From positions 487,936 to 551,935 of the forward strand of contig JBAZKH010000001.1 of the NCBI GenBank assembly GCA_041650935.1: DNA of 64,000 nucleotides, given 5' to 3'. The stretch comes from Candidatus Omnitrophota bacterium (GTDB taxonomy: Bacteria; Omnitrophota; Gorgyraeia; 2-01-FULL-45-10). The notes under the pieces were generated by a model, which made no database searches, was not told the DNA's origin, and was given only the letters and a program-made list of their open reading frames with translations. Made by a program: the position numbers and the translations under genes. Shown here in pieces: positions 1 to 64,000 of this stretch (within the stretch, counting starts at the first letter, position 1; every line of letters begins with the position of its first letter).

Positions 1-364
1 CGCGGTCCCGGACGGCAAGCTGGGCGAGATGCTCCGGTTTTATGCCGGATCTTTTAAGACGACGGGCCTTGACCATATCGTCTTCGGACACATAGGCGAA
101 AATCACCTTCACGCTAATAGTATGCCTAAATCCCCGGAAGAAGCCGTCGCGGCCGAAAGATTGTCCATTGAATTTGCAAAAAAAGGCGTATCCCTGGGAG
201 GGACCGTTTCTGCGGAGCACGGTATAGGGAAGTTAAAGCATAAATATCTCGAAGTCATGTATGGCAGAAAAGGGATGGCCGATATGGCAAGGATAAAGAA
301 GGCCTTCGATCCCGCCTGCATTTTGGGGCTGGACAATATATTCCCCCGGGAGCTTTTAACTTGA
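1..364 (+). CDS. FAD-linked oxidase (glycolate oxidase/D-lactate dehydrogenase-like), C-terminal fragment. The 5' part lies before the window
   Basis: Translation contains the FAD-oxidase C-terminal signature region (..HIGENHLHAN.., ..SAEHGIGKLK..). The ORF is open to position 1. Confidence 0.7.
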   Translation, partial: AVPDGKLGEMLRFYAGSFKTTGLDHIVFGHIGENHLHANSMPKSPEEAVAAERLSIEFAKKGVSLGGTVSAEHGIGKLKHKYLEVMYGRKGMADMARIKKAFDPACILGLDNIFPRELLT

Positions 365-388
365 ATTTTTCCGTTTTAGCGGTATAAT
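361..388 (+). promoter_or_regulatory. sigma70-like promoter TTGAAT-N16-TATAAT upstream of the glycine-zipper gene
   Basis: Near-consensus -35/-10 hexamers with a 16-nt spacer about 40 nt upstream of the ATG at 429. A Shine-Dalgarno-like CAGGAGGAG precedes the start. Confidence 0.5.
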
Positions 389-428
389 CTAGTATCGATT
401 ATGATCCCAAATTTCAGGAGGAGCTAAC

Positions 429-1118
429 ATGAATATACGCGGATTGACGGCGTGGGCCGTGGCAATTTTATTAATGGTAACGGTTGCGGCCGGCGGCGCA
501 TACTGTCAGGATGATGATGCGACGCGCAACTTATTGAAGCAAGGCCTGCTTGGAGCCGGCACAGGAGCGATCGCGGCAGGCGCTTCAGGCGGCGATGCCG
601 GCAAAGGCGCTCTGATCGGCGCCGGGACAGGCGCGATAGGCGGCATCCTGCTGGATGCTATAACTACTCCTCAGCGTTCCTCTTCCAGACGCGCGGCGCC
701 GGCGCAGGATGATTATTATTACGAGGATCAGGCCGAAGAGGAATACTACGAAGAGCCTGCCCAGGAATCCTCTACGCAGAAAGTATTGAAGCAGGGCCTG
801 CTTGGCGCGGGCACCGGAGCGATCGCGGCCGGCGCATCGGGCGGTAACGCAGGGCAGGGCGCTCTGATCGGGGCCGGGACGGGCGTGATCGGCGGAGCGC
901 TTCTCGATGCTATAACTACGCCATCACAACCGAAAAGGGTATATCGCCGCAAGGCATCACAGCCGGCCAGGCAGACTCAGGCGCAGTACCAGCCGCCGGC
1001 GCAGCAGCAGAATATACAGGTCCAGGAAGAGCAGGTGCCGGAAGGCGGCAAGAAGAAGATAGTTAAACATTACGACGCGACAGGTAAGCTGGTCTCCGAA
1101 GAAGAGATATATTATTAG
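429..1118 (+). CDS. secreted/membrane glycine-zipper protein with an internal ~140-bp duplication and an acidic Tyr-rich linker
   Basis: N-terminal hydrophobic signal. Two near-identical GAGTGAIAAGASGG..GALIGAGTG..IGG..LDAITTP segments (nt ~532-670 and ~786-925). Gly-zipper GxxxG periodicity. Confidence 0.6.
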   Translation: MNIRGLTAWAVAILLMVTVAAGGAYCQDDDATRNLLKQGLLGAGTGAIAAGASGGDAGKGALIGAGTGAIGGILLDAITTPQRSSSRRAAPAQDDYYYEDQAEEEYYEEPAQESSTQKVLKQGLLGAGTGAIAAGASGGNAGQGALIGAGTGVIGGALLDAITTPSQPKRVYRRKASQPARQTQAQYQPPAQQQNIQVQEEQVPEGGKKKIVKHYDATGKLVSEEEIYY

Positions 1119-1139
1119 CCAAAGCAGTGTAGATTCAAA

Positions 1140-1187
1140 AGAAGCCTCCCTCTATCCGACATGATCCAGATGGAGGCTTTTTTTTGG
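1140..1187 (+). terminator. rho-independent terminator (GAAGCCTCC...GGAGGCTTTTTTTT)
   Basis: GC hairpin followed by a T8 run immediately after the stop of 429..1118. Confidence 0.6.
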
Positions 1188-1200
1188 AGCGGATAAGGGT

Positions 1201-1758
1201 ATGCGCAAAGAACTTAAACTGATACAGATATCCGTTTTGGCCCTCGCGCTTCTGGTATACGCAGGCTCACGGTTCCTGATGACTTCGCACAGGCCTGCGG
1301 CAGAGCCTGCTAAGGAAGAAACGGTCTTTGTCGCAAAGGCGGTAGACGGCGATACTCTGAAGCTATCCGACGGCAGGCGGGTTCGGTTGCTGGGCGTAGA
1401 TACGCCGGAATTGCACTATAGTGAAAAACTGCTGCGGGATGCCAGGAGGAGCCGCAAGGATATCAAAGCTATCCAAGGTATGGGCGAGCGCGCAGCGGAT
1501 TTTACGCGCCGGCTATGCGAAGGGAAGCGTATACGTATCGAAACGGATATCCGGCGGCTCGACAAATACGGCAGGCTTCTCGCATATGCTTATCTAGACG
1601 ACGGGACATTCGTAAATGCTAAAATACTGGAAGAGGGTTATGGCCAGGTGATGACCATACCGCCGAATGTAAAACATGCCGATTATTTTATGAAGTTACA
1701 GCAGGAAGCCAGGGAGCGCGGCAAAGGCCTCTGGGGCGGATCGGATTCCTTATTCTAA
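1201..1758 (+). CDS. thermonuclease / staphylococcal-nuclease (SNase)-like secreted nuclease
   Basis: N-terminal TM/signal. SNase fold signature in the translation (..VDGDTLKL..RVRLLGVDTPE.., ..YGRLLAYAYL.DG..VN..ILEEGYG..). Confidence 0.8.
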   Translation: MRKELKLIQISVLALALLVYAGSRFLMTSHRPAAEPAKEETVFVAKAVDGDTLKLSDGRRVRLLGVDTPELHYSEKLLRDARRSRKDIKAIQGMGERAADFTRRLCEGKRIRIETDIRRLDKYGRLLAYAYLDDGTFVNAKILEEGYGQVMTIPPNVKHADYFMKLQQEARERGKGLWGGSDSLF

Positions 1759-1820
1759 GATCCCGTATTTTGTGTGCATATTATTGAAGTTCGCCGGGAA
1801 GTGGTATATACTATGACGAT

Positions 1821-2747
1821 ATGGATAAAATAAAATATAATAGAGAGATAGGGCTCGTGGAGCCTGTTATGCTGGCCGGGTGGCCGGGAATGGGCAGTGT
1901 AGCGCTCGGTGTGGTCGATTATCTCCAGCGTAAGCTTAATGCCGTGAAGTTCGCCGAGATCGAGGTCGATCCTATGTCGATAATCGATTCGGTGACCGTC
2001 GACGAAGGTCTCGCGGCATTCGGGCCCATGCCCAAGAATACGTTCTATTATACGAAAAAACCAGATATGATCATATTTAAAGGCGAGGCCCAACTGCCCG
2101 GAACCGAGGGGATCGTCCTTTTGGAAGAAGTGCTGGACCTTGCTTTAAAATTTAAGGTGAAGAGGATGTATACGGGCGCGGCCTTTCCGGTGCCGCTCAG
2201 CCATAAAGAACCGCCGCAGGTCTATTCGGCGGTCAATACGCGGCAGCTGCGTGAGCCGTTAAGGCGATTTGGACTGGCTCCCATGGAAAACGGCCACATA
2301 TCCGGACTTAACGGACTTCTTCTGGGTTTCGCCGGGAAAAAACATCTCGACGCAGTCTGTCTTCTTGCAACTATGCCGCAATATGCAATAAGCCTTCCCA
2401 ACCCCAAAGCTTCGCTGGCAATCATCGAAGTCTTACAGAAGATACTCGGATTCAGGGTAGATACCGCCGAGCTGAACGAATATATAAAAGAGATGGACGA
2501 AAAGATGGCCATAATCGAAGACAGGGTAAAGGATGTCATGGCTATTGAAGTCAAAGGACCCGAGCAGCGCTCACCCGCTACTAAAAAAACGGTTCCGCCT
2601 TATATAATGGAGAAGATAGAAAAGCTCTTTACCGAGGCCGCGAGCGATAAAGCGAAGGCGATATTGCTCAAGGGCGAACTGGACAGGTGGGATCTTTACA
2701 AGGCGTATGAGGACAGGTTCCTGGACCTATTCCGGGAAAATCAGTAG
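1821..2747 (+). CDS. PAC2 (proteasome-assembly-chaperone-2-like) family protein
   Basis: N-terminal L(A)GWPGMGSVA motif typical of PAC2/DUF75 proteins. ~300 aa with no TM. Confidence 0.45.
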   Translation: MDKIKYNREIGLVEPVMLAGWPGMGSVALGVVDYLQRKLNAVKFAEIEVDPMSIIDSVTVDEGLAAFGPMPKNTFYYTKKPDMIIFKGEAQLPGTEGIVLLEEVLDLALKFKVKRMYTGAAFPVPLSHKEPPQVYSAVNTRQLREPLRRFGLAPMENGHISGLNGLLLGFAGKKHLDAVCLLATMPQYAISLPNPKASLAIIEVLQKILGFRVDTAELNEYIKEMDEKMAIIEDRVKDVMAIEVKGPEQRSPATKKTVPPYIMEKIEKLFTEAASDKAKAILLKGELDRWDLYKAYEDRFLDLFRENQ

Positions 2748-2764
2748 CGCTAACCTTACCCCTG

Positions 2765-3979
2765 ATGCTTAAAAAATCCGTAACGGTAATAATATCGGTT
2801 CTCGTTGTAGTGCTGGCGGTTATTTTCATCTACCGTTACCAGATCCTGCAATATACCTCCGAAGCTTTCATAAGGCAGAATCTCCCCGGCTATGTAAAGA
2901 TAGATAGCATGAAATTCGATTTCCGGAAAGGGGAGGCTTTTCTCGGCGGCGTCAAGATCCTGAATCCTGCCGGATTTTCTAAGGAATATCTCATAGAAAT
3001 ATCCCGCGTGACATGCCGGTATAAACTTAAGGGTAAGACCCTTTTTGACGGGCTCGAGCTGTTCGATTCCGTGATAAGCGGCGCTGTCCTGGATATCGAG
3101 CGGCTTGATGACGGAAGGTTGAATTTGTCCGAAGCGGGAGCGTTAATCGCTAAAAAAACTTCCAGGGCTTCCTCCAAAAAGAAAGCGGACTATAGCGCGC
3201 CTGCGCAAAACAGCGGCATGGTGCCTGCGCCGCCGCAGGCGCCCGAAAAAAGTAATCCCGGAGAACTTATCAAACTGCCGGAAAACTTCAGGATCAAAGA
3301 CGCGAAGATACTTTTTATAGATAGTTTCGTCCGGTCCAAACCCCGCATGATCACATTCGAGGATATCAATGGCGATGTCAACGTAATGATGGACGAGCAT
3401 TACACGAGAATACTGGCTCTTGATACTACCGGCGAAGGAAACATTAATGGCGACATGGGCCAGGTCTTAAAATGGAAAATAGCCCTGGATACCACGACAC
3501 CCAGGCTTACTATGGCCAACAGGTTCGATGTTACCGATGTCGCGATAACGCCTTTCGAACCTTATTATGATAAATATTCGCCGCTCGTCTTCAAGGCCGG
3601 CAGGGTCTCCGGGCTCTTCATATTCGATTTCAATAATGGCGCGATAGGTTCTAGCAATGAATTGCGGCTTTCCGGGATAAAGTTTCATGTCAAGCAGGGT
3701 TATGAAAATGCGGTGTTCTGGGAGACTACCGTGCCCGACATCGTCAAGTACTTTACGACATCGTATGGTGAGATAGTCTTAGATTTCAAGATAAAAGGGG
3801 ATATGTCCGATCCGAAATTTTTCCTGGGGCCCAGGTCCAAAGAGGCGCTCGTCTCTATGGCCGTAGATAAGATATCTGCGGCCATCGCGGAGAATGCGGA
3901 TGGCGGCGGCAAGGCCAAGGACGATATCGAAAAGATGAAGGGTTATATCGACCTTTTCAAACAATTAACGAAAAAGTAG
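2765..3979 (+). CDS. hypothetical N-terminally membrane-anchored periplasmic protein (AsmA/DUF748-like, tentative)
   Basis: One N-terminal TM helix followed by a long soluble domain. No catalytic motif recognised. Confidence 0.3.
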   Translation: MLKKSVTVIISVLVVVLAVIFIYRYQILQYTSEAFIRQNLPGYVKIDSMKFDFRKGEAFLGGVKILNPAGFSKEYLIEISRVTCRYKLKGKTLFDGLELFDSVISGAVLDIERLDDGRLNLSEAGALIAKKTSRASSKKKADYSAPAQNSGMVPAPPQAPEKSNPGELIKLPENFRIKDAKILFIDSFVRSKPRMITFEDINGDVNVMMDEHYTRILALDTTGEGNINGDMGQVLKWKIALDTTTPRLTMANRFDVTDVAITPFEPYYDKYSPLVFKAGRVSGLFIFDFNNGAIGSSNELRLSGIKFHVKQGYENAVFWETTVPDIVKYFTTSYGEIVLDFKIKGDMSDPKFFLGPRSKEALVSMAVDKISAAIAENADGGGKAKDDIEKMKGYIDLFKQLTKK

Positions 3980-3985
3980 GAGCGG

Positions 3986-5218
3986 TTGTTGGAAAAACTT
4001 TCGCGGAACTTCACATGGCTCGCCGCTACGAACATCGTGAGCAGTCTCTTCGGCACGGTCCTCTTTATATATCTTGCCAGGGTATTGGGGCCGGACTCTT
4101 TCGGATATCTATCTTATGCCCTTACCATAATGTTCTTCCTGGCCAATTTCGTGGACATGGGGCTGTCTACTTACGGCATACGGGAGATAGCAAAGAACCG
4201 GGAGCGTCTTTTCGATTATACCGCGGAGATAGTCTCCTTTCGACTTTTAGCGGCGAGCCTTTTTTTCTTCCTGCTGGTGGCTGCGACGCTGCTCTCCCCG
4301 TATTCGGCTATTCTTAAAAGCGTTATCATCCTGACATCCCTTATGTTATTCACGTTTGCCCTGGGCACAGAATGGGCCTTCCAGGGCGTGGAGAAGATGG
4401 GGATGGTCTTCCTGTCATTTGCCGTCGCTTCCGTCCTTCAACTGGGGCTCACGTATCTATTTGTCAAAAAACCAGGGGATTTGCTGCGGGCTCCCGTTAT
4501 ATATTTTGTATCCACGCTTCCGATCCTGTTTATTTACCTCAGGATCCTCAGGTTCAGGATACTGCTCAAAATCGACGATCTGAAGAAGATGTTTTCGTAC
4601 CTGTCGAGTTCGCTCGTTATATGGTCGATATCTATATTTGCGCAGGTCTATAACGGGCTCGATATATTTATCGTGGGCCTGTTCCGCCCGATACAGGAGG
4701 TCGGATATTTTACGATTGCCCGCAGGGTGGTAGGGGCATTCATACTATTTATGGTATTTTTGACGAACGCGGTTTTGCCGCGCCTCTCGCATACCTTTAA
4801 CGGCGATCCGGCGCTTTTCCGGGAAACGACGCGCAGGTTTTTAAAGCTGGGAGCTGTCCTTACCGTCTTCGTACTTCTGCCGGGCATCTTTATATGCGAA
4901 AAGGTTGTGCTATTCGCGGTAGGGAGCGAATACGTATCCGCGGTCGTCCCGCTCAATATCATGATAGTCGGTCTCGTATTTGTGCTATTCAACCTTCCGT
5001 ACTCCACGGGCCTGATAGCATGCGGCATGGAGAAAGACGTGATGATACAGACCGCGGCAAGCGCTGTGCTCAGCTTATTATTAAACTTTATAATTATTCC
5101 AAAATATGGTATTATTGGAGCTTCGGTATCGTTTACTATTGTCGAGATATTCGCTTTCGTGTGGATATTCTGGATATATGAAACGAAGATCCAGCACGCC
5201 TGGCGGCGCGGCAGTTGA
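3986..5218 (+). CDS. Wzx-like oligosaccharide flippase / polysaccharide biosynthesis protein (MOP superfamily)
   Basis: ~12 predicted TM helices. N-terminal ..LARVLGP..FG.. motif characteristic of Wzx/PST-family transporters. TTG start as annotated in the ORF track. Confidence 0.65.
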   Translation: MLEKLSRNFTWLAATNIVSSLFGTVLFIYLARVLGPDSFGYLSYALTIMFFLANFVDMGLSTYGIREIAKNRERLFDYTAEIVSFRLLAASLFFFLLVAATLLSPYSAILKSVIILTSLMLFTFALGTEWAFQGVEKMGMVFLSFAVASVLQLGLTYLFVKKPGDLLRAPVIYFVSTLPILFIYLRILRFRILLKIDDLKKMFSYLSSSLVIWSISIFAQVYNGLDIFIVGLFRPIQEVGYFTIARRVVGAFILFMVFLTNAVLPRLSHTFNGDPALFRETTRRFLKLGAVLTVFVLLPGIFICEKVVLFAVGSEYVSAVVPLNIMIVGLVFVLFNLPYSTGLIACGMEKDVMIQTAASAVLSLLLNFIIIPKYGIIGASVSFTIVEIFAFVWIFWIYETKIQHAWRRGS

Positions 5219-5240
5219 AAAATAAACAAGGAGAGGGAAG

Positions 5241-5411
5241 ATGATCGAAAGAAGCGAGTATAAGGGTAAGCCTGTATTGATAATCAAGCGGGACGAGAAC
5301 GACAAGTATCCGTTTGCTTTCGGGATCAGTAAGGCGAAGATGATCCTGGAAAATCTGGAAGAGATAAAAAGGTTTGTCGAAGATAACGACAAGGCCGCCG
5401 ATCAGCAATAA
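5241..5411 (+). CDS. small hypothetical protein (56 aa), not in the ORF track
   Basis: Strong SD AAGGAGAGGGAAG 5 nt upstream of ATG. Uninterrupted 56-codon ORF MIERSEYKGKPVLIIKRDEND.. Confidence 0.4.
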   Translation: MIERSEYKGKPVLIIKRDENDKYPFAFGISKAKMILENLEEIKRFVEDNDKAADQQ

Positions 5412-5437
5412 TCTTAAAGAACGGTTGTCCCGATAAT

Positions 5438-5620
5438 ATGTGGGTAATATACGCTTTACTATCCGCTTTTTTTGTTGCGACAACCGATCCGGTTGCCAAG
5501 AAGGCTTTGAAAAACGGCGTTGATGAGTATATCATAGGTTGGGCTATGGTCTTCTTTTCAACGCCGTTTTTGGCTTTCTACTGCTTTAGCCATACCGTTA
5601 AGGCGTCGCGCTTGTAACTT
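5438..5620 (+). pseudogene. possible remnant of an EamA/DMT-family transporter (N-terminal 60 aa only)
   Basis: The translation resembles the first two TM helices of EamA-domain transporters (MWVIYALLSAFFVATTDPVAKKALK..). It then stops after 60 codons. The next ORF is in the +1 frame. Confidence 0.25.
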
Positions 5621-5627
5621 TGGGTTA

Positions 5628-5969
5628 GTGGTCATGAAAAGCTTTATTAAAAGGCTCATATTCTTTGCCGGATGGCTCCTCTCGCCGTTCACTTTCTGGA
5701 ACGACATATTTATCAATATACCGATCTCGTATCTATGCGCGAGCCTTTTTGTCCGGGTCTTTAAGGCAGACTTTCTCTTTATGACGCTTGTATTTTACTG
5801 GCTGAGCAATCTTCTCGGCGTGTTGATGATGTACACGGCCGGAAAGGATGTCCTGAAGGCAAAGAAGGTTGCCCGGGAACTTATTATCTTTTTAGCGGCC
5901 GTAGTTCTCTACAGCCTTATATTGATCATTCTGGGCAGGATCGGTATCCTCAAACCCGTTTTGAAATAG
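5628..5969 (+). CDS. hypothetical small polytopic membrane protein
   Basis: 113 aa with 3-4 hydrophobic helices. Confidence 0.35.
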   Translation: MVMKSFIKRLIFFAGWLLSPFTFWNDIFINIPISYLCASLFVRVFKADFLFMTLVFYWLSNLLGVLMMYTAGKDVLKAKKVARELIIFLAAVVLYSLILIILGRIGILKPVLK

Positions 5970-5994
5970 CCGGTATCGGTGATATAAAAAATTT

Positions 5995-7911
5995 ATGAGC
6001 TCAAACGCCGTTAAAAAGATATTAAGGATTGCCGTCCTGTGCATAATAGCAGTGTCGGCGCTTGCCGTATCGTATTTTCGTCTGCTCGATGATTTCGAAT
6101 CCGGAATCCTCGATCTCAGATTTCTCCTGCGCCCGGCCAAAGCCGCCCCGGCAGACAAAGTCGCGGTCATAGAGATAGGGGACGATAGCATAGCAAAACT
6201 CGGCCGCTTTCCGTTCGATCGGAATTACCACGCGATAGTCGCAACTGCCCTTTCGGAATTCGGCGCTAAGGCGATAGTTTTTGACGTGCTCTTCGGGAGT
6301 CCCCAGGAACACGACGCGGAGCTGGCAGAGGCCCTTAGGCAATCGGGCCGGGTATACCTTCCAACAGCTTTCGATATCGACAACGCGAATAAGTCGAATG
6401 TCATTACTGCCAAAGGTTACGCGAGCGAGTGTCTTCCCGATCTTGCCGCCAAGGCTAAGGGCACGGGTCATATAAACGTAGTGCCGGACCCCGACGGTAA
6501 ATTCAGGCGGGTCCCGTCGTATATAAAATATGATGGTAAGCTATACCCCAACCTCTCTTTCCTGGCCGCCTGCGATTATCTCGGCATTGACAGGAACGAC
6601 GTAAAGCTTTACCCCGGTAAATATATACGGTGCGCCGGCGGGCCGGTCATCCCGCTCGGCGAGAGATCCGAAATGATAATCAATTATTCCGGCAGGTGGG
6701 GTAAAGTATTCAGGCATTACTCATATGTAGATGTTATACAGTCGTATCTGGCGCCGGCAATAGGGCAGAAACCGATATTACAGCCCGATTATTTCAAAGG
6801 CAAAATCTGCATAATAGGCTTGAATACCACCGGAATGGACATCCATCCCAGTCCGTTCGAGCCGGTGTACCCCGGCGTAGGCATACACGCCGAAATACTT
6901 ACCTCGATAATAGACGGGGACTTCATAACGAGGATGTCGAGATGGTTTAACCTGATAGTCCTCATCTTATGTTGTGCCATTGTCTTATTTGTTACCTTTG
7001 CGACAAGGCCGGTCGCCGGGTTTCTGGCGCTTGCCGCATTGATATCAGTATTCACCGGGCTGTGCCTGGGCCTGTTCGATATCTACGGCATATGGCTCGA
7101 CGTAGTGTGCCCGATCCTGATAATGATATTGCTATACCTGTCGCTCACGCTCTGTAAGTATATATCCGAGTGGAAGAACAGGTTGAAGTCTGAATATGAG
7201 CTGGGTATGGCCAGGACGATACAGGAGAGCTTCCTGCCGAAGAATGTCCCGGAGGTCCGGGGGGCGGATATAAGAGCTGTAATGTTAACGGCGCGCCAGG
7301 TCGGCGGAGACCTGTATGAGTTCATTGAAATAGACAATGACAGGTTCGGCGTTATGATCGGCGACGTGTCCGGCAAAGGTGTTCCCGCGAGCCTGTTCAT
7401 GGCCATGGTAGTCGGCCAATTCAGATGTCTAAATGCCGTTAACCCCGATCCGCGCGAAACTATTTCGCGGCTGAACTCCAGGCTCGTCCGGGAATCCGCG
7501 TCGAACCTGTTCGTTACCATGCTCTACGCGATATTCGACTTTAAGAACAAGTCCGTCAGATTCGCTAACGGCGGACATCTCCCCATCCTATATATAGGTA
7601 AGGGCCAAAGCGCGGAATTTCTCGATGTGGACGAAGGGATGCCGCTCGGCCTTATGGATGGCGGATATTCGGAAAAGGCGGCGAGCTTTGGGGGTGGAGA
7701 TATCTTTATCTTTTATACGGACGGCGTTACTGAAGCGATGAATTCCCGCCGCGAGATGTATGGTAAGGAGCGGCTTGCCGCGATTGCCGGAAAGTATAAA
7801 GACCTTTCGGCGGAGGAGATCCTGGCAAATATCGAAAAGGATGTGCGGCGCTTCGAGCCGAGATCGAACCAGCACGATGATATAACCGCGATAGTAATCA
7901 AAATTGGCTAA
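5995..7911 (+). CDS. CHASE2 sensor domain-containing PP2C/SpoIIE-type serine phosphatase
   Basis: N-terminal TM, ~300-aa extracytoplasmic CHASE2-like region, TM cluster, then PP2C/SpoIIE motifs (..GGDLYEF..IGDVSGKGVPASL.., ..FYTDGVTEA..). Confidence 0.75.
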   Translation: MSSNAVKKILRIAVLCIIAVSALAVSYFRLLDDFESGILDLRFLLRPAKAAPADKVAVIEIGDDSIAKLGRFPFDRNYHAIVATALSEFGAKAIVFDVLFGSPQEHDAELAEALRQSGRVYLPTAFDIDNANKSNVITAKGYASECLPDLAAKAKGTGHINVVPDPDGKFRRVPSYIKYDGKLYPNLSFLAACDYLGIDRNDVKLYPGKYIRCAGGPVIPLGERSEMIINYSGRWGKVFRHYSYVDVIQSYLAPAIGQKPILQPDYFKGKICIIGLNTTGMDIHPSPFEPVYPGVGIHAEILTSIIDGDFITRMSRWFNLIVLILCCAIVLFVTFATRPVAGFLALAALISVFTGLCLGLFDIYGIWLDVVCPILIMILLYLSLTLCKYISEWKNRLKSEYELGMARTIQESFLPKNVPEVRGADIRAVMLTARQVGGDLYEFIEIDNDRFGVMIGDVSGKGVPASLFMAMVVGQFRCLNAVNPDPRETISRLNSRLVRESASNLFVTMLYAIFDFKNKSVRFANGGHLPILYIGKGQSAEFLDVDEGMPLGLMDGGYSEKAASFGGGDIFIFYTDGVTEAMNSRREMYGKERLAAIAGKYKDLSAEEILANIEKDVRRFEPRSNQHDDITAIVIKIG

Positions 7912-7932
7912 CCGGATTTTTATTTGATACTT

Positions 7933-7966
7933 GCAATTACTTAGAACCTTGTGTATAATCGTTGTA
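7933..7966 (+). promoter_or_regulatory. sigma70 promoter TTGCAA-N17-TGTGTATAAT (extended -10) for the HTH-MNT/HEPN operon
   Basis: Hexamers and a TGn extended -10 read directly from the sequence. Confidence 0.5.
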
Positions 7967-7999
7967 TAAACATACAACAATTGTTGTGTGTTTATACAA
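7962..7999 (+). promoter_or_regulatory. 19-bp-arm inverted repeat (TTGTATAAACATACAACAA / TTGTTGTGTGTTTATACAA). Candidate operator
   Basis: Near-perfect palindrome with one mismatch, overlapping the -10 and the start region of 8015..8602. This is typical of TA autoregulation. Confidence 0.5.
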
Positions 8000-8014
8000 T
8001 AAGGAATATATAAA

Positions 8015-8602
8015 ATGTCAGACTTTTTAAAGCTTACCAAATCGGATTTACGGCGGCGAGTGCTTTTATATTTCTTTACTAACCCCGATGAGGATTTGTA
8101 TCTGCGGGAAATAGCGGATATTTTGAAGATAGACCCTGGCAATCTTTCCCGGGAGTTAGAACGATTGAGAAAAGAAGGAATTTTTAATTCTAGGGAAAGG
8201 GGCAATCAAAAATATTTCGCACTCAATAAGAGACATCCTTTGTACGGAGAGCTCAGATCCGTTGTTTTTAAAACAATAGGCATAGAAGGTTGGCTTAAGA
8301 AAATCATTGGTGGCATAAAAAAGATAGAGATTGCCGCGATATACGGGTCTTTTGCTTCGGGGCATGAAAATTCGAAAAGCGATATAGATATTTTAATTAT
8401 AGGGGATCCTGATCAAGACGACCTGATGGAAAAGATTGAAAAGGTAGAAAAAGATGTGGCGAGAGAAATAAATTATAATATTTATTCACTAGATGATTTT
8501 TCCGAAAGAGTTAAGAAAAAAGACTCTTTTATCCGGAATATCCTTAAAGGACCGAAAATAATTTTGAAAGGGAGGTTAAATGAAATTCAAAGACTTAATT
8601 AG
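8015..8602 (+). CDS. wHTH-fused minimal nucleotidyltransferase (MNT) antitoxin-like protein
   Basis: N-terminal ArsR-like wHTH. Nucleotidyltransferase GS-x10-DxD motif (..YGSFASGHENSKSDIDILI..). Overlaps the downstream HEPN ORF by 23 nt. Confidence 0.7.
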   Translation: MSDFLKLTKSDLRRRVLLYFFTNPDEDLYLREIADILKIDPGNLSRELERLRKEGIFNSRERGNQKYFALNKRHPLYGELRSVVFKTIGIEGWLKKIIGGIKKIEIAAIYGSFASGHENSKSDIDILIIGDPDQDDLMEKIEKVEKDVAREINYNIYSLDDFSERVKKKDSFIRNILKGPKIILKGRLNEIQRLN

Positions 8603-9029
8603 TTCGGGTCAGCTCAAAGAGGAAAGCACTTCCAAACACAAACTGGTCGAATTTCTTACATTTGCCGAAAATGAAATTTCCGCGGCAAAATTTAATCTCG
8701 ACAAATTTTAACTTACGGCTTATAAGTCAGCATATGATGCTTTAATACATGCGGGTAACGCTCTTATAAGATACTACGGGTATCGCCCGACAACGAAATA
8801 TACGCACTCTACGATAACCGAATTTGTTGATAGGATATTCGGTAAGGAGTACGGAGATTTAGTGCGTAGTTTTAAGCGGATGCGACGTAAGAGGCATCCT
8901 TTGCAATATGACGCCATTTTCTCAGAATCCAAAGAAGATGTAAAGGCCGCTATTCTGAAATCAGAGAAATTAGTTAAAGAGATAGAGGGGCATATAAAAA
9001 TATCGCCTGATATGAAGCGTTTATTCTAG
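8580..9029 (+). pseudogene. HEPN-domain toxin-like gene interrupted by an in-frame TAA at 8709-8711
   Basis: Same reading frame before and after the TAA. The downstream part has HEPN-like helices and an R-x4-6-H motif (..RMRRKRHPLQYD..). Confidence 0.5.
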
Positions 9030-9102
9030 AGCTATAATAATCTAGAGAGAAGACGTGGCTAAGAAAAAAAGATATTTTTTCTCTGTAATCGAAGAAGGAA
9101 TA

Positions 9103-9318
9103 ATGAATCCCAAGTATAAAGATTATAGAGGCGGAAGAATAGAGGTTTATGACAGAAAGGATAAAACCGGTTATGCCATTTATGAAGCAAGATTTTTTAT
9201 CCCATCTGAATTTATAAATTCTTTCCGGGAAACGTGGGATTTTAAAGAATCCGACGGAATGCCTTTTATCCACTGGGATTACTCCGAGGTAAAAGATAGA
9301 AAGCGGAGAGCTAAATGA
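9103..9318 (+). CDS. hypothetical small protein (alternative GTG start at 9055)
   Basis: ORF with GAAGGA SD before the ATG at 9103. No recognisable domain. Confidence 0.3.
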   Translation: MNPKYKDYRGGRIEVYDRKDKTGYAIYEARFFIPSEFINSFRETWDFKESDGMPFIHWDYSEVKDRKRRAK

Positions 9319-9412
9319 TGCTGCTAGGTACCGTTTAGTATGTAAGCATGGCTACCAACGCAATTTTCAAGTCGTAATAGATTAGCATAGAGAAGTTCCC
9401 ACGACGATATTG

Positions 9413-9452
9413 TAGCCGACATTTAAATGTCGGCTACGACGGAGAGCTTTTT
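9413..9452 (+). terminator. hairpin GTAGCCGACATTTAAATGTCGGCTAC followed by a T-tract. Terminator-like
   Basis: Perfect 10-bp stem with a TTTAAA loop, then ..GAGCTTTTTTGG. Confidence 0.5.
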
Positions 9453-9553
9453 TGGCTAAACTCTTACTTCAAGTCGTTAAGATTAAATAGGAAAAAGTCA
9501 GCTATTTAGCTTGACTCTTATCCCTGGTATGGTTTACAGTAGTTAACATATAT

Positions 9554-10180
9554 ATGAAGAAGCGACTCATTCCGATATGCCTTGTCTTAATTATCGCTTT
9601 GTGCTGTATATCGATATACGCCTTACATAAATTCTACATCTCCGCAATATCGAAACATTCCAGGGCTATTTCCTCGAAGGCCGCGGCGCTTGAAGAGTTC
9701 GATCTAAGCGAATATTCCGCAGGGGGCGCCTATAAAAAGCTCACGATCCAGGGCAAAAAACTGGGTATTGCGGCTAAAAAACTGGGCATCTTTCGTTTGG
9801 CGCCCGCGAAGGTAACGGAAATACAGGATGTGTCGATCACGTTCTACGAGAAGGGCGCCGTCATTTCCCAGATTACGGCAAAGAAAGCTTTCCTGAATGC
9901 TTCCGTTGAGGATGAGAACCCGATGGCGTCTATTGTGAAAGAGATGGACTTCTCCGGGAAGGTGGATGTGGTTACCGGAGACAGGAGGACGCTTGTCTGC
10001 AGCAGGTTAAAATGGGATAATGGACTGAACCGCATCTTCGCGAGCGGTAATTGTGTTTTGAGATTTGACAATAATGTGATCAGGGCGGATCAAATAGATT
10101 CGGATCTTAAATTACGGGATTTTAATTCTAAAAATGACAGGCTGAAGAGACTGCGGGCATTAAGCCGCGCGGTCATGTAA
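9554..10180 (+). CDS. LptC-like (OstA/LptC-fold) membrane-anchored periplasmic protein
   Basis: N-terminal TM. C-terminal beta-jellyroll-like segment resembling LptC (..DFSGKVDVVTGDRRTLVCSRLKWDNGLNRIFASGNCVL..). Confidence 0.4.
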   Translation: MKKRLIPICLVLIIALCCISIYALHKFYISAISKHSRAISSKAAALEEFDLSEYSAGGAYKKLTIQGKKLGIAAKKLGIFRLAPAKVTEIQDVSITFYEKGAVISQITAKKAFLNASVEDENPMASIVKEMDFSGKVDVVTGDRRTLVCSRLKWDNGLNRIFASGNCVLRFDNNVIRADQIDSDLKLRDFNSKNDRLKRLRALSRAVM

Positions 10181-10200
10181 GGCCTAAAACGGAGGCGCGT

Positions 10201-13200
10201 ATGTTCAGGTCATCGTATTTTGTTAAGGCTGCGGCAATTGTTCTGCTTATATTGGGATCCCTGTCTTTCCCGGATTCGGTTTTTGCGGGTATTGCCGAAG
10301 GTAAGAATCTTCTTGCGGATGATATGGACATCGTCGGCGCGCACGCACAATTCCACGCGGCGCTTGAGGCTAACCCCGGCGGGCAATGCGAAAATTTCTG
10401 GCACGCGGTTACGGCGATCTTCTCAAACGGCGCGCTAAAGACAAAACTGCGAGACCTCAAGATATTCGATGGCAGCGACAGATTGGCGATATTTGACAGC
10501 GAAGGAGATTTGAATTACGTTGCCGACGCGGATGTCGACAATATTATAATCGACGATACCGGCCTTACCTATACCAGCCCTGCCAACTGGATAACGGTGC
10601 CAAGGACGGAAACGAACCATCCGTATAATGATAGCTTTATAGTAAATAGCGTTGGTTCCGGGACCGCTACATGGACTCCGAATGTTTTGACGCCGGGATA
10701 TTATAAGGTCCTGGCATGGATACCTTCAGACTCCGCGAATACCGGGGATGCGAAATATTCGGTGGGAGGTAATCCTGTCGTTTCAGTAAATCAAAAAGGA
10801 GGCGGGGGTGGATGGTGGGTCTCGCTGGGAGAATATGATCTTGCGGCCGGGTCCGTCAATATAACGCTGTCGGCTGATGGCTGCGCGGGACGCGTGATAG
10901 CCGATGCCGTAAAACTGGAATATATGGGCGCCATCAGGAACGACACAGAAGCCGGTTTTAGCGGTGCATGGATAGCGGAGACGGACAGTAATAAGGCGTT
11001 TAGACGTGATTATAAATGGCATGCGGCGGGTTCGGGCTCAACCGCTACATGGACATTTAATGGTGTCGATACGGCAAAGAAGTACCTGGTCTATGCAAGG
11101 TGGCCCCGCATAAGTGAAGGCGCGGCCCCTAAAGTCCAGTATGTCATGAGCACTGACGGCAGTCCGACTACCGTAACGGCAAGCCAGAGCGAAAATGCCA
11201 ATGGATGGTGCTGTCTCGGCATGTTCCAGTTTTCAGGCGCTATAGCCACAGTAACCCTTAACTCCAGCGCCGACGGAATAGTAGCCGCGGATGCCGTAAA
11301 GATCGCGCCCGCCAGGCCGTACCCGGATTTAACCCAGGCCCAGGACATGCTCAATAACAGCGCGACCGGCATAATGACCCAGATAGACGAAGCGCTCGCT
11401 AACCTTTCCAAGATAAATGATACAACAAAAGATTTTTCCGACTCCATAGTTTTGGGGGGACAAACGATTACGCTCGATTACGGTGACGCTATGGCTATTG
11501 AAGCGGCCCTCTATTTTTTAAAGGCCATGGCAAAGATAAATGCCGCATATGATATGAACAATATGAATATGCAGTCTCTGGTATTTAATCAAGGCTGTGT
11601 GCTTGACACGCCCCTATCTTTCCTTAATAGTTATATACAGCTCTTCACGCTCCGCGCCGGCGCGGGCGGTTTTCTTTCCGATGCGAAGACCGCGCTCTTG
11701 AACGCGATCGATTCTTACATGCTCGCATCCCCCTTTATACTGAACAGGGGTGAGGATGGCTTAAACCATATGGTTAGTTTTTACGAATCGTATCCCGACA
11801 GGGATGATTACCTTACAGAGGAAGCGTGGAACGGGGCCGTGGCGAAATGGCAGGAAGATAAAGATACGGCATTGGAATGCGAGCAGTATGTGCGTGAAAA
11901 GATGACAGACGTAAAGAATAACCTTACCGCCGCCAACCATCCTTATATCACGATCCCTGCCGAGATACCGGGCGCGGAGGGTGGCCCCGGCATAGAGATC
12001 AAGGTCGACCTGTATGAATTCTTCACGAATCCCAAGAATGTCCGGGACAATATAAATGAGCTTTTGGATAACGGCGTTGCGCCTAACATAGTCTTGGATG
12101 ACCTGCCCGACCCTACAGTGGGTGAGGTATTACCGACACTTGGACCGCGTGACTGGAACTTCCTCTTTGGTTACGGGCCGGTCTTTAAAGACGATCCTCA
12201 GGTTATCTGGGATGCGGACGCGCCTTCGGTTAAGCTTGAATGGGACGCTTCCAGCGACGAACACAAAGACCATATAGTGAAATACGAAATATACCGGTCG
12301 ACTTCAGCCAACATGGCGGGCGCATCTCCGGTAACTACGATCACGGACCCGTTGCTCACAAGCTATGTCGATACTTCTATTAGCGATTCCGAAGATAAAT
12401 ATTACTACCGTGTCCATACTTTTTACAATTTCGGCGGCAGCCACACGGCCGAGACCTATACCGAGGCAGGCAAGGCTATCCTCAGGATATATGTCGATGC
12501 GAATAGCGCGGTTACCGAAGAGGAAGGCACAAGGACCAAGCCTTATAAAGACCTGGGCTATGCGACTTCGGAAGGCGCCGGGAACGGCACAAAGGTCCGC
12601 GTTGCGGCAGGGACGTATCAGGAGAATGCCAGCTCGCTTAAGTTGTGGCGCGCGTCCAGCATTGTCCTCGAGGGCGGATATGAGGGGGTCAATTGGACGA
12701 GAGATATTGCCTCGAACGAGACGATCATCGATTCCCATGGATTGAATCCATCTAATAATCCTCTCGAGCTTTGGAATAAGGGTAATGTAACGATCGATGG
12801 CTTAACGGTAATTGGGCAGGTTACGGCTAATTCCTGGAGCTCGTCTATTTATGTTGGAAATTCTTCTTCTGTTATTATCAGGAATTGCAAAATACGCGGC
12901 GCAAATACCGGCATACAGGTGTATTGTTCGACCGGAGTGCTTATCGAAAACTGCTTTATAGAAGGAAGCGGGTCGATCACGAACGGCGGCCCGGGTATAG
13001 ACGTTTTTGGCTGGGATCAGGTCTCTTCTGTAATCGTCAAGGGATGCCATGTCACTAATTGGTCAAATGGAGGCATCGCGTTTAATTCCGGTAACAATTG
13101 GCAGGGTGCTCTCACGGTTTTTAATAGTGTTATTGACAAAAATAACAAAACAGGTATCAACTGCTGGGGTAATAGTAGTACGGGTGATGTCAGTATACAG

Positions 13201-14313
13201 AACAACACTATTGTAGGGAATAGAGAAACCGGAGGCATATGTTTCAACTCTCTCAGGAGTATAGTTATTAAAAACAACGTAATTGCCCACAATAACGGTG
13301 GTATAAATTTGACAAGTATTGGTATTTATGGGTGTAACACAACCGGCACATTACAGGTTGTTGCCAATAATGATTCTTATGGTCACTTTAATGGAGATTT
13401 CATTGGCTGTGCAGCTTCTGGGTATAACGGCAACATAAATGCCGACCCGCTCTTTATCGACGAGGCGAATGGGAATTACCGCCTCGGACAGATAGCTTCC
13501 GGACAGGCAGGTAATTCGCCGTGTGTCGACACGGGCAGTGATACGTCTGCAAGCCTCGGCCTGTCAGGCATGACCACGCGCAGCGACGGTGTGGTCGATA
13601 GCGGTATTGTGGATATGGGCTATCATTACGCTTCGACCATGGCGCCAATATATAAGGAAGAGTTCATAGTTGACTTCGGTGATGTATACGGCATCTGGGT
13701 ACGGTACAACGACTCAACCTGGACCAAGCTCCATGACTTAAGTCCGAAATCAATGGTAACCGGCGACATCGACGGTAACGGTAAAGACGATATCATTATC
13801 GACTTCGGAACCGAATACGGCATCTGGATAAAGTACAATGATTCTGGCTGGCAGCAGCTTCACAGCTTGAGCTCGGAGTCAATGGTAACCGGCGACATCG
13901 ACGGTAACGGTAAAGACGATATCATTATCGACTTCGGAACCGAATACGGCATCTGGGTACGGTACAACGACTCAACCTGGACCAAGCTCCATGACTTAAG
14001 TCCGAAATCAATGGTAACCGGCGACATCGACGGTAACGGTAAAGACGATATCATTATCGACTTCGGAACCGAATACGGCATCTGGATAAAGTACAATGAT
14101 TCTGGCTGGCAGCAGCTTCACAGCTTGAGCTCGGAGTCAATGGTAACCGGCGACATCGACGGTAACGGTAAAGACGATATCATTATCGACTTCGGAACCG
14201 AATACGGCATCTGGGTACGGTACAACGACTCAACCTGGACCAAGCTCCATGACTTAAGTCCGAAATCAATGGTAACCGGCGAGCTGGATAACGATAGCGG
14301 CGGAATTGTATAA
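10201..14313 (+). CDS. giant secreted multidomain protein. Order: signal peptide, two golvesin-C-like carbohydrate-binding-type domains, helical region, FN3-like domain, right-handed parallel beta-helix, then six FG-GAP/VCBS-like repeats
   Basis: Signal peptide. Two ..GxYxV..W.P.....A.Y.V........Q..GGG.WV.LG...L..G....L.....G.V.ADAVK.. domains. FN3-like ..VKLEWDASSD..YEIYRS... PbH1-type NxxIxG repeats (..NCKIRGANTGIQV..NCFIEGSG..). C-terminal DxDGNGKDDIIIDFG..YGIW..YN repeats. Confidence 0.7.
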   Translation: MFRSSYFVKAAAIVLLILGSLSFPDSVFAGIAEGKNLLADDMDIVGAHAQFHAALEANPGGQCENFWHAVTAIFSNGALKTKLRDLKIFDGSDRLAIFDSEGDLNYVADADVDNIIIDDTGLTYTSPANWITVPRTETNHPYNDSFIVNSVGSGTATWTPNVLTPGYYKVLAWIPSDSANTGDAKYSVGGNPVVSVNQKGGGGGWWVSLGEYDLAAGSVNITLSADGCAGRVIADAVKLEYMGAIRNDTEAGFSGAWIAETDSNKAFRRDYKWHAAGSGSTATWTFNGVDTAKKYLVYARWPRISEGAAPKVQYVMSTDGSPTTVTASQSENANGWCCLGMFQFSGAIATVTLNSSADGIVAADAVKIAPARPYPDLTQAQDMLNNSATGIMTQIDEALANLSKINDTTKDFSDSIVLGGQTITLDYGDAMAIEAALYFLKAMAKINAAYDMNNMNMQSLVFNQGCVLDTPLSFLNSYIQLFTLRAGAGGFLSDAKTALLNAIDSYMLASPFILNRGEDGLNHMVSFYESYPDRDDYLTEEAWNGAVAKWQEDKDTALECEQYVREKMTDVKNNLTAANHPYITIPAEIPGAEGGPGIEIKVDLYEFFTNPKNVRDNINELLDNGVAPNIVLDDLPDPTVGEVLPTLGPRDWNFLFGYGPVFKDDPQVIWDADAPSVKLEWDASSDEHKDHIVKYEIYRSTSANMAGASPVTTITDPLLTSYVDTSISDSEDKYYYRVHTFYNFGGSHTAETYTEAGKAILRIYVDANSAVTEEEGTRTKPYKDLGYATSEGAGNGTKVRVAAGTYQENASSLKLWRASSIVLEGGYEGVNWTRDIASNETIIDSHGLNPSNNPLELWNKGNVTIDGLTVIGQVTANSWSSSIYVGNSSSVIIRNCKIRGANTGIQVYCSTGVLIENCFIEGSGSITNGGPGIDVFGWDQVSSVIVKGCHVTNWSNGGIAFNSGNNWQGALTVFNSVIDKNNKTGINCWGNSSTGDVSIQNNTIVGNRETGGICFNSLRSIVIKNNVIAHNNGGINLTSIGIYGCNTTGTLQVVANNDSYGHFNGDFIGCAASGYNGNINADPLFIDEANGNYRLGQIASGQAGNSPCVDTGSDTSASLGLSGMTTRSDGVVDSGIVDMGYHYASTMAPIYKEEFIVDFGDVYGIWVRYNDSTWTKLHDLSPKSMVTGDIDGNGKDDIIIDFGTEYGIWIKYNDSGWQQLHSLSSESMVTGDIDGNGKDDIIIDFGTEYGIWVRYNDSTWTKLHDLSPKSMVTGDIDGNGKDDIIIDFGTEYGIWIKYNDSGWQQLHSLSSESMVTGDIDGNGKDDIIIDFGTEYGIWVRYNDSTWTKLHDLSPKSMVTGELDNDSGGIV
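13691..14280 (+). repeat. perfect tandem repeat, 258-bp period (two 43-aa propeller blades per unit), ~2.3 copies, inside CDS 10201..14313
   Basis: Copies beginning at 13691, 13949 and 14207 read identically base for base. Confidence 0.85.
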
Positions 14314-14333
14314 ACGCAATTTAATGCAGTGGG

Positions 14334-14359
14334 GCAGGTTTAAACCTGCCCCACTTCTG
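14334..14359 (+). repeat. palindromic element GTGGGGCAGG-TTTAAA-CCTGCCCCAC. Member of the dispersed TTTAAA-loop hairpin family. Terminator-like
   Basis: Perfect 10-bp stem. Lies 21 nt after the stop of 10201..14313. Confidence 0.6.
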
Positions 14360-14409
14360 TCATTGCGAGGGCACGAAGTGTCCGAAGCGATCTAAAATCG
14401 GGAGGGCGC

Positions 14410-17100
14410 ATGGAAAGACGCATACAAGTAATATGCGCATTAATTTTCAGCACTCTTATATTCATGGGGTTATGCGGTATTGCATTCGCGAATGGTACTA
14501 TAAGCGGTTCGGTCACGAGAAGCTCTGACGGCCAAGTAATTTTTGGCATCCATGTTTACGCCGACCCCATTACCGGTGGTAACAGTATCGTGACACAGAC
14601 CAACGATGCCGGAGGTTTTAACCTATCGCTTCCTGCCGGTTCTTACAGGATAAGATCCGGCGGCGAGATCATTGCAGAGATATCATATGTACAGGAATAT
14701 TATGATGAGCAGACTGGTTGGGGTACGGCAAATATGGTGACCGTATCGGATGGCCAGACTCTCTACGACGTAAACTTTACGCTCGATATCGGCGGTGTGA
14801 TATCGGGAGTCGTTTACAAAGAAGATGGCGTGACACCGCTTGCAGATGAGTACATAGGCGCGCGTTCCACCGACGGTGCCAAATTTGCGGGCACCCGGAC
14901 AGGTTCGAGCGGCGCGTATATCATGGCCGCGCCGGCAGGCGAGTTTAAAGTTCGGGCAGGCGGCAATACCGAATATGCGCCGAAATGGTACGCCCAGAAA
15001 AATTCCTTCTATGATGCTGATACGGTGACAGTATTGCAAGGCGAGACCGCCGCGAATATTGATTTTACTTTAGATGTGGGCGCGACTGTTGCCGGAGTGG
15101 TGTATGATAATCTGGGCGCGCCGAAAGGGAGCGTGACCGTAATTTATAACGATTATGCGTTATCCCGCATATATCCGTATTCGAGATCCGCTGTTACCGA
15201 TCCTAATGGAACGTTTATTCTGCAGGGACTCGCGGGAGGCATCTGCAAAATATCCGCTGAGCCCATAGTAAACTCCGGGCTAGCTTTCAGCGGGAAGTAC
15301 ATTTATTTGAATCCCGGGGAGAACAAGGTAGGCATGGATTTTTCGCTTTCGCAGGGATACCGTATCTGGGGATATGTAAAGAATGCCAAAGGCGCGGGTC
15401 TTTACAATGTCAGAGTAAAAGCCGGCACTGCCGATGAGCCGACTGTTGCCGAGGCAGTGACCGACCTTAACGGCCAATACGAGATGGCGCTTGCGCCGTC
15501 CATATACAGTCTCAGAATTAGCGATGACTGCGGTAGCGTAGCTCTCCCAAAAATAAAGACAGTGTCCGGCCAAGCTAAAGTGCAGGATTTTATCGCCTAT
15601 GATAACAGTAATGCGGAAACTTTGGAAGGGGTTGTTACAAACAGCGGTAGTGGCGTGACTTCGTCGTTCATGCTTTCCGCCTACAAAGCCGGTGTTGCGG
15701 CAAACATCAGTCCGTTCAATTACGGTCTTTATGCAAACGGCTGCTTCAGTGAGAACCTGATAGCCGAGGGAGGGGAGTTCAATATTTTTGTTGCGCCTCG
15801 CTCCAGCTACGATCTTTGTTTTCTTGCGATAAATATTGCCTCGCGCGGCATGGTCTCCTGTACGGTTAGAGATATCCGTTATAAGTGCGCGTCGAATTCA
15901 GAAGGCAACGGTTTTAATTATGATTTTACCGGAGGCGAAGTGGCGGGAAAGGTTACTTATGACCACAAGCCTCTTCTCATGGCCAAAGTATTCCTTTTGG
16001 ATTCATCCGAGCTGATAGCTGGTGTTGCCGAAACGGACGAGAACGGCACTTATAATATTTATAATGTCGCTCCGGGTGATTATATCCTGGAGGCAAAGAC
16101 TCTTGACGGCGAAGTAAGCCAAATGATATCAGCCGCTGTTGTGGATGAAGAGAGCACGGCAGCCAACCTTAAGTTCGAATCGGCATCGCAGATAATTACC
16201 GCGGACCTCGATGGTAACGGTAAGGATGAGATCATTATAAATTTCGGCACTCAATATGGCATCTGGATATACTACAATAATTCAACATGGGCAAAGCTCC
16301 ACGACTTAAGCCCCGAGTCAGTAACAGCGGGCGACCTCGACGCAAGCGGTAAAGACGACATTATTATCGACTTCGGGCCGCAGTATGGTATATGGATATA
16401 TTATAATAACGAAACTTGGCGGCAGCTTCACACGATAAGCCCGAAATCCATGATTACGAGCGACCTTGATGGTAACGGAAAGGCGGAAATAATCGTCGAC
16501 TTTGGTTCGCAATACGGCATATGGATATATTACAATAACGAGACATGGCAAAAACTGCATGATTTGAACGCCAAGTTCATGACCGTCGGCGATACTGATG
16601 GTGACGGTGTTAAAGATGATATAATAGTCGACTTCGGCAATCCATACGGCATCTGGATATATTACAGTAATGATGAAATATGGGAGCATCTGCATTCTGT
16701 AAGTTCGGATTCCATCGTGGTCAAAGATATAAACTATGACGGTGTGGACGATATAATTGTCGACTTTGGCCGCCCTTACGGTATATGGATATATTATGAC
16801 TGTTATTTCTGGGACCATCTTCATGATCTTAGCCCCGAGACCATGGCCGTGAATAGTTTCGGCGATGTTATGATCGATTTCGGCCCTCAATACGGCATGT
16901 GGGCATATTACGCTCACGGCGACTATGCGAACAACTGGTTTCATCTGGCAGGAGCTACTCCCCAGTCCATATCGGTCGGTAATATCGACGGGGATGAAGA
17001 CGGCTGGGATGATATCATTATCGATTTCGGCAGCGGGTATGGCGTATGGGTTTATTATAACGACTCTATTTGGGTGCAATTGCATTATTTAAGTCCGTAG
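14410..17100 (+). CDS. secreted protein with multiple carboxypeptidase-regulatory-like (CarbopepD_reg/Cna-B-like) beta-sandwich repeats and ~9 divergent FG-GAP/VCBS-like propeller repeats
   Basis: Signal peptide. Repeated G.ISG.V......G......V.....G.......TD..G.F.L..L..G.Y.I modules. C-terminal D.DG.GKD.II.DFG..YGIWIYYN..W..LH..S repeats related to the preceding gene. Confidence 0.65.
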   Translation: MERRIQVICALIFSTLIFMGLCGIAFANGTISGSVTRSSDGQVIFGIHVYADPITGGNSIVTQTNDAGGFNLSLPAGSYRIRSGGEIIAEISYVQEYYDEQTGWGTANMVTVSDGQTLYDVNFTLDIGGVISGVVYKEDGVTPLADEYIGARSTDGAKFAGTRTGSSGAYIMAAPAGEFKVRAGGNTEYAPKWYAQKNSFYDADTVTVLQGETAANIDFTLDVGATVAGVVYDNLGAPKGSVTVIYNDYALSRIYPYSRSAVTDPNGTFILQGLAGGICKISAEPIVNSGLAFSGKYIYLNPGENKVGMDFSLSQGYRIWGYVKNAKGAGLYNVRVKAGTADEPTVAEAVTDLNGQYEMALAPSIYSLRISDDCGSVALPKIKTVSGQAKVQDFIAYDNSNAETLEGVVTNSGSGVTSSFMLSAYKAGVAANISPFNYGLYANGCFSENLIAEGGEFNIFVAPRSSYDLCFLAINIASRGMVSCTVRDIRYKCASNSEGNGFNYDFTGGEVAGKVTYDHKPLLMAKVFLLDSSELIAGVAETDENGTYNIYNVAPGDYILEAKTLDGEVSQMISAAVVDEESTAANLKFESASQIITADLDGNGKDEIIINFGTQYGIWIYYNNSTWAKLHDLSPESVTAGDLDASGKDDIIIDFGPQYGIWIYYNNETWRQLHTISPKSMITSDLDGNGKAEIIVDFGSQYGIWIYYNNETWQKLHDLNAKFMTVGDTDGDGVKDDIIVDFGNPYGIWIYYSNDEIWEHLHSVSSDSIVVKDINYDGVDDIIVDFGRPYGIWIYYDCYFWDHLHDLSPETMAVNSFGDVMIDFGPQYGMWAYYAHGDYANNWFHLAGATPQSISVGNIDGDEDGWDDIIIDFGSGYGVWVYYNDSIWVQLHYLSP

Positions 17101-17113
17101 GTAAAAAGGAAAT

Positions 17114-17689
17114 ATGAGAAAAAATATATTTTTGTTAAGTGTGATTTTGGTAATAGTCGTAATTTCTGTTGCGCTTGCCGTTATGGTTATATTTTCCGCG
17201 ACAAAACCGGAGAAACATCCCGCGCCGGTAAAAGCTGTGGTACCGATTTCTGTAAAACCGGAATTACCAGGCCGGCCGGTTGAAAATGGAGCGGTGACAA
17301 ACGCGTCAGTAGTGTCAGCCACGAAATCCGAAGAGAAGGTCCCGGAATTGCCAATGCCGGTAACGGAAAAACCACTGCAGGAAGAGGGGGCTAAAGTTAC
17401 TTCCGGCGCACCGCCTGATCAGGCCACTGTCATAGGCCTGCAGGTACTGCCTGTAGATTCTGCCGGAAAGTCAACAGCAGAGCTTCCGGCATTTATTCCG
17501 ACCACAAACACGACCGGCCCTGTACCCATAGTGCCAACGACGTCAAAGACACAGGATATTACCTCATTCGTCCCTAAACCCAGCGTGACCGGCCCCGTAG
17601 CGAAGGAAGGTGGGGCGGAACACAAGGATTTACCGCCATTTACTCCCGTCACAAGCCCCACCGGCCCTGTCAGGAAAGAAAACCAATAG
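17114..17689 (+). CDS. N-terminally anchored Pro/Thr-rich low-complexity protein
   Basis: One N-terminal TM helix, then repetitive PTTxTTGPV / PxTxPTGPV segments. Confidence 0.45.
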   Translation: MRKNIFLLSVILVIVVISVALAVMVIFSATKPEKHPAPVKAVVPISVKPELPGRPVENGAVTNASVVSATKSEEKVPELPMPVTEKPLQEEGAKVTSGAPPDQATVIGLQVLPVDSAGKSTAELPAFIPTTNTTGPVPIVPTTSKTQDITSFVPKPSVTGPVAKEGGAEHKDLPPFTPVTSPTGPVRKENQ

Positions 17690-17938
17690 GTTTTTGGCTA
17701 ATCCTGAATTTAATGCTATAATCATAACAATGCAGAAAATGACTAAAAAGAACAAACTTTTTATTGCAGTAATATTAATGATATTAAGCGCTATATTATT
17801 ATATTGTGTGAAAGACAGGATGGGTATCAACATCCTGCCTCATCGGCACATGCTGTTTTTTAAGGAGTAAGATAGTGAACTAGGATAAAAACTAAAGAAA
17901 ATAATATATATTTATTTATATATATAAATAAATTTTCA

Positions 17939-19237
17939 ATGAATCATAAACGTAGAGACAAATATGAGCGATTCGGCGCCGAAAAGAAACGGCTAGTAGA
18001 GAATTTCTTCAGTCTTTCTTCCGTTGATTTTGCAAATTATATTCTACCACTTATTGCGTTCCCTTATTTGGTAAGGATATTAGGACCGGAGAAGTACGGT
18101 CTTATTGCATTTGCACAGGCATTTATTCAATATTTTGTTATTCTTACCGATTACGGATTCAATTTTTCGGCTACTAGAAGCATTTCCATGCATAGAGCGG
18201 ACCATCGGAAGATTTCAATGATATTTAATTCCGTGATATGGGCGAAGGGCATATTTACCGCAGCAAGTTTTATCATGTTGATAGTAATAATATTTTTGTC
18301 ATCTAAATTTAGAGCCGACGCATTGTTGTATTTTTTTACTTTCGGTATCGTGATTGGAAATACGCTTTTTCCCATATGGTTCTTTCAGGGTATGGAACGA
18401 ATGAAGTTTATCGCGGCAGTAAATTTACTGGCAAAACTGATATTTGTGGTCGCAATTTTTATTTTTATAAAACGGCAGGAGGATTATATCTACGTTCCCC
18501 TGATAAGTTCGTGCGGATTTATAACCGCAGGTATTATTAGTTTGTGGCAGGTGCATAGAAGATTCGGGATACGTTTCGGATATCCTGATTTTGCAGAAGT
18601 TAAAAATGAAATGAGAGACGGTTGGTACCTATTCGTGGCTACTATTACAGCAAGTATTTATACTACAGGTGTACCGCTTCTGTTGGGTCTCATGACTAAT
18701 TATAAGATCGTAGGTTTTTACAGTGCTGGCGAAAAGATTGTGAGGGCTTTGGAAAACCTGCAGCTACGCCTGACTCAGACATTGTATCCTTATATTGGTA
18801 AACTTGTTGCTCAATCAGTTTCTTCTGCGGTTATTTTTATAAGGAAGCTTGCAACTATAGTGGGCTTAGGCACTCTTCTTTTTTCCGTATGTATAATCGT
18901 GTTTTCTCGACAAATAGTACATCTAATTCTTGGCGATTCCTTTCTTGCGACTACGTCTGTGTTATCCATTCTTGCACCATTATTATTTGCGAAAGGCCTC
19001 GGGCATATTTTCCTGATTCAAACGATGATGAATTTCGGAGATGACCGTGCCGTGTTTTGGATAGTTTTGTGTGCTGCGGTTATAAGCGTGGTAGCGGCGT
19101 TTATACTTATACCGATCTTACTTGAGGGGGGAGCGGCAATTGCCGCTCTTTTACCAGAGGTGATAGTGCTGGTGCTTTCTGGCATATATGTAACAAAAAA
19201 ATATCATGTATTTAGTATATATGGTTTAAGCCGATGA
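17939..19237 (+). CDS. Wzx-like O-unit flippase / polysaccharide biosynthesis protein (MOP superfamily)
   Basis: Polytopic. N-terminal ..ILPLIAFPYLVRILGPEKYG.. motif typical of Wzx. Confidence 0.7.
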   Translation: MNHKRRDKYERFGAEKKRLVENFFSLSSVDFANYILPLIAFPYLVRILGPEKYGLIAFAQAFIQYFVILTDYGFNFSATRSISMHRADHRKISMIFNSVIWAKGIFTAASFIMLIVIIFLSSKFRADALLYFFTFGIVIGNTLFPIWFFQGMERMKFIAAVNLLAKLIFVVAIFIFIKRQEDYIYVPLISSCGFITAGIISLWQVHRRFGIRFGYPDFAEVKNEMRDGWYLFVATITASIYTTGVPLLLGLMTNYKIVGFYSAGEKIVRALENLQLRLTQTLYPYIGKLVAQSVSSAVIFIRKLATIVGLGTLLFSVCIIVFSRQIVHLILGDSFLATTSVLSILAPLLFAKGLGHIFLIQTMMNFGDDRAVFWIVLCAAVISVVAAFILIPILLEGGAAIAALLPEVIVLVLSGIYVTKKYHVFSIYGLSR

Positions 19238-20007
19238 AGATAATGGTTAAAATATTCAGCAAGATCTGTACAATAGCCGATAAGATCAAAAATACGTTCA
19301 CTGGGATTCTCGAGTTTTCTACGGCGCAACGGCTAATTGGCGGCACTAATTTTATGACGTTAAAATGTCTTGCTATCTTGTTCCTGAGCATGCCTTTTTA
19401 TTTTTATATGATGCGGATGAAGAAAAAGGCTCGCAATGCTTGCAGGCAGAAGAACTTGGGCGGATGGGTTGAGTTTATTCATGGTTTTGCGATATACGTT
19501 ATTGTGCGACAGATAAAACCGCAGATAATAGTGGAGACTGGTGTGGGACCTGGCTCAACTAGCGCATTTATTTTAAAAGCCCTCAAGGATAATGATAGGG
19601 GTATGCTCTATAGTATAGACTTGCCTGGTAATGACGCAGTAGTATATCCGATGCTCGGGAAGAGCTTTAATGTGCATATTCCTAATGGCTTCGAAGTCGG
19701 ATGGCTTATACCTCCAGCTTTTAAGAATAGATGGAAACTCATTCTTGGTGATTCGAAGGAGGAATTGCCGAAGCTTCTTAAAGAGCTGGGGACCATAGAT
19801 ATCTTCTTGCATGATAGCTTGCATACGGATGAACATATACTTATGGAATTTAAAATAGTCATGTCATACATCCGGCAGGGAGGCATCCTTTTGTGTGACG
19901 ACGTAAATTCATTTTGGAGCACTACATTTATTACATTCTGCAAAGAGTATAATATTCCATATTTTGTTTTTAACGATCGCTTGGGAATAGGTAAGGTTAT
20001 TTCGTAG
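19234..20007 (+). CDS. class I SAM-dependent O-methyltransferase (CmcI/TylF, Methyltransf_24-like)
   Basis: ..IVETGVGPGSTSAFI.. glycine-rich SAM loop and a ..HDSLHT..C.D.. tail typical of CmcI-family sugar O-methyltransferases. Confidence 0.6.
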   Translation: MKIMVKIFSKICTIADKIKNTFTGILEFSTAQRLIGGTNFMTLKCLAILFLSMPFYFYMMRMKKKARNACRQKNLGGWVEFIHGFAIYVIVRQIKPQIIVETGVGPGSTSAFILKALKDNDRGMLYSIDLPGNDAVVYPMLGKSFNVHIPNGFEVGWLIPPAFKNRWKLILGDSKEELPKLLKELGTIDIFLHDSLHTDEHILMEFKIVMSYIRQGGILLCDDVNSFWSTTFITFCKEYNIPYFVFNDRLGIGKVIS

Positions 20008-20030
20008 GATGTGGGGTTAAGAGGGTAGTT

Positions 20031-21326
20031 GTGAAAAAAGATATCATAATATTAGGTGCCGGTATCACAGGTTTGAGCGCAGGCCTTTCAACCGGTGCAC
20101 AAATTTACGAAGCTGGTTCTATGCCCGGCGGTATCTGTGCGTCATACTATATTGGCCGCGACGGTAAGAAGTCATCCGCCAGGATAGATGACGAAACATA
20201 TCGGTTCGAGGTCGGGGGAGGGCATTGGATGTTCGGCGCCGACAAAAATATTTTGGATTTTTTGGAAGGTTTTTGCGATCTCAATCGATACGACAGGATA
20301 TCCTCAGTCTATTTGCCCGACAGAGTTCTCTATGTGCCGTATCCCATCCAAAACCATCTCTCATATCTTTCGCCGGATATTCGGGATAAAGTTCTAGCGG
20401 AAATAATCGATAGTGATAATACGATAGTTAAGACGCTCCGTGACTGGCTCGAGATGAATTTCGGAAGGACGTTATCTGAATTGTTTTTCTTCCCGTTCCA
20501 CAAATTGTATACGGCCGATATGTATGCCCGGATAGCACCGCAAGATAGCTTTAAGACGCCCGTGGATAGAGAGCTTCTCATGAAAGGTGCACGTGAAAGA
20601 ACCCCTGCGGTCGGCTATAATGCGTCTTTTTTCTATCCTCAAAACGGATTAGATGGCCTTATTAATAATATGGCGGCAAAGTGCAGAATAAATTACAATA
20701 AGCGGGCGCTGAAGATATTCTTGGATAAGAAAGAGATTCTTTTTGAAGACGGGGAACGCCTGGAATATGAAACCATTATCTCTACCTTGCCGCTAAACCA
20801 GCTCCTCGAAATGACCGGGCTTTTAGCGGGTTCGCCGGATCCTTTTACTTCAGTGCTTGTGGTGAATATCGGTGCGAAGAAAGGCGAGCGATGCCCGAGG
20901 GACCACTGGCTCTATATCCCCGAAAGTAAGGCAGGATTTCACAGGGTAGGTTTTTACAGTAACGTCGATCCGTCTTTTTTGCCTGCATCGTCGAGAAAAG
21001 ATAATAGTAGGGTCAGCATCTATGTGGAAAAGGCTTATCTGCCCGGCTTGCGTCCCGCCGAAGATCAGGTGAGGGTACTATGCCGCGATATAGTAGATGA
21101 GCTTACCGACTGGAAATTTATTGCGGAAGCGGAAGTTGTTGATCCTACATGGATAGAGACCGGGTATACGTGGCAATATCCCGGATCGGAGTGGAAGCAG
21201 AAAGCGTTAACGATGCTTGAAAAATATGGCATCCGGTCAACGGGGCGTTACGGGAAATGGAAATTCCAGGGCATAGCCGAATCCCTGAAAGACGGGATTG
21301 ATATCAAAACGGTGCTAAATGGATAA
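20031..21326 (+). CDS. FAD/NAD(P)-binding oxidoreductase, possibly UDP-galactopyranose-mutase-like
   Basis: N-terminal dinucleotide-binding ..IIILGAGITGLSAG... ~430 aa. Sits in a sugar-modification context. Confidence 0.5.
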   Translation: MKKDIIILGAGITGLSAGLSTGAQIYEAGSMPGGICASYYIGRDGKKSSARIDDETYRFEVGGGHWMFGADKNILDFLEGFCDLNRYDRISSVYLPDRVLYVPYPIQNHLSYLSPDIRDKVLAEIIDSDNTIVKTLRDWLEMNFGRTLSELFFFPFHKLYTADMYARIAPQDSFKTPVDRELLMKGARERTPAVGYNASFFYPQNGLDGLINNMAAKCRINYNKRALKIFLDKKEILFEDGERLEYETIISTLPLNQLLEMTGLLAGSPDPFTSVLVVNIGAKKGERCPRDHWLYIPESKAGFHRVGFYSNVDPSFLPASSRKDNSRVSIYVEKAYLPGLRPAEDQVRVLCRDIVDELTDWKFIAEAEVVDPTWIETGYTWQYPGSEWKQKALTMLEKYGIRSTGRYGKWKFQGIAESLKDGIDIKTVLNG

Positions 21327-22185
21327 AAACCAGATGGTTTGCGCGGTTGTTGTTACATATAATCGAAAGAAGTTACTTTTAGAATGCCTGGAAGCCCTGC
21401 TGGCGCAAACCCGTCCTTTAGATGCCATATACATTATAGATAATGCCTCAACAGATGGCACGTCGTGTCTTCTCAAAGAAAAGGGGTATGCCGATACAGT
21501 TTTGAAAAAAACGCACCTATTTTATGTTCAAATGCCAGAGAATACGGGTGGGGCAGGCGGATTCCATGAGGGCATCAAGCGCGCCTACGAAAGAGGATAC
21601 GATTGGATATGGGTGATGGATGATGATGCAGTGCCGGAGCCGGAGTCTCTTTTGCGGTTGTTAGAAACAGTCCATAGCAGGAATGATAAATGCTTCTGTT
21701 CGAACTGCGATGCTGATGTAGAGTTTACAAAGCCTATCAAAGAGGTTGGCAACTGGTTATTTGTAGGAGCCTTTATTCATAGAAGTATAGTCGAAAGCGT
21801 TGGTCTGCCGCGCAAAGATTTTTTTATATATCATGATGACGGCGAATATGCGTATAGAATAATAAAATATGGTCATAAGATAATAAAAGCGCGGGACTCC
21901 GTAATAAAACACGGTGATTTTTCAGGAAGAGAATGGCATAAGAAAATTATTCTGGGGCGAACAATAGGCATACCAAAATTGCCCGATTGGAAATTTTATT
22001 ATTATATACGGAACGAGCTTCTCAAGTATAGATATGACGATATCAATAAGTATAAAGCCTTGTATCATACAGCGCAATCGGGCTTAAAGATCTTGTTAGT
22101 AAATAAAGTCCAGTTCCCAATATTTTTTAGGGCATTTTTTCATGGGGTGATCGGCCGAGCTGGTAAAATCGTCGGTCCAACCTGA
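21319..22185 (+). CDS. family 2 glycosyltransferase (GT-A)
   Basis: ..VVVTYNRKKLL.. / ..IDNASTDGT.. / DDD motif. Confidence 0.8.
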   Translation: MDKNQMVCAVVVTYNRKKLLLECLEALLAQTRPLDAIYIIDNASTDGTSCLLKEKGYADTVLKKTHLFYVQMPENTGGAGGFHEGIKRAYERGYDWIWVMDDDAVPEPESLLRLLETVHSRNDKCFCSNCDADVEFTKPIKEVGNWLFVGAFIHRSIVESVGLPRKDFFIYHDDGEYAYRIIKYGHKIIKARDSVIKHGDFSGREWHKKIILGRTIGIPKLPDWKFYYYIRNELLKYRYDDINKYKALYHTAQSGLKILLVNKVQFPIFFRAFFHGVIGRAGKIVGPT

Positions 22186-22213
22186 TAAACGGTGACAAAA
22201 CGGAGGATGGAAC

Positions 22214-22852
22214 ATGTGTGTTTTAAAATTTATCGAAGACAGAGTAAAATTGCTCTATTTTAAGATGAAATGGCGCAGGTTAAACAAACATAATTTTACG
22301 TCTGTAAAAAATATATTTCCCATAGACAAGGGAAATATAAAAATTGGAAAATTTTCATATGGGCCGCTTGAGGTCATGACGTGGGGAGCAGATAATGAAG
22401 GGCTGGAAATAGGGAATTTTGTATCCATAGCTTCGGGAGTTAAGTTCGTTTTGGGTGGCAATCACCGCTTTGATACCATTTCAACATATCCTTTTAAGGT
22501 AAAGATTTTGGGTGAGAAAACAGAAGCTGGATCAAAGGGCAAAATTACTATTGGAGATGATGCGTGGATCGGCGTTGATGCGATAATTTTGTCAGGTGTT
22601 ACAATCGGAAAAGGTGCTGTGATTGCCGCAGGGAGCGTTGTGACCAAAGATGTTCCGCCATATGCGATTGCGGGTGGGAACCCCGCCGCAGTTATTAAGT
22701 TTCGATTCTCTGAAGAATTAATATCTGAGATTATGGATCTCGATTTTACAAATATTGACCATGGTTTTATTGCGGAGAATAGAGATTTGATATACACAAA
22801 AGCAGATTATGCGGTTATAAAAAAAATAAAAGAGTGTCTGAAAACGAAATGA
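22214..22852 (+). CDS. hexapeptide-repeat (left-handed beta-helix) sugar O-acetyltransferase
   Basis: Imperfect [LIV]G..x..[LIV] hexapeptide repeats (..[31 protein letters not shown]..). Confidence 0.75.
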
Positions 22853-22942
22853 AATAAAACTCCACCCTCTTCATAGTAATTGGCCGGACAGGTAAAACAG
22901 TCAAGCCGCCCTGCTAGACGATGATAAGAAGGAAGCTGTCAA

Positions 22943-24097
22943 ATGAAGATTGGTTATTGCACATATACGGATCCTTTAGATAAAATATCCTGGTCCGGCA
23001 TTCACTATTTCATGATGAAATCTCTTGCCAAGCACTGCGGCAATACCATACCGATTGGGCCGCTGGGCAATAAATTTGTTTTATCCGGCAGGCTTTTCAA
23101 TAAGCTTACCACTATCCTGCTGCGCCGAAAGTTTGATTATTTGCGCTCTCCATTGATAGCTATGGAATTCGCGCGTGTTATAAAATCTAAGATAAAAAAA
23201 ATTAATTGCGACGTATTATTTATTCCGGAAGGAAGTCAATTATTGGCTTATTTAGATACGGATTTGCCGGTTATATATCTTTCCGATGTTACCTTCGATC
23301 TCATGGTAGATTATTACCCGTTTTTTACAAACCTGTTTCCCGTGTCTAAAAAATGGGGCGAGCAGACCGAGGCGAGGTCAATAAAGAGAGCCGATACGAT
23401 CGTCTATCCTTCCGAATGGGCTGCCAGGAACGCTATCGAACACTACAAGTGTTCTCCCGAAAAGATAAATATTATTCGTTTCGGGGCAAATCTTGATTTT
23501 GTACCATCTCGGGAAGATGTTATGGCACGGCGTAAAAATCCCGGCGATAAATTGAAAATGCTTCTCGTGGGGGTTGACTGGATCCGCAAAGGGGGAGAGA
23601 TAGCCTTTCGCGCCATGGTGGAATTGAATAAGCGCGGGGTGGATGCGGAGCTTGTTATATGTGGCTGTATGCCTCCTGCCGGCTTCACGCATGAAAAAAT
23701 AAAGGTTGTGGGCTTCCTGGATAAGAATGATCCAAGACAGGCAGAGGATCTGAACCGCCTGTATATGGAATCTTCGATATTTGTATTGCCGACGAGAAGC
23801 GAATGCCTGGGGATAGTCTACTGTGAAGCCTGCGCGTATGGGCTGCCGATAGTATCAACTGATACAGGCGGCGTATCATCTTATGTGAAGGATGGTCTCA
23901 ATGGCTTTTTACTTCCTGCTGAGGCCGGGTTTGAGGCTTACGCCGATAAGATACAGGAGATATGGGGTGACAGAAATAAGTACGTTGGTCTTTGCGAAAA
24001 CGCAAGGCGGAGATTTGAAGACGAACTAAATTGGGATTCGTGGGCATTAAAGGTGAAAGGGGTAATCGCCGGGCTTACAATACCCCATGGGAAGTAA
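22943..24097 (+). CDS. family 4 glycosyltransferase (GT-B, group 1)
   Basis: C-terminal E..G....EA.A.G.P.V.TD.GG motif (..ECLGIVYCEACAYGLPIVSTDTGG..). Confidence 0.8.
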   Translation: MKIGYCTYTDPLDKISWSGIHYFMMKSLAKHCGNTIPIGPLGNKFVLSGRLFNKLTTILLRRKFDYLRSPLIAMEFARVIKSKIKKINCDVLFIPEGSQLLAYLDTDLPVIYLSDVTFDLMVDYYPFFTNLFPVSKKWGEQTEARSIKRADTIVYPSEWAARNAIEHYKCSPEKINIIRFGANLDFVPSREDVMARRKNPGDKLKMLLVGVDWIRKGGEIAFRAMVELNKRGVDAELVICGCMPPAGFTHEKIKVVGFLDKNDPRQAEDLNRLYMESSIFVLPTRSECLGIVYCEACAYGLPIVSTDTGGVSSYVKDGLNGFLLPAEAGFEAYADKIQEIWGDRNKYVGLCENARRRFEDELNWDSWALKVKGVIAGLTIPHGK

Positions 24098-25070
24098 CTT
24101 TATGGCAGAGCTATCTATCATAATAGTTAATTGGAATTCCGCCGACGTCTTGCGAAAATGCTTCGCGTCGGCATACGATACGATAAACATTCCTTTTGAA
24201 ATAATAGTCATTGATAACAATTCCTCGGATAATAGCGTAGCAATGATAAGGAAGGAATTCGCGCAGGCTATTTTAATCGCGCGGAGTTCAAATGCCGGTT
24301 TCTCCAAAGCAAATAATGATGGCTTTAAGGCATCGCATGGAGCGTACATATTAGTATTAAATCCGGATACGGTACTGCTCAAAGGTGCGGTGAACAGGAT
24401 GGTCGATTTTTTGAAGGCGCGAGCCGATATAGGCATACTGGGGCCGAGGATCCTGAAAAAAGATGGAATACCGGATCTGACCTGCAAAAGAAAACTACCA
24501 AGAATATCGCGAGAATTTTTTACAATATTTCTTTTGGAGAAAATGTTAAATAAGTTAAAGACAGCAATCCCGTATACCCGTAAAGCATTTTATCGATATT
24601 ATGAAAAGAGCGAAGAATGCGAATCTCTCTCGGGAAGCTGTATGCTTTTTAAAAGAGAAACATTCGGCCGGTTGGGAGGTTTTGACGAAAGTGTGCCTAT
24701 GTACCTGGACGACATAGATATCTGTCATAGATCAAGAAAGATGGGTTTGATAAATTTTTATCTGGCCGATGCTGAAATAATGCATATAGGTAAATATTCG
24801 ACTAATACGGCCGGCAATAACAAGATATATGACGTTCTCGCCCGCCAGGCGCACCTCTTCTATTATCGAAAACACAGTGGAAAAGTAGTCGAATTCGTAT
24901 ACAGGATAATTATAGCGCTCAGCGTTCCTTATCTTCTGACCTTGGACACGGTATGCGCGCCATATTTCATTTTTAAAGGCAGGGCCGGAGAGCTTGCGTG
25001 GATAGTTCGAAAACATCTTAAGTATTTAAAAGTGGCGTTCTCGAAAGAGGTGCTGGATGTCATTAAGTGA
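24087..25070 (+). CDS. family 2 glycosyltransferase (GT-A)
   Basis: ..LSIIIVNWNS.. / ..IIVIDNNSSDNS.. / DxD. Confidence 0.8.
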   Translation: MGSNFMAELSIIIVNWNSADVLRKCFASAYDTINIPFEIIVIDNNSSDNSVAMIRKEFAQAILIARSSNAGFSKANNDGFKASHGAYILVLNPDTVLLKGAVNRMVDFLKARADIGILGPRILKKDGIPDLTCKRKLPRISREFFTIFLLEKMLNKLKTAIPYTRKAFYRYYEKSEECESLSGSCMLFKRETFGRLGGFDESVPMYLDDIDICHRSRKMGLINFYLADAEIMHIGKYSTNTAGNNKIYDVLARQAHLFYYRKHSGKVVEFVYRIIIALSVPYLLTLDTVCAPYFIFKGRAGELAWIVRKHLKYLKVAFSKEVLDVIK

Positions 25071-26499
25071 AAAGATTACCGTTTCGACCGCGCTTGTAAT
25101 ATCTTTATTTACGCTATATTGTTCTTACACAAGCCTTTGGTTTTTGCCTATAGGGGCACTCTTTTTTATAGGCTGCGGAGTTGCATTGATTGCGCTATTG
25201 CCTTTAATTACGCAAAAGGTGTGCCGGCTGTTTGCGCAGATCAATTTGTTGCATGCTATATGGATACTGCTTCTGGTCGGGTCTCTTACATTTCGTATCA
25301 GGACCGGATATCAGCTTATGCAGAACCCGGTGGATGAGGCAGCGTTTTTCCGCATAGCTATAGTGATCCTGGCCGGCATTATTATATTACCGCGATTTAT
25401 TATAAAGCTCGGCGATAACGCAAGAGAATTATTCAGCGGGACGCTCTTATTTTTCACGCTGTATGTTCTGGCGGCGGTGTTTTCTTTTATATATTCAAGC
25501 TATCATATGCTTACGCTATGGAAAGGTTTCGAGCTTTTTCTCGATCTGTGCGTTATAGCCATGTTATTTTCCGATAGCCGGTATTTCAAGAACATAATTC
25601 TGCTTATGAACTTGAGCTGGTTTTTGCTAGCCTGTCTTATGTCGGTTATGTGGTTAGGCTGGATTCTCTTTCCGGGTTGGGCGAGCACTCCGTCCGATGG
25701 TATTATACGGACACAGCTTGGCGGCGTCCTGGTGTCAGCTAACGGTGTCGGTATTATAGGTGCCATGATCGCTACAGTAGGTTTTTCACGGATGATGTTG
25801 GCCCTGGATCGTAAAAATCGCATGTTATATTTTATTATATTTTTTATCTCGGTAGTTACTATCATCGTTTCCCAGAGCAGAACCGCGCTCTTAGCTGTCT
25901 TTGTATCATTGGCCGTTGTAGCGTTCCTTCAACGCCGGCCGAAAGTTATTGTAACTGTCCTATGCAGTGCATTTGTTTTTTTGATAATTTATTATTTTTG
26001 CCAGAATTCTTTATCTCGCTTCGCGATGGAATTCTTTCGTAGAGGCCAGAACATAGGACAACTACAATCTCTTACCGGGCGTACATTTATGTGGAAGAAG
26101 GCCTGGGAGCTTATCCGCCAGAACGTTTTTTTGGGTTACGGATTTGGCGCGGGTTCTAGGATAACTTTCATGATGTCTTATTCAAAGGATTTTACCTGGA
26201 TCCATAACGCATGGATTGAAGTTATGCTTAATCTTGGGCTCCTGGGCCTTATCCCGTTTTTTGCGGCATTCTTATCCGCCTGGAGGGAATTAGTCATTTC
26301 ATTTTTTTCGAAAAAGGTGTCGTTAAGTGAAGGCGGCCTCTCAGGGGTTATCGTGGAAAATATAGGCGTGATGTCAATTATCACGCTCGGAAGCATAACC
26401 GGCTCCGCCATAGGCGCGTGGCAGACATATGATATCCTCATTTATATATCCATACTTGCCTTTGCAAATCTTTTGCATAAGATCCGGCTTTCAACCTGA
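25057..26499 (+). CDS. Wzy-like polymerase / O-antigen ligase family membrane protein
   Basis: ~10-12 TM helices with a ..TQSRTALLAV.. periplasmic loop motif of the Wzy_C family. Confidence 0.55.
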   Translation: MSLSEKITVSTALVISLFTLYCSYTSLWFLPIGALFFIGCGVALIALLPLITQKVCRLFAQINLLHAIWILLLVGSLTFRIRTGYQLMQNPVDEAAFFRIAIVILAGIIILPRFIIKLGDNARELFSGTLLFFTLYVLAAVFSFIYSSYHMLTLWKGFELFLDLCVIAMLFSDSRYFKNIILLMNLSWFLLACLMSVMWLGWILFPGWASTPSDGIIRTQLGGVLVSANGVGIIGAMIATVGFSRMMLALDRKNRMLYFIIFFISVVTIIVSQSRTALLAVFVSLAVVAFLQRRPKVIVTVLCSAFVFLIIYYFCQNSLSRFAMEFFRRGQNIGQLQSLTGRTFMWKKAWELIRQNVFLGYGFGAGSRITFMMSYSKDFTWIHNAWIEVMLNLGLLGLIPFFAAFLSAWRELVISFFSKKVSLSEGGLSGVIVENIGVMSIITLGSITGSAIGAWQTYDILIYISILAFANLLHKIRLST

Positions 26500-26506
26500 A
26501 AAACAG

Positions 26507-27697
26507 ATGAAGATACTCCAAATCCATAATTTCTACCAAACATCCGGCGGCGAGGACAGCGTAGTGCGCGCCGAGAAGGAACTTCTTGCATCCCGCGGTC
26601 ATGCCATCATCACGTATTACCGGCATAATGATGAGATAAGAAGGTACGGCCTATTTAAAAAGATAGGTTTTATTAAAACGGTTTTCTATTCCGGCCGGAC
26701 CGTAAAAGAGTTGACCGCTATCATAGAAAAAGAAAGGCCCGACGTAGCGCACGTACATAATCTCTTTCCGCTTATATCGCCTTCGGCATATTACTGCCTT
26801 AAGGCGCACGGGATACCCGTTGTGCAAACTGTGCACAATTACCGTTTCTTATGCCCGAACGGCCTGTTTTACAGAAAAGGCGTTATATGCGAGAAGTGTA
26901 AAAGCGGCAATACAGCACATTGTTTTTTTTATACATGTTATCGGAATAGCGTATTTTTATCCGGGCTATACGCGCTGACGTTCTGGTTTCACAGGAAACT
27001 CGGAACCTTTCTCCGGTTTATAGATATCTTCATCGCCCTGAGTAATTTTGCTAAGGATAAACTTATCGAGGGAGGCCTCCCTGGGAGCAAAATCGAGGTT
27101 GAAGGTAACTTTGTAGCCGTCGATAAACACGCGCCGGTGTATGACAAAGATTCTTACGCGCTTTTTTTAGGGCGTATTTCCCCGGAGAAAGGCATAAGAA
27201 CGCTTTTGGATGCCTATAAGATATTGGACACGCTCTTCCTGAAGATTGCCGGGGAGGGGCCTTTGCTGGAGCGTGTAAAAGAATATATTAAGAGCAATAA
27301 TATCGCTAATGTAGACGCGTTAGGTTTTGTTTCCGGATCGGAAAAAGCCGCGTTGCTAGGCAAGGCGGCAGTTAGCATAATTCCCTCAGAGTGGTACGAG
27401 AATTTCCCAATGGCTGTTCTCGAGAGCCTTGCCGCAGGAACGCCGGTAATAGCTTCAAGGATCGGCGGCCTGCCGGAATTGATCGAAGAAGGCAAAAACG
27501 GCCTTCTCTTTGAGCCCGGCAATACCGGTGACCTTGCCGCGAAGATCAGATATTTTTACTCGAACCGCGAAATAGCGCTTAATATGAGCCGTTATGCTCT
27601 CGAAAGTTTTGAAAAGAGATATTCCGCCGGGAAGCATTACGAGGGGCTTATACAGATATATGATAAGGCAATTAAGTTAGGCAGGGGGCGGGTGTGA
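26507..27697 (+). CDS. family 4 glycosyltransferase with a Cys-rich insertion
   Basis: GT4 E..ENFP..VLESLAAGTPVIASRIGG motif. The ORF-track start at 26429 is probably a 5' over-extension, since MKILQIHNFY at 26507 is typical. Insert ..CPNGLFYRKGVICEKCKSGNTAHC.. Confidence 0.8.
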   Translation: MKILQIHNFYQTSGGEDSVVRAEKELLASRGHAIITYYRHNDEIRRYGLFKKIGFIKTVFYSGRTVKELTAIIEKERPDVAHVHNLFPLISPSAYYCLKAHGIPVVQTVHNYRFLCPNGLFYRKGVICEKCKSGNTAHCFFYTCYRNSVFLSGLYALTFWFHRKLGTFLRFIDIFIALSNFAKDKLIEGGLPGSKIEVEGNFVAVDKHAPVYDKDSYALFLGRISPEKGIRTLLDAYKILDTLFLKIAGEGPLLERVKEYIKSNNIANVDALGFVSGSEKAALLGKAAVSIIPSEWYENFPMAVLESLAAGTPVIASRIGGLPELIEEGKNGLLFEPGNTGDLAAKIRYFYSNREIALNMSRYALESFEKRYSAGKHYEGLIQIYDKAIKLGRGRV

Positions 27698-28455
27698 ACG
27701 GGAAACTGAGTATATTAGGCATCGGTGTGAGTCTAACCGATTATGCGCGCACGATCGATGCTGTTATATCGGCAGCTAAGGAGCGCAGACCCCTGCGCGT
27801 TACGGCATTAGCGGTGCACGGCCTCATGGAGGGATTTTACGATAAAGATCTGGCCCATAATCTAAACAGCTTCGACATTGTTACTCCCGACGGCCAGCCC
27901 GTCAAATGGGCGCTGAATCTTTTAGGGGCAAAGGAGATAAAAGATAGGGTGTGCGGGCCGGTTCTTATGTTTAAGATTTGTGAGAGGGCCGCCCCGGAGA
28001 AGATTCCGGTGTTTTTTTATGGCAGCAAAAAAGAAATTTTAGAAAGATTAGAAGCGAATCTATTAAAACTATGTCCCGGTCTTATTGTGGCTGGGGTTAA
28101 AGCGGATAGGTTCAGGGATACGACACCGGATGAAGACAGGGAAGATATTGATACGATTAATGGGAGCGGTGCGCTAATAGTATTCGTGGGAAAAGGATGT
28201 CCGCGGCAGGAGAAGTGGATTGCCGCTCACGGTTTGCGGATACGCGGCGCGACAATAGCGGTTGGCGCGGCTTTTGATTTCCACGCAGGTATGCTCAAAA
28301 GGCCTTCGAAATTTTTCCAGGACCTCGGACTTGAGTGGGCATTTCGGTTAGCACAGGAACCCAGGCGGTTATGGAAGAGATATATCCTGCTAAATCCCGC
28401 GTTTGTTTTTAACCTCTGTTTACAGCTTTTGAAAGTCAAAAAATATAATACCTGA
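27694..28455 (+). CDS. WecB/TagA/CpsF-family glycosyltransferase (GT26)
   Basis: ~250 aa with the family-typical N-terminal ..ILGIGVS..TDY.. and central ..GPDLM.. regions. Confidence 0.7.
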   Translation: MNGKLSILGIGVSLTDYARTIDAVISAAKERRPLRVTALAVHGLMEGFYDKDLAHNLNSFDIVTPDGQPVKWALNLLGAKEIKDRVCGPVLMFKICERAAPEKIPVFFYGSKKEILERLEANLLKLCPGLIVAGVKADRFRDTTPDEDREDIDTINGSGALIVFVGKGCPRQEKWIAAHGLRIRGATIAVGAAFDFHAGMLKRPSKFFQDLGLEWAFRLAQEPRRLWKRYILLNPAFVFNLCLQLLKVKKYNT

Positions 28456-28574
28456 AGCAAGAAGCGTGCCCAAATAAAATTAATCGCTGAAAAATACAAC
28501 TGGGATGATATTGTCAAGCGTACTTATTTTTATATGCCAGTAACAGTTTAGCGTAAAGAAGTATCTCAACGAGA

Positions 28575-28602
28575 ACGTAGGGGAGGTTTAAACCTCCCCT
28601 AC
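28575..28602 (+). repeat. palindromic element ACGTAGGGGAGG-TTTAAA-CCTCCCCTAC. Identical 28-mer to 30721..30748
   Basis: Read directly. Lies 120 nt after the stop of 27694..28455. Confidence 0.85.
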
Positions 28603-28712
28603 GTCGGGAGAATTTCTCCGCGCTAATCTATTGCATATGCCATCCCTTAACGAAATAGGTGAAATATGATATATTTCTTATTGATGTTAAATATAGCACT
28701 TTGGAGAAATAT

Positions 28713-29090
28713 ATGAAATATATAGAATTCAGAAAGATTATGGGAGGGTTCCCGGTATTCTCGCTTTCCGACATACGGCAGGCGGATCCCACGTTTCAAC
28801 GCAGGCGGCTTAATGAATGGCGGGAGAAGGGGTATCTTAAGAAAGTAATTAAGGGGCATTACATTTTTTCCGATCTGTCGCTTGATGAGAATCGCTTGTT
28901 TGAGATCGCAAACCGGATTTACGCGCCCTCATATGTTTACTTTGAAATGGCGCTTGCTTATTACGGATTGATCCCGGAAAGTGTTTATGGAATTACCTCG
29001 GCATCAACGCGTAAGTTCAAGGCGATGCCGGTAAAATTATGCTTTTCCCGGAATTCGTGCGCGGTATGTAGCACAAAAATTTGCTTTTGA
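28713..29090 (+). CDS. AbiEi-like antitoxin domain protein (type IV TA transcriptional-regulator family), possibly truncated
   Basis: wHTH-like ..FSLSDIRQ......RRRLNEWREKGYLKKVIKGHYIF.. then ..SYVYFEMALAYYGLIPE.. resembling AbiEi N- and C-terminal regions. GGAGA SD before the ATG at 28713. Confidence 0.45.
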   Translation: MKYIEFRKIMGGFPVFSLSDIRQADPTFQRRRLNEWREKGYLKKVIKGHYIFSDLSLDENRLFEIANRIYAPSYVYFEMALAYYGLIPESVYGITSASTRKFKAMPVKLCFSRNSCAVCSTKICF

Positions 29091-29106
29091 GGTAATTGTA
29101 TGATAT

Positions 29107-29131
29107 AATCGCTTCATATATTGAAGCGATT
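29107..29131 (+). promoter_or_regulatory. perfect inverted repeat AATCGCTTCA-TATAT-TGAAGCGATT between two TGnTATAAT boxes. Promoter/operator of the Fic gene
   Basis: 10-bp arms read directly. Flanked by TGATATAAT and TGTATAAT. Confidence 0.5.
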
Positions 29132-29163
29132 AATTTGTATAATCGCTTCAGGAGGATCAGGCT

Positions 29164-30294
29164 AATGAGATATATCTGGGAGCGCAAAAACTGGTTTGAC
29201 TTTAAATACGATGAAGCTCTTTTGCTCAAACCCTTAAGCAGGCTGCGGATCCTGCAAGGTAAGCTGTTAGGGCGCGTCGCGTCCCTTAATATCAAGCTTG
29301 AAACCGAGGCGCAGGGAGCTATCCTGGTCGAGGAAGCCGTTCGGACCGCGGAGATCGAAGGACAAAGGCTTAACCGGGATGCGGTTCGTTCATCGGTGGC
29401 TGGCAGGCTCGGCATGCCGCGCGGCATCGGGGCGCATATAGGAACATTGACGGCCTTGTGGATATATTGCTGGATGCGGTGCGTTTTCATGATAAACCTT
29501 TGACATTGGAACGGCTTAACGGCTGGCATGCGGCGCTGTTTCCTTCAGGCTATTCCGGGTTAAGAAAGATCAGGACCGGGAAAATGCGCGGCGATGAGCC
29601 CATGCAGATAGTGTCCGGGCCTATCGTAAAAGAAAAGGTGCATTTTGAAGCGTTGCCGAAAGACCGCCTCTATGAAGAGATGCGGTCTTTTTTGAAATGG
29701 TGGAATTCATCACCCGGCCGCATGGATGGGATCTTACGCGCGGCGACAGCCCATTTGCGTTTTGTGACAATGCACCCCTACGAGGATGGTAACGGCCGGT
29801 TGGCCCGCGCAATAACCGATATGGCCTTGGCCCAGGATGAGAAATTAAAAGTCAGGTTCTACAGCATCTCTTCCGAGATAATGCGTTCCAGGAACGAGTA
29901 TTACAAAATTCTGGAAGACGTACAAAGGCACAGAGTCGACGTGACCGGGTGGTATCTGTGGTTTATTAAATGCGTTACCGCGTCTATTGAACATTCCAGG
30001 GATATTATTGCCGATGTATTGATGCGTATCGACTTCTGGAATCAGCATGCCGAGACCCAGTTAAATGAGCGCCAGAAGAAAGTCTTGAACCGCATACTGG
30101 AGGCGGGGGCAGGGAATTTTACGGGTGGTTTAACGACGCGTAAATATGTGAGTATCGCAAAGGTAAGCCGCGCCACCGCGTTCCGTGAAATAGCGGATAT
30201 GCTTGATAAGAAGGTATTGCGGCAACTCTCCGGCAAGGGCCGCAGTGTCCATTATGATCTGGTAAAGCCGCGTTCAGGCGATGGAGGTGTATGA
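29164..30294 (+). pseudogene. Fic/Doc-family protein (HPFxDGNGR motif) with C-terminal wHTH. The ORF is split by a +1 frameshift near 29425-29440
   Basis: Fic N-terminal ..EAVRTAEIEGQRL.. lies in one frame (29164..29503). ..HPYEDGNGRLARA.. and the C-terminal wHTH lie in the next frame (29458..30294). AGGAGG SD before the ATG at 29164. Confidence 0.6.
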
Positions 30295-31459
30295 AAAAGC
30301 TTCACAGAACATTATCGGACGACTTTTGGACGAGAAGAAGATGAGCGCCCTCAGGCGGGTCTTTATTAATGTGATATTGAGCGTAGCCTTTGCCGCAGTA
30401 TCTTTTATTATACTCACGCCGCTGCTGGCGGAGGTCCAATTCTATTCCGCAGAGAAACTAATAACCAAATACCTATGGAAGGATGCCGAAGATAGGCTCA
30501 TCCTGGCCATAAAGACAGACCCTCTCAACTCTAAATATCCCGCGAGACTCGGAGAATTCTTATTTACTCAAAGCGCTTATAAAGATAATCCTCTTCCGTT
30601 GCTCAAAAAAGCCCAGGGGTATTATGAGCGCGCGGCCCGGCTGAATCCCAGGTGTGCCGAATATTTTACGAGGTTGGGACGGATATGTGTCAGCTTGTTT
30701 ATTGGTACTCAGGATTCCGGACGTAGGGGAGGTTTAAACCTCCCCTACAGTGATGCGGAGAGCGGGAGGGGGTATATCGACAACGCGTTTGAGAATTTCA
30801 AAAAAGCGCTGGCGGACGATCCGAATGGATTCAATGCTGCCTATGGGACGGGATACTCAGGTTTAGCCGCCTGGAAATATCTTAATGAAGACGAGCGGGC
30901 ATTCGTGATAGACAGATTAAAATATAGCCTGGAACAGAAGCCGTGGTACTCCGTATATATATATCCGCAGGTTTTGCGTATGACTGAGAGCCCGGAATTA
31001 TTAGGGATGATAATTCCGGAGATCGAAACGAAACGATGGGTTGACTCCAAAATTATCGATAAGCTTAAAAATGGTATGCGGGAAACGCCCGCCGCCATAA
31101 TTCCAAGATCGGGCTGGCAGGGTACGGTGCCGGGAGGCGGCAGCGTTTATGAGAACGGTAATATGTGTTGGTCCGGTACAATATACGGCGCTATGTTATT
31201 TCCGGCGGGCGACGCGTTGATCAAGGTGGAGGCGCGGGGAAGCCCGTCCGACGGCGTCTATCCCTATATACTCGTATTTCTGGACGGTAAAATAATAGGC
31301 AGCGTCTACGTCGATAGCGGTGACGTTAAAATATATTCTTTCGCCGCCAAGACGGATGGAGGCGTAAAAGTTTTGAGCATTACTTTTACCAATGACGGCG
31401 GTAATAAAAAAGAAGACAGGAACCTGTATATCGGTAACGCGCGGGTTGAACAAAAATGA
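30281..31459 (+). CDS. membrane-anchored TPR-like protein with a C-terminal beta-sandwich (CBM-like) domain. An in-frame palindromic element lies inside
   Basis: N-terminal TM. TPR-like helical pairs. C-terminal ..YILVFLDGKIIGSVYVD...VKVLSITFTNDGG... The true start is possibly 30341. Confidence 0.45.
   Translation: MEVYEKASQNIIGRLLDEKKMSALRRVFINVILSVAFAAVSFIILTPLLAEVQFYSAEKLITKYLWKDAEDRLILAIKTDPLNSKYPARLGEFLFTQSAYKDNPLPLLKKAQGYYERAARLNPRCAEYFTRLGRICVSLFIGTQDSGRRGGLNLPYSDAESGRGYIDNAFENFKKALADDPNGFNAAYGTGYSGLAAWKYLNEDERAFVIDRLKYSLEQKPWYSVYIYPQVLRMTESPELLGMIIPEIETKRWVDSKIIDKLKNGMRETPAAIIPRSGWQGTVPGGGSVYENGNMCWSGTIYGAMLFPAGDALIKVEARGSPSDGVYPYILVFLDGKIIGSVYVDSGDVKIYSFAAKTDGGVKVLSITFTNDGGNKKEDRNLYIGNARVEQK
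30721..30748 (+). repeat. palindromic element ACGTAGGGGAGG-TTTAAA-CCTCCCCTAC inside CDS 30281..31459, in frame (encodes ..RRGGLNLPY..)
   Basis: Identical to 28575..28602. The ORF stays open through it. Confidence 0.85.
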
Positions 31460-32655
31460 CAGAAAAAATATATAAACGGATACTCTGGCTCGGTATGGCT
31501 TTTCTCATAGTATTTTCTCCCCTGTGGAAAGGCGGGGCGAGGACGTGGCCGCTTACTATTATTATGCTTGTCGCTTATGCTCTCATTTTTACATGGCTCT
31601 GGAGGGCAAACAACGCCGAGCATTATAAATTCAAGAGTACGTTTATCGGCATACCCATTTTTCTATTTGCGGCGCTTGCTATAATATCATGCTTCTTTTC
31701 GATCTATAAGTACGACAGTCTATATGGAATGATCAAGCTATTCTGCTATATAGGTATATATTATCTCGTCGTCAACGAATTTGACAGGGAAACGATAAAA
31801 CGTATCCTTTATATTGTTATTGGTATGGGCGCCCTGTTGTCGATATACGGCCTTATGCAGTATCTTAATTTGCTTAATCATTCCTGGTGGGATCCCAAAG
31901 ATCTTATAGCGGCAACATTCGTTAACCACAACCATTTCTCCGGATACCTGGAGCTTGTGATACCGGTAACCGTAATTTTAGTTATGAAGAAACCCCCTTC
32001 GACGGCACGCCAATTATTTGCTTTTTCAGCCTTGGTAGTAATGATAATGGTTTTTATCCTGGCGCAGTCGCGCGGCGCGTGGGTAAGCCTGACCATATCC
32101 TTTTTGGCGCTGGCCTGCATACTTGCAAAGAAGAAGGAGGGGGGTGTAAAGAAGATAGTTATCCTTGCGTTGGTGGTGATAGCAATAGTCTCGCTGGTCT
32201 ATTTTGGCAGAGATGTGATATCTGAGCGCATAGCCGGGTCTGTCTCGGCTGAACCGGCAGGCGGTTCCTTCGCGACGCGGTTAAAGATATGGCAGGGCGC
32301 TCTTGACATGATAAGGCATAGCCCTATTGCAGGCACAGGCATCGGGACCTTCGCCTGGGGATTTCCACGATATAGGCCCGAAGGTTTGAATGGCCTGGCA
32401 AATTTCGCTCATAATGATTATCTAGAAACAGCTTGTGACATGGGGATGCCCGCTCTCCTGGTCATGCTATGGCTGATAACAGCCGTTATAAAGACCGGAA
32501 TAAGAGAAGAAAATTTTAATTCCTACCGTCTCGGATGCGCTATCGGAGTATTGAGCTTATCGATACACGCTCTATCTGATTTTAATTTCCATATCCCGGC
32601 TAATATGTTATTATTTACGGTATATCTGGCGATAATAATGAAAGCGAGGGAGTGA
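31456..32655 (+). CDS. O-antigen ligase (WaaL/Wzy_C) family membrane protein
   Basis: Polytopic. ..LAQSRGAWVSL.. and ..FAHNDYLETACDMG.. motifs typical of the O-antigen ligase family. Confidence 0.65.
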   Translation: MTEKIYKRILWLGMAFLIVFSPLWKGGARTWPLTIIMLVAYALIFTWLWRANNAEHYKFKSTFIGIPIFLFAALAIISCFFSIYKYDSLYGMIKLFCYIGIYYLVVNEFDRETIKRILYIVIGMGALLSIYGLMQYLNLLNHSWWDPKDLIAATFVNHNHFSGYLELVIPVTVILVMKKPPSTARQLFAFSALVVMIMVFILAQSRGAWVSLTISFLALACILAKKKEGGVKKIVILALVVIAIVSLVYFGRDVISERIAGSVSAEPAGGSFATRLKIWQGALDMIRHSPIAGTGIGTFAWGFPRYRPEGLNGLANFAHNDYLETACDMGMPALLVMLWLITAVIKTGIREENFNSYRLGCAIGVLSLSIHALSDFNFHIPANMLLFTVYLAIIMKARE

Positions 32656-34106
32656 TGCTGCGCGAAAAAGAGGCGGTTGTCCGGCGGGCAGTTATACTGC
32701 TGGATATAATCGTAGTATCCTTCTCTTTTTTCCTTACGTTCTTCCTCAGGCGCCATCTGCACGCGTTCTACAGCCTGGACCTGATACCTTCCGTGCGGGT
32801 TTTGGCGGAGATGGCGGCTCCCATACGCGACTACTTTATAGTCCTCGTCCTCATAGTCCCGGCCTGGGCCTTCAGCCTCTACTTTAACGGAATGTATAAC
32901 TCCCTCCGGACCAAAGGCTTGTTGGAAGTCGTCTGGATAATAATCAAATCAGCTTTTTTTACGACGCTTGCCTTCGGCACGTGCGTTTTCTTCTTCAAAC
33001 TGGAATATGTAAGCAGGGTCTTCTTCATAATGCTCATTACCGTCGGCATGTCTTTTATCTTCGTCGAGAAGGCCGCGATCTTCTCGGTCATGCATTTCAT
33101 GCGGAAGAGGGGCTATAATTTCCGTAAGATCCTTATAGTCGGGACAGGCAGGCGCGCTGTGCGTTTTATACGGAAACTGGAAGAGCATCCGGAATGGGGT
33201 CTCCGGATAGTGGGTATAGTGGATTATGAGCAGGTCAATGTCGGGAAGATAATAAGCGGCGTGGAAGTCCTGGCGAGCTTGGACAAGATACCGCAGATAA
33301 TAGAGCGCAGGGCCATAGACGAAATCATATTTTTAATACCCCGGACCCAGTTGGGCAAGATAGAAGAATACCTTTATGTTTGTGAGACGCATGGCATTGA
33401 CGCGACAATAGCCGTCGACCTGTTCGATGTAAAGATCTCCAGACTGCGGCAAACAGATATAGGCGGTATCCCACTTATAACGTTCGCGACAACACCCGCC
33501 AGCGAACAACAATTGTTCCTTAAAAGAGCGCTCGATGTTATCGTGTCTGGCCTAGCCATAGCGCTATTAAGCCCGTTGATGCTGGGCATAGCCATATTGA
33601 TAAGGGCTACTTCGAAGGGGCCGGTATTGTATATCCAGAAGAGGTCGGGGTTGAATGGCAGGAAATTCGTGCTTTACAAATTCAGGTCCATGTATAAAGG
33701 CGCTCATGGAAAATTGTCCGAGCTGACCGGCAAGAATGAGATGAGCGGCCCTGTCTTTAAGATCAGGAACGATCCGCGCGTCACACCTGCCGGACGGTTT
33801 TTACGGAAATTCAGCCTGGATGAGCTCCCGCAGTTATTCAACGTATTTATGGGCGCTATGAGCCTCGTCGGGCCGCGGCCGCCGCTGCCGAAAGAGGTCA
33901 AGCAATATGAGCCGTGGCAAAGGCGCAGGCTTTCCATGAGGCCGGGTATTACCTGTTTCTGGCAGATCGGCGGGAGAAATAAGATCGATTTCGACGAGTG
34001 GATGAAGCTCGACCTGGAGTATATAGATAACTGGTCGCTATGGCTCGATATCAAAATATTATTCAAGACCATACCGGCGGTCTTGACCGGTAAAGGCGCA
34101 TACTAA
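32652..34106 (+). CDS. polyprenyl-phosphate hexose-1-phosphate transferase (bacterial sugar transferase; WbaP/EpsB-like priming enzyme)
   Basis: N-terminal TM block. C-terminal ..KRALDVIVSGLAIALLSPLML...KGPVLYIQKRSG..G..F..YKFRSM......DPRVT..GRFLRK.SLDELPQL.NV..G.MSLVGPRP. Confidence 0.9.
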   Translation: MMLREKEAVVRRAVILLDIIVVSFSFFLTFFLRRHLHAFYSLDLIPSVRVLAEMAAPIRDYFIVLVLIVPAWAFSLYFNGMYNSLRTKGLLEVVWIIIKSAFFTTLAFGTCVFFFKLEYVSRVFFIMLITVGMSFIFVEKAAIFSVMHFMRKRGYNFRKILIVGTGRRAVRFIRKLEEHPEWGLRIVGIVDYEQVNVGKIISGVEVLASLDKIPQIIERRAIDEIIFLIPRTQLGKIEEYLYVCETHGIDATIAVDLFDVKISRLRQTDIGGIPLITFATTPASEQQLFLKRALDVIVSGLAIALLSPLMLGIAILIRATSKGPVLYIQKRSGLNGRKFVLYKFRSMYKGAHGKLSELTGKNEMSGPVFKIRNDPRVTPAGRFLRKFSLDELPQLFNVFMGAMSLVGPRPPLPKEVKQYEPWQRRRLSMRPGITCFWQIGGRNKIDFDEWMKLDLEYIDNWSLWLDIKILFKTIPAVLTGKGAY

Positions 34107-34113
34107 GGAGCTG

Positions 34114-34139
34114 TAGGGCGCACTTAAGTGTACCCTACC
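34114..34139 (+). repeat. degenerate member of the palindrome family (GTAGGGCGCA-CTTAAG-TGTACCCTAC) after the sugar-transferase stop
   Basis: Shares the GTAGGG...CCCTAC ends and an AT palindromic loop. Confidence 0.4.
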
Positions 34140-34156
34140 AAAGAAGGAGAAGTTAT

Positions 34157-34618
34157 ATGAAGCGAATGAAGATCCTTATGGCATTGGTCGTGATTATTTG
34201 TTTAGGAGTATTTACCTACGGATGCGGCGCGCCGAGGGAGCCGTCAGGCGATAATAAGGTTGTGGCCAAAATAAATAATTACAGTATGACGACAGAGGAT
34301 TTTCGCGATGCCGCCAGGGCGGTCAGGGGGACTAAGGCGCAGGTGTTGGATGAGCTTATTACGAAGAATGTCCTTGTGCAGGAGGCTCAGAAGGAGAACT
34401 TCGATAAAGATGAAGCTTTTATGAAAGAGATCCAGGGATACTGGGAGCAAGCGCTTTTGAAACTTCTCATAAAGAAGAAGACCGCGGAATTTTCGGCCGC
34501 GTTTAAGGCAGACAAAGAGAAGACGGAGGAAGCGCTGAAGAGATGGGTTAACGATTTGAGGTCCAGGGCGAAGATAAAAATTTATGATAAGAACCTGGAG
34601 GAGATCAAGATTCCTTAG
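34157..34618 (+). CDS. small secreted/lipoprotein-like protein (SurA-N-terminal-like chaperone region, tentative)
   Basis: Signal peptide with Cys at ~23. Helical Lys/Glu-rich body. Confidence 0.3.
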   Translation: MKRMKILMALVVIICLGVFTYGCGAPREPSGDNKVVAKINNYSMTTEDFRDAARAVRGTKAQVLDELITKNVLVQEAQKENFDKDEAFMKEIQGYWEQALLKLLIKKKTAEFSAAFKADKEKTEEALKRWVNDLRSRAKIKIYDKNLEEIKIP

Positions 34619-34635
34619 GACCAAGGAGGGTCGGT

Positions 34636-35181
34636 ATGGAAAATATCAGGGACAGAAGAAGGAACTATTATATCACTAAACAGTTCCAACGTGGTTTCAT
34701 AATAAAATTTTGCGCGCTCGTTATATTAGGCTCGGCGATCTCAAGCGCCATCATATATCTCGCGTCGAGGTCGACGGTTTGCACCACATTTGAAAACTCG
34801 AAGCTTGTCATGAAAAGCACCGCCGATTTTATACTGCCTGCGGTTATATTGAGCAGTCTCGTCTCTGTCATGTTGATAGGTATGGCGACCATAATAATTA
34901 CGCTTTTCACGTCTCACAAGATAGCCGGCCCTTTATACAGGCTGGATAAAGATGTGCAGGAGATAACGGCCGGGAATCTGAAGATAATTTTCCGGCTGAG
35001 GGTGGGGGATGAGATAAAGCCGCTTGCCGTGAGCCTGAATGATATGGTCACCGCCATTCGCGGCCATATTGCCGCGGCAAAAAAAGGCCTCAGTAGTCTC
35101 GAATCATCCGCCGGTCTTACGGCGGAAGGAAAAGAGAAAGTAAGGTCGATAAGAGACACGTTGGATAAATTTAAAATATAG
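34636..35181 (+). CDS. 2-TM HAMP-domain protein without a recognisable output domain
   Basis: Two TM helices, then a HAMP-like amphipathic pair (..IAGPLYRLDKDVQEITAGNL...VGDEIKPLAVSLNDMV..). Confidence 0.5.
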   Translation: MENIRDRRRNYYITKQFQRGFIIKFCALVILGSAISSAIIYLASRSTVCTTFENSKLVMKSTADFILPAVILSSLVSVMLIGMATIIITLFTSHKIAGPLYRLDKDVQEITAGNLKIIFRLRVGDEIKPLAVSLNDMVTAIRGHIAAAKKGLSSLESSAGLTAEGKEKVRSIRDTLDKFKI

Positions 35182-35191
35182 GTGTCCTACA

Positions 35192-35749
35192 GTGAATTTA
35201 AAAACGGCGGCCATATCGTTATGTGTAATTGCCTGTGCGGTCTCGCCGGCTTTTTGCGGTGACGACAACGATTGGCTTAAGATCGAGACAAATTACTTTA
35301 CGATCGAGTATCAGCGTTCGGTCAATCTTCAACTTATCGCGGACAGACTGAACAGCCGGGGCTATTTTTCGTTAGGTCTTTTCGGCTCCGCCGAATCTTC
35401 TGAGGCAGCTCCGGAAGAACGAGTGGCCCGTAGAATCGATAGCCTGCTGAAAAGAGCCGAAGAACTGCTTGATATGTACCCGCCGGATTTGCGGCTAATT
35501 ATAAAGATTTTTAAAGAGGAGTCTTCGGTAGGGGAGGCGTATTTTAAGATATTCGGAACACGTCCCGGCTATGAAGCGTTCTATATTTATCAGTATAAGA
35601 CGATCTACACTTCCGAATTCGGCATATCGGATTCGGTTATTATCCATGAAATGGCGCATGCGGTCATAGATAGTTATTTTTCGGTAAATCCTCCGCCCAA
35701 AGCAAGCGAGGTCCTTGCCACATATGTAGATATGCACCTCGAAGAATAA
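35192..35749 (+). CDS. secreted protein with an HExxH motif (putative zinc-dependent peptidase-like)
   Basis: Signal peptide. ..VIIHEMAHAVID.. followed by a downstream Glu. Confidence 0.3.
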   Translation: MNLKTAAISLCVIACAVSPAFCGDDNDWLKIETNYFTIEYQRSVNLQLIADRLNSRGYFSLGLFGSAESSEAAPEERVARRIDSLLKRAEELLDMYPPDLRLIIKIFKEESSVGEAYFKIFGTRPGYEAFYIYQYKTIYTSEFGISDSVIIHEMAHAVIDSYFSVNPPPKASEVLATYVDMHLEE

Positions 35750-35868
35750 GGCTGTATTAAAAATTAAAAAGCAAGTTTTTTGCATTGACACACTAAATAT
35801 AATTATGGTATAAACTAAAATAGTATATCAGTATATAAAGTATATAACATAGCTAAGCGGAGGGTTTT

Positions 35869-36651
35869 ATGGTTAAGATTGGTGTTGCGTTAACTACAGT
35901 ATGCCTTTTGTTCGCATTCTCTCCAGTGACTTCATTTGCTGAAGAGGCGGCTCAAGAGACAACCCTGCGAGTTACCGCTGTCAATGGCAAAGTGCTTGTG
36001 AAGGTGTATCCGGCCGCAACCTGGACCGATCTTGTCCCAGGGCAGATGGTCCATTCGAAAGATACTATAAATACTGTATTATGCGACGCTCATTCCAATG
36101 GCGAAAAGTCTCTGGATGAGAAAGGCGGCTTATGCTCCAAGTGCGGCTCGGTAACATTGGAACTTCCCGATAGAAGCAGTGTATCATTGAAACCCGGCAG
36201 TGAGGCTACAATAGACGAGATCGCGATAGATAATGCTTCCAGAAAACTTAAAGTTAACCTGCCGAAAGGCGAGTTGCGCATGATAATTACCAAGGTCAAT
36301 ACGCCCTCCGACTTCAGCGTGAAGACGCCCAATGCGGTCTATGGCGCAACCGGCACAACCTTTTATGTTAACGCTACCGCAACCGGCACCAGCGTGTATG
36401 TGGCGGAAGGTTCTATCAATGTGATTAATCCGATAACGGGAGCCGTCTATTCTGTCGTAGCCGGAACTATGCTCACATTCAATCCGGATGGCACCGTTGT
36501 CGGTCCGACTCCCGCGACGGACGTAGATATTTCTAACTGGACCGCTCATTATACCGGACCAATCGCTGAGCCATACACGCCCCCGCTTGTAAACCAGGCC
36601 AATCTTAACCCTCCGGAGAATACACCCGAAAACGGCGTAAGCGGCGGATAG
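35869..36651 (+). CDS. FecR-domain secreted protein
   Basis: Signal peptide. FecR-like beta-strand region (..VKTPNAVYGATGTTFYVNA.....VYVAEGSINV..). Confidence 0.5.
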   Translation: MVKIGVALTTVCLLFAFSPVTSFAEEAAQETTLRVTAVNGKVLVKVYPAATWTDLVPGQMVHSKDTINTVLCDAHSNGEKSLDEKGGLCSKCGSVTLELPDRSSVSLKPGSEATIDEIAIDNASRKLKVNLPKGELRMIITKVNTPSDFSVKTPNAVYGATGTTFYVNATATGTSVYVAEGSINVINPITGAVYSVVAGTMLTFNPDGTVVGPTPATDVDISNWTAHYTGPIAEPYTPPLVNQANLNPPENTPENGVSGG

Positions 36652-36670
36652 AAAAGAAGGGGAATGAAGG

Positions 36671-37909
36671 ATGAAGAAGATAGGTACCGGCAGGAGAGTA
36701 CTTGTTTGCGTTATGCTGTTATTATTTTTATTTTCGAACATGTCCTACGCCCAGCTCATAAACATCGATCTCCCCGATAGAACAGGTATCAAGGTAACGA
36801 AGAATGCCGTATTGCACGGGGCTTTTAAAACGTCGGAAACTATAGACACTAATATCTATTTACAAAATACGGACAGAAAAGTGGACTCGGTAACCGTCCT
36901 AAGCCCGTCATGCGGGATAGAGATACCTTCCCATAGCAGTATTGTCAGCGCCGACTATCAAACCGATATATTCCTCTATGGTGTAAACCGCACCGAAGAC
37001 CATGTGGACCAGACCCTGAGAGGGCTCGCGGAAATGGGTTTTGCCGATTTTTATAAATTCACAGTGAAGGATATCTTCAGGATATTCACCTCCCGCGCCG
37101 CGAATGAAAATTCGCTCCGCTTGAAACAGGAAATAAATGACATAAGAGGCGGCATCCTGGCGGAATTTAACCGTCTTGCTTTAGATGCGGGATATACAAA
37201 CAGGCTGGAGATGTACGACTCCACGGACCCATTTCTGCGGCCATTGACATATGAAGACAAAAACCGCGATGTTAATGTAATAGATACAACGGTAAGCTAC
37301 AGGTTTTGGCCGAAGACGTCGGCCTTCCTGGAGAATGACATAGGGTTTATTAATTATTACAATACTTCACAGGTTCCCGGCTCTTATTATGATGAGGTGT
37401 TTTTTGGGTTTAAAGGGGAATGGTTCGCAAAAGCGAATGTCAACTTTAAGGCCGGTTTCAAGTACCAGGAGTATGATAAATCGAACATAATAGCCGACAA
37501 GGCTTACATAGGCCCCGTAATGAAAGGCGGCTTCAATTACAGTCCAACGCCCGACGATCTTGTCTTATTCGAATTTGACAGGGAGATATACGAGTCCACG
37601 TATTCGAATATGAACTACTATACGGCAAACCTTTTCGGCTTTACATGGCAGCACAACTTTACAAGAAAATTGTATTCAAATGTATTTGCTTCCTACCAGC
37701 TTCATAACTATCCGTCCGAGTCGAGAGAGAACGGCGAAACCGCCAAGCGGTATGACAATTATTACCAGGCCGGAGCGAACCTCAAATACGATATCCGTAA
37801 ATGGGTTTCCGTGGAGGCCAAATACGCATACGTAAACAGGGATTCCAGGTTCGATATCTATAGCTACGCCGATCACCAGATGACTGTATGCGGCACAATA
37901 GGTTTTTAG
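36671..37909 (+). CDS. outer-membrane beta-barrel protein (partner of the short OPX exporter)
   Basis: Signal peptide. Alternating amphipathic beta-strands rich in Y/F/N/D. C-terminal aromatic residue (..GTIGF). Confidence 0.5.
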   Translation: MKKIGTGRRVLVCVMLLLFLFSNMSYAQLINIDLPDRTGIKVTKNAVLHGAFKTSETIDTNIYLQNTDRKVDSVTVLSPSCGIEIPSHSSIVSADYQTDIFLYGVNRTEDHVDQTLRGLAEMGFADFYKFTVKDIFRIFTSRAANENSLRLKQEINDIRGGILAEFNRLALDAGYTNRLEMYDSTDPFLRPLTYEDKNRDVNVIDTTVSYRFWPKTSAFLENDIGFINYYNTSQVPGSYYDEVFFGFKGEWFAKANVNFKAGFKYQEYDKSNIIADKAYIGPVMKGGFNYSPTPDDLVLFEFDREIYESTYSNMNYYTANLFGFTWQHNFTRKLYSNVFASYQLHNYPSESRENGETAKRYDNYYQAGANLKYDIRKWVSVEAKYAYVNRDSRFDIYSYADHQMTVCGTIGF

Positions 37910-37910
37910 T

Positions 37911-38486
37911 ATGAGAGTATTTTTAATAACCATATTGTCCGCTCTTATCGTCATGCAGGGTATGGATTGTCTTGCCGGAAGAACCGAATACAAGTTGCAG
38001 CCTACCGATGTCATTACCATAACGGTCCATGGTCAGCCGGATCTCGCTACTAAAACGCGCATTACCGCGGACGGTTATATTTCGTTCCCGCTTCTCGGCA
38101 AAGTGTCGATCGCAGGCCTTACCGTCCCGGAAGTGGAGCAAAAACTTAAAGAATCGCTGGAGAAGGACTACCTGGTAAACGCCCAGGTCCTTGTCTTTAT
38201 CGAAGAATATAACGCGCGGCAGGTTTCGGTCATAGGAGAGGTCAAAAATCCCGGTAAGTACGAACTGCCGGGCGAGAAGGATATGACGCTGATGCAGGCC
38301 ATAGCAATGGCCGGCGGATTTACAAAGTTTGCCGATATAACTAAGACGAAAGTGATGCGGATAGAAGATGGCAAAAAGAAGACCATAGTCATAAACGTGA
38401 AGAACATAACCGAAAAGGGCGACAAAGATAAAGATATAACGCTGCAGGCCGAAGATATAGTAGTCGTGCCCGAGAGCTTCTTTTAA
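37911..38486 (+). CDS. Wza-like polysaccharide export (OPX) protein, short form lacking the C-terminal OM helix
   Basis: Poly_export PES motif and SLBB region (..LQPTDVITITVHGQPDL......DGYISFPLLGKV...GLT..E.......L.. / ..VSVIGEVKNPGKYEL..). Confidence 0.85.
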   Translation: MRVFLITILSALIVMQGMDCLAGRTEYKLQPTDVITITVHGQPDLATKTRITADGYISFPLLGKVSIAGLTVPEVEQKLKESLEKDYLVNAQVLVFIEEYNARQVSVIGEVKNPGKYELPGEKDMTLMQAIAMAGGFTKFADITKTKVMRIEDGKKKTIVINVKNITEKGDKDKDITLQAEDIVVVPESFF

Positions 38487-38500
38487 AAATAGGGGACCGG

Positions 38501-40162
38501 ATGGATTTAGTTTCGCTTCAGGAAGACCTTCATCTCAAAGAATATATAGATGTTATAAAGCGCAGGCGCGATACAGCTATCCTGTTCTTCGCAACTGTTG
38601 TTTTGGTAGTTACTATCGGCAGTTTTCTTATGCGTCCTGTCTACCGCGCCACAGCCACGCTCCTTATAGATCCCGAAAGTCCTAATGTCCTTACTACGAC
38701 CGGTATGGTCGAGATGCAGTCTCAGGATTACCTTGCGTATAAAGAATATTTTCAAAGCCAGGTCCACATAATAACATCATATGGCTTGGCTAAGAAAGCG
38801 TTTGATGACCTGGAACTGGGGAAGATGAGAAAATATGCCAGGGCAAGAGAGCCTATTAAGAAATTTTTGAAGACTATCGATGTTGAACCTGTCCGCGATA
38901 CGCGCCTCCTGAATCTAAGTGTCAGGGACAGGGACCCTGAGCTTGCCGCTAAAATAGCAAACCGAATGGCAGAGTTGTATGTAATGCGCAACCTCTACTA
39001 TATAAGCAAGAGCGAGATACTTAATCTTTTGAAGAACGAATATTTAAAACTTGAATCGCGGGAGACAGAGCTCGCGAAAGTTTACAAAGACGCGCATCCG
39101 GAGATGGTTAAAGTAAAGAATGAGATGTCGGATATCCTGGGCCGGATAGACCGCGAAAAAAAATCCATATATGATTATGACGATATCGAGCAATATCTTA
39201 AACGAGGCTCTCAGCATGAATTGTCGGGCTTTAAAGCTAACAATATAAGTATTCAGGATCCGGCCCAGAAACCGGTTTTTCCTATAAAGCCTAAAAAAAT
39301 ACTTAATATTTTCCTCTCCATCATAGTAGGGTTTTTTGGGGGGATTGGGCTTGTTTTCTTCCTGGAGTATATCGATGACAGCGCGAAGACGGTGGAAGAC
39401 GTCGCGGGCGTTATGAAATGGCCGTTCCTGATCAGCGTGCCGGATATGGGGGATGAGGGAGAGGCCAAGGCTATCGAAAAAGACCTATTAGTCAATTCCA
39501 AGCCCAAAGATCCGATATCGGAAGTGTACCGGTCATTGCGTACACGGATATTCTTTTCTTCTACAGAGGAACACCCTTTGCGCGGCATTATGATAACCAG
39601 CCCCGGGCCGCAGGAAGGGAAGACCATAACATTGTGCAACCTGGGCATCGCTATTTCCCAGATTGGGAAAAAGACGCTTTTGGTTGATGCGGATATGCGA
39701 AAACCGCGCCTGCATAACGTTTTTAAAAGAGAGAATAATGTCGGCCTGAGCAATTATCTTTCCGGGCAATGTTCGTTTGACGAAGCAGTGCAGAAGACGG
39801 GCATCGAAAATTTATCCATAGTCAGCGGCGGGATCCTTCCGCCGAACCCGTCCGAACTCCTGTCCAGCCATAAGATGATGGAGTTTATCGCGAAAGCCAA
39901 AGAAGGCTTTGATAGTATCCTGTTAGATACCCCGCCTATAGGCATAGTTACCGATGCCGCGATACTTTCAAAGGCCGTAGACGGCACTATTATGATAGTG
40001 CAGAGCGGCAAGACTTCCAAGAAGGTTCTAGCTCACATATATCATCTGCTTGTAGATGCTCAGGCGAGAATTATCGGAATAGCGCTGAATAGGGTATCGT
40101 TAACGAGCAAGGATTACTATTATTACGCATACTACCAGACGGCTGAACCAAAAACCAGATAA
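38501..40162 (+). CDS. Wzc-like polysaccharide co-polymerase / BY-tyrosine autokinase (PCP-2a)
   Basis: Wzz-like N-terminus with two TMs. Walker A ..SPGPQEGKTITLCNLG.. and Walker B ..LLVDADMRKP... C-terminal Tyr cluster ..KDYYYYAYYQ.. Confidence 0.9.
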   Translation: MDLVSLQEDLHLKEYIDVIKRRRDTAILFFATVVLVVTIGSFLMRPVYRATATLLIDPESPNVLTTTGMVEMQSQDYLAYKEYFQSQVHIITSYGLAKKAFDDLELGKMRKYARAREPIKKFLKTIDVEPVRDTRLLNLSVRDRDPELAAKIANRMAELYVMRNLYYISKSEILNLLKNEYLKLESRETELAKVYKDAHPEMVKVKNEMSDILGRIDREKKSIYDYDDIEQYLKRGSQHELSGFKANNISIQDPAQKPVFPIKPKKILNIFLSIIVGFFGGIGLVFFLEYIDDSAKTVEDVAGVMKWPFLISVPDMGDEGEAKAIEKDLLVNSKPKDPISEVYRSLRTRIFFSSTEEHPLRGIMITSPGPQEGKTITLCNLGIAISQIGKKTLLVDADMRKPRLHNVFKRENNVGLSNYLSGQCSFDEAVQKTGIENLSIVSGGILPPNPSELLSSHKMMEFIAKAKEGFDSILLDTPPIGIVTDAAILSKAVDGTIMIVQSGKTSKKVLAHIYHLLVDAQARIIGIALNRVSLTSKDYYYYAYYQTAEPKTR

Positions 40163-40241
40163 GAGTCGCCAATAAAGCCGCCGAACCAGCCTGTTTTAAG
40201 AATCCAAAAATCAATTGTGCGCGGGCGGGGAGACTTTAAGA

Positions 40242-40379
40242 TTGAAAAGTAACCTAAAGTTTTTTCTTTTACTTGCAGTTTTAATTCTTATATCGATATC
40301 CATGATAGGCTGTGTATCGATCCCGATCCCAAGCTCGATCCCGATCCCGAATTTCCCGCTAATAGGAGCGTTCCTGTAA
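40242..40379 (+). CDS. possible small lipoprotein (45 aa, TTG start) with an IPIPSSIPIPNFP tail
   Basis: Hydrophobic leader ending ..SMIGC. Weak SD. Overlaps an antisense ORF in the track. Confidence 0.2.
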   Translation: MKSNLKFFLLLAVLILISISMIGCVSIPIPSSIPIPNFPLIGAFL

Positions 40380-40564
40380 ACTCCATATAGACCAATCCCT
40401 ATAAACTTATCCATAATTCGCCTCATGGTTAACGTCCTATAATATATCTTATGTCACCTACAGGTATGGGAGAATATAGATATATATAATTGAATGCCAA
40501 TGAGTTATGGAAAATGTGGAAAAGCCTGTTGATAACTACGATTCCGCGGGTCCGCGGGCTTCCC

Positions 40565-40586
40565 TAGCCGACATTTAAACGTCGCC
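40565..40586 (+). repeat. degenerate copy of the 9413..9438 hairpin (TAGCCGACATTTAAACGTCGCC)
   Basis: 18 of 22 positions shared with 9413..9438. The stem is imperfect. Confidence 0.35.
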
Positions 40587-40649
40587 TCAGAGTATATACC
40601 AGGTGTTTTAGGGGCTTGTAGGGCTCTTTCCGGCGGTTTTTTTGGGGTA

Positions 40650-41657
40650 CTATTTGAGCTCGGATAGATACGGCAGAAGATTGTATTTCTTTAGCTTGTT
40701 ATAGAGGGTAGTTCTATTAACGCCTAATCTGGTAGCGGCCTTCTTCTTGTTTCCCCCTACTTCTTTCAGGACGTTCAGGATATAGACTTTTTCAGGTTCC
40801 TGCATGACATCTTTGAGGGATTTTAGTATATTGGCGGGTGCTGTGCTATCATGTAGTTTGCAGCGGGTCATTTTGACCGCCTCCAGGAGCATCTCTGGAA
40901 GATCGTCTTTATCTATTACGTCATCGGTATCGAGGATTACCGCGCGTTCGATTATATTTTCCAGCTCCCGTATGTTGCCCGGCCAGTTGTAGTCTATGAG
41001 TATTTGCCGCGTCTCCTCCGTAATTCCCCTTATTTTTTTCGAATTCTCTTTCGAATAAAGGTTCACGAAATGGTCCAGGAGGTGCGCTAAATCTTCTTTA
41101 TGTTCCCTGAGAGACGGCAGTTTGATAGATATTACATTGAGCCTGTAATAAAGGTCTTCCCTGAACCTTTTTTCGGCAACAGCCTTTTCGAGGTCCTGGT
41201 TGGTAGAAGCTACTATGCGGACGTCTACCTTAATGGTCTTGTGGTCGCCGACACGCTCGAACTCTTTCTCCTGCAGGACCCTTAAAAGCTTTACCTGCAT
41301 GTCCATCGAAAATGAATCTATATCATCGAGCAGGATCGTTCCGTTATCGCCCAGTTCGAAACGGCCCTTACGATCGCCTATGGCTCCGGTAAATGATCCT
41401 TTTGTGTGGCCGAATAGTTCGCTTTCGATTATCTCTTTTGGGAGCGCGCCGCAGGATATCTCTATGAAGGGTTTGTTTTTTCTTTTTTTATCGGCGTGAT
41501 GTATGGCGCGCGCGACCATTCTCTTGCCGGTCCCGCTTTCGCCTCTTAATAGGATCGTGGCTTTCGAATCGGATATGCGCTCGATCATGGAATACATGTT
41601 CTTCATGATAGAACTGCGGCCTACCAAGCCGTGATATGTTTGGGTAGAATTTGTCAT
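40650..41657 (-). CDS. sigma54-dependent transcriptional activator. AAA+ sigma54-interaction domain plus C-terminal Fis-type HTH only, with no receiver or sensor domain
   Basis: Walker A ..GESGTGKRMVARAIH... GAFTGA-type loop ..ESELFGHTKGSFTGA... Walker B ..GTILLDDID... C-terminal HTH ..AATRLGVNRTTLYNKL.. Confidence 0.9.
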   Translation of the reverse strand: MTNSTQTYHGLVGRSSIMKNMYSMIERISDSKATILLRGESGTGKRMVARAIHHADKKRKNKPFIEISCGALPKEIIESELFGHTKGSFTGAIGDRKGRFELGDNGTILLDDIDSFSMDMQVKLLRVLQEKEFERVGDHKTIKVDVRIVASTNQDLEKAVAEKRFREDLYYRLNVISIKLPSLREHKEDLAHLLDHFVNLYSKENSKKIRGITEETRQILIDYNWPGNIRELENIIERAVILDTDDVIDKDDLPEMLLEAVKMTRCKLHDSTAPANILKSLKDVMQEPEKVYILNVLKEVGGNKKKAATRLGVNRTTLYNKLKKYNLLPYLSELK

Positions 41658-41685
41658 ATATGTATGTATTTAGTCCAGGGTTTAA

Positions 41686-41713
41686 TTATAGATTATTAAT
41701 AGGAAAAGTCAAT
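41686..41713 (-). promoter_or_regulatory. near-consensus sigma70 promoter TTGACT-N16-TATAAT reading towards 41657
   Basis: Reverse complement of 41686..41713 is TTGACTTTTCCTATTAATAATCTATAAT. Confidence 0.5.
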
Positions 41714-41760
41714 ATAAAAAACTGGCTTTTTGCAACCTTACAACTAACGAAACGAAAACG

Positions 41761-41786
41761 TATGGAGGGTCTAAACCTTCCATATT
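41761..41786. repeat. palindrome-family copy TATGGAGGGT-CTAAA-CCTTCCATA in the gap between the PocR-GAF and AAA+ ORFs
   Basis: Imperfect stem with a T-rich run on the minus strand. Terminator-like for 41799..42845. Confidence 0.5.
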
Positions 41787-41798
41787 GTTTGCGGAAAT

Positions 41799-42845
41799 CT
41801 ATTTATTGGAGTGGTGACTCAGGGGGAGTAACGCGATCCCTGTCAGTCTTACGAGCTCTTTTACGATATCGATATCTTTTTCGGTGAAATCTGTCTTATT
41901 GCGGACCACGTTGAGGTTGATAACGCCATAAACCTCGTGAGTGTTTGCTTTCGAAAAGGGTATGACCATGGAAGACCGTATATAATTCCTGTTTAATTTG
42001 CCGGAAAGTTCGGCTGAGTCCTTATCCTTGGGCAGGATGATAGGGGTGGCGGTCTTGGCGGCCACACCGGCTACCCCCTCCCCCATCTTTACACCGCTCG
42101 AGCGGTCTATTATGCTCTTATCGAGTTCGGCGGCGACTTTTATCTTCAATATCCGGGTATTTTTGTCCATTATCATTACAGAGCCGGAGTCTGCATTGAG
42201 CGCGAGCACACACGAATGGAGGAGCGATTTCAGTATCTTCTCTTCGTAATAAGAGGAGAAGAGCGGATCCACCTTCACGACCTCAGGCGCTATCTCGCCC
42301 AGACGTTTCTTGTGGTAACCGGCTTGTGCCATATGCGTGAATGTGTCGTTTATAAGAGCGATTACCGAGCGGGCTTTGCCATATGAGAATACATTTATAT
42401 CCATAATGGCATTTGCAAGTTCTTCGGGTTTGATGCCGGGATCATTAAGCTCTACGGCGCACTGGAGCGCTTTTCCCCTGGATTTAAGCATGACGGGCCC
42501 GGCTATTATGTAGGCTACTATCCTGTGGCTGACGGCCCTGATGGGAATAGCGAATGAGCTGAGCCCAAGAGAACATTTTAGAGCCTGTTCTATGTCTATC
42601 GATTGATTGAGGTTGGCTATACCGGATGCCGTTGTTATGCAGTTGCGGCAGGCGGTTTTAGACTTCTGCGTTCTGGGCAGTATCTCCGCACAGAGCCGCG
42701 TAGAGCGGCTGGGCGCAGTCAATAGCTCGCCATGAGCGCTTATGGTCTTGAGAGTGATTTCGAGGACATTTGCGAATGAATCCTGGATACCCTGCCACTC
42801 TCCGAGATTTACTATCTCCCCGAGTTGAAATTCTTTTTTAAACAT
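41799..42845 (-). CDS. PocR sensory domain plus GAF domain protein (sensor half of a split sigma54 activator)
   Basis: PocR-like Cys pattern (..RLCAEIL......CRNC.. / ..LKCSLGLSSFAIPI..). GAF-like ..MIMDKNTRILKIKVAAEL... Same reading frame as 40650..41657. Confidence 0.65.
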   Translation of the reverse strand: MFKKEFQLGEIVNLGEWQGIQDSFANVLEITLKTISAHGELLTAPSRSTRLCAEILPRTQKSKTACRNCITTASGIANLNQSIDIEQALKCSLGLSSFAIPIRAVSHRIVAYIIAGPVMLKSRGKALQCAVELNDPGIKPEELANAIMDINVFSYGKARSVIALINDTFTHMAQAGYHKKRLGEIAPEVVKVDPLFSSYYEEKILKSLLHSCVLALNADSGSVMIMDKNTRILKIKVAAELDKSIIDRSSGVKMGEGVAGVAAKTATPIILPKDKDSAELSGKLNRNYIRSSMVIPFSKANTHEVYGVINLNVVRNKTDFTEKDIDIVKELVRLTGIALLPLSHHSNK

Positions 42846-42862
42846 ATATTATATATGTAGTA

Positions 42863-43732
42863 TTATTTCTTTCCCGATAACTTATCTATGTGCCGCTGTA
42901 AAAGTTTTTTCAGTTTCGGGTCACGAACTTTTTCCATCACATTTTTATATATAGCTATAACTCTTTCAGGGCTCTTCAACTTTTCGATGAAAATCGGTTC
43001 AAGATACGGCAGGAGCCTTCTAAACGTCATAGAGCCGGGGTATCTGTTTAATGTATGCTCGATCGCGCGGCCGGCCGCCTCATAATGTTTCGAATTCATA
43101 TTAGTTTGGATGAGCAGCAGCGCCGCGGCGTAGCCTAACCGCTTACCCGAATGCTCCTTTTCCATCTTTTCATAAAATGCCGCCGCATCCGCGTAAGCTT
43201 TATCTACCGCGGCAGTCTCCCCTTTCGTCTCATAGTGCTTTACGATATATAGAGGGGCCTCCATGCCGAGCTGGGTATAGGGGTACCGGTCTCTCAGCGC
43301 TATAAATTCCGCGAAAGCCTTATCCCATTTCCCCATCCTCTCATAGGTAAGGGCTTTTAAAAACTGGGCCGTGCTCATGACGGCCGCGTTCTCCTTGTAT
43401 TCCGTCATTATGGACTTTATGAGGGACTGCGCCTCGCCGTATTTTTTGTTGGAGATATAGAATTCCGCCAGTGTGATAGCGGCCGTCTTCGTTACGGCCG
43501 CATCCGGATATTTCTTTATAAGCGTCAGCAGGTCCTTTTCGACAGCGGCAAGCAGGCGCGGAGGCGTTACATCAGGGTTCCTCGCTATGACGGAGTTTAA
43601 TTTCATGGCGCGGTAGATGAGCTTTTCCGCGGCGTAATCTTTACCGGGAGAGAATGAAGATACTAAAGAAAACGCCGCCCAGACGACGATCAGTATCAGT
43701 ACCATGTATAGGATTATCTTTTTCATCTTCAT
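42863..43732 (-). CDS. N-terminally anchored TPR-repeat protein (PrsT/YbgF-like)
   Basis: One TM. Multiple 34-aa helical repeats with the W/LG/Y/A/F/A/P pattern. Confidence 0.55.
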   Translation of the reverse strand: MKMKKIILYMVLILIVVWAAFSLVSSFSPGKDYAAEKLIYRAMKLNSVIARNPDVTPPRLLAAVEKDLLTLIKKYPDAAVTKTAAITLAEFYISNKKYGEAQSLIKSIMTEYKENAAVMSTAQFLKALTYERMGKWDKAFAEFIALRDRYPYTQLGMEAPLYIVKHYETKGETAAVDKAYADAAAFYEKMEKEHSGKRLGYAAALLLIQTNMNSKHYEAAGRAIEHTLNRYPGSMTFRRLLPYLEPIFIEKLKSPERVIAIYKNVMEKVRDPKLKKLLQRHIDKLSGKK

Positions 43733-43757
43733 TTCCGGTGCCTCGGCAGGCTCGGCA

Positions 43758-44636
43758 TTAACCCTGAGCTTTTGTCGAAGGTTGATGGTCCAGGAGCCAT
43801 TTAGATACGCATATAATTACGAAACAATCCAGGAATACGGTGACTATTACGCCAAGGAGTGTTGTGCACAGGGTAATCTCCGGGAAGGTTTTGCCGGCGA
43901 GTTCCGCCGAGAAACTCTTCAATAGTATGATCGGCAGGTAAGCGGCGAGCGGTAAAAAGATCAGGTTGAAGATGACGGCAAAATTACGGAATCCCAAACG
44001 CACGCTTTTAAAAATAGCTTTTACCAGGCGCGTTTTTTCTATGACTATGACGGGCACGGTCAGTATCAGCAGTGCCTGTATGATGACGGTCGTTAATAAG
44101 ATAAAGATGGTGAGTGATATGCTATAGACCTGCTGTGGTATCTGAGGGAGTATCTTTGTCGTGATATGAAGCGCCTTTGCAAAGATGAACATATCTATCT
44201 TCTGCAGGAGCGTTGTGACAATGACCATTACCAGCGCGTATGCAGCCAGGGACGGATAGGTCTTAACGGTGTTTTTCAATATCGCGTCTCTTTTGACCGG
44301 AAGATGCGCCTTTATATTCTTGAATATATTGACAGATGTGGCTGTTAACGCTATCCCGATAAGTATATAAATCGCCGTCTGCGCGAAATAAAATAATCCG
44401 GGCAAAGTTATCAGGTTGGCCGGATAATGAAGGAACGCCTCTCCGAAGAATTTTTTGATAATGGGCCCGGCTATTATCGAAAATGGCCATCTGGCCGAGA
44501 AGAAGATGATCTCCAGCGATAACGTCTCAAGGAATGCTATGACGATGAACGGCAGTAAGACCACCGGGTTCCTGGCGATGGTGTTAAATGAATCGGCCCA
44601 ATTTTTTCGTATATTATATTTTTTCATAATTAGCAA
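43758..44636 (-). CDS. hypothetical polytopic membrane protein
   Basis: ~8 hydrophobic helices. No motif recognised. Confidence 0.4.
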   Translation of the reverse strand: MLIMKKYNIRKNWADSFNTIARNPVVLLPFIVIAFLETLSLEIIFFSARWPFSIIAGPIIKKFFGEAFLHYPANLITLPGLFYFAQTAIYILIGIALTATSVNIFKNIKAHLPVKRDAILKNTVKTYPSLAAYALVMVIVTTLLQKIDMFIFAKALHITTKILPQIPQQVYSISLTIFILLTTVIIQALLILTVPVIVIEKTRLVKAIFKSVRLGFRNFAVIFNLIFLPLAAYLPIILLKSFSAELAGKTFPEITLCTTLLGVIVTVFLDCFVIICVSKWLLDHQPSTKAQG

Positions 44637-44848
44637 ATCATTTTATCAGCAATATGAAAAATGTAAAGAAAAAAGGGGTAAAACAATTTGCTTTACCCCT
44701 TTTTATAAAATATCATTATATTTGCCAAGCCTTTTATAATATGAGTCCGGTGGGAGAACATAAAACTTTTAAGGCTCTATGCTCTCACCACATAAGCATG
44801 CTTACTGGTTCAAGCAAAGCCCATGCCGTTTTTGTAAAACGACAAAGG

Positions 44849-45493
44849 CTATGCTTTGAACTTTTTGATGATTGTCCTGCCTGCCATTCCAACCAGACCA
44901 AGACCTAATAGAGCCATACTTGCCGGCTCTGGCGCTGGTCCAGGAAGGGACTCGTTCTGACTGGTGCCGCCTGCTGTTATGTTGCCACTTACCCATGTTG
45001 GCGACTCAAGAGCGGTAAACCATAGAACATAGCTTGTGCTGCCTCCTGGGATAGCGTTGGCTCCGCTAAAATCCCAATAGGCGCAATTTAAGCCCGTACC
45101 GTAATACCCGTTAATCGGGGCGACTGTGCCAGACAAGTCGTAGGTTGTAGTAAACAAGTCGTCGAGGTTGAATGAGTTAGTGAAGGCTCCGTCTGTAATA
45201 TGGCCGCCGTTCTCATTCAAAACCCCAAACATAGTAAGCGCCTGGTCATTGGATAAACCGTCGACGTTCTTTATCTGATAAAGATACGTATAGTCGGTCT
45301 TTGTCCCGAGCGGATTGGTGGCATTACCTGGTTCATAGACAGCCCACCAGACATCCGCGTTAAAATACCGCGTTGTCCCTATGTATTTCTGGAAGTTTGT
45401 GCAACCATCGATTAACGGTGTTGCTTCAGCGTTTAACGTCGTAACGACGCATGCCGCGAAGAGCACCATTACAATTAATGCAATTTTCTTCAT
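44849..45493 (-). CDS. PEP-CTERM sorting-domain secreted protein
   Basis: Signal peptide. C-terminal ..PAPEPASMALLGLGLVGMAGRTIIKKFKA (PEP motif, TM, basic tail). Confidence 0.8.
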   Translation of the reverse strand: MKKIALIVMVLFAACVVTTLNAEATPLIDGCTNFQKYIGTTRYFNADVWWAVYEPGNATNPLGTKTDYTYLYQIKNVDGLSNDQALTMFGVLNENGGHITDGAFTNSFNLDDLFTTTYDLSGTVAPINGYYGTGLNCAYWDFSGANAIPGGSTSYVLWFTALESPTWVSGNITAGGTSQNESLPGPAPEPASMALLGLGLVGMAGRTIIKKFKA

Positions 45494-45513
45494 TTATTCA
45501 CCCCCTTCCTTTG

Positions 45514-45570
45514 TAGACTGTAGACCATAGACCTTTAATGCTTTGGTCTTCGGTCTCTGGTCTTCGGTCT
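45514..45570. repeat. GGTCT/TAGAC-word low-complexity repeat block (TAGACTGTAGACCATAGACC ... GGTCTTCGGTCTCTGGTCTTCGGTCT) between the two PEP-CTERM genes
   Basis: Read directly. A related motif recurs at 60565..60600 inside a CDS. Confidence 0.6.
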
Positions 45571-46162
45571 ATTTTATACCTTTCTTTCTTCTGAAACCTG
45601 CTAAGCCTGTGATTCCCAATCCCAAAAGCGAAAGAGTCGCGGGTTCCGGAGTAGCGTATTCGACTATGTATCCCTGGTAGTATTTACTGCCGGCCGGAGA
45701 ACCTGTGCCGTAAATGGAATTGCTCGAATTGCCGCTTAAGTCATTCCACTTTCCATTGGTCCAGAACTGGATGTTATCATCGATGTATCCGAAGGAGGAA
45801 TTATCGTTGGGCTCTCCGCCGTTCCAATTGTCCCAAGACCATGTTTCTCCGGTAACCCAACCCCAGCCGCCTGACGGTTCGGCTCCATTTGGATCCTGTA
45901 TGGCACCCAGCCAATAGTATGATGGGTTGCCGAGGTTTGACCAAACCCAGTCATTCTCTGCCTGGCTTGTAAGGACCGCCAAATATCCGTTTGCGCCGCC
46001 ATACGAAAGAGCTTCAGCGTTGGCCTTCGCGACATTCCAGTCGTATGTACCGCTGATAGCTTCGTAATAGTGCCCTGTCAAAGGACAATATATAGGCGAA
46101 GCGAAAACAGCACCGCAAGAGGATAAAAGTAATATTATTGCAATAAGGCCTGCCTTCCGCAT
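45569..46162 (-). CDS. C-type-lectin-fold domain protein with a PEP-CTERM anchor
   Basis: Signal peptide. CTLD-like ..YLAVLTSQAENDWV......YYWLGA.D......W.WV.GE.WS.DNW..GEPND... C-terminal ..TPEPATLSLLGLGITGLAGFRRKKG. Confidence 0.65.
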   Translation of the reverse strand: MRKAGLIAIILLLSSCGAVFASPIYCPLTGHYYEAISGTYDWNVAKANAEALSYGGANGYLAVLTSQAENDWVWSNLGNPSYYWLGAIQDPNGAEPSGGWGWVTGETWSWDNWNGGEPNDNSSFGYIDDNIQFWTNGKWNDLSGNSSNSIYGTGSPAGSKYYQGYIVEYATPEPATLSLLGLGITGLAGFRRKKGIK

Positions 46163-46189
46163 TTTTATAGCCTCCTTTTCATATTTTTC

Positions 46190-47068
46190 CTACCTGGCGC
46201 CTCTTCCCTGAAATGAGACGACTATGGTACGTAATAGTATCCTTACATCCACCATGAGACACATCTCCCTTATATATAGGAGGTCGTACTTGACCTTCTT
46301 CTTAACATCCTGGATAGTTTCATCGTATTTATGCCATACCTGAGCGAGGCCTGTTATACCGGGCTTTACTTCCAGCCGCCTGCGATAATCCGGTATCTTT
46401 TCGCTCAACTGTTCAACGAATACCGGCCTTTCAGGCCGCGGTCCGACTATACTCATCTCGCCTTTCAAAACATTAAATAACTGAGGCAGTTCGTCCAAAT
46501 GAAGCTTCCTGATCACAGACCCATGCTTTATGAGACGCGAATCATTCTCTTTTGCCCATACGGGGCCGGTAAGTTTTTCAGCGTCCAGCCTCATAGTCCG
46601 CATCTTATAGATATTGAACATATTCCCCTTCCACCCTACCCTCTCCTGGCTGAATATTACGGGCCCGGGTGAAACGATTTTAATATAGATAGCGGTCAAG
46701 GCCATTACGGGAGAAGCTATGACAATTCCGATCGATGCTACGAGGATATCGAATATCCGTTTAAATTCGGTAAAGCGCTTACGCGCGAATCTGACGATAC
46801 AGCCGAATATTCCGGTCGATACTAGCGCCACAGTGCCCGGCTCCGGGGCCGACACAGGGATTACCTTGCCTGTCTGGGCATAGCCGAAACCGATGAAGAC
46901 AAGCGAAAGGAACGCTACGAAAGCAAGGATCGTCGAATAATTCAAAAGCTTTTTAGCTTCGTCTTTTTTGGGAACAGCGCGCGCATATCGCTGGATGGCA
47001 AGATATATATCGAGATCCTTTTTTATCTCGCCTAGCGTCATCACGAATGTCCGGATGAATTTTTTCAT
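46190..47068 (-). CDS. bacterial sugar transferase (polyprenyl-phosphate glycosyl-1-phosphate transferase). Exosortase-system-associated type
   Basis: ..FKRIFDILVASIGIVIASPVMAL....SPGPVIFSQERVGWKG..F..YKMRTM......DSR....G..IRK.HLDELPQLFNVLKGEMSIVGPRP. Confidence 0.9.
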   Translation of the reverse strand: MKKFIRTFVMTLGEIKKDLDIYLAIQRYARAVPKKDEAKKLLNYSTILAFVAFLSLVFIGFGYAQTGKVIPVSAPEPGTVALVSTGIFGCIVRFARKRFTEFKRIFDILVASIGIVIASPVMALTAIYIKIVSPGPVIFSQERVGWKGNMFNIYKMRTMRLDAEKLTGPVWAKENDSRLIKHGSVIRKLHLDELPQLFNVLKGEMSIVGPRPERPVFVEQLSEKIPDYRRRLEVKPGITGLAQVWHKYDETIQDVKKKVKYDLLYIREMCLMVDVRILLRTIVVSFQGRGAR

Positions 47069-47188
47069 ATACTTCTATATAAGCATCATTCGTGCCAAGT
47101 CATGAGCGCGAGCAAAAATATTTTATTTTTTGATGATTATAAATATTTGTGAATCAATGGGTTACGGCTGGATATTTTTGCTAATTAG

Positions 47189-47217
47189 TGACAATTCATG
47201 ACAAACTATGACAGTCA
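47189..47217. promoter_or_regulatory. three TGACA direct repeats with exact 10-bp phasing (TGACAattcaTGACAaactaTGACAgtca) upstream of the sugar-transferase/PEP-CTERM operon
   Basis: Read directly. Lies ~120-150 bp upstream of the start at 47068. Confidence 0.4.
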
Positions 47218-47308
47218 TTGATAGGTGTTTCGGAAAAAATGGACATTAATAAGCGGTGTGTTGAGATGGGTGAACATGAGACATTGGGCAGGTTTTGCTG
47301 AAGCATGG

Positions 47309-47332
47309 TAGGGCAGGTTTCAACCTGCCCTA
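47309..47332. repeat. palindrome-family copy TAGGGCAGGTT-TC-AACCTGCCCTA overlapping the EpsI stop codon
   Basis: Perfect 11-bp stem. A partial GGGCAGGTTTT copy sits at 47286. Confidence 0.6.
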
Positions 47333-47965
47333 TATTGTCATGGAGTCGACTATCTTTACAGTTTCGCTGAGAAAAGATTTCAGCATCGCAAGCGCCTGCT
47401 TCTCGTCGCTTCTTATCGGTATCGCGACGCGGATCGTAGCGCCCGGAACGCGCTTGCCGAATATCTGATGGATGGCGAGATATGCCTGTTGCAGATAAAA
47501 ATTGCTGGTATACAATTTTCCGGCCTTGTATGCATAGAGCACTAGCTCCTTAAAATCGCCCTTTTCAGCCAGCATCTTGTTTGCCGAAAATTTATACTTT
47601 CCGGATTCGATATTCTCATTCTGTTTGTCCACTATAGCAAAGCCGCCTCCTGCTATACAGACTTCGGGCGGATGGAATACAGATCTATTAGTCTCGGAAT
47701 ATATAATAAATAAACTTAATTTATCGTTTGACTGGTTGACGTATTCGCGAGCGATCAAGTTCCTTGTCTCAAGGATTTGATATTCTTTTTCCGTTATCTC
47801 TAAGTCCGTTCCTTTCCACTTCCCTATCGTGTGCGGAAAACTATGTATGTCGGTCGTGTCGCGCATAGTCTTCTCCTGCGAAAATAACCGAAGGGAAAAG
47901 AAACTCGCCGCTAATAAAAGGACGACCAGCAACATGTAGCCTAAAATGTTTTTATCTGACTTCAT
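47330..47965 (-). CDS. EpsI-family exosortase-associated periplasmic protein
   Basis: N-terminal TM. ..IGKWKG.D.......L...N...R.Y.......L.IIYS.......HPPEVCIAGGGF.. matching the EpsI signature. The start is chosen at MKSDKN, so the ORF-track start at 48082 is likely an over-extension. Confidence 0.7.
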   Translation of the reverse strand: MKSDKNILGYMLLVVLLLAASFFSLRLFSQEKTMRDTTDIHSFPHTIGKWKGTDLEITEKEYQILETRNLIAREYVNQSNDKLSLFIIYSETNRSVFHPPEVCIAGGGFAIVDKQNENIESGKYKFSANKMLAEKGDFKELVLYAYKAGKLYTSNFYLQQAYLAIHQIFGKRVPGATIRVAIPIRSDEKQALAMLKSFLSETVKIVDSMTI

Positions 47966-48791
47966 TTTTTGTTTCCAATACTCTTGATACGGCGAATAGC
48001 CCCACAAAAGCGAATGCAAAGACCAGGAAACCGGTAAAGTCGTGGAATAACCCCATCGCGACTTTTCCCCCATATAGGTCATTTACCACAGCGACCATGA
48101 CGATCCTCGTGACATTTGCCGCGAGCGCTATGGGAACGGATGATAGGAATAGTATCGATTTCCTAACGTAGGAAATTTTCATCGAATACGCGAAGAGCAG
48201 GCCGAGGGTCAAGAGCGATATGAGCGAACGCAGTCCACTGCACGGGGCGGCGACCTCGATATGCGAATTCGGCATCCTTATGATACTGCCGTCTTGTATC
48301 GACGGAAATCCGATCCTGTTTAATATAAAAGTAGAAGCCTGCGCCGCTATCAATTTTAATTTTACCGTCAGGTTCCCTATCAATACGAGCGGTAATGGCA
48401 CCATGGCAAGAAGAAAAAATACCGGAAATGTCAGGCTGCGTACCATCTCTTTCCCGAAGAAAAAGAGAATAAGCCCGTATAAAACCAGTATGAACGAGAA
48501 ACCGGATACGAAATAGACTTTAAGCGCGGCGGATACGATATGGATCAGGAGCCCGAGAGCCACGATCCACAGCCCTGCGAGTGTCCCGGATATCGTTATC
48601 TTTTTCAGCGCCTCCCTTCTCTGCCAGACAATGAATAAGGAGATGATGGGGATAAGGAACCCATGTCCATAGTATGATTCGGCCGCCATCCACCTGTCGA
48701 CCATCCATCGCAGGGTCGGAAGGTACGCGATAAATAAAAGTGCGGCGCATGACGCGAATTTCAAAATGGCGTTTCGTTTAGAATTCATCAT
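47952..48791 (-). CDS. exosortase (EpsH/Xrt family)
   Basis: 8 TM helices. Motifs ..YGHGFLIP.., ..VAAPCSGLRSL.. and ..ANVTRIV.. (catalytic Cys/Arg/Asn triad regions). Confidence 0.9.
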   Translation of the reverse strand: MMNSKRNAILKFASCAALLFIAYLPTLRWMVDRWMAAESYYGHGFLIPIISLFIVWQRREALKKITISGTLAGLWIVALGLLIHIVSAALKVYFVSGFSFILVLYGLILFFFGKEMVRSLTFPVFFLLAMVPLPLVLIGNLTVKLKLIAAQASTFILNRIGFPSIQDGSIIRMPNSHIEVAAPCSGLRSLISLLTLGLLFAYSMKISYVRKSILFLSSVPIALAANVTRIVMVAVVNDLYGGKVAMGLFHDFTGFLVFAFAFVGLFAVSRVLETKNEVR

Positions 48792-48797
48792 AGCCCT

Positions 48798-49619
48798 TCA
48801 TTTGATGAGGCTGTTTCCAAAAACATCTCTGATACTTTTTAAGATAATCGGTTTTTCCAGCAATTTTAGTTCACTTTTATCCTGGAGGAATCTTTCAACG
48901 TCTTTCTTTGCGGCGCTAAAATCGACGCTCTCTACTCTTTCGGTCAAAAAATCCATGATATTGTTTTCATCGATTTTGTAATCGCGGCCCTGCGTTTGCG
49001 TGATAGCGTTGTTCAGTAATTGATAATTAGGTTTGACTTTCTTACCAAGATACCAAAGCAGATCATAAAAATCTCTTCCCTTGACGTATTTTCTGAAAAA
49101 ACACGCATGTAATTTAGCGGCGTATAAAGACGCCAGATCGAAATGGGAAATATTCAGGGCGTATAGTTTATTCACCAGGGTTTTTTCAAGATGCCAGCCG
49201 CACGGAGAATTGGAATCAGCCTTGATTTTAATCGAAAGCGTCTGGCTCGCTAAAGGCGAGAGCCCTGTTGATTTTAACAGTCCCGGAAATTTCAGCATGC
49301 TGCTTCGAACTGTCTTCTTCACAGCTGGTTTAGTTTCTATTTTTAATCCATTCAAGTCGAACTCACGCTCGAGGACCCGGACGATGTCCGTGAAATCGTA
49401 TCCCTTGGCGTCAAAAACAGAAAAATCCAAATCCTCGGAAAATCTTCTCATATCATAAAGAAACCTTAACGCCGTCCCGCCGACAAAAGCCAGATTATTA
49501 AAATAACCTTTATCCTGTATAAATTTTAATGTTAATAGTTGAAGAGTCTCCCGCAATTTATTGGTCTTGGCTAGGTTATCTCTTTCATCGGCAATCTGCT
49601 GCCGCAGTAATTCGATCAT
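48798..49619 (-). CDS. AbiEii/AbiGii-family nucleotidyltransferase toxin (type IV TA)
   Basis: ..NLAFVGGTALRFLYDMRRFSEDLDFSV.. motif. ~270 aa. Confidence 0.75.
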   Translation of the reverse strand: MIELLRQQIADERDNLAKTNKLRETLQLLTLKFIQDKGYFNNLAFVGGTALRFLYDMRRFSEDLDFSVFDAKGYDFTDIVRVLEREFDLNGLKIETKPAVKKTVRSSMLKFPGLLKSTGLSPLASQTLSIKIKADSNSPCGWHLEKTLVNKLYALNISHFDLASLYAAKLHACFFRKYVKGRDFYDLLWYLGKKVKPNYQLLNNAITQTQGRDYKIDENNIMDFLTERVESVDFSAAKKDVERFLQDKSELKLLEKPIILKSIRDVFGNSLIK

Positions 49620-49900
49620 GCGCTACGCTCCTCCTTAATAAACTCACAAAAGGACTTACAGATGCTCGTCAATTTTCTATTATTGAATACTTTGGCAAAT
49701 TCCGACACTTTCTTTGTTTTTAGCAATTTCGTATTTTGAAAGCGATATGACCCCTCGAAAATTTCCCGATCCTCCTTTTTGAACTTTTCCAGATTTAAAT
49801 AAATAAAATCTACTATGGCCTTTTCGGGCTGGGCCATTAAAAAAAGAAGCCCCGCCTCGTCTTTACAAGCCTCAAATCCTCTAAATGCCTCCGGTATCAT
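49616..49900 (-). CDS. short AbiEi-like antitoxin partner (C-terminal-domain-only form)
   Basis: 94 aa. 4-nt ATGA overlap with the toxin gene. ..EKAIVDFIYL.. resembles the AbiEi C-terminal region. Confidence 0.45.
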   Translation of the reverse strand: MIPEAFRGFEACKDEAGLLFLMAQPEKAIVDFIYLNLEKFKKEDREIFEGSYRFQNTKLLKTKKVSEFAKVFNNRKLTSICKSFCEFIKEERSA

Positions 49901-49928
49901 ATTTGATAACTTATTGCAATAGAAAGCG

Positions 49929-50669
49929 TCATTTTCTTATAGTCCAGAAGTCGTCGGCGAGCGTCTCGAGATATTCGAACGGCATGGTAAAATAGCCTTT
50001 CATCCCCCATGTCTCGCCCCAGGAATTCCTCACCGCGAATCGACTCTTTTTTAAATCGTACCCTATTGCCATAACGGCATGCCCGCCCAAAGCTGTCTCG
50101 CCTTTTTTTGGCATGTTGACAACGCCCGTTTTTACTACTGCGTCAGATTCGAAACTTTCATAAACGGTAAAACCAAAAACAAAAGGATATCCTTCCGCAA
50201 GGCAGGTAAGCATCTCGCGTAATGTTTCTATGCGGTGGTACGATTCTATAGTCCTCTTCTTTGCTTCCGCGTAACAACGTATCGTCGGCCGGACGGCAAA
50301 CTTATTTATAAGATACGGCCATATCGATTCACGGCACGAGCCGGAATTCTTCAGCGTCTTTATGCCGTCCCGGAGCATGGCGCCGGAATCGTATTCGATA
50401 GTATCGATAAGCGCGCGTTCGTTGTAATATATAAAAAGCCGGCTCACATCTTCATAAAGGGAATCTATCTTGTTGTCCAAAAACTCCAGGTTGCCCGCGA
50501 GAGCCTGGGCCGTACAGCTTCCCAGGTTCCCCTGATCCTCTATCTTCGAGCAGTGCGCGCGCAGGTCCACCGCCTGCGGCAGTTTCACGACCGGCCGTAT
50601 GGCCTTGTAAAGATAGTCTCTCTGGTCCGGTATGTCCGGCACCCAGCCGTATACGCGTTTCAATTTCAT
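49929..50669 (-). CDS. papain-like (C1 family) cysteine peptidase with no signal peptide
   Basis: ..QGNLGSCTAQALAG.. (Gln/Cys), ..GGHAVMAIGYD.. (His), ..NSWGETWGMKGYF.. (Asn-Ser-Trp). Confidence 0.85.
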   Translation of the reverse strand: MKLKRVYGWVPDIPDQRDYLYKAIRPVVKLPQAVDLRAHCSKIEDQGNLGSCTAQALAGNLEFLDNKIDSLYEDVSRLFIYYNERALIDTIEYDSGAMLRDGIKTLKNSGSCRESIWPYLINKFAVRPTIRCYAEAKKRTIESYHRIETLREMLTCLAEGYPFVFGFTVYESFESDAVVKTGVVNMPKKGETALGGHAVMAIGYDLKKSRFAVRNSWGETWGMKGYFTMPFEYLETLADDFWTIRK

Positions 50670-50688
50670 CCCACCCTCCCCTGCAATT

Positions 50689-52686
50689 TTATCTTTCTTT
50701 GCTGATGTATGCTAAAAAGTGCCCGCTGGAACGATAGTTCTGATTGAAATGCTTTCGGTCGCTCAATCTGGCGTCATTCATCCCGCGCTCGAACAGCTTC
50801 TTACCCATCTCCAGATAATCTTTTCTCTGGTAGCCGCTTATCTTGTACCCGTATCCGAAGGCATGGACCGTAAGCATATTGAGGTCCGGATGGCCTTCAT
50901 TTCTTGAAGCATCGCATGTAAGGTATATGAACGAGTCTCCATCAGGCGCGAGGCAGTCTTTCATAAGCCAATTGAGCGCCATAAAGATCGATTCTTTCGC
51001 AATATTGCTATTGGTGAGCTGATGATATTTTACTATGGCTTCGAGAAGTAAGCCGGTCATGAAAGGCGAGCCGCCATACTCATCTTTCCTTGCCCCCTCT
51101 TCCGGATCATGCGAATACAAGTTATGGATGAATCCACCCTTCTCCGGCCATTCCTTCTGGGTTCTGTAGAGATTTTTCATCATTTCACTGGCAAAGTTAA
51201 GATATTCCTTATCGCCGGTGAGCTCGTAGTATTCCAGTGCACCTAGAAATGGGAATGCCATTTCTCTCTCTGTCCAGAAACGCGAATCGCCCCGCTTCAA
51301 ATAAGCCTTTTTAGGATTGACATTTTTCTTAAGGTATTCCGCCATATAACCGGCAACGAGCAAAGACTTTTCATCGCCCGTCAATAGATAGTCGTCTATC
51401 AATGCGCTCACATATATGTATCTAGTTTGTTTCTGGACTACGGCACGTCCTCTTTCCGGACCATCCTGGACTATCTGGTCATCCCTATAATGTACCAGTT
51501 CCTTGCGCGCGGATTGAAAATATTCGTCGTTACCGCCGCGAACATAAATCTGATAGAATACATGCGGAGTGCTGTAGTAGCCATCTTTGCTAACATCGTT
51601 TGTCCACTCGATTTTTTCCAGCTTAGGAAAATTATCCTCTATGTTCTGATCATACTTTTGGTACTCGCTACTGTCTATAGGAACTTGCTCACCTGTTATT
51701 TGTGAATCACACGACCACATTGGCGGCATTAGTAAGAAGCCTTCCGGTAATACCCAGTCGACTTTCACTAGACGCAACACTTCGGTTGTTCTGGGGTTGC
51801 CCCACTTTACAAGCACCCGTTTATAACTGTGTTCCACTTTCATCGGGAACTGAACCAACACGGATCTTATAGAGCCATCTTGAGGCCATCGTGCGAGCAC
51901 TTTGGATGCAATGGAGATTTCTTTCCCTTCTGCGTCAAATATAGCGACATTCTTCTCGTCGAAAATATTCCCCGGCGCAAATGGTATTCCAGTCGAAACC
52001 AGGATTTCTATTTTTTTAGGAGCGGTGAGATTGGCGACGTTGGCCTTAACGATTCCGTTGGCCGGAAGTGTGTCTTTAGTCATTTTCGGTTCAAATACCT
52101 CTTTAATCTCGATAGGGGTGGATACACTAGCGCTATGTACCTGTGTGCTTACGCGAGGTTGCTGATTCTCAAGTCTCATATTGTCAAAGTAGAGTATAGT
52201 CTTCTCTTTCGGATCGTCCAGATACAGAACAACCCTGTAAATGTTTGCCGCGTCTATCGATTTTGCTATCCTCTGCCTTGGTATATTTATGTTATTCATT
52301 CCTGGCTTGAGTGGTACCGGTATGTTTACCCTTTGCTTCTTTTCATCGTCCAGCCTTACCGTGAAGCTTATCGTCTTGTTCTGTGGATTAAAAATATCGA
52401 GTCGCAGGTTGTCATACTGTCCCCAATCGTGCGCTAATTTTTTTGTATTAATGCTGGGATATTCATCTACAGGATATGCCACTTTCAACGAATGTTTACC
52501 CTCCGTAACGTGCTCGGTAGACAGATTTAGTGAAAAACCAGTCTCGGGTGAGATATCCCATTTCTTGATGTTCTCAAAAGCGCACATAATTCCGGAGTTG
52601 ATGTCTTCATTCGATACTATGCTGCAACCGTACAAACAGGTAGCAAATGTAAATGTTATCAAAAAAGTGCAAAATTTATAGCTCAT
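50689..52686 (-). CDS. lipoprotein with an N-terminal beta-sandwich and a C-terminal alpha/alpha-toroid-like region (polysaccharide lyase/heparinase-II/III-like, tentative)
   Basis: Lipobox ..LYGCS. Large soluble body. The helical repeat region ..YLLTGDEKSL...EYYELTGDKEYL.. is suggestive of an (alpha/alpha)6 fold. Confidence 0.35.
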   Translation of the reverse strand: MSYKFCTFLITFTFATCLYGCSIVSNEDINSGIMCAFENIKKWDISPETGFSLNLSTEHVTEGKHSLKVAYPVDEYPSINTKKLAHDWGQYDNLRLDIFNPQNKTISFTVRLDDEKKQRVNIPVPLKPGMNNINIPRQRIAKSIDAANIYRVVLYLDDPKEKTILYFDNMRLENQQPRVSTQVHSASVSTPIEIKEVFEPKMTKDTLPANGIVKANVANLTAPKKIEILVSTGIPFAPGNIFDEKNVAIFDAEGKEISIASKVLARWPQDGSIRSVLVQFPMKVEHSYKRVLVKWGNPRTTEVLRLVKVDWVLPEGFLLMPPMWSCDSQITGEQVPIDSSEYQKYDQNIEDNFPKLEKIEWTNDVSKDGYYSTPHVFYQIYVRGGNDEYFQSARKELVHYRDDQIVQDGPERGRAVVQKQTRYIYVSALIDDYLLTGDEKSLLVAGYMAEYLKKNVNPKKAYLKRGDSRFWTEREMAFPFLGALEYYELTGDKEYLNFASEMMKNLYRTQKEWPEKGGFIHNLYSHDPEEGARKDEYGGSPFMTGLLLEAIVKYHQLTNSNIAKESIFMALNWLMKDCLAPDGDSFIYLTCDASRNEGHPDLNMLTVHAFGYGYKISGYQRKDYLEMGKKLFERGMNDARLSDRKHFNQNYRSSGHFLAYISKER

Positions 52687-53974
52687 ATTTCATGTCTGTC
52701 CTTAGGTAGTTATTAAGATGGTTGTCAATGATGGTGTCTTCCGGATGTAAGAACCGCATCCTCCCATCTTCTTTTACTTTAATACGTATATCCTCGGTCC
52801 ATTCTTCGCCATTTCGTAATGCTGTATCTTTTATTATAGTATTCAATTTCTGCGTGGTTTTCTGGCACGAAATATTGTCCATAACCCACTGCCTGGGGTT
52901 GAATTTTGCATATTCACGCGAAAACATGACCAATGTTTTTGGTAAGTCTCTTTCATCTATCAATTTTCCGGTCTCATCATTGATATATTGCTTATTCACT
53001 CCTACGTTGTTTTTTAGCAGTATTGCCGGTATGTTTGCATGCATGCCTTCAAACAGCGCCTTGTTGGCGCCTTCTTTATAGGAGAGTAGTAGGTTGACCT
53101 TAGATTCATTGTATATGATATTAAGTTTTTCAGACGGCAGGCTCTGTAAAAAAGTTATATTGTCCTGCACGCCAAAATAGTGTGCTATATTTTTTAAAGT
53201 GCTTACGTTTCCCGTAGCGTTACTTACCAAGGCTATTTTCAAATTATATTCTTTAATCTTTGACAACGCCCTGAGTAGTGCATAATGTCTTTTATAGTTA
53301 AACCAGTCACACACCATGATGCAATCATACTTTTTACCTATGCCAGGAATTGGATGAAAAATATTAAAATCTACCCAATTGCTTGAGCCAAATTCCACAG
53401 GTATGAAATTTGATTCGAGCTGTTTTATAAACGCAAAGTCCAGCCGTTCTGGAGATTCTAGGATCACAGGATGTGAGCCTAGTTCCGCATATGCTAATAT
53501 TTCTGGTTTGCAATACCCTGCCCAGTCTGGTTCCAAAACTAGATAATAATCGCATAAAAGTCGTTCTACATCATAATGCTTAAAAAAAGCGTTAAAACCA
53601 ACGCCGTACATTAGGAAAAGCACACCTTTTTCATGTGGGCTTTTATATGGCTTTACTAGAAACAAATATTTGCACTGTATCAATTCCCTGCTTACTTTTA
53701 CCGAAGGTAGTAGGGATTGGACGTAGCCTTTCTTTTTTATCAGTTTTTTTATTTTCGGATTAAGGAATGCCTGAAAAGCGGAAGAGTCGGAATAGTGGTG
53801 TGACTTCATTAATAATATATCGGCGCGTCGTTGGTTAAAAATCCGAACAAGAATACTTGAGATATACAGTACATGGGATAAGGATAATCTGAATTTTGCA
53901 CTGTACAGAATGTCGATTTTTATTATATACAATAACGCTTTAATATTTTTCATGCCAATTTTCCTTTTTGCCAT
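52676..53974 (-). CDS. GT-B-fold glycosyltransferase-like protein
   Basis: C-terminal E-x7-E-like ..SYKEGANKALFEGMHANIPAILL.. pattern of retaining GT-B enzymes. Confidence 0.4.
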   Translation of the reverse strand: MAKRKIGMKNIKALLYIIKIDILYSAKFRLSLSHVLYISSILVRIFNQRRADILLMKSHHYSDSSAFQAFLNPKIKKLIKKKGYVQSLLPSVKVSRELIQCKYLFLVKPYKSPHEKGVLFLMYGVGFNAFFKHYDVERLLCDYYLVLEPDWAGYCKPEILAYAELGSHPVILESPERLDFAFIKQLESNFIPVEFGSSNWVDFNIFHPIPGIGKKYDCIMVCDWFNYKRHYALLRALSKIKEYNLKIALVSNATGNVSTLKNIAHYFGVQDNITFLQSLPSEKLNIIYNESKVNLLLSYKEGANKALFEGMHANIPAILLKNNVGVNKQYINDETGKLIDERDLPKTLVMFSREYAKFNPRQWVMDNISCQKTTQKLNTIIKDTALRNGEEWTEDIRIKVKEDGRMRFLHPEDTIIDNHLNNYLRTDMKYEL

Positions 53975-55026
53975 GCGGGTATCTTTGACAATAGGTAGTT
54001 TCTGTATTTTTCAGGCTCCTTACCCTTGAGGGCCTCCGCCGCTTTTACGATATTATACATCTCTCTTGTAGTTACATAGTGAAGCTTGTAACGCTCACCA
54101 TCGTTATATCTTTCTTCGAGGTAGTCAAACATCTTATCGAGATTATTAAAATAAGCTTCTTTTAGGTTATTATCCTGAGCTCCGTGTGTATATACCTTAA
54201 CGAATATCCAGTCCGGTCTTCCCTTGACGCTTACCCTTTGCTTTATCCACAAGTCTACCCTGTCTTGGGTAGGTGGATTAGCCAGTGATATGCTGCCATT
54301 TTCTATCTTCATCCTATGCCAGTTCAATGCTAGCGGCCCCTGGATAATCATAAGTCCATTATCCGGTGTTTTTCTAGCCTCAACGTCTATACCGGTATTG
54401 TGCGGTTTAGGCGCGTTAGTATCTTTTGCGTAGTATATGCTATTTATTTTCCTAGTTTGTGTTGCGGATGGCGCAGACGGCAGGGTGAAATCTGCGTAGC
54501 AACCAGTCTCTTTTAATATCGCAAGCTCGTTATTGACTCCGCACCACTTTCCGTCTTTTCTGGAATTACCCAGCGACCAGTTACCATGCACAAATCCGTA
54601 CTGACTTTTGCCGAAAACATCCTTAGCGTGCTCAAGCTTTTTACGAAGAGAGTATTCCGTGTCATTATCGTGATGTAGTTGCACCTCTATCTCACCGAAA
54701 CCTTTTTCACAGAACCGAGCCATTTTTTCAAATACTAAAGGAGTATATTCGTCTATCGGGTAAAAGAATGTATACTGCGGGATATTACCATCGCCATCTT
54801 TATGGCGTCTCGCTACCGGCTCATATTTCGATATCCATTTGTCCACACGCTCGATTTCTTTGTCTATTCCTACGTTTCCCCACCTTGGCTCAAAATGGTC
54901 GACAATCGAGAATATTACATGGACCGGTCGTGAATTAGACGGCTTGGCCATTAGGCTTTGCCGTATATGCTCAAATATCCAGATGTGTATGTTTTTTAGC
55001 ATTTTTACCGTTCCGTCCGTTTCCAT
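53950..55026 (-). CDS. hypothetical polysaccharide-processing protein (carbohydrate esterase/hydrolase-like, tentative)
   Basis: No TM. Conserved-looking His/Asp clusters (..HVIFSIVDHFEP.., ..VHGNW..). Sits in a polysaccharide cluster context. Confidence 0.25.
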   Translation of the reverse strand: METDGTVKMLKNIHIWIFEHIRQSLMAKPSNSRPVHVIFSIVDHFEPRWGNVGIDKEIERVDKWISKYEPVARRHKDGDGNIPQYTFFYPIDEYTPLVFEKMARFCEKGFGEIEVQLHHDNDTEYSLRKKLEHAKDVFGKSQYGFVHGNWSLGNSRKDGKWCGVNNELAILKETGCYADFTLPSAPSATQTRKINSIYYAKDTNAPKPHNTGIDVEARKTPDNGLMIIQGPLALNWHRMKIENGSISLANPPTQDRVDLWIKQRVSVKGRPDWIFVKVYTHGAQDNNLKEAYFNNLDKMFDYLEERYNDGERYKLHYVTTREMYNIVKAAEALKGKEPEKYRNYLLSKIPAWQKGKLA

Positions 55027-56162
55027 GCCACGCTTTGTGAATTATTGCAAAATCTTATAAACCCTAAAAATAATGCTATGTTCATTGAAATAAAGTAGTA
55101 CGGTAATCCAAAAAGTTTAAATCGGATACCGAATTGCGAAAATATACGCCCGCTCAACGCCGCAAGATAAAACAGGCACTGCAATAACAATATAAAATGA
55201 TAATACTCGTTGCCGGCCAATATTAAATTGGCGACAAATGCAGCTATCAGCAGGAAGGGCGCAAACCATCTGATGACTTTATGAGAAAGATACGCGAATG
55301 CCTTGAATCCATGGGCTGGGTTCAGTATCCTCCATGTCAATAATAGCGCCTGGAAATCTCCCGCGCCTATCCTTACCCTGCGCTCCATCTCCTGGATCAT
55401 CTTTTTGGAAGTCTCTTCGTAAGCTATCGCCCCAGGTTCGTATATAACCGCATATCCTTTTTCCAGCATCTTCATCGGCAATACGAAATCCTCTACTATA
55501 GTATTCGATGGCAGTGGCTTGAAAAGGCTTTTTCGGATGGCATATATACCGCCATTGGCGCCTAGAAGCGACCCGTTGGAACCCTCCACCCTCTTAAGGA
55601 ACTGTTCGTAGCGCCAATAAAATCCTTCTAATTTTCCAATCTCGCTATCCTTAGGACTTTGAAACACCAGCTCTCCACACACGCACCCGACTTTAGGATC
55701 GTAAAAGTTACGAACGAGCTTTCTTATGGCATTGCTTTTATAAAATGTATTGGCGTCAGATAAGGCTACTATGTCACCCTTAAGCTCAGGGATAACCTTA
55801 TTTAGTACATTGACCTTGCCGGAGCGCTCCGTAAAAGCTATCAGCTTTACACCATCTTTACTATATTCGGATACTATTTTATTCGTATTGTCGTTAGAGC
55901 CATCCGAAGCTATAACGACTTCAAGCTTATCCTTTGGATAATCTATACTCAGTATATTCCTGATCTTTTCCGGCAAGACCTTCTCTTCGTTATATACGCT
56001 GACTATCAGCGAAACATGCGGCAGTTCATAAATCTGGTTTTGCAGACTATCCCCTCGCTTGAAAAAACATAGGATAGCTGGATATATAAAATAGGCGTAA
56101 AATACTAAGCCGGCAGATGTCCAGAATAATATCTTTATAATTACTAGTGAGATCACGAACAC
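55005..56162 (-). CDS. membrane-embedded family 2 glycosyltransferase (processive synthase-like: PgaC/cellulose-synthase-like)
   Basis: N-terminal TMs. ..VSLIVSVYNEE.. / ..VIASDGSNDNT.. / ..LSDAN.. / ..YWRYEQ.. motifs. C-terminal TM bundle. Confidence 0.75.
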   Translation of the reverse strand: MFVISLVIIKILFWTSAGLVFYAYFIYPAILCFFKRGDSLQNQIYELPHVSLIVSVYNEEKVLPEKIRNILSIDYPKDKLEVVIASDGSNDNTNKIVSEYSKDGVKLIAFTERSGKVNVLNKVIPELKGDIVALSDANTFYKSNAIRKLVRNFYDPKVGCVCGELVFQSPKDSEIGKLEGFYWRYEQFLKRVEGSNGSLLGANGGIYAIRKSLFKPLPSNTIVEDFVLPMKMLEKGYAVIYEPGAIAYEETSKKMIQEMERRVRIGAGDFQALLLTWRILNPAHGFKAFAYLSHKVIRWFAPFLLIAAFVANLILAGNEYYHFILLLQCLFYLAALSGRIFSQFGIRFKLFGLPYYFISMNIALFLGFIRFCNNSQSVAWKRTER

Positions 56163-56692
56163 TATCCTTTCTTTACCACCTTAGCAGGTATGCCGACCGC
56201 CGTTGCGCCATCCGGCACATCCGATAAAACAACGGCATTAGCGCCTATTTTAACGTTACTTCCTATCTTGATATCGCCTAATATCTTAGCTCCTGTGCCA
56301 ATATATATGTTATCACCCAACGCAGGCGCCTTAACGGGCAAGCCATTTCTTGCCACCCCCAGGACTACACCGCTTTCTATGACTATATTTTCGCCGCCCT
56401 TTACTTCGCCGTTTATTACTACTCCTACCGGGTGCATAATAACAAAGCCTTTACCAAATTGCGCCCCTTTCCCTATCACGCAACTATTCAAAAGTCTGTT
56501 TATTGCCAGGAATAGGCATCCGATAAAACCAAGATGAACTCTTGTGAAAAATCGGTGTATTCTATATAAAATAACCGTAGAAGTCCCTTCCCATAAAATA
56601 ATGTTCAGTATTTTCTCCGGCCTATAAACACCGTAAATGCAAATATTTTTGTATTTTAGATCATGAAATAGCATTGATCGCCTCTTTTTCAT
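56162..56692 (-). CDS. serine-O-acetyltransferase-like hexapeptide acetyltransferase. Start approximate
   Basis: ..ILYRIHRFF.. N-terminal helix plus beta-helix repeats ..IGKGAQFGKGFVIMHPVGVVINGEV..IGTGAKILGDIKIGSNVKIGANAVV.. Confidence 0.7.
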   Translation of the reverse strand: MKKRRSMLFHDLKYKNICIYGVYRPEKILNIILWEGTSTVILYRIHRFFTRVHLGFIGCLFLAINRLLNSCVIGKGAQFGKGFVIMHPVGVVINGEVKGGENIVIESGVVLGVARNGLPVKAPALGDNIYIGTGAKILGDIKIGSNVKIGANAVVLSDVPDGATAVGIPAKVVKKG

Positions 56693-58757
56693 TGCGCAGA
56701 GTCCTTTTAATGCCTTCTTCGAATTGTACATTTTGTTTCCAATCAAGGTCCTGTTCCGCCCGCGCCGTAGAATGCTTCGGGCTTTTGCTGACGCATTTAA
56801 GCTTGTATACAAGTGAAACCTTTTTATTCATGAACAGTGACACGGATTTTTCTATAAACCAGAAACCGGCCAGAAAAACCCAAAACGGTACATATATCAT
56901 GTTGATTTTTTCGTTTCCGTATTTGTTATAGAGTTTTATGTATTTTCTTTGTGTGGGATAATCGCTGTCAACAATGTTAAAAATTCCATCCTTTTTATTT
57001 TTTACGGCTAGTTCAAGCGCGTCAACAAGATTGTCTATATATATAAGAGGCAGTTTCCTGAACCCGAGTCCCATGACTATGCCGAACCGCTTTCCCAGTC
57101 TTATTGCCACGTCTTTAGGTAAAGAATTCTTTTGCGAGCCGTAAACAAGGCCCGGCCTCAATAAAGTCACAGTCAGCTTGTTCTTATTTTTTTCGATCAG
57201 GTTGAGCAGGAGTCTCTCCGCTTTAAGTTTCGCATGGGAATATGCCCCTCGTTTTTCAGGCATATGTTCATATGAAAAAGTTTCGTCGATTATTTTGCCG
57301 TTCGGATAACTTTTCGCGTCCAATACATTAAGCGTGCTTGTGTAAACCAGGTGGCGCACGCCGGTTTTTAAACATGCTTCAAATATATTGCGTGTCCCGG
57401 AAACAGTCGTATCCAGATGGTAGTTCCAGTCCCCTTTCATTGCGGCCGCCAGATGACACACGGTCTTGACACCCATGGAAGCATTTTCAACGTCTTTGTA
57501 TCTATATACATCGCCTTTGACGATTGAAATATTTGGGTTGTTTTTAATAATAGCGCTCTCCAGAGCGGATGAATGCGTTAGTACTCTTATCGAAAATCCT
57601 TTATCGGCCAAACGCTTGACCAGGCCGCTGCCGATAAGTCCGGATCCGCCGGTTACCAGGATATCGGCGGGCTTTAGAGTGTTGTTTTCCGCGCCGGCAT
57701 CCGTCTTTAAATTGGTAATCCGAGAAAATACTTTATCTAAAACAACGGCAAGGATCCTCCCGTTTTCATAGCCGACCGGAATATCTGTATTGGATAGCAG
57801 GGCGTTATAAAACGAGTAGATAATATGATCCAAGCCGTTGTAAGGATCGAGTTTCCCGAGGAAAAAGTTAAAAACATTCCGAATGCTTGCCATGATATAT
57901 TGCCACCCCACACTGATAGGGCCGATTATTCTTACGATCGGCCCGGGCAATTTTCCTTCCGGATTTAGAATAGTGATAAAATTGCGGAAATCTATTTTTA
58001 TGACCCCTTTTGTGCAAAATAGCTCTATGAAATTTTGAAGGGGTTTTGTTTTTAGGGATATATGCATTGATGCCGTAGTGTTTTTGCCCTGAAATATAGA
58101 TGCTATGCCGGTCACCATTCCATCGCTATTTTTCTCTATGGATGTAGCTATCTCTTCCATGCCTGGTATGAAGTCTTGTATAAGATAGACTACGTGTGGC
58201 GCTATATCGAAAAGCATGCCTCCTGGCAGGCCCTGAGCCCATCTATTGCCTACAAATTTAGTATTTGTCAGGACATCGTGGGAATAAGAAGCGTTAATAT
58301 GCGAAATCTCTCCGTAAGAGCCGCTATCAAGGATGTCCCTGACCTTCCTTGTCTGCTCATCGAAGGAACGCATGTGATCAATGCAAACTTTTCCGCCTGT
58401 TCTTTTACAGGCCTGTGTTATTTCATCCGCCTCCCCAGCAGAAATACACATAGGCTTTTCTATCAGAACATTCATGCCTTTATCGAGGCATTTGATCGCG
58501 ATGTCCTTATGTGTCGAAGGTGGTGTCAAGATATGCGCGATATCCGGATCGAAATCTTTATGTACATCGGAAATATCGGTATACGTTTTTGCAATACCGT
58601 ACCGTTTTGCGAAATCCTCAAGCCTTACGGGATCCATATCGCATAGCGCGATGTCCGATATATTGATATATTTCCGGATGGATGCCATGTGTTTTTCCGC
58701 TATGTTTCCACACCCAACTATCACGACCCGGAAAGAAAATTTATTTTTACCGTTCAT
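56661..58757 (-). CDS. fusion protein: Gfo/Idh/MocA-family NAD(P) oxidoreductase at the N-terminus plus NAD-dependent epimerase/dehydratase (extended SDR) at the C-terminus
   Basis: ..FRVVIVGCGNIAEKH.. Rossmann region and MocA-like body (~1-330). Then ..ILVTGGSGLIGSGLVKRL.. and YxxxK (..YSHAKLKAE..). Confidence 0.7.
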   Translation of the reverse strand: MNGKNKFSFRVVIVGCGNIAEKHMASIRKYINISDIALCDMDPVRLEDFAKRYGIAKTYTDISDVHKDFDPDIAHILTPPSTHKDIAIKCLDKGMNVLIEKPMCISAGEADEITQACKRTGGKVCIDHMRSFDEQTRKVRDILDSGSYGEISHINASYSHDVLTNTKFVGNRWAQGLPGGMLFDIAPHVVYLIQDFIPGMEEIATSIEKNSDGMVTGIASIFQGKNTTASMHISLKTKPLQNFIELFCTKGVIKIDFRNFITILNPEGKLPGPIVRIIGPISVGWQYIMASIRNVFNFFLGKLDPYNGLDHIIYSFYNALLSNTDIPVGYENGRILAVVLDKVFSRITNLKTDAGAENNTLKPADILVTGGSGLIGSGLVKRLADKGFSIRVLTHSSALESAIIKNNPNISIVKGDVYRYKDVENASMGVKTVCHLAAAMKGDWNYHLDTTVSGTRNIFEACLKTGVRHLVYTSTLNVLDAKSYPNGKIIDETFSYEHMPEKRGAYSHAKLKAERLLLNLIEKNKNKLTVTLLRPGLVYGSQKNSLPKDVAIRLGKRFGIVMGLGFRKLPLIYIDNLVDALELAVKNKKDGIFNIVDSDYPTQRKYIKLYNKYGNEKINMIYVPFWVFLAGFWFIEKSVSLFMNKKVSLVYKLKCVSKSPKHSTARAEQDLDWKQNVQFEEGIKRTLRNEKEAINAIS

Positions 58758-59926
58758 TTCGCTCTTTCACCTTTCAGGATATCGCAGGCAATCGTAGATA
58801 TTTCCGCGCATCTGTTTTCCCATGATAGTTTCGCGACTTTTGCTATCCGTTCCTTTATTTTTGCTTCATTGTCACATACCAGGCATTTTTCTATCTTTTT
58901 TATAAAATCAGCATAACCGTCAGCTATTTCCACAACATCTGAAAATTTTTCAACTTCAGGAGTCCTGACGCTGACCACCGGCTTACCCATGCATAAATAC
59001 TCACGAAGCTTTATAGGGTTTGCGTTATAAACCTGATCGTTTAAAACGTAAGGCATTATTGCAACATCAAACGACTTGCCATAATCAGGTATTACGCTAT
59101 AAGGCTTAGCGCCAAGGAATATTATGTTTTTTAAGCCGGCTAAACCTGATATATCTTGCGCTACCCTGCCTATCATAAGGATTGACCAATCGGGCTTTTT
59201 CGTCGCCACCTCTTTTATTAATTCCAGGTCAACCCACTTTTCTATAAGCCCAAAAAAGCCAATTACAGGATGTTTAAGGTCCTTGATATCGTCGGGCGCT
59301 TGAGTTTTATTGTTTACTTCGGTAGAGAAGTGACGGATATCAACGCCATGCGGACTTAAGAAAGTATTTTTATTTGCTTTTAATTTTTTTTCATACAATG
59401 GTATAGATGGCGTAAATACAGCATTGGCGCTTGCGGTCAAAAAGGCATCGTAGTCTGAAACTAGATCATGCTTTACGCCAGGCATCGAGGAGAAGTCGTC
59501 GACGCAATAATAGATCATGCGATTATTGTTGAGCGCATCTACCGCCATAGCCATGTGGGGCGCTATTATCCATAATATGGAATTTTTAAATCCGAGTTTT
59601 TTTGCAACTCTCTTTATGAGAAACCCAAGAAGACGCTTGTTTATTATTTTTAGTAACGCATTGCCATGAAAAGGCAAAATCAACGGTGAGTATACGTATA
59701 TAGAATCCGATACTTTTTTTGGTTCGGAAAATACCTTTAACATTTTTTTGTATACTCGAGTTATGTCATGACCAGACATTTTTGGAGGCCTCAGCCCACT
59801 AGCCTCAATATAAAGCACCCTATTATCCCTGGATAGTTGTAACGCTATGTGGTGGCTGCTGGTCCGGTTATCGGCGTTCCAGTCATTGCCGAAATAAATG
59901 ATATTTTCGTTTTTAAGCATCTTCAT
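58754..59926 (-). CDS. GT-B glycosyltransferase (group-1-like)
   Basis: ..IGFFGLI...VDL.L...A......I.IG..... and a C-terminal ..N..K..EYL..GKPVVS.. pattern. Confidence 0.55.
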   Translation of the reverse strand: MKMLKNENIIYFGNDWNADNRTSSHHIALQLSRDNRVLYIEASGLRPPKMSGHDITRVYKKMLKVFSEPKKVSDSIYVYSPLILPFHGNALLKIINKRLLGFLIKRVAKKLGFKNSILWIIAPHMAMAVDALNNNRMIYYCVDDFSSMPGVKHDLVSDYDAFLTASANAVFTPSIPLYEKKLKANKNTFLSPHGVDIRHFSTEVNNKTQAPDDIKDLKHPVIGFFGLIEKWVDLELIKEVATKKPDWSILMIGRVAQDISGLAGLKNIIFLGAKPYSVIPDYGKSFDVAIMPYVLNDQVYNANPIKLREYLCMGKPVVSVRTPEVEKFSDVVEIADGYADFIKKIEKCLVCDNEAKIKERIAKVAKLSWENRCAEISTIACDILKGERAK

Positions 59927-61716
59927 TTCAATATCTCCTCAACGGTTGCAAACTCAAATCCCCCACCGTGAAGCTTCGTGATTATTTGTGGCAATGCCGA
60001 TGCAGTGAACTCGTTGTCGTCGTGGAACAGTATGATTTCGCCATTTTTAACGTGTCCTCCCGAGGTTTTATCTACAAGAAGCTGGGCGTCTTTGATCCGA
60101 AAATCATTGCTATCGAGTGACCACATAACAGTTGTAATATTATTTTTTTTGCAATACAGCAACTGGCTTAACGATAGTGCTCCTTGCGGCGGCCTGAACA
60201 TATTGCTCTTAATGCCGAGCTCTTTTTCTATTATATCTCTTGTCATGGCGATTTCTTGCCGTTTATCCATGCTCCCCATACATCTATATCCGCGATGGGT
60301 ATATGAATGGAGCCCTATAGAATGACCTTGTGATAGTATGTCTGCGGCAATTCCTTTATGTTTACTGACCTCTTGGCCTATCAGGAAGAAGGTAGCTTTT
60401 ACGCCGTTCTCTTTAAGAATTTCTAGTATTTTTGGTGTAAATTTCGGGTTGGGGCCATCGTCAAACGTAAGCGCTACGAGTTTTTTATTTCTATTACCCC
60501 TCCATGCAACTATGTTTTTTGGGGTAATCGCATAGATGAAATTTTTAACCCACTCTTTAGCTTTCGGTCTATGGTCTATGGTCTGCGGTCTACAGTCTAT
60601 ACTCTTCAATACCTCGTCGAGCATCTCCGCGCTCTGCTTCCACGTATATGTTCTTCCCACTGGCGTTCTTGACATGTGGGATACTCCGAATCCCTTGTCG
60701 ATTGCTTTTGCCAATTCTTCTGAATTGCCAGGTTCGACCATTATTCCGGTCTTGTCAGATTCTATTATCTCGGGTATCCCCCCTACTTTTGCCGCGACAA
60801 CGTACTTACCGCAAGAGGTGGCTTCCAGCAATACATTCGGGCATCCCTCATTGCGGCTGGGCAAACAAAATATGTCGCATGCATTCATATAGTAGCGTAT
60901 TTCGTCATGTGCTTTGCGTCCTGCAAAGATAACCCTCTCTTTTATCTTCAACTTCTTAGCTTTCGTGCGAAGCGTATCTTCAAACGGACCGTCTCCCACC
61001 AGCGCAAGTAATATATCGGGGCTAATGCGCGCAAACGCATCGAGTAACACGTCAATGCCTTTGGCTTTAATCATGTTTCCGGCATATAAAACTATCTTTT
61101 TATCGGCAGGCAAATCGAGCTTTTTGCGACATTCCGCTTGATCCATGGGCTTGAATAAATCGTTATTCACCCCATTGGGTATAACTACTATCTTTTCAGA
61201 TGGTATTCCCATCCTGACTATTCGTTCCTTCAATGCTTTGCTTACAGCTATTACTTTGTTGCTGTTTAAAAGGGCCCAGGCAATCATTTTGCGCCGCAAA
61301 AAATAGCGCGTATGTGCATTAATATCAGTGCCGTGGACTTTAACGACTACCGGTTTTTTTAAAGCCTTTGCTATGAGGTAACTCCCAAAGGCATCCGGAT
61401 AAGCCCAAGTGGCTAGGATTGTATCAAATTTGAACTCTTTATATATTTTTTTTATCTTTGGTAGCAGCGAAATGTAAAAGAAGATTCCATATAGCGAACG
61501 CCCTATTTTTGGTATCATGAAATATCGGGTATGGTATACTTTGATGCCGGCAATAGCTTCTTGCCGGGGAATGCGCTTTTTACAATACCATGGCAATGGA
61601 GCCACCACTTGAAGGTTGCAAAGTTTGGACAGCTCAACAAATTGCTGTTTGTTGAATATGCCTCTGCCTAATTCTGCCGAGCTTGGGAATAGATTTGTTA
61701 TAATCAATATATTCAT
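59923..61716 (-). CDS. fusion protein: GT4 glycosyltransferase plus NodB-type polysaccharide deacetylase (CE4)
   Basis: GT4 ..NEGCPNVLLEATSCGKYVVAAKVGGIPEI... Linker ..SIDCRPQTIDHRPKAKEW... CE4 ..LTFDDGPNP....IL.....GVKATFF..G... and ..HSYTH.. Confidence 0.85.
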   Translation of the reverse strand: MNILIITNLFPSSAELGRGIFNKQQFVELSKLCNLQVVAPLPWYCKKRIPRQEAIAGIKVYHTRYFMIPKIGRSLYGIFFYISLLPKIKKIYKEFKFDTILATWAYPDAFGSYLIAKALKKPVVVKVHGTDINAHTRYFLRRKMIAWALLNSNKVIAVSKALKERIVRMGIPSEKIVVIPNGVNNDLFKPMDQAECRKKLDLPADKKIVLYAGNMIKAKGIDVLLDAFARISPDILLALVGDGPFEDTLRTKAKKLKIKERVIFAGRKAHDEIRYYMNACDIFCLPSRNEGCPNVLLEATSCGKYVVAAKVGGIPEIIESDKTGIMVEPGNSEELAKAIDKGFGVSHMSRTPVGRTYTWKQSAEMLDEVLKSIDCRPQTIDHRPKAKEWVKNFIYAITPKNIVAWRGNRNKKLVALTFDDGPNPKFTPKILEILKENGVKATFFLIGQEVSKHKGIAADILSQGHSIGLHSYTHRGYRCMGSMDKRQEIAMTRDIIEKELGIKSNMFRPPQGALSLSQLLYCKKNNITTVMWSLDSNDFRIKDAQLLVDKTSGGHVKNGEIILFHDDNEFTASALPQIITKLHGGGFEFATVEEILK

Positions 61717-61727
61717 AATGGTAGCAA

Positions 61728-62828
61728 CTATTTTTTAGCGAGGCATTCCTCGTAAATCAATTCGTATTCATTGACCATACGATTCAAACTAAATTTTTCT
61801 TCCATTCTTTTTCTGCCAGCTTGACCCATTTTTTTTGCCAAATCCGAATTTTGTATGAGCTTAATAATAGCTTCCGCCATCTTTTGAGGATCTTTTGGCG
61901 GAACTAAAATTCCAGTATCTCCATCAACTACAACTTCTGGATTCCCGCCCACATTGGTAGCGACTACCGGTTTACGGGCAGCCATTGCTTCAAGTAGACT
62001 TAATGAGATGCCTTCCGTAAGTGATGGGAGAGCAAAAATATCGAACGCTTCAACGATCTCCCTAGCGTCTGCTCTAAAGCCCAAAAAGATAATCTTATCA
62101 GCGATACCTAATTTTTCGCTATAATTATGCAAGGCTTGCTTTAACGGGCCATCTCCAACGAATACCAGTATTACATTCTTTACGGCTTGCGAAACCTTTT
62201 GGAACGCGTCTAGTAATGCAACTTGATATTTCTCCTCCGATAGACGCGAGACAGTTCCGATAATTTTATATCTTGCATCTACTTTAAATATTTTCTCTTT
62301 TATTGATCGAGTATCGAGTTTTTCTGACGAGGCGGCATCTATTCCATTATAAATTACCCGTAACTTATCATATTTGATACGGTTGAATGTTAGAAATCTG
62401 CGCTTGGCATCCTCGGATATCGCTATAACGGCGTTGTTCATGCTCCAGAAGAGCCAATTAGCCCGTTTATCTTCCCTGCCGTGCCGGGTGTTTATCACAA
62501 CAGGTATGCCTGCAAATCTTGCCGCAAGAGTTCCATAGATCATGGCTTCGAGATTATGCGTATGAGCAATGTCTACTTTTTTGTTTTTGAGTATCTTCGA
62601 TAGAGTAATCGGTAGAGACATGTCTATGCCCGGTTTTCTGCTCATGACCACAACATCTATGCCTTTGGCTTCAGCCTGGTTTGTCAGATCTCCCGCTCGG
62701 TCAAGACAGCATATGGACGACAAATAGCCTGCAATCTTCAGTCTTTCAGCCAGGTCGATAGCAAGCTTTTCCATGCCTCCGCACTCCAAACTTGGTACTA
62801 TTTGCATTATATGTTTATATTTGGCCAT
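61728..62828 (-). CDS. family 4 glycosyltransferase
   Basis: ..EGISLSLLEAMAARKPVVATNVGGNPEVV.DG.TG.. Confidence 0.85.
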   Translation of the reverse strand: MAKYKHIMQIVPSLECGGMEKLAIDLAERLKIAGYLSSICCLDRAGDLTNQAEAKGIDVVVMSRKPGIDMSLPITLSKILKNKKVDIAHTHNLEAMIYGTLAARFAGIPVVINTRHGREDKRANWLFWSMNNAVIAISEDAKRRFLTFNRIKYDKLRVIYNGIDAASSEKLDTRSIKEKIFKVDARYKIIGTVSRLSEEKYQVALLDAFQKVSQAVKNVILVFVGDGPLKQALHNYSEKLGIADKIIFLGFRADAREIVEAFDIFALPSLTEGISLSLLEAMAARKPVVATNVGGNPEVVVDGDTGILVPPKDPQKMAEAIIKLIQNSDLAKKMGQAGRKRMEEKFSLNRMVNEYELIYEECLAKK

Positions 62829-62830
62829 AA

Positions 62831-64000
62831 TCAGTTATTCCCAAATTCTATGGGTACTTTTGAGATAACAACCCTATACTTACCGGAATCGCTGAGTGGT
62901 ATCTCGTTGGTTAATTTTATATCGAGATCTACGTCGTCTTTGACGACTTCGCGAACACGCCTTAAAAACAAATTCCTTTCGATATCCGAAAAATCCCGGT
63001 TTCTTATTATATTAAATAGAAGACTACCTTTTCTTTCTTGAACGATTTGATATTGTTTAATCCAATCGAATTCCCTAAAAAGAAAGCAGAATGCTTGCGG
63101 CTGAATAAATTTGCCATTCTTGCCAAGCAGTATATCCATAGTTCGACCTTCCACTCTTTCCGTTAAAGGTAAGCCTCTACCACAGGCACATGTTTTCCCA
63201 GACGGTACTCCGATATCCCCTATCTTGTATCGAATAAAAGGCATGCCATAATTATTCATATCGGTCAATACTATTTCACCGAGTTCGCCTTCTTTTACGG
63301 GAATATTATCCTTTAAAAACTCAATATAGATATTGTCGAGATTGAGATGTAGTCCTGTATGCTCACCGCATTCCGCTGCTACGAGCATCATTTCGCTGCA
63401 ACCGTAGCGGTTAAAAACTTTACATTCAAATACGGACTCTATAAGTTCGCGCTGATAATCGTGCAGAGTTTCGGCAGACGCGATAATTGCTTTTGGTTTA
63501 ATAACCATCATGTTGGTCATCTTGGCAAATTTTGCAATAGTATATATTAGAGATACGTATGCTTCGATAATTAACGGTCTGTATCTGTTAATCTTCTGAA
63601 GGTAGCCTTTTAAACTGGCTTCTGACAGATCGAACGCATTGATAAACTGCCTTCTCATAAAACCGTTATGCAAAGTTAACTTAGCCTGCTTTATTTTCGA
63701 TATAGGGCTTACCGGCCTGCCCCATAGTACGGTTGTCTTCATGCCGAAATCCCAGCCTGCCCATCTGTTAGATCTGGCTGCCGCAGCTATGCGCCATTCA
63801 TAGCTCTCGCGTGGATATACAAAGTTTATAGGCTCACCCGTAGATCCACCCGTCTCATTTTTGCATAAATTTCTATCTATGTAGTTTTCTGCGATTAAAG
63901 CAGCCCCGTTACTTTGGATATCGCTTTTTGTCAAAAAAGGTATCTTTCTAAAATCTTCCGGAGTTAGAATTTTCGAGGGGTTAACGTTATGCTGCATAAA
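62831..64000 (-). CDS. CapK / phenylacetate-CoA-ligase-like adenylate-forming enzyme (F390-synthetase family). The 5' end probably lies beyond the window
   Basis: ..TGGSTGEP.. adenylation motif near the N-terminus. Family-typical length suggests the real start is upstream of position 64000. Confidence 0.65.
   Translation of the reverse strand, partial: FMQHNVNPSKILTPEDFRKIPFLTKSDIQSNGAALIAENYIDRNLCKNETGGSTGEPINFVYPRESYEWRIAAAARSNRWAGWDFGMKTTVLWGRPVSPISKIKQAKLTLHNGFMRRQFINAFDLSEASLKGYLQKINRYRPLIIEAYVSLIYTIAKFAKMTNMMVIKPKAIIASAETLHDYQRELIESVFECKVFNRYGCSEMMLVAAECGEHTGLHLNLDNIYIEFLKDNIPVKEGELGEIVLTDMNNYGMPFIRYKIGDIGVPSGKTCACGRGLPLTERVEGRTMDILLGKNGKFIQPQAFCFLFREFDWIKQYQIVQERKGSLLFNIIRNRDFSDIERNLFLRRVREVVKDDVDLDIKLTNEIPLSDSGKYRVVISKVPIEFGNN

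Follow-up and report, generated by a model that had tools for sequence, protein, structure and literature searches.

A conserved gene pair encoding a stand-alone PocR-GAF sensor and a receiver-less sigma-54 activator at an exosortase/PEP-CTERM locus of an Omnitrophota bacterium

Two neighboring genes in the window, that is, the whole 64-kb stretch of Candidatus Omnitrophota DNA analyzed here, encode a PocR-GAF protein (gene A) and a sigma-54 enhancer-binding protein devoid of a receiver domain (gene B). Judged from sequence comparisons, and with a probability of roughly 0.6, they represent a separate and ancient sensor/activator pair of an exosortase/PEP-CTERM exopolysaccharide locus, in which A would gate B in trans. 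An earlier note on this DNA had offered two readings, either an ancestral sensor-activator gene split by an inserted element or a natural two-protein system. This interpretation is partly supported: the pairing of the two genes is deeply conserved, as expected from the second reading, and relatives always encode two proteins, so that the split-gene reading fails and the finding is less dramatic than first proposed.

Domain composition of the two proteins

Gene A (41799-42845, on the minus strand as are all features described below) encodes a protein of 348 amino acids consisting of a PocR domain (PF10114; residues 10-177, E 2.4e-22, 79.9 bits against a cutoff of 23.9), a long connecting helix and a GAF domain (residues 202-339, E 1.6e-10; GAF_2 at 41.7 bits against a threshold of 28.6), with no output domain. 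Both Pfam assignments thus exceed their thresholds, yet the cysteine pattern by which PocR had initially been recognized is not conserved, as C52, CxxC and C91 are variable or missing in many orthologues and no cysteine of the PocR domain is invariant. In the AlphaFold2 model of A (mean pLDDT 81.5) helices 155-192 and 194-215 bridge the two domains, and its closest structural counterparts are tandem-GAF regulatory segments, with the GAF structure of Nlh2 (4g3v) also among the matches. All 120 listed homologue clusters (the best-scoring 120 of 208) are stand-alone proteins of 327-362 amino acids, and the C-terminus of A corresponds to the natural end of the family. The long PocR-GAF matches checked among the best 150 representatives, recovered from 1.84 billion proteins, have HD-GYP, GGDEF or histidine-kinase outputs fused to them, and none has a sigma-54 AAA+ domain. 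In the available literature, nothing relevant was found on PocR-GAF proteins as partners of enhancer-binding proteins.

Gene B (40650-41657), whose coordinates had been given exactly by the earlier note, as had those of A, encodes a sigma-54 enhancer-binding protein of 335 amino acids. Pfam and NCBIfam searches recovered a Sigma54_activat AAA+ domain (PF00158; residues 11-178, E 2.6e-68, 229 bits against a cutoff of 20.2), AAA_lid_14 and a Fis-type helix-turn-helix (HTH_8; residues 289-325, 54 bits), and neither PF00072/REC nor any other domain N-terminal to the AAA+ module, which is preceded by 10 residues only. The start of B falls at the position of the linker between REC and AAA+. The Walker A (GESGTGK) and FREDLYYRLNV motifs are intact. 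The sigma-54 contact loop, of the GAFTGA type, reads GSFTGA; among orthologues its phenylalanine is found in 123/124 and its threonine in 124/124 sequences, and the second position is serine in 47/124 and alanine in 77/124. Walker B reads LLDDID, with DD rather than DE, in common with 122 of the 124 clade members, including those with REC, whereas outgroups have FLDEID; this replacement of glutamate by aspartate across the whole clade suggests that the ATPase behavior of B may be atypical. The remaining AAA+ and HTH motifs do not vary. B and its orthologues score below the cutoff of every equivalog model tried (PrsR, AtoC, NtrC and PspF). B is the sole enhancer-binding protein encoded in the 64 kb, where rpoN was not found.

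Neighboring genes and a candidate sigma-54 target

Gene A starts 17 nt past the stop codon of a gene for a TPR protein (42863-43732; TPR in Pfam) that occupies a PrsT-like role as upstream partner of the regulator genes. This is preceded by MEM (43758-44636), a conserved multi-pass membrane protein with no family match, the true start of which is probably the ATG at 44627; the MEM-TPR order is kept in 16 related loci. A promoter-like TTTACA-N16-TAAAAT sequence just upstream of MEM (44640-44667) probably drives MEM, TPR and A together. A terminator-like element made of a 17-bp hairpin and a T run (44670-44704) separates MEM from three genes (44849-47068) predicted by Pfam to encode a priming sugar transferase (46190-47068; Bac_transf), a C-type-lectin PEP-CTERM protein (45569-46162; Lectin_C and PEP-CTERM) and a further PEP-CTERM protein (44849-45493). 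Beyond these lie genes for an EpsI-family protein (47330-48082; DUF3485) and an exosortase (47952-48791; NCBIfam 8TM_EpsH, 169.8 against a cutoff of 105.55).

The three-gene operon is a probable sigma-54-dependent unit. A predicted canonical -24/-12 promoter, TGGCACGAATGATGCTTAT (47079-47097), is situated 29 nt upstream of the sugar-transferase ORF and is the single exact match of its type in the window; five related loci (L001, L004, L011, L018 and L023) each have one copy of this pattern in the corresponding place. A putative upstream activating sequence (47186-47220), some 110 nt before the -24 element, consists of an ATGACnGTCAT palindrome and TGTCAT repeats phased at ~10 bp, and a conserved IHF-like TAAC..TT.ATT box is located in between. 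The columns of both repeats and box are invariant in a six-locus alignment. This sigma-54 promoter, preceding the glycosyltransferase and PEP-CTERM genes, is likely the target of B.

Other sigma-54 candidates were discarded. Matches to a loose pattern (TGGCAC-N5-TTGC with <=2 mismatches) were no commoner than chance, and several of those found in relatives were rejected because they lie inside the coding sequence of PEP-CTERM signal peptides; the one site that held up is the stricter match before the sugar-transferase gene, whose position is conserved. Also, the candidate CGGCATGGGCTTTGCT (44813-44828), directly upstream of MEM, proved to belong to a conserved structured element and to be no promoter.

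According to the proposed mechanism, B would be made from its own sigma-70 promoter, bind the TGTCAT repeats and activate the sigma-54 promoter. A would bind a small ligand via PocR and/or GAF and gate the oligomerization or the ATPase of B in trans, most likely through an inhibition that is lifted by the signal, by analogy with PspA-PspF, NifL-NifA and GAF domains acting in cis. In the window lineage A would be the only sensory input left. What suggests that A acts on B is the conserved adjacency of their genes, which is considered in the following section.

Gene order in relatives and the spacer between the genes

In 22 other Omnitrophota loci (within L001-L023) the activator gene precedes the PocR-GAF gene, the gap between them being -20 to 42 nt in 18/22 of the loci measured, usually 12-42 nt or else an overlap, and the activator is also upstream in three of the four more distant loci examined. 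The A to B order with a REC-less B was found only in the window and in L027, its closest relative. Adjacency of activator and PocR-GAF spans 80% to 25% identity and different neighborhoods, often with overlapping stop and start codons. At 33% identity (L028) the pairing is kept with rpoN beside it; at 26% (L029/L030) the order is exosortase-EpsI-kinase-activator-PocR-GAF; and at 25% (L032) a kinase-activator-PocR-GAF cluster lies by Wza/Wzc-type genes, with flanking sigma-54 promoters. The pairing is also seen for a distant homologue (L033), and another distant stand-alone PocR-GAF (L031) has no activator visibly adjacent. The pair persists through two independent losses of REC and one change of gene order.

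This conservation bears on the strongest alternative, namely that the two genes are merely co-located, with B constitutive or otherwise controlled and A targeting, for example, MEM/TPR or c-di-GMP enzymes. Elsewhere PocR-GAF is wired to HD-GYP, GGDEF or kinase outputs rather than to AAA+ domains, which means that A could signal elsewhere, and in the window A is probably co-transcribed with MEM-TPR, apart from B. Nevertheless, an adjacency retained over such divergence, with overlapping codons, in varied surroundings and through REC loss and reordering, makes mere co-location rather unlikely.

B appears to have lost its receiver domain. Among the top 120 homologues, only the proteins of the window and L027 are REC-less at about 335 amino acids; nearly all of the rest, which share 66-76% identity, measure 438-513 amino acids, and almost all have PF00072, apart from two more short proteins without REC (359 and 371 amino acids). 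Of the 19 loci that show the 5' end of B, 17 have REC. The activators of the window and L027 group as sisters in 60/60 bootstraps and are nested inside the REC-bearing clade, and a second REC-less clade (L019/L022) is independent of them. These comparisons indicate that REC was deleted in the lineage comprising the window and L027. The remaining phosphorelay has eroded as well: the catalytic residues of REC are degenerate in the activators of relatives, and in most Omnitrophota relatives the kinase is reduced to a small protein (X) without the phospho-accepting histidine. X gave no significant match by sequence against Pfam, NCBIfam or PDB, and only a profile alignment with the L029 kinase identified it as a His-less dimerization-helix (DHp) protein (hhalign 97%, E 3.9e-11). 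No kinase was found at the window locus in the ORF list or with Pfam.

From these patterns the following history can be proposed. Ancestrally, as still seen in relatives, a histidine kinase, an activator of REC-AAA+-HTH composition and PocR-GAF would have formed one tight operon. In most Omnitrophota the kinase would have decayed to X, with dimerization helices only, and REC would have degenerated; in the window/L027 lineage both X and REC would have been deleted, placing the operon promoter directly before the AAA+ domain of B, and the PocR-GAF gene would have come to lie upstream of this promoter, right after the TPR gene. The path of this relocation has no detectable trace, since no leftovers of REC or X and no duplicate of A turned up in window or spacer, apart from shared linker residues.

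Loss of REC and X, together with the non-canonical Walker B, could also be taken to mean that REC deletion and the DE to DD change inactivated B and that the locus is heading for loss. Such decay is improbable. Both ORFs are intact and under purifying selection, with dN/dS values against L027 of 0.12 for A and 0.08 for B (the latter at dS ~1.2), the DD variant is shared with activators that retain REC, the remaining AAA+ and HTH motifs are unchanged and the promoter of B is conserved.

The A-B spacer (41658-41798, 141 nt) contains this promoter, of sigma-70 type (41685-41731), consisting of a AAAAAGCCAG upstream element, 9 nt, TTGACT, 16 nt and TATAAT. The hexamers, reported earlier at positions off by one, span 41712-41685, agree with the consensus at 11/12 positions and are the top match in the region; the ATG of B follows 27 nt past the -10 hexamer. 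The composite motif is found at two places in the window, where 0 would be expected. In an alignment with the 99-nt spacer of L027, where both hexamers and their spacing are identical, identity reaches 72% over the 72 promoter-proximal columns, as against 55-57% at the fourfold-degenerate sites of the genes on either side. A similar operon promoter follows the TPR gene in relatives, the same architecture being found immediately 3' of that gene in L001, L003, L004, L007, L012, L015 and L023. Further copies lie at 9492-9540 of the window, at 8080 in L023 and downstream of gene A in L015. As the architecture is generic in these genomes, it is no more than plausible that the spacer and the ancestral operon promoter are homologous. 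These data indicate that the spacer is a promoter region and not an inserted element.

The same spacer also holds a hairpin (41761-41784) with 10-bp arms, one mismatch and a T-rich tract next to it. The hairpin is real but, contrary to what had been thought, belongs to no palindrome family, being the sole match in the window at <=3 mismatches. It is weak (dG -12.3 kcal/mol, z -1.9, with 4/200 shuffles folding equally well), and it sits in a 39-nt alignment gap relative to L027, from which it is absent. Together with the T-rich tract it may act as a partial terminator after gene A. An Rfam scan of 40000-48000 gave chance-level matches only.

A and B share a reading frame, as first observed, the distance from the TAG of A (41801-41799) to the ATG of B (41657) being 144 nt or 48 codons. 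The frame is likewise shared in L027 (102 nt), which would be a coincidence of about 1 in 9. Four in-frame stops had been counted, a figure that is correct if the TAG of A itself is included; three lie inside the gap, and the spacer has no coding signal. With both spacers in frame and both indels (39 and 3 nt) multiples of three, it could be supposed that PocR-GAF replaced REC by fusion in the window/L027 ancestor and that the fused gene was later split, the promoter arising in the linker. This too is a long shot, as a complete promoter, with the upstream element typical of the lineage, would have had to arise de novo within coding sequence. The likeness of the spacer promoter to the one already present after the TPR gene, the stops, the lack of coding signal and the lack of any observed fused form all speak against it.

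The least probable account is that a 144-bp promoter-bearing element broke an ancestral PocR-GAF-AAA+-HTH gene: although the A-then-B order mimics such a fusion, and although the frame is shared in both genomes and the window spacer has a hairpin, no fused orthologue was found among the 120 listed A clusters, the long matches checked or the top 120 B homologues, the activator-first order of relatives is opposite to a sensor-then-AAA+ domain order, their activators carry REC, A and B end and begin at natural boundaries, the shared frame is a coincidence of about 1 in 9, and the spacer is unique rather than repetitive, its promoter being kept in L027 and its hairpin not.

Significance and comparison with known systems

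The preferred reading of A and B as an ancient pair admits a tentative generalization, for which the odds are somewhat below even: stand-alone PocR-GAF proteins may constitute a widespread, undescribed class of trans partners for NtrC-family activators of exosortase/PEP-CTERM loci. In Omnitrophota they may have progressively replaced the phosphorelay, the kinase turning into a His-less DHp protein, the receiver degenerating and both being lost at least twice, so that the window would represent a minimal end state with rewired gene order. Sigma-54 activators are a textbook case of modular signal input, and to our knowledge few are known to be under trans control (PspF, HrpS and NifA); an activator/PocR-GAF pair that is tied to exosortase loci and conserved over 25-80% identity would contribute a novel type of partner, one that senses a ligand and acts in trans. 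The window lineage amounts to a natural deletion experiment, with receiver and kinase gone and PocR-GAF remaining, so that two small proteins and one defined promoter suffice for a direct test of the hypothesis. It would also carry what is known of PEP-CTERM/exosortase regulation beyond the Proteobacteria, a matter explicitly left open by Haft et al. 2006 (PMC1569441).

In Proteobacteria, PEP-CTERM genes are preceded by a sigma-54 site and an upstream motif and are associated with PrsK/PrsR/PrsT (Haft et al. 2006, PMC1569441), for which the models TIGR02916/02915/02917 exist. The present locus resembles this system in having an NtrC-family activator and a TPR gene beside exosortase, EpsI, glycosyltransferase and PEP-CTERM genes, and a -24/-12 site with an upstream motif before the PEP-CTERM operon. 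However, the PrsR model (TIGR02915, cutoff 502.6 bits) gives 327.8 bits for B, 356-368 for orthologues with REC and 418-444 for distant ones, and B lacks the N-terminal receiver. PrsK is likewise missing, relatives having either X or a PAS kinase of 368 amino acids, which reaches 77 bits with TIGR02916 (cutoff 300), and PocR-GAF is a constant extra partner that the Prs system lacks.

Activators without a regulatory domain that are controlled in trans by a separate protein are exemplified by PspF-PspA and HrpS-HrpV. Like PspF, B consists of AAA+ and HTH only, has a sigma-70-type promoter and is accompanied by a separate presumed regulator. In contrast to PspF, this partner is a PocR-GAF ligand sensor and not a PspA/IM30 coiled-coil protein, the ancestors of B had REC, and B scores below the cutoff of the PspF model (TIGR02974; 255 against 443.55 bits).

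NifL, a sensor with PAS-like domains encoded by an adjacent gene, controls the sigma-54 activator NifA by protein contact and not by phosphotransfer, and resembles a kinase but has lost its phosphorylating activity, a state echoed by the decay of kinase to X in Omnitrophota. A and NifL have no sequence relationship beyond PAS-like and GAF folds, and NifA keeps its own GAF, while in the A/B pair the GAF is on the partner. In NorR, FhlA, NifA and Aquifex Nlh2 an N-terminal GAF domain represses or controls the sigma-54 AAA+ module in cis; here, by contrast, the GAF, together with PocR, is a separate polypeptide throughout the sampled family.

Genes A and B and the question of a fused ancestor

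Gene A (41799-42845, minus strand) encodes a PocR-GAF sensor of 348 aa, with the PocR domain at residues 10-177 and the GAF domain at residues 202-339, and gene B (40650-41657, minus strand) a sigma-54 activator of 335 aa lacking a receiver (REC) domain. In the latter, a sigma-54 interaction AAA+ domain (residues 11-178), with no further domain N-terminal to it, is followed by an AAA lid and then, at residues 289-325, by a Fis-type HTH. As an earlier note had described, both ORFs share a frame and 144 nt separate the stop codon of A from the ATG of B; the four in-frame stops that it counted reduce to three further ones between these two codons. Protein A is 100% identical to an annotated protein of a Candidatus Omnitrophota MAG. 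Both genes are predicted to be functional, with dN/dS values of 0.12 (A) and 0.08 (B) at a dS of about 1.0-1.2 in comparison with locus L027 (GCA_028712245).

The Walker A motif, the GSFTGA loop and the FREDLYYRLNV region of B vary little or not at all within the clade. Its Walker B motif reads LLDDID (residues 108-115). This DD is shared by 122 of the 124 clade members; the outgroup activators of loci L028 and L029 carry DE (FLDEID). Throughout the Omnitrophota clade, Asp has taken the place of the catalytic Glu, and the receivers of REC-bearing orthologues are likewise catalytically degenerate; the ATPase or regulatory cycle of the clade may be atypical.

Modelled with AlphaFold2 (mean pLDDT 81.5), A comprises a PAS-like PocR domain, two long helices (155-192 and 194-215) that carry the most conserved motif of the family, GYHKKRLGEIAPEV..DPLF.RYYEEKIL, and the GAF domain. 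The model is structurally most similar to tandem-GAF regulatory segments, to single GAF domains and to the GAF of the Nlh2 activator; the NCBIfam search gave no match to A. The PocR-like Cys pattern mentioned in the earlier note (C52, CxxC at 66-69, C91) is not conserved, being found in only about half of the orthologues and missing from one whole subclade, so that metal or cluster binding, if any, does not extend to the whole family.

A search of 5.8 billion proteins recovered 208 clusters of A homologues, and each of the 120 best-scoring ones (48-80% identity) is a stand-alone PocR-GAF protein of 327-362 aa whose C-terminus coincides with the end of A. Exhaustive HMMER searching of 1.84 billion representatives yielded 1371 relatives, of which the best 150 are mostly stand-alone proteins of about 330-355 aa, alongside some shorter fragments and a smaller number of longer, multidomain proteins. 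Ten of the long relatives were checked, and a sigma-54 AAA+ domain is present in none of these: nine have HD-GYP, GGDEF or histidine-kinase domains, and the tenth has GAF domains only. Fused PocR-GAF-AAA-HTH orthologues, for which the earlier note had proposed a search, are found neither among these 120 clusters nor among the ten long proteins.

Gene order, receiver loss and phosphorelay decay in relatives

Gene order was scored in 22 loci from Omnitrophota genomes, namely L001-L023 without L014, in which only a C-terminal fragment of B lies upstream of A. The order is a multi-pass membrane protein gene (MEM), a TPR protein gene, a small ORF (X), B and A on the same strand, the reverse of the A-then-B order of the window. 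The B-A gap spans -20 to 42 nt in 18 of them, the exceptions being L008 and L019 (130-153 nt) and the probably frameshifted assemblies L003 and L007. The 153-nt gap of L008 (L008:6848-7000) holds a GC-rich palindromic MITE-like sequence (GCGAAGCAATCTCTGAGATTGCTTCG...), and a similar element lies 3' of gene A in L012 and L017.

The B orthologues have 456-483 aa and begin with a Response_reg domain. Among the best 120 homologues of B, only the window protein and that of L027 (87% identity) are both REC-less and about 335 aa long, the remainder (66-76% identity) being nearly all of 438-513 aa and almost all with PF00072. L027 matches the window arrangement, with TPR, A, a 99-nt spacer and a B of 333 aa, and in both, convergent Wzc/Wza/porin/FecR genes lie downstream of B. 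Neighbour joining on the AAA+-HTH region groups the window and L027 activators as sisters, with support from 60 of 60 bootstraps, and places them within REC-bearing proteins. A second REC-less pair (L019 and L022; 370-371 aa), in which the B-then-A order is kept and X is absent, falls in a separate clade, so the receiver was lost at least twice. From these comparisons, A-then-B is the derived order, seen in two genomes. In the second REC-less pair, short tandem or dispersed repeats (L022:2055-2200, three copies of about 47 nt; L019:4150-4556) occupy the place where X and REC would be, a hint of repeat-mediated deletion or replacement.

Stand-alone PocR-GAF genes at 25-33% identity, with the upstream gene visible, were examined at four more distant loci. 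At three of them the gene lies directly 3' of a REC-AAA+-HTH activator: in L028 after a 5-nt gap and with a convergent rpoN downstream; in L029/L030 with a stop/start overlap, following exosortase, EpsI, PAS-HisKA-HATPase kinase and activator genes; and in L032 after a GAF-PAS kinase and the activator, and before Wza/GNVR/tyrosine-kinase-type genes. The contig of the fourth (L033) holds just the C-terminus of a sigma-54 activator, overlapping the PocR-GAF start. At another locus, L031, no activator is seen in a contig that begins 260 nt upstream of the PocR-GAF gene. The distribution indicates that the pairing is much older than the main Omnitrophota clade. In L032, whose A homologue has 25% identity, strong -24/-12 sites precede both the kinase-activator-PocR-GAF operon (848-863) and the Wza-type export genes (5209-5224), suggesting autoregulation and polysaccharide-export control.

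X encodes 70-110 aa with the motif PIDxxNRFINLAL...QGRQFLLESK; it lies at L001:5300-5580 and in the equivalent TPR-activator interval of L003-L005, L007-L012, L015, L016, L018, L020 and L023. Pfam and NCBIfam searches gave no match. Profile comparison aligned X with the histidine-kinase dimerisation (DHp, H-box) region of the kinase in L029 (hhalign probability 97%, E 3.9e-11), with the phospho-accepting His replaced by Asn, Glu or Ser (AHELNNPL to I-N/E/S-ELYSPI). X is a stand-alone DHp domain and looks like a pseudo-kinase remnant kept as a gene. Compared with an NtrC reference sequence, the acidic pocket of the Omnitrophota REC domains is degraded, and two residues are missing behind the phospho-accepting Asp; L009 and L016 have another residue in place of this Asp, and the Lys is often Arg. 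No trace of X or REC was found in the window, where the start of B falls at the REC-AAA+ linker.

We consider it highly probable (about 0.9, for the evolutionary description) that the ancestor of B was a response regulator, that PocR-GAF was always a separate third component, and that the window represents a reduced and reordered end state. The natural sensor/activator pair offered as one alternative by the earlier note fits the data, yet its history differs, the activator having been a response regulator. The other, a fused gene split by an insertion, fails every test, among them the refuting one that the earlier note had set, with stand-alone A homologues, relatives that encode two separate proteins in reversed order, REC on B orthologues and a promoter-bearing spacer all against it.

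The A-B spacer

The consensus-like promoter reported in the gap, TTGACT-N16-TATAAT (41712-41685, minus strand), was recovered as the best promoter-like site of the region. Both hexamers and the 16-nt spacing are identical in L027, and the 72 promoter-proximal columns of the spacer alignment are 72% identical, versus 55-57% at fourfold-degenerate sites of the flanking genes, identifying the spacer as a predicted promoter region. The hairpin noted in the gap was confirmed at 41761-41784, but it is weak (dG -12.3 kcal/mol, z -1.9) and sits in a 39-nt gap of the L027 alignment; being unique in the window, it does not belong to the palindrome family to which it had been assigned.

AAAAAGCCAG occurs at a fixed distance upstream of the -35 hexamer, and the composite AAAAAGNNAG-N9/10-TTGNNN-N15-18-TANNNT is found twice in the window versus 0 expected by chance. 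The composite directly follows the TPR stop codon in L001, L003, L004, L007 and L012 (in looser form in L015, L016 and L023), and is the predicted promoter driving X-B-A in those relatives. The spacer may plausibly be homologous to this ancestral operon promoter, although proof is lacking. Most simply, the history would involve two changes: deletion of X and REC would have brought the operon promoter directly before the AAA+ domain, and gene A would have been relocated between TPR and that promoter. A footprint of the rearrangement mechanism was sought and none remains.

The same architecture, as AAAAAGNNAG-N9/10-TTGACx-N15-18-TAnnnT, also occurs at unrelated genes (window 9492-9540, plus strand; L023:8080-8127) and downstream of A in L015, which suggests a lineage-typical Omnitrophota promoter architecture with an upstream element. 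Several -10 elements have the extended form TGnTAAAAT, and the leaders are very short, without an obvious Shine-Dalgarno sequence.

Predicted target operon and comparison with known systems

A sigma-54 -24/-12 site, TGGCACGAATGATGCTTAT (47079-47097, minus strand), lies 29 nt 5' of a priming sugar-transferase ORF that is followed by two PEP-CTERM protein genes. The exact TGGCA-N7-TGCTTAT occurs once in the window and once each, at the same relative position, in L001, L004, L011, L018 and L023. It is preceded, at a distance of about 110 nt, by an ATGACnGTCAT palindrome with phased TGTCAT repeats, and there is a TAAC..TT.ATT box between repeats and promoter, all conserved in an alignment of this region from six loci. 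By its sequence, the layout is that of a classical enhancer, DNA-bending site and -24/-12 promoter, and it parallels the sigma-54 site layout described upstream of proteobacterial PEP-CTERM genes (Haft et al. 2006, PMC1569441). B is the only enhancer-binding protein encoded in the window, and this promoter is its likely target.

MEM-TPR-A is probably driven by its own promoter, TTTACA-N16-TAAAAT (44667-44640), preceded by a terminator-like hairpin (44670-44704). Just 3' of a PEP-CTERM protein gene lies a conserved noncoding element of about 65 nt (44750-44816, minus strand), also present in L001 (3289-3355), L002, L004, L005, L008, L011, L015, L016 and L023, with a short hairpin (GCTTGAACC...GCATGC) and a longer one of 16 bp, five pairs of which show compensatory changes across 10 loci. 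The element is single-copy in the window and matches nothing in Rfam; exosortase loci may thus contain a structured RNA here, with a 3'UTR, leader or sRNA as candidates. One PEP-CTERM protein (45569-46162, minus strand) carries a C-type lectin domain (PF00059, E 1e-6), an unusual exosortase cargo. B and Wzc converge on a 487-nt interval, part of which is conserved in L027 (288 nt at 72% identity) and which contains, downstream of the Wzc-like gene, a small ORF (40215-40379, plus strand) with a lipoprotein-like signal peptide, LLLAVLILISISMIGC.

In the proposed mechanism, A would sense a ligand and gate the AAA+ activity of B in trans, and B would activate the sigma-54 promoter of the glycosyltransferase/PEP-CTERM operon. 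Regulation of B by A is slightly favoured, given the conserved pairing and the analogy with PspA-PspF, NifL-NifA, HrpV-HrpS and cis-acting GAF domains. Activators that lack regulatory domains and are controlled in trans are already known, as are sigma-54 regulators of PEP-CTERM loci. Neither curated families nor the searchable literature yielded the PocR-GAF partner with its deep conservation beside the activator, the DHp remnant lacking the His, or the repeated loss of the receiver.

Follow-up and report, generated by a model that had tools for sequence, protein, structure and literature searches.

An Omnitrophota exosortase/PEP-CTERM locus with a proposed phylum-typical sigma-54 switch and a separately encoded PocR-GAF protein

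In this study, we have analyzed the minus-strand region from 40650 to 48791 of a 64-kb stretch of a Candidatus Omnitrophota genome (the window), which Pfam and NCBIfam assignments identify as an exosortase/PEP-CTERM surface-protein locus. We propose, with moderate confidence, that this locus has a switch of its own that is typical of the phylum, composed of a sigma-54 enhancer-binding protein (EBP), a TGTCAT enhancer, a sigma-54 promoter, and a PocR-GAF protein acting in trans. The EBP, produced from its own sigma-70 promoter, would bind the TGTCAT-repeat enhancer and use ATP to open the sigma-54 promoter, thereby switching on a three-gene operon, with one gene for a priming sugar transferase and two for PEP-CTERM cargo. 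The EBP carries no regulatory domain, and control in trans is therefore most likely exerted by the neighboring cytoplasmic PocR+GAF protein, which is predicted to sense a ligand through two lobes and has no output domain. This sensor would bind the AAA+ ring and, with its ligand bound, either free or engage it; inhibition and activation are both possible.

Gene content of the locus

Each gene listed by the initial annotation was recovered at its position on the minus strand; an AbiEii-like gene and a gene for a conserved polytopic membrane protein are additions to that list (Table 1). The exosortase has a complete signature (the Cys of CSGLRS, the Arg of NVTR, and the His of FHDFTG) and fits no named subtype, scoring 188.4 against a cut-off of 208 for XrtA and 202 against 425 for XrtW. 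In related loci, the genes upstream of those for the EBP and PocR-GAF protein follow the order exosortase (Xrt), EpsI, transferase, two to four PEP-CTERM genes, membrane protein, and TPR protein.

Table 1. Features of the locus (window coordinates)
Feature	Position	Strand	Basis or remarks
Receiverless sigma-54 EBP, 335 aa	40650..41657	-	Sigma54_activat from residue 11, AAA_lid, HTH_8
Sigma-70 type promoter of EBP gene	41685..41712	-	TTGACT-16-TATAAT; both hexamers invariant in a second MAG (L031)
Stand-alone PocR+GAF protein, predicted sensor, 348 aa	41799..42845	-	PocR 79.9 bits, plus GAF
Membrane-anchored TPR protein, 289 aa	42863..43732	-	TPR repeats, N-terminal membrane anchor
Conserved polytopic membrane protein	43758..44636	-	No family assignment
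Terminator-like hairpin	44670..44704	-	16-bp stem; closes transferase/cargo operon
Second PEP-CTERM cargo protein	44849..45493	-	PEP-CTERM (Pfam/NCBIfam)
PEP-CTERM cargo protein with C-type lectin domain	45569..46162	-	Lectin_C 29.7 vs 22.6, plus PEP-CTERM
Short priming sugar transferase (phosphoglycosyl transferase), 292 aa	46190..47068	-	Bac_transf 219 bits, residues 103-286
Internal PEP-CTERM-like element of transferase	46772..46849	-	APEPG, membrane helix, RFARKRF; residues 74-99
Sigma-54 type -24/-12 promoter	47082..47097	-	TGGCACGAATGATGCT; TGGCACG-N4-TGCT; 14 nt before ATG at 47068
Upstream block 4	47136..47166	-	CGTAAC..TTTATT..; between enhancer and promoter
Upstream block 3, candidate enhancer	47188..47227	-	CACCTATCAATGACTGTCATAGTTTGTCAT, third GTCAC one helical turn further, palindrome ATGACTGTCAT
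Upstream block 2	47234..47246	-	ATGTCCAwTTTT; 10-genome alignment
Upstream block 1	47258..47276	-	TGTyCAC-N6-CTCAACAC; columns invariant in 10-genome alignment
EpsI, separate gene	47330..47965	-	DUF3485 124 bits; TIGR02914 passed, 89 vs 42.8
Exosortase, 279 aa	47952..48791	-	PF09721 Exosortase_EpsH 223 bits; TIGR02602 passed, 169.8 vs 105.6
AbiEii-like gene			7 bp upstream of exosortase

The sugar transferase, the first gene of the sigma-54 operon, falls narrowly under the TIGR03025 cut-off (292.2 versus 295.6). Its internal PEP-CTERM-like sorting element scores under the PF07589 cut-off (E = 0.0085); the element is kept in orthologues and was found in 15 of 150 diverse representatives.

The TPR protein had been regarded as a stand-in for PrsT, a role that its features do not bear out: it is a third of the size of PrsT, has no lipobox, is not a lipoprotein, and does not match TIGR02917. 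Across loci, its gene is always paired with that of the membrane protein. An Elusimicrobiota cassette (L032) encodes a homologue of the membrane protein (25% identity, E = 1e-23), and genes for a PEP-bearing transferase and a PEP-CTERM cargo protein precede the membrane/TPR pair there; an EBP, PocR-GAF, and a -24/-12 site are all lacking near the cassette. This association with transferase and cargo but not with an EBP makes it more likely that the TPR protein serves the sorting/glycan unit as an accessory than that it has a regulatory role. It could be argued that the membrane and TPR proteins are the real sensors and report envelope or EPS status to the PocR-GAF protein and the EBP, as in PspB/C-PspA-PspF, given that more than 15 loci share one conserved block of membrane protein, TPR protein, (where present) a small DHp-like stub, EBP, and PocR-GAF and that the EBP has a PspF-like architecture of AAA+ plus HTH. 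We consider this rather improbable, since the Elusimicrobiota pair, together with a second copy of the pair that lies straight after Xrt-EpsI in L019, points to sorting or glycan handling rather than signaling.

Promoter and enhancer of the transferase/cargo operon

Sigma-54 control of the transferase/cargo operon is well supported by sequence comparison, since the promoter/enhancer architecture is repeated in nine related Omnitrophota loci. An identical -24/-12 element occupies the orthologous position ahead of the transferase in L002, L003, L005, L006, L009, L012, L016, L017, and L024, and a 230-nt alignment of the promoter region from 10 genomes contains 40 invariant columns in five blocks. 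The window and each of five loci contain a single exact TGTCAT-N4-TGTCAT repeat, always upstream of the -24 element and at a constant distance of 115 to 116 nt; block 4 may be a bending or accessory-protein site. In L019, an extra copy of the enhancer and promoter precedes two more PEP-CTERM genes. Across the whole window, -24/-12-like matches were not in excess (34 versus 42 expected from shuffled sequence); the promoter call is therefore based on position and conservation, not on enrichment. The short distance between the promoter and the annotated ATG implies either a nearly leaderless mRNA or another start codon. The gene rpoN was not seen in the 64-kb window and about 6 kb of recovered flanks, which are only part of the genome.

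The initial annotation had pointed to the PEP-CTERM, exosortase, and EPS operons as places to look for -24/-12 promoters. Such a promoter, with its conserved blocks, does precede the operon of sugar transferase and PEP-CTERM genes, both in the window and in the nine loci, but it does not cover the exosortase or EPS glycosyltransferase genes; these, and EpsI, would be outside its reach.

The EBP, the PocR-GAF protein, and loss of the receiver

No domain N-terminal to the AAA+ core of the EBP was identified by Pfam or NCBIfam, and membership of the PspF family failed (TIGR02974, 255.5 versus a cut-off of 443.6). Judged from its GSFTGA motif, Walker A (GESGTGKR), and arginine fingers, the EBP looks functional; its Walker B, LLDDID, has DD rather than the usual DE, as in every member of the EBP family. 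The HTH (NRTTLYNKL) varies hardly at all within the family, matching the conserved enhancer to which we infer that it binds.

The PocR-GAF protein is identical (100%) to an Omnitrophota MAG protein encoded on a 710-kb contig. All of the 120 relatives listed, of 208, have a PocR+GAF-only architecture, and none is fused to an AAA+ domain. Neither a domain search nor a structure model revealed a recognizable output or DNA-binding domain; in the model (pLDDT 76.6), a PAS/GAF-like lobe is accompanied by a long helix and a GAF domain, and a fold search matched it to, among others, sensors with tandem GAF domains and the GAF domain of the EBP Nlh2. Sixty columns are invariant across 26 family members, notably in the inter-domain helix (YHKKRLGEIAPEV..DPLF..YYEEKIL), and the window protein is intact, with all of these residues. 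Wherever the flank is present, which is the case in 23 related loci, an EBP gene directly adjoins the PocR-GAF gene. The distance between the EBP stop codon and the PocR-GAF start codon was measured in 22 relatives and came to 0 to 37 nt in 19 of them, which suggests co-translation of the partners. In most genomes the PocR-GAF gene lies downstream of the EBP gene; in the window it lies upstream. From this adjacency, we conclude that the PocR-GAF protein is the constant partner of the EBP and probably a ligand sensor that acts in trans.

Activators that combine GAF, AAA+, and HTH in a single chain, like NifA and NorR, are common, and a fusion of the two window genes would look natural. That their separation is an assembly error, a frameshifted single gene, or a pseudogene is nevertheless hardly credible: the two genes are in different frames, divided by a stop codon and a 141-nt AT-rich spacer that holds the conserved sigma-70 promoter. 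The same gene order, with a 333-aa EBP, is found in an independent MAG (80 to 87% identity), and the layout recurs in an independent read-set assembly. The lack of fusions among the relatives listed, and the downstream position of PocR-GAF in most genomes, also argue against such an artifact.

Among the 120 closest EBPs, 108 carry a PF00072 receiver, and a typical relative encodes a small histidine-less DHp-like protein, then a receiver-bearing EBP, then PocR-GAF. The DHp-like protein aligns with the DHp domains of EnvZ and HK853; the phospho-histidine position is occupied by N, S, D, Y, or E, and no catalytic domain was found in the protein in these relatives. The receivers usually lack the acidic Mg pocket, with D or E at CheY D12 in 9 of 117 and at D13 in 39 of 117, and the conserved Lys (K109) is replaced by Arg in 66 of 117. 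Together, the DHp-like protein and the receiver resemble the fossil remains of a two-component pair, in which phosphotransfer would no longer occur. Eighteen loci have the DHp-like gene, and the loci without it are exactly those in which the EBP receiver is missing. In a neighbor-joining tree of the EBPs, the window and L031 form a clade separate from that of L020 and L023; the receiverless EBP is thus the derived state of the window's small clade, and the stub and receiver have been lost together at least twice, in this clade and separately in one other. The ancestral cassette, kept in most Omnitrophota, would have comprised the membrane protein, TPR protein, histidine-less DHp-like protein, receiver-AAA+-HTH EBP, and PocR-GAF; in the window lineage, loss of the stub and receiver would have been accompanied by a shift of PocR-GAF to the front of the EBP gene.

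The initial annotation had stated that no histidine kinase or receiver domain exists here, and the searches agree. HisKA, HATPase, and Response_reg domains were absent from every window ORF of at least 150 aa and from the flanks recovered past either end of the window (about 1.7 kb and about 4.6 kb); a purpose-built receiver HMM and two approximate kinase queries found no receiver or kinase in six-frame ORFs of at least 50 aa in the 64 kb. Its suggestion of metabolite-gated rather than phosphorelay-gated control stands insofar as a phosphorelay is unlikely in the window, since the EBP has no receiver. The accompanying claim that PocR-GAF sits in place of the kinase and receiver does not stand: PocR-GAF coexists with receiver-bearing EBPs in the relatives and is therefore not a substitute for PrsK. 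The absence of PrsK, PrsR, and PrsT is expected, since they have been reported from, and defined for, Proteobacteria only (PMC1569441) and the window exosortase is under the XrtA cut-off. It is very improbable that a PrsK/PrsR-like pair, or an orphan kinase, at another site in the genome maintains a classical phosphorelay here. The visible part of the genome amounts to only about 70 kb, and the phospho-acceptor Asp is kept in 103 of 117 receivers (88%), so that an unlinked kinase is possible in the relatives; however, the window EBP offers no receiver to phosphorylate, the linked kinase remnant of the relatives has neither the His nor a catalytic domain, and even full-length, receiver-bearing relatives are under the PrsR cut-off (368 versus 502.6).

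Truncated activators of the NtrC1/DctD type are constitutively active, and the window EBP, which starts at its AAA+ core and has a near-consensus sigma-70 promoter, might likewise keep the operon on whenever it is made. The PocR-GAF protein, which has no recognizable output and is linked to the EBP by adjacency, would then do another job, for example, with the membrane/TPR pair or an enzyme. We regard this as possible but unlikely, because PocR-GAF has stayed beside the EBP through gene-order rearrangement and two independent receiver losses, has kept all family-invariant residues, and is encoded close enough to the EBP in relatives to suggest co-translation. Moreover, enhancer-dependent promoters normally serve tight, signal-dependent control.

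Relation to known systems

Activators without a regulatory domain that are controlled in trans include PspF, with PspA, and HrpR/S, with HrpV. The EBP proposed here to respond to PocR-GAF resembles PspF in consisting of AAA+ and HTH only (about 330 aa) and in its likely control by a separately encoded partner; however, the proposed partner is a PocR+GAF ligand sensor rather than a PspA/ESCRT-III-like protein, and the targets are surface-protein and glycan genes. NifA, FhlA, and Nlh2 are GAF-regulated activators, and in NifL-NifA a separate sensor protein acts on the activator, as PocR-GAF would. The association of a GAF domain with a sigma-54 AAA+ activator is shared with these proteins and with NorR (PMC2941729), but here the GAF domain is on another polypeptide and preceded by a PocR domain, most related EBPs also bear a degenerate receiver, and, unlike NifL, PocR-GAF has no PAS/kinase-like architecture.

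In the Proteobacteria, PrsK/PrsR/PrsT occur with a sigma-54 "PEP-CTERM box" (Haft et al. 2006, PMC1569441), and pepA of Aquincola is RpoN1 dependent (PMC9850573). The window locus likewise has PEP-CTERM cargo genes under a -24/-12 promoter that is preceded by an activator site, its exosortase/EPS neighborhood encodes a Fis-type sigma-54 activator and, nearby, a TPR protein, and its EPS genes are themselves outside the sigma-54 promoter. In other respects it differs, as the initial annotation had maintained for the control module: PrsK is absent, the EBP is under the PrsR cut-off and receiverless in the window genome, and a conserved sigma-54/EBP module is present instead. The TGTCAT repeat lies about 116 nt upstream, whereas the distance is about 63 nt for the PrsR motif, which ends in TTTACA; the priming sugar transferase gene comes first among those regulated, and PocR-GAF is an obligatory neighbor.

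Pseudoreceivers and degenerate two-component remnants are a known class, to which the relatives correspond in joining a receiver without the acidic Mg pocket to a DHp-like partner without the His or a catalytic domain; in the window, unlike in those systems, both remnants are absent. The literature searched contained no case of such a degenerate pair joined to a sigma-54 EBP and an exosortase locus and no description of a regulatory cassette of a sigma-54 EBP plus a separate PocR-GAF sensor. Comparison of the loci indicates that this cassette, an EBP with a separate, predicted small-molecule sensor, is conserved across the phylum Omnitrophota.

Gene content of the exosortase locus

The exosortase locus is the downstream end of a long minus-strand gene run in a 64-kb polysaccharide locus, and Pfam and NCBIfam scans recovered every gene that the initial annotation had listed in it. 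The exosortase matched PF09721 (223 bits) and TIGR02602 (169.8; cutoff, 105.6), and its Cys, Arg, and His residues are present in the motifs CSGLRS, NVTR, and FHDFTG; EpsI scored 89 against TIGR02914 (cutoff, 42.8). Both cargo genes exceeded the PF07589 cutoff, with one also passing TIGR02595, and each product has a signal peptide and, at its C terminus, a PEP motif with a membrane helix and basic tail; one of the two proteins has a C-type lectin domain. The locus therefore has the exosortase, cargo, and EpsI components of a PEP-CTERM/exosortase sorting system. It also encodes a short Bac_transf priming sugar transferase, a polytopic membrane protein that is a further conserved member of the gene set, and a TPR protein with an N-terminal membrane anchor.

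Features of the exosortase locus and its surroundings
Feature	Position	Strand	Remarks
Exosortase	47952-48791	minus	
EpsI	47330-47965	minus	
Sugar transferase	46190-47068	minus	
PEP-CTERM cargo, C-type lectin	45569-46162	minus	
PEP-CTERM cargo, second gene	44849-45493	minus	
Membrane protein	43758-44636	minus	
TPR protein	42863-43732	minus	
PocR-GAF protein	41799-42845	minus	
Sigma-54 activator	40650-41657	minus	
Activator Walker B, LLDDID	41316-41333		residues 109-114
Sigma-54-type -24/-12 promoter, TGGCACGAATGATGCT	47082-47097	minus	in 261-nt EpsI-transferase gap
Internal PEP-CTERM-like element	46772-46849	minus	APEPG, membrane helix, RFARKRF; within transferase gene
Terminator-like hairpin	44670-44704	minus	16-bp stem
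Weaker -24/-12-like site, CGGCATGGGCTTTGCT	44813-44828	minus	between last cargo gene and hairpin
Sigma-54-like site	28456-28471		faces no gene
Sigma-70-like promoter	44640-44667		after hairpin, ahead of membrane protein gene
Conserved MKKxx peptide	46940-47068	minus	
AbiEii-type nucleotidyltransferase toxin gene	48798-49619	minus	neighbor of exosortase
ORF overlapping toxin gene start	49616-49900	minus	94 codons
Membrane segment-HAMP protein	34636-35181	plus	
Small lipoprotein	35192-35749	plus	HEMAH metalloprotease-like motif
CHASE2-SpoIIE/PP2C protein	5995-7911	plus	
Two very large proteins	10201-17100	plus	
Fic/DOC protein, C1 peptidase, GH127-like protein	29458-30294; 49929-52686		

The AbiEii-type toxin gene lies 7 bp upstream of the exosortase gene, inside the EPS gene array, and a 66%-identical copy adjoins the exosortase-EpsI pair in the related locus L012 in the opposite orientation. 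Elsewhere in the window, the glycosyltransferase genes are interspersed with genes for a Fic/DOC protein, a C1 peptidase of the papain family, and a GH127-like protein, and there are two very large, presumably secreted proteins, one of 1370 aa (Golvesin_C, beta-helix, and FG-GAP) and one of 896 aa (three CarboxypepD_reg domains and FG-GAP). Cumulative GC skew peaks at approximately 40000-44000, where gene orientation switches from plus to minus and convergent genes lie at 40162 and 40650; this peak may reflect the coding strand or mark a replication terminus.

The proposed absence of a histidine kinase and receiver was confirmed for the window and a few kilobases around it. Pfam analysis of all window ORFs of at least 150 aa found neither, and HisKA and HATPase domains were absent throughout the window; a six-frame search of the window with a purpose-built receiver HMM and two kinase queries, and the flanks recovered beyond it (approximately 1.7 kb to the left and 4.6 kb to the right), likewise yielded no kinase or receiver. 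As a possible kinase remnant, a small protein made up solely of a membrane segment and a HAMP domain was examined and rejected, since it has no DHp or catalytic domain. Its gene and that of the neighboring small lipoprotein lie upstream of FecR-like, porin, Poly_export, and Wzz-kinase genes, and homologues of the pair are found a few kilobases from PocR-GAF in loci L005 and L016. The only other obvious signaling protein in the window is a CHASE2 sensor fused to a SpoIIE/PP2C phosphatase.

The activator, the PocR-GAF protein, and their relatives

The 335-aa activator starts at the AAA+ core and ends in a Fis-type HTH (PF00158, 229 bits; HTH_8, 54 bits). It has the loop, Walker A and B motifs, arginine fingers, and HTH of a bacterial enhancer-binding protein, including the sequences GSFTGA, GESGTGKR, and REDLYYRL; however, its Walker B motif, LLDDID, has Asp-Asp rather than the usual Asp-Glu of sigma-54 activators, a variant that is invariant in all 21 family members compared. 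The 348-aa PocR-GAF protein scored above the cutoffs of both PF10114 (79.9; cutoff, 23.9) and PF13185 (41.7; cutoff, 28.6). In its predicted structure (pLDDT, 76.6), a long helix connects a PAS/GAF-like lobe with a GAF domain; proteins of matching fold include tandem-GAF sensors and, from the activator Nlh2, its GAF domain, and the model supports a sensor role. A Candidatus Omnitrophota MAG encodes an identical protein on a 710-kb contig. There are 208 relatives, and all of the 120 listed are approximately 340 to 350 aa long, with PocR and GAF and no further domain. Among 26 relatives, 60 columns are invariant, mostly in the interdomain helix and the GAF domain.

The possibility that these two proteins represent one split or frameshifted gene was ruled out by their differing reading frames and by the 141-nt spacer between them, which carries a promoter (TTGACT-16-TATAAT) with both hexamers invariant in a second genome. 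It is also contradicted by an independent MAG and by the gene order in relatives. Since the layout found in the window's clade recurs both in an independent MAG and in an independent assembly of another read set, it is not an assembly artifact.

A scan of species-representative genomes identified 27 loci, all from Omnitrophota or mislabeled relatives. Mapping of the window's proteins onto these loci gave a recurring order of exosortase, EpsI, short sugar transferase, two to four PEP-CTERM genes, membrane protein, and TPR protein, followed by a small gene of approximately 100 codons, the activator, and PocR-GAF. The small gene (8246-8560 in locus L002) was found between the TPR and activator genes in 18 loci. 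Its product aligns with the DHp hairpin of EnvZ and HK853, and weakly with the DHp region of AtoS; the phospho-His position is occupied by N, S, D, Y, or E, and the protein has no catalytic domain after it. We refer to this protein as the stub. The activators of these relatives are 442 to 474 aa long, with an N-terminal extension that is a Pfam receiver domain (54 to 63 bits). These receivers, too, are unusual: in the 117 aligned, the acceptor Asp is retained in 103, the positions equivalent to CheY D12 and D13 are acidic in only 9 and 39, respectively, and K109 is replaced by Arg in 66.

These comparisons do not bear out two aspects of the initial annotation. The receiverless state is not general: PF00072 was detected in 108 of the 120 closest activators from a large protein collection, and just four of the 120 are short, namely, that of the window, its 87%-identical relative, and two more. 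Nor does PocR-GAF stand in place of a kinase and receiver, since the cassette of the relatives has the stub, a receiver-bearing activator, and PocR-GAF together. The receiverless activator is a derived state. The stub is absent exactly where the receiver is absent (the window, L020, and L023), and in a neighbor-joining tree of AAA+/HTH cores the window and L031, the second MAG of its clade, form one clade and L020 and L023 another, separated among receiver-bearing sequences; this topology points to two independent losses of receiver and stub together. In the window's clade, PocR-GAF has also shifted from downstream to upstream of the activator gene.

Sigma-54 promoter architecture and proposed control

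Matches to TGGCAC-N5-TTGC are no more frequent in the window than in shuffled sequence (34 found versus 42 expected), so that position and conservation across genomes alone carry weight in calling a promoter. On both counts the element in the EpsI-transferase gap stands out. A scored scan of every locus located the same element in the orthologous place in L002, L003, L005, L006, L009, L012, L016, L017, and L024, and the core TGGCACG-N4-TGCT keeps this position in 10 genomes. Alignment of approximately 230 nt from the ten genomes, whose flanking proteins are 50 to 70% identical, revealed five conserved blocks with 40 invariant columns, the central block containing ATGACTGTCATAGTTTGTCAT. The window and five other loci each have a single exact copy of the repeat TGTCAT-N4-TGTCAT, always 115 to 116 nt upstream of the -24 element. 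The element thus combines the GG/GC dinucleotides, flanking bases, downstream gene, and distant enhancer-like repeat of a sigma-54 promoter, and the near-invariance of the activator's recognition-helix region across the family fits a conserved binding site. Locus L019 has a second copy of enhancer and promoter, downstream of PocR-GAF and before two tandem PEP-CTERM genes (11004-12569).

The initial annotation had suggested looking for sigma-54 promoters ahead of the PEP-CTERM, exosortase, and EPS operons; a putative one precedes the transferase/cargo operon, but none was found before the glycosyltransferase genes, or before the exosortase gene in either the window or its relatives. Of two other sites considered, that between the last cargo gene and the hairpin is unsupported, its position not being conserved elsewhere, and the other faces no gene. 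A conserved peptide of approximately 35 to 45 aa (MKKxx..IDVYLxIQRYAR), perhaps a leader peptide or small protein, was noted near the promoter. In the window and L002 it forms an in-frame fusion with the transferase; five other loci have it as a separate small ORF, and three lack it. In L003, L005, L006, L009, and L016 it starts 13 nt past the promoter 16-mer, so close that the mRNA would have almost no leader.

We propose that a sigma-70 promoter of its own drives expression of the activator and that the protein, once bound to the TGTCAT enhancer, opens the sigma-54 promoter, which would switch on the transferase and two cargo genes as far as the strong hairpin. For the step from activator to enhancer, the fixed architecture of the sites counts in support. 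PocR-GAF would sense a ligand and control the activator in trans, since the activator itself lacks a regulatory domain and PocR-GAF has remained its neighbor through one rearrangement and two receiver losses. This part of the model we infer from synteny. The earlier suggestion of metabolite-gated rather than phosphorelay-gated control thus stands insofar as the system is non-Prs, sigma-54 based, and probably ligand gated, but not as regards replacement, a regulatory function for the TPR protein, or the generality of receiverless activators.

To our knowledge, regulators of exosortase systems have been proposed for Proteobacteria only (PrsK, PrsR, and PrsT), and a literature search for an exosortase or Omnitrophota regulator found nothing relevant. 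The Prs proteins were defined through phylogenetic profiling in 13 proteobacterial species, and Haft et al. (2006) explicitly left open the regulators in other phyla, noting that these must be different ones (PMC1569441). The system described here resembles the Prs system in function, in that sigma-54 would control cargo genes; however, it falls outside the Prs family on every feature tested. Against the PrsR model (TIGR02915; cutoff, 502.6), the window's activator, which lacks a receiver, scored 327.8, and the full-length L002 relative scored 368.2. There is no transmembrane histidine kinase beside the regulator that could correspond to PrsK (TIGR02916), and nothing matched PrsT (TIGR02917) at an E value of ≤0.01, the TPR protein being 289 aa long with an anchor that lacks a lipobox Cys. 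The exosortase falls short of the XrtA type associated with PrsK/R/T (TIGR03109, 188.4; cutoff, 208), the XrtA accessory models TIGR03013, TIGR03007, TIGR03018, TIGR03027, and TIGR03016 all scored below their cutoffs, and assignment of the EPS export genes as XrtA or XrtB specific was rejected on the same grounds. The PrsR-type activator motif ends in TTTACA and lies approximately 63 nt from the sigma-54 site (PMC1569441).

The proposed control in trans of an activator without a regulatory domain is reminiscent of PspF and PspA, yet the activator is not a PspF family member (TIGR02974, 255.5; cutoff, 443.6), and the annotated window has no PspA-like gene. There is also a likeness to Aquincola, in which pepA is RpoN1 dependent and the EPS genes are not (PMC9850573): the window's promoter, too, precedes the transferase and cargo genes and not the exosortase or glycosyltransferase genes.

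A sorting-type element in the priming transferase

In the N-terminal extension of the transferase, a signal-peptide-like helix with YAQ at its end is followed by a short loop and then by the internal PEP-CTERM-like element, which directly precedes the catalytic domain's reentrant helix. Omnitrophota orthologues have kept the element, and when 1.8 billion proteins were searched, 15 of the 150 best cluster representatives also had it; some of these have a domain of 130 to 250 aa ahead of the PEP motif, and one, from Elusimicrobiota, has a 170-aa domain there. A homology search with the N-terminal 133 aa alone gave a single match, and a literature search for PEP-CTERM together with phosphoglycosyl transferase found no paper connecting them. 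One possibility is that the exosortase docks at the element or cleaves it, and is linked in this way to the glycan-priming enzyme.

Locus L032 of Elusimicrobiota (GCA_042580445.1, 10001-15308) encodes, in this order, a PEP-bearing transferase, PEP-CTERM cargo, a membrane protein homologous to that of the window (25% identity; E = 1e-23), and a TPR protein, with Poly_export and Wzz-kinase genes next in line; neither an activator gene nor PocR-GAF nor a -24/-12 site was found near this unit. Its order suggests that the transferase, cargo, membrane protein, and TPR protein form a conserved four-gene unit independent of the regulator. Together with a second membrane/TPR pair directly after exosortase-EpsI in L019, it also makes it more likely that the membrane and TPR proteins belong to the sorting or glycan unit than, as was initially supposed for the TPR protein, to the regulatory module.

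Two linked readings may be considered. Under the first, the cassette would have given up phosphotransfer: the kinase would have become a histidine-less helical stub and the receiver would have lost its metal site, leaving a free-standing PocR-GAF to gate the sigma-54 activator, with the window genome as an end state in which the fossil two-component parts have been discarded. Under the second, the first gene of this switch would be a priming phosphoglycosyl transferase bearing an exosortase sorting signal, and the exosortase would cleave this glycan-initiating enzyme or dock on it. The two readings in combination are tentative, and we consider it rather unlikely that both are correct.

In conclusion, the locus provides a candidate regulatory cassette, including a defined promoter and enhancer, for an entire uncultured phylum. 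The full cassette, the version without receiver and stub, and the rearranged version in the window form a natural series that shows which parts are dispensable. The recurrence of the PEP element of the transferase in unrelated lineages provides a handle on how exosortase sorting is tied to polysaccharide synthesis; if the linked readings are true, cargo sorting would be physically coupled to glycan priming, which would point to the acceptor of exosortase-sorted proteins.
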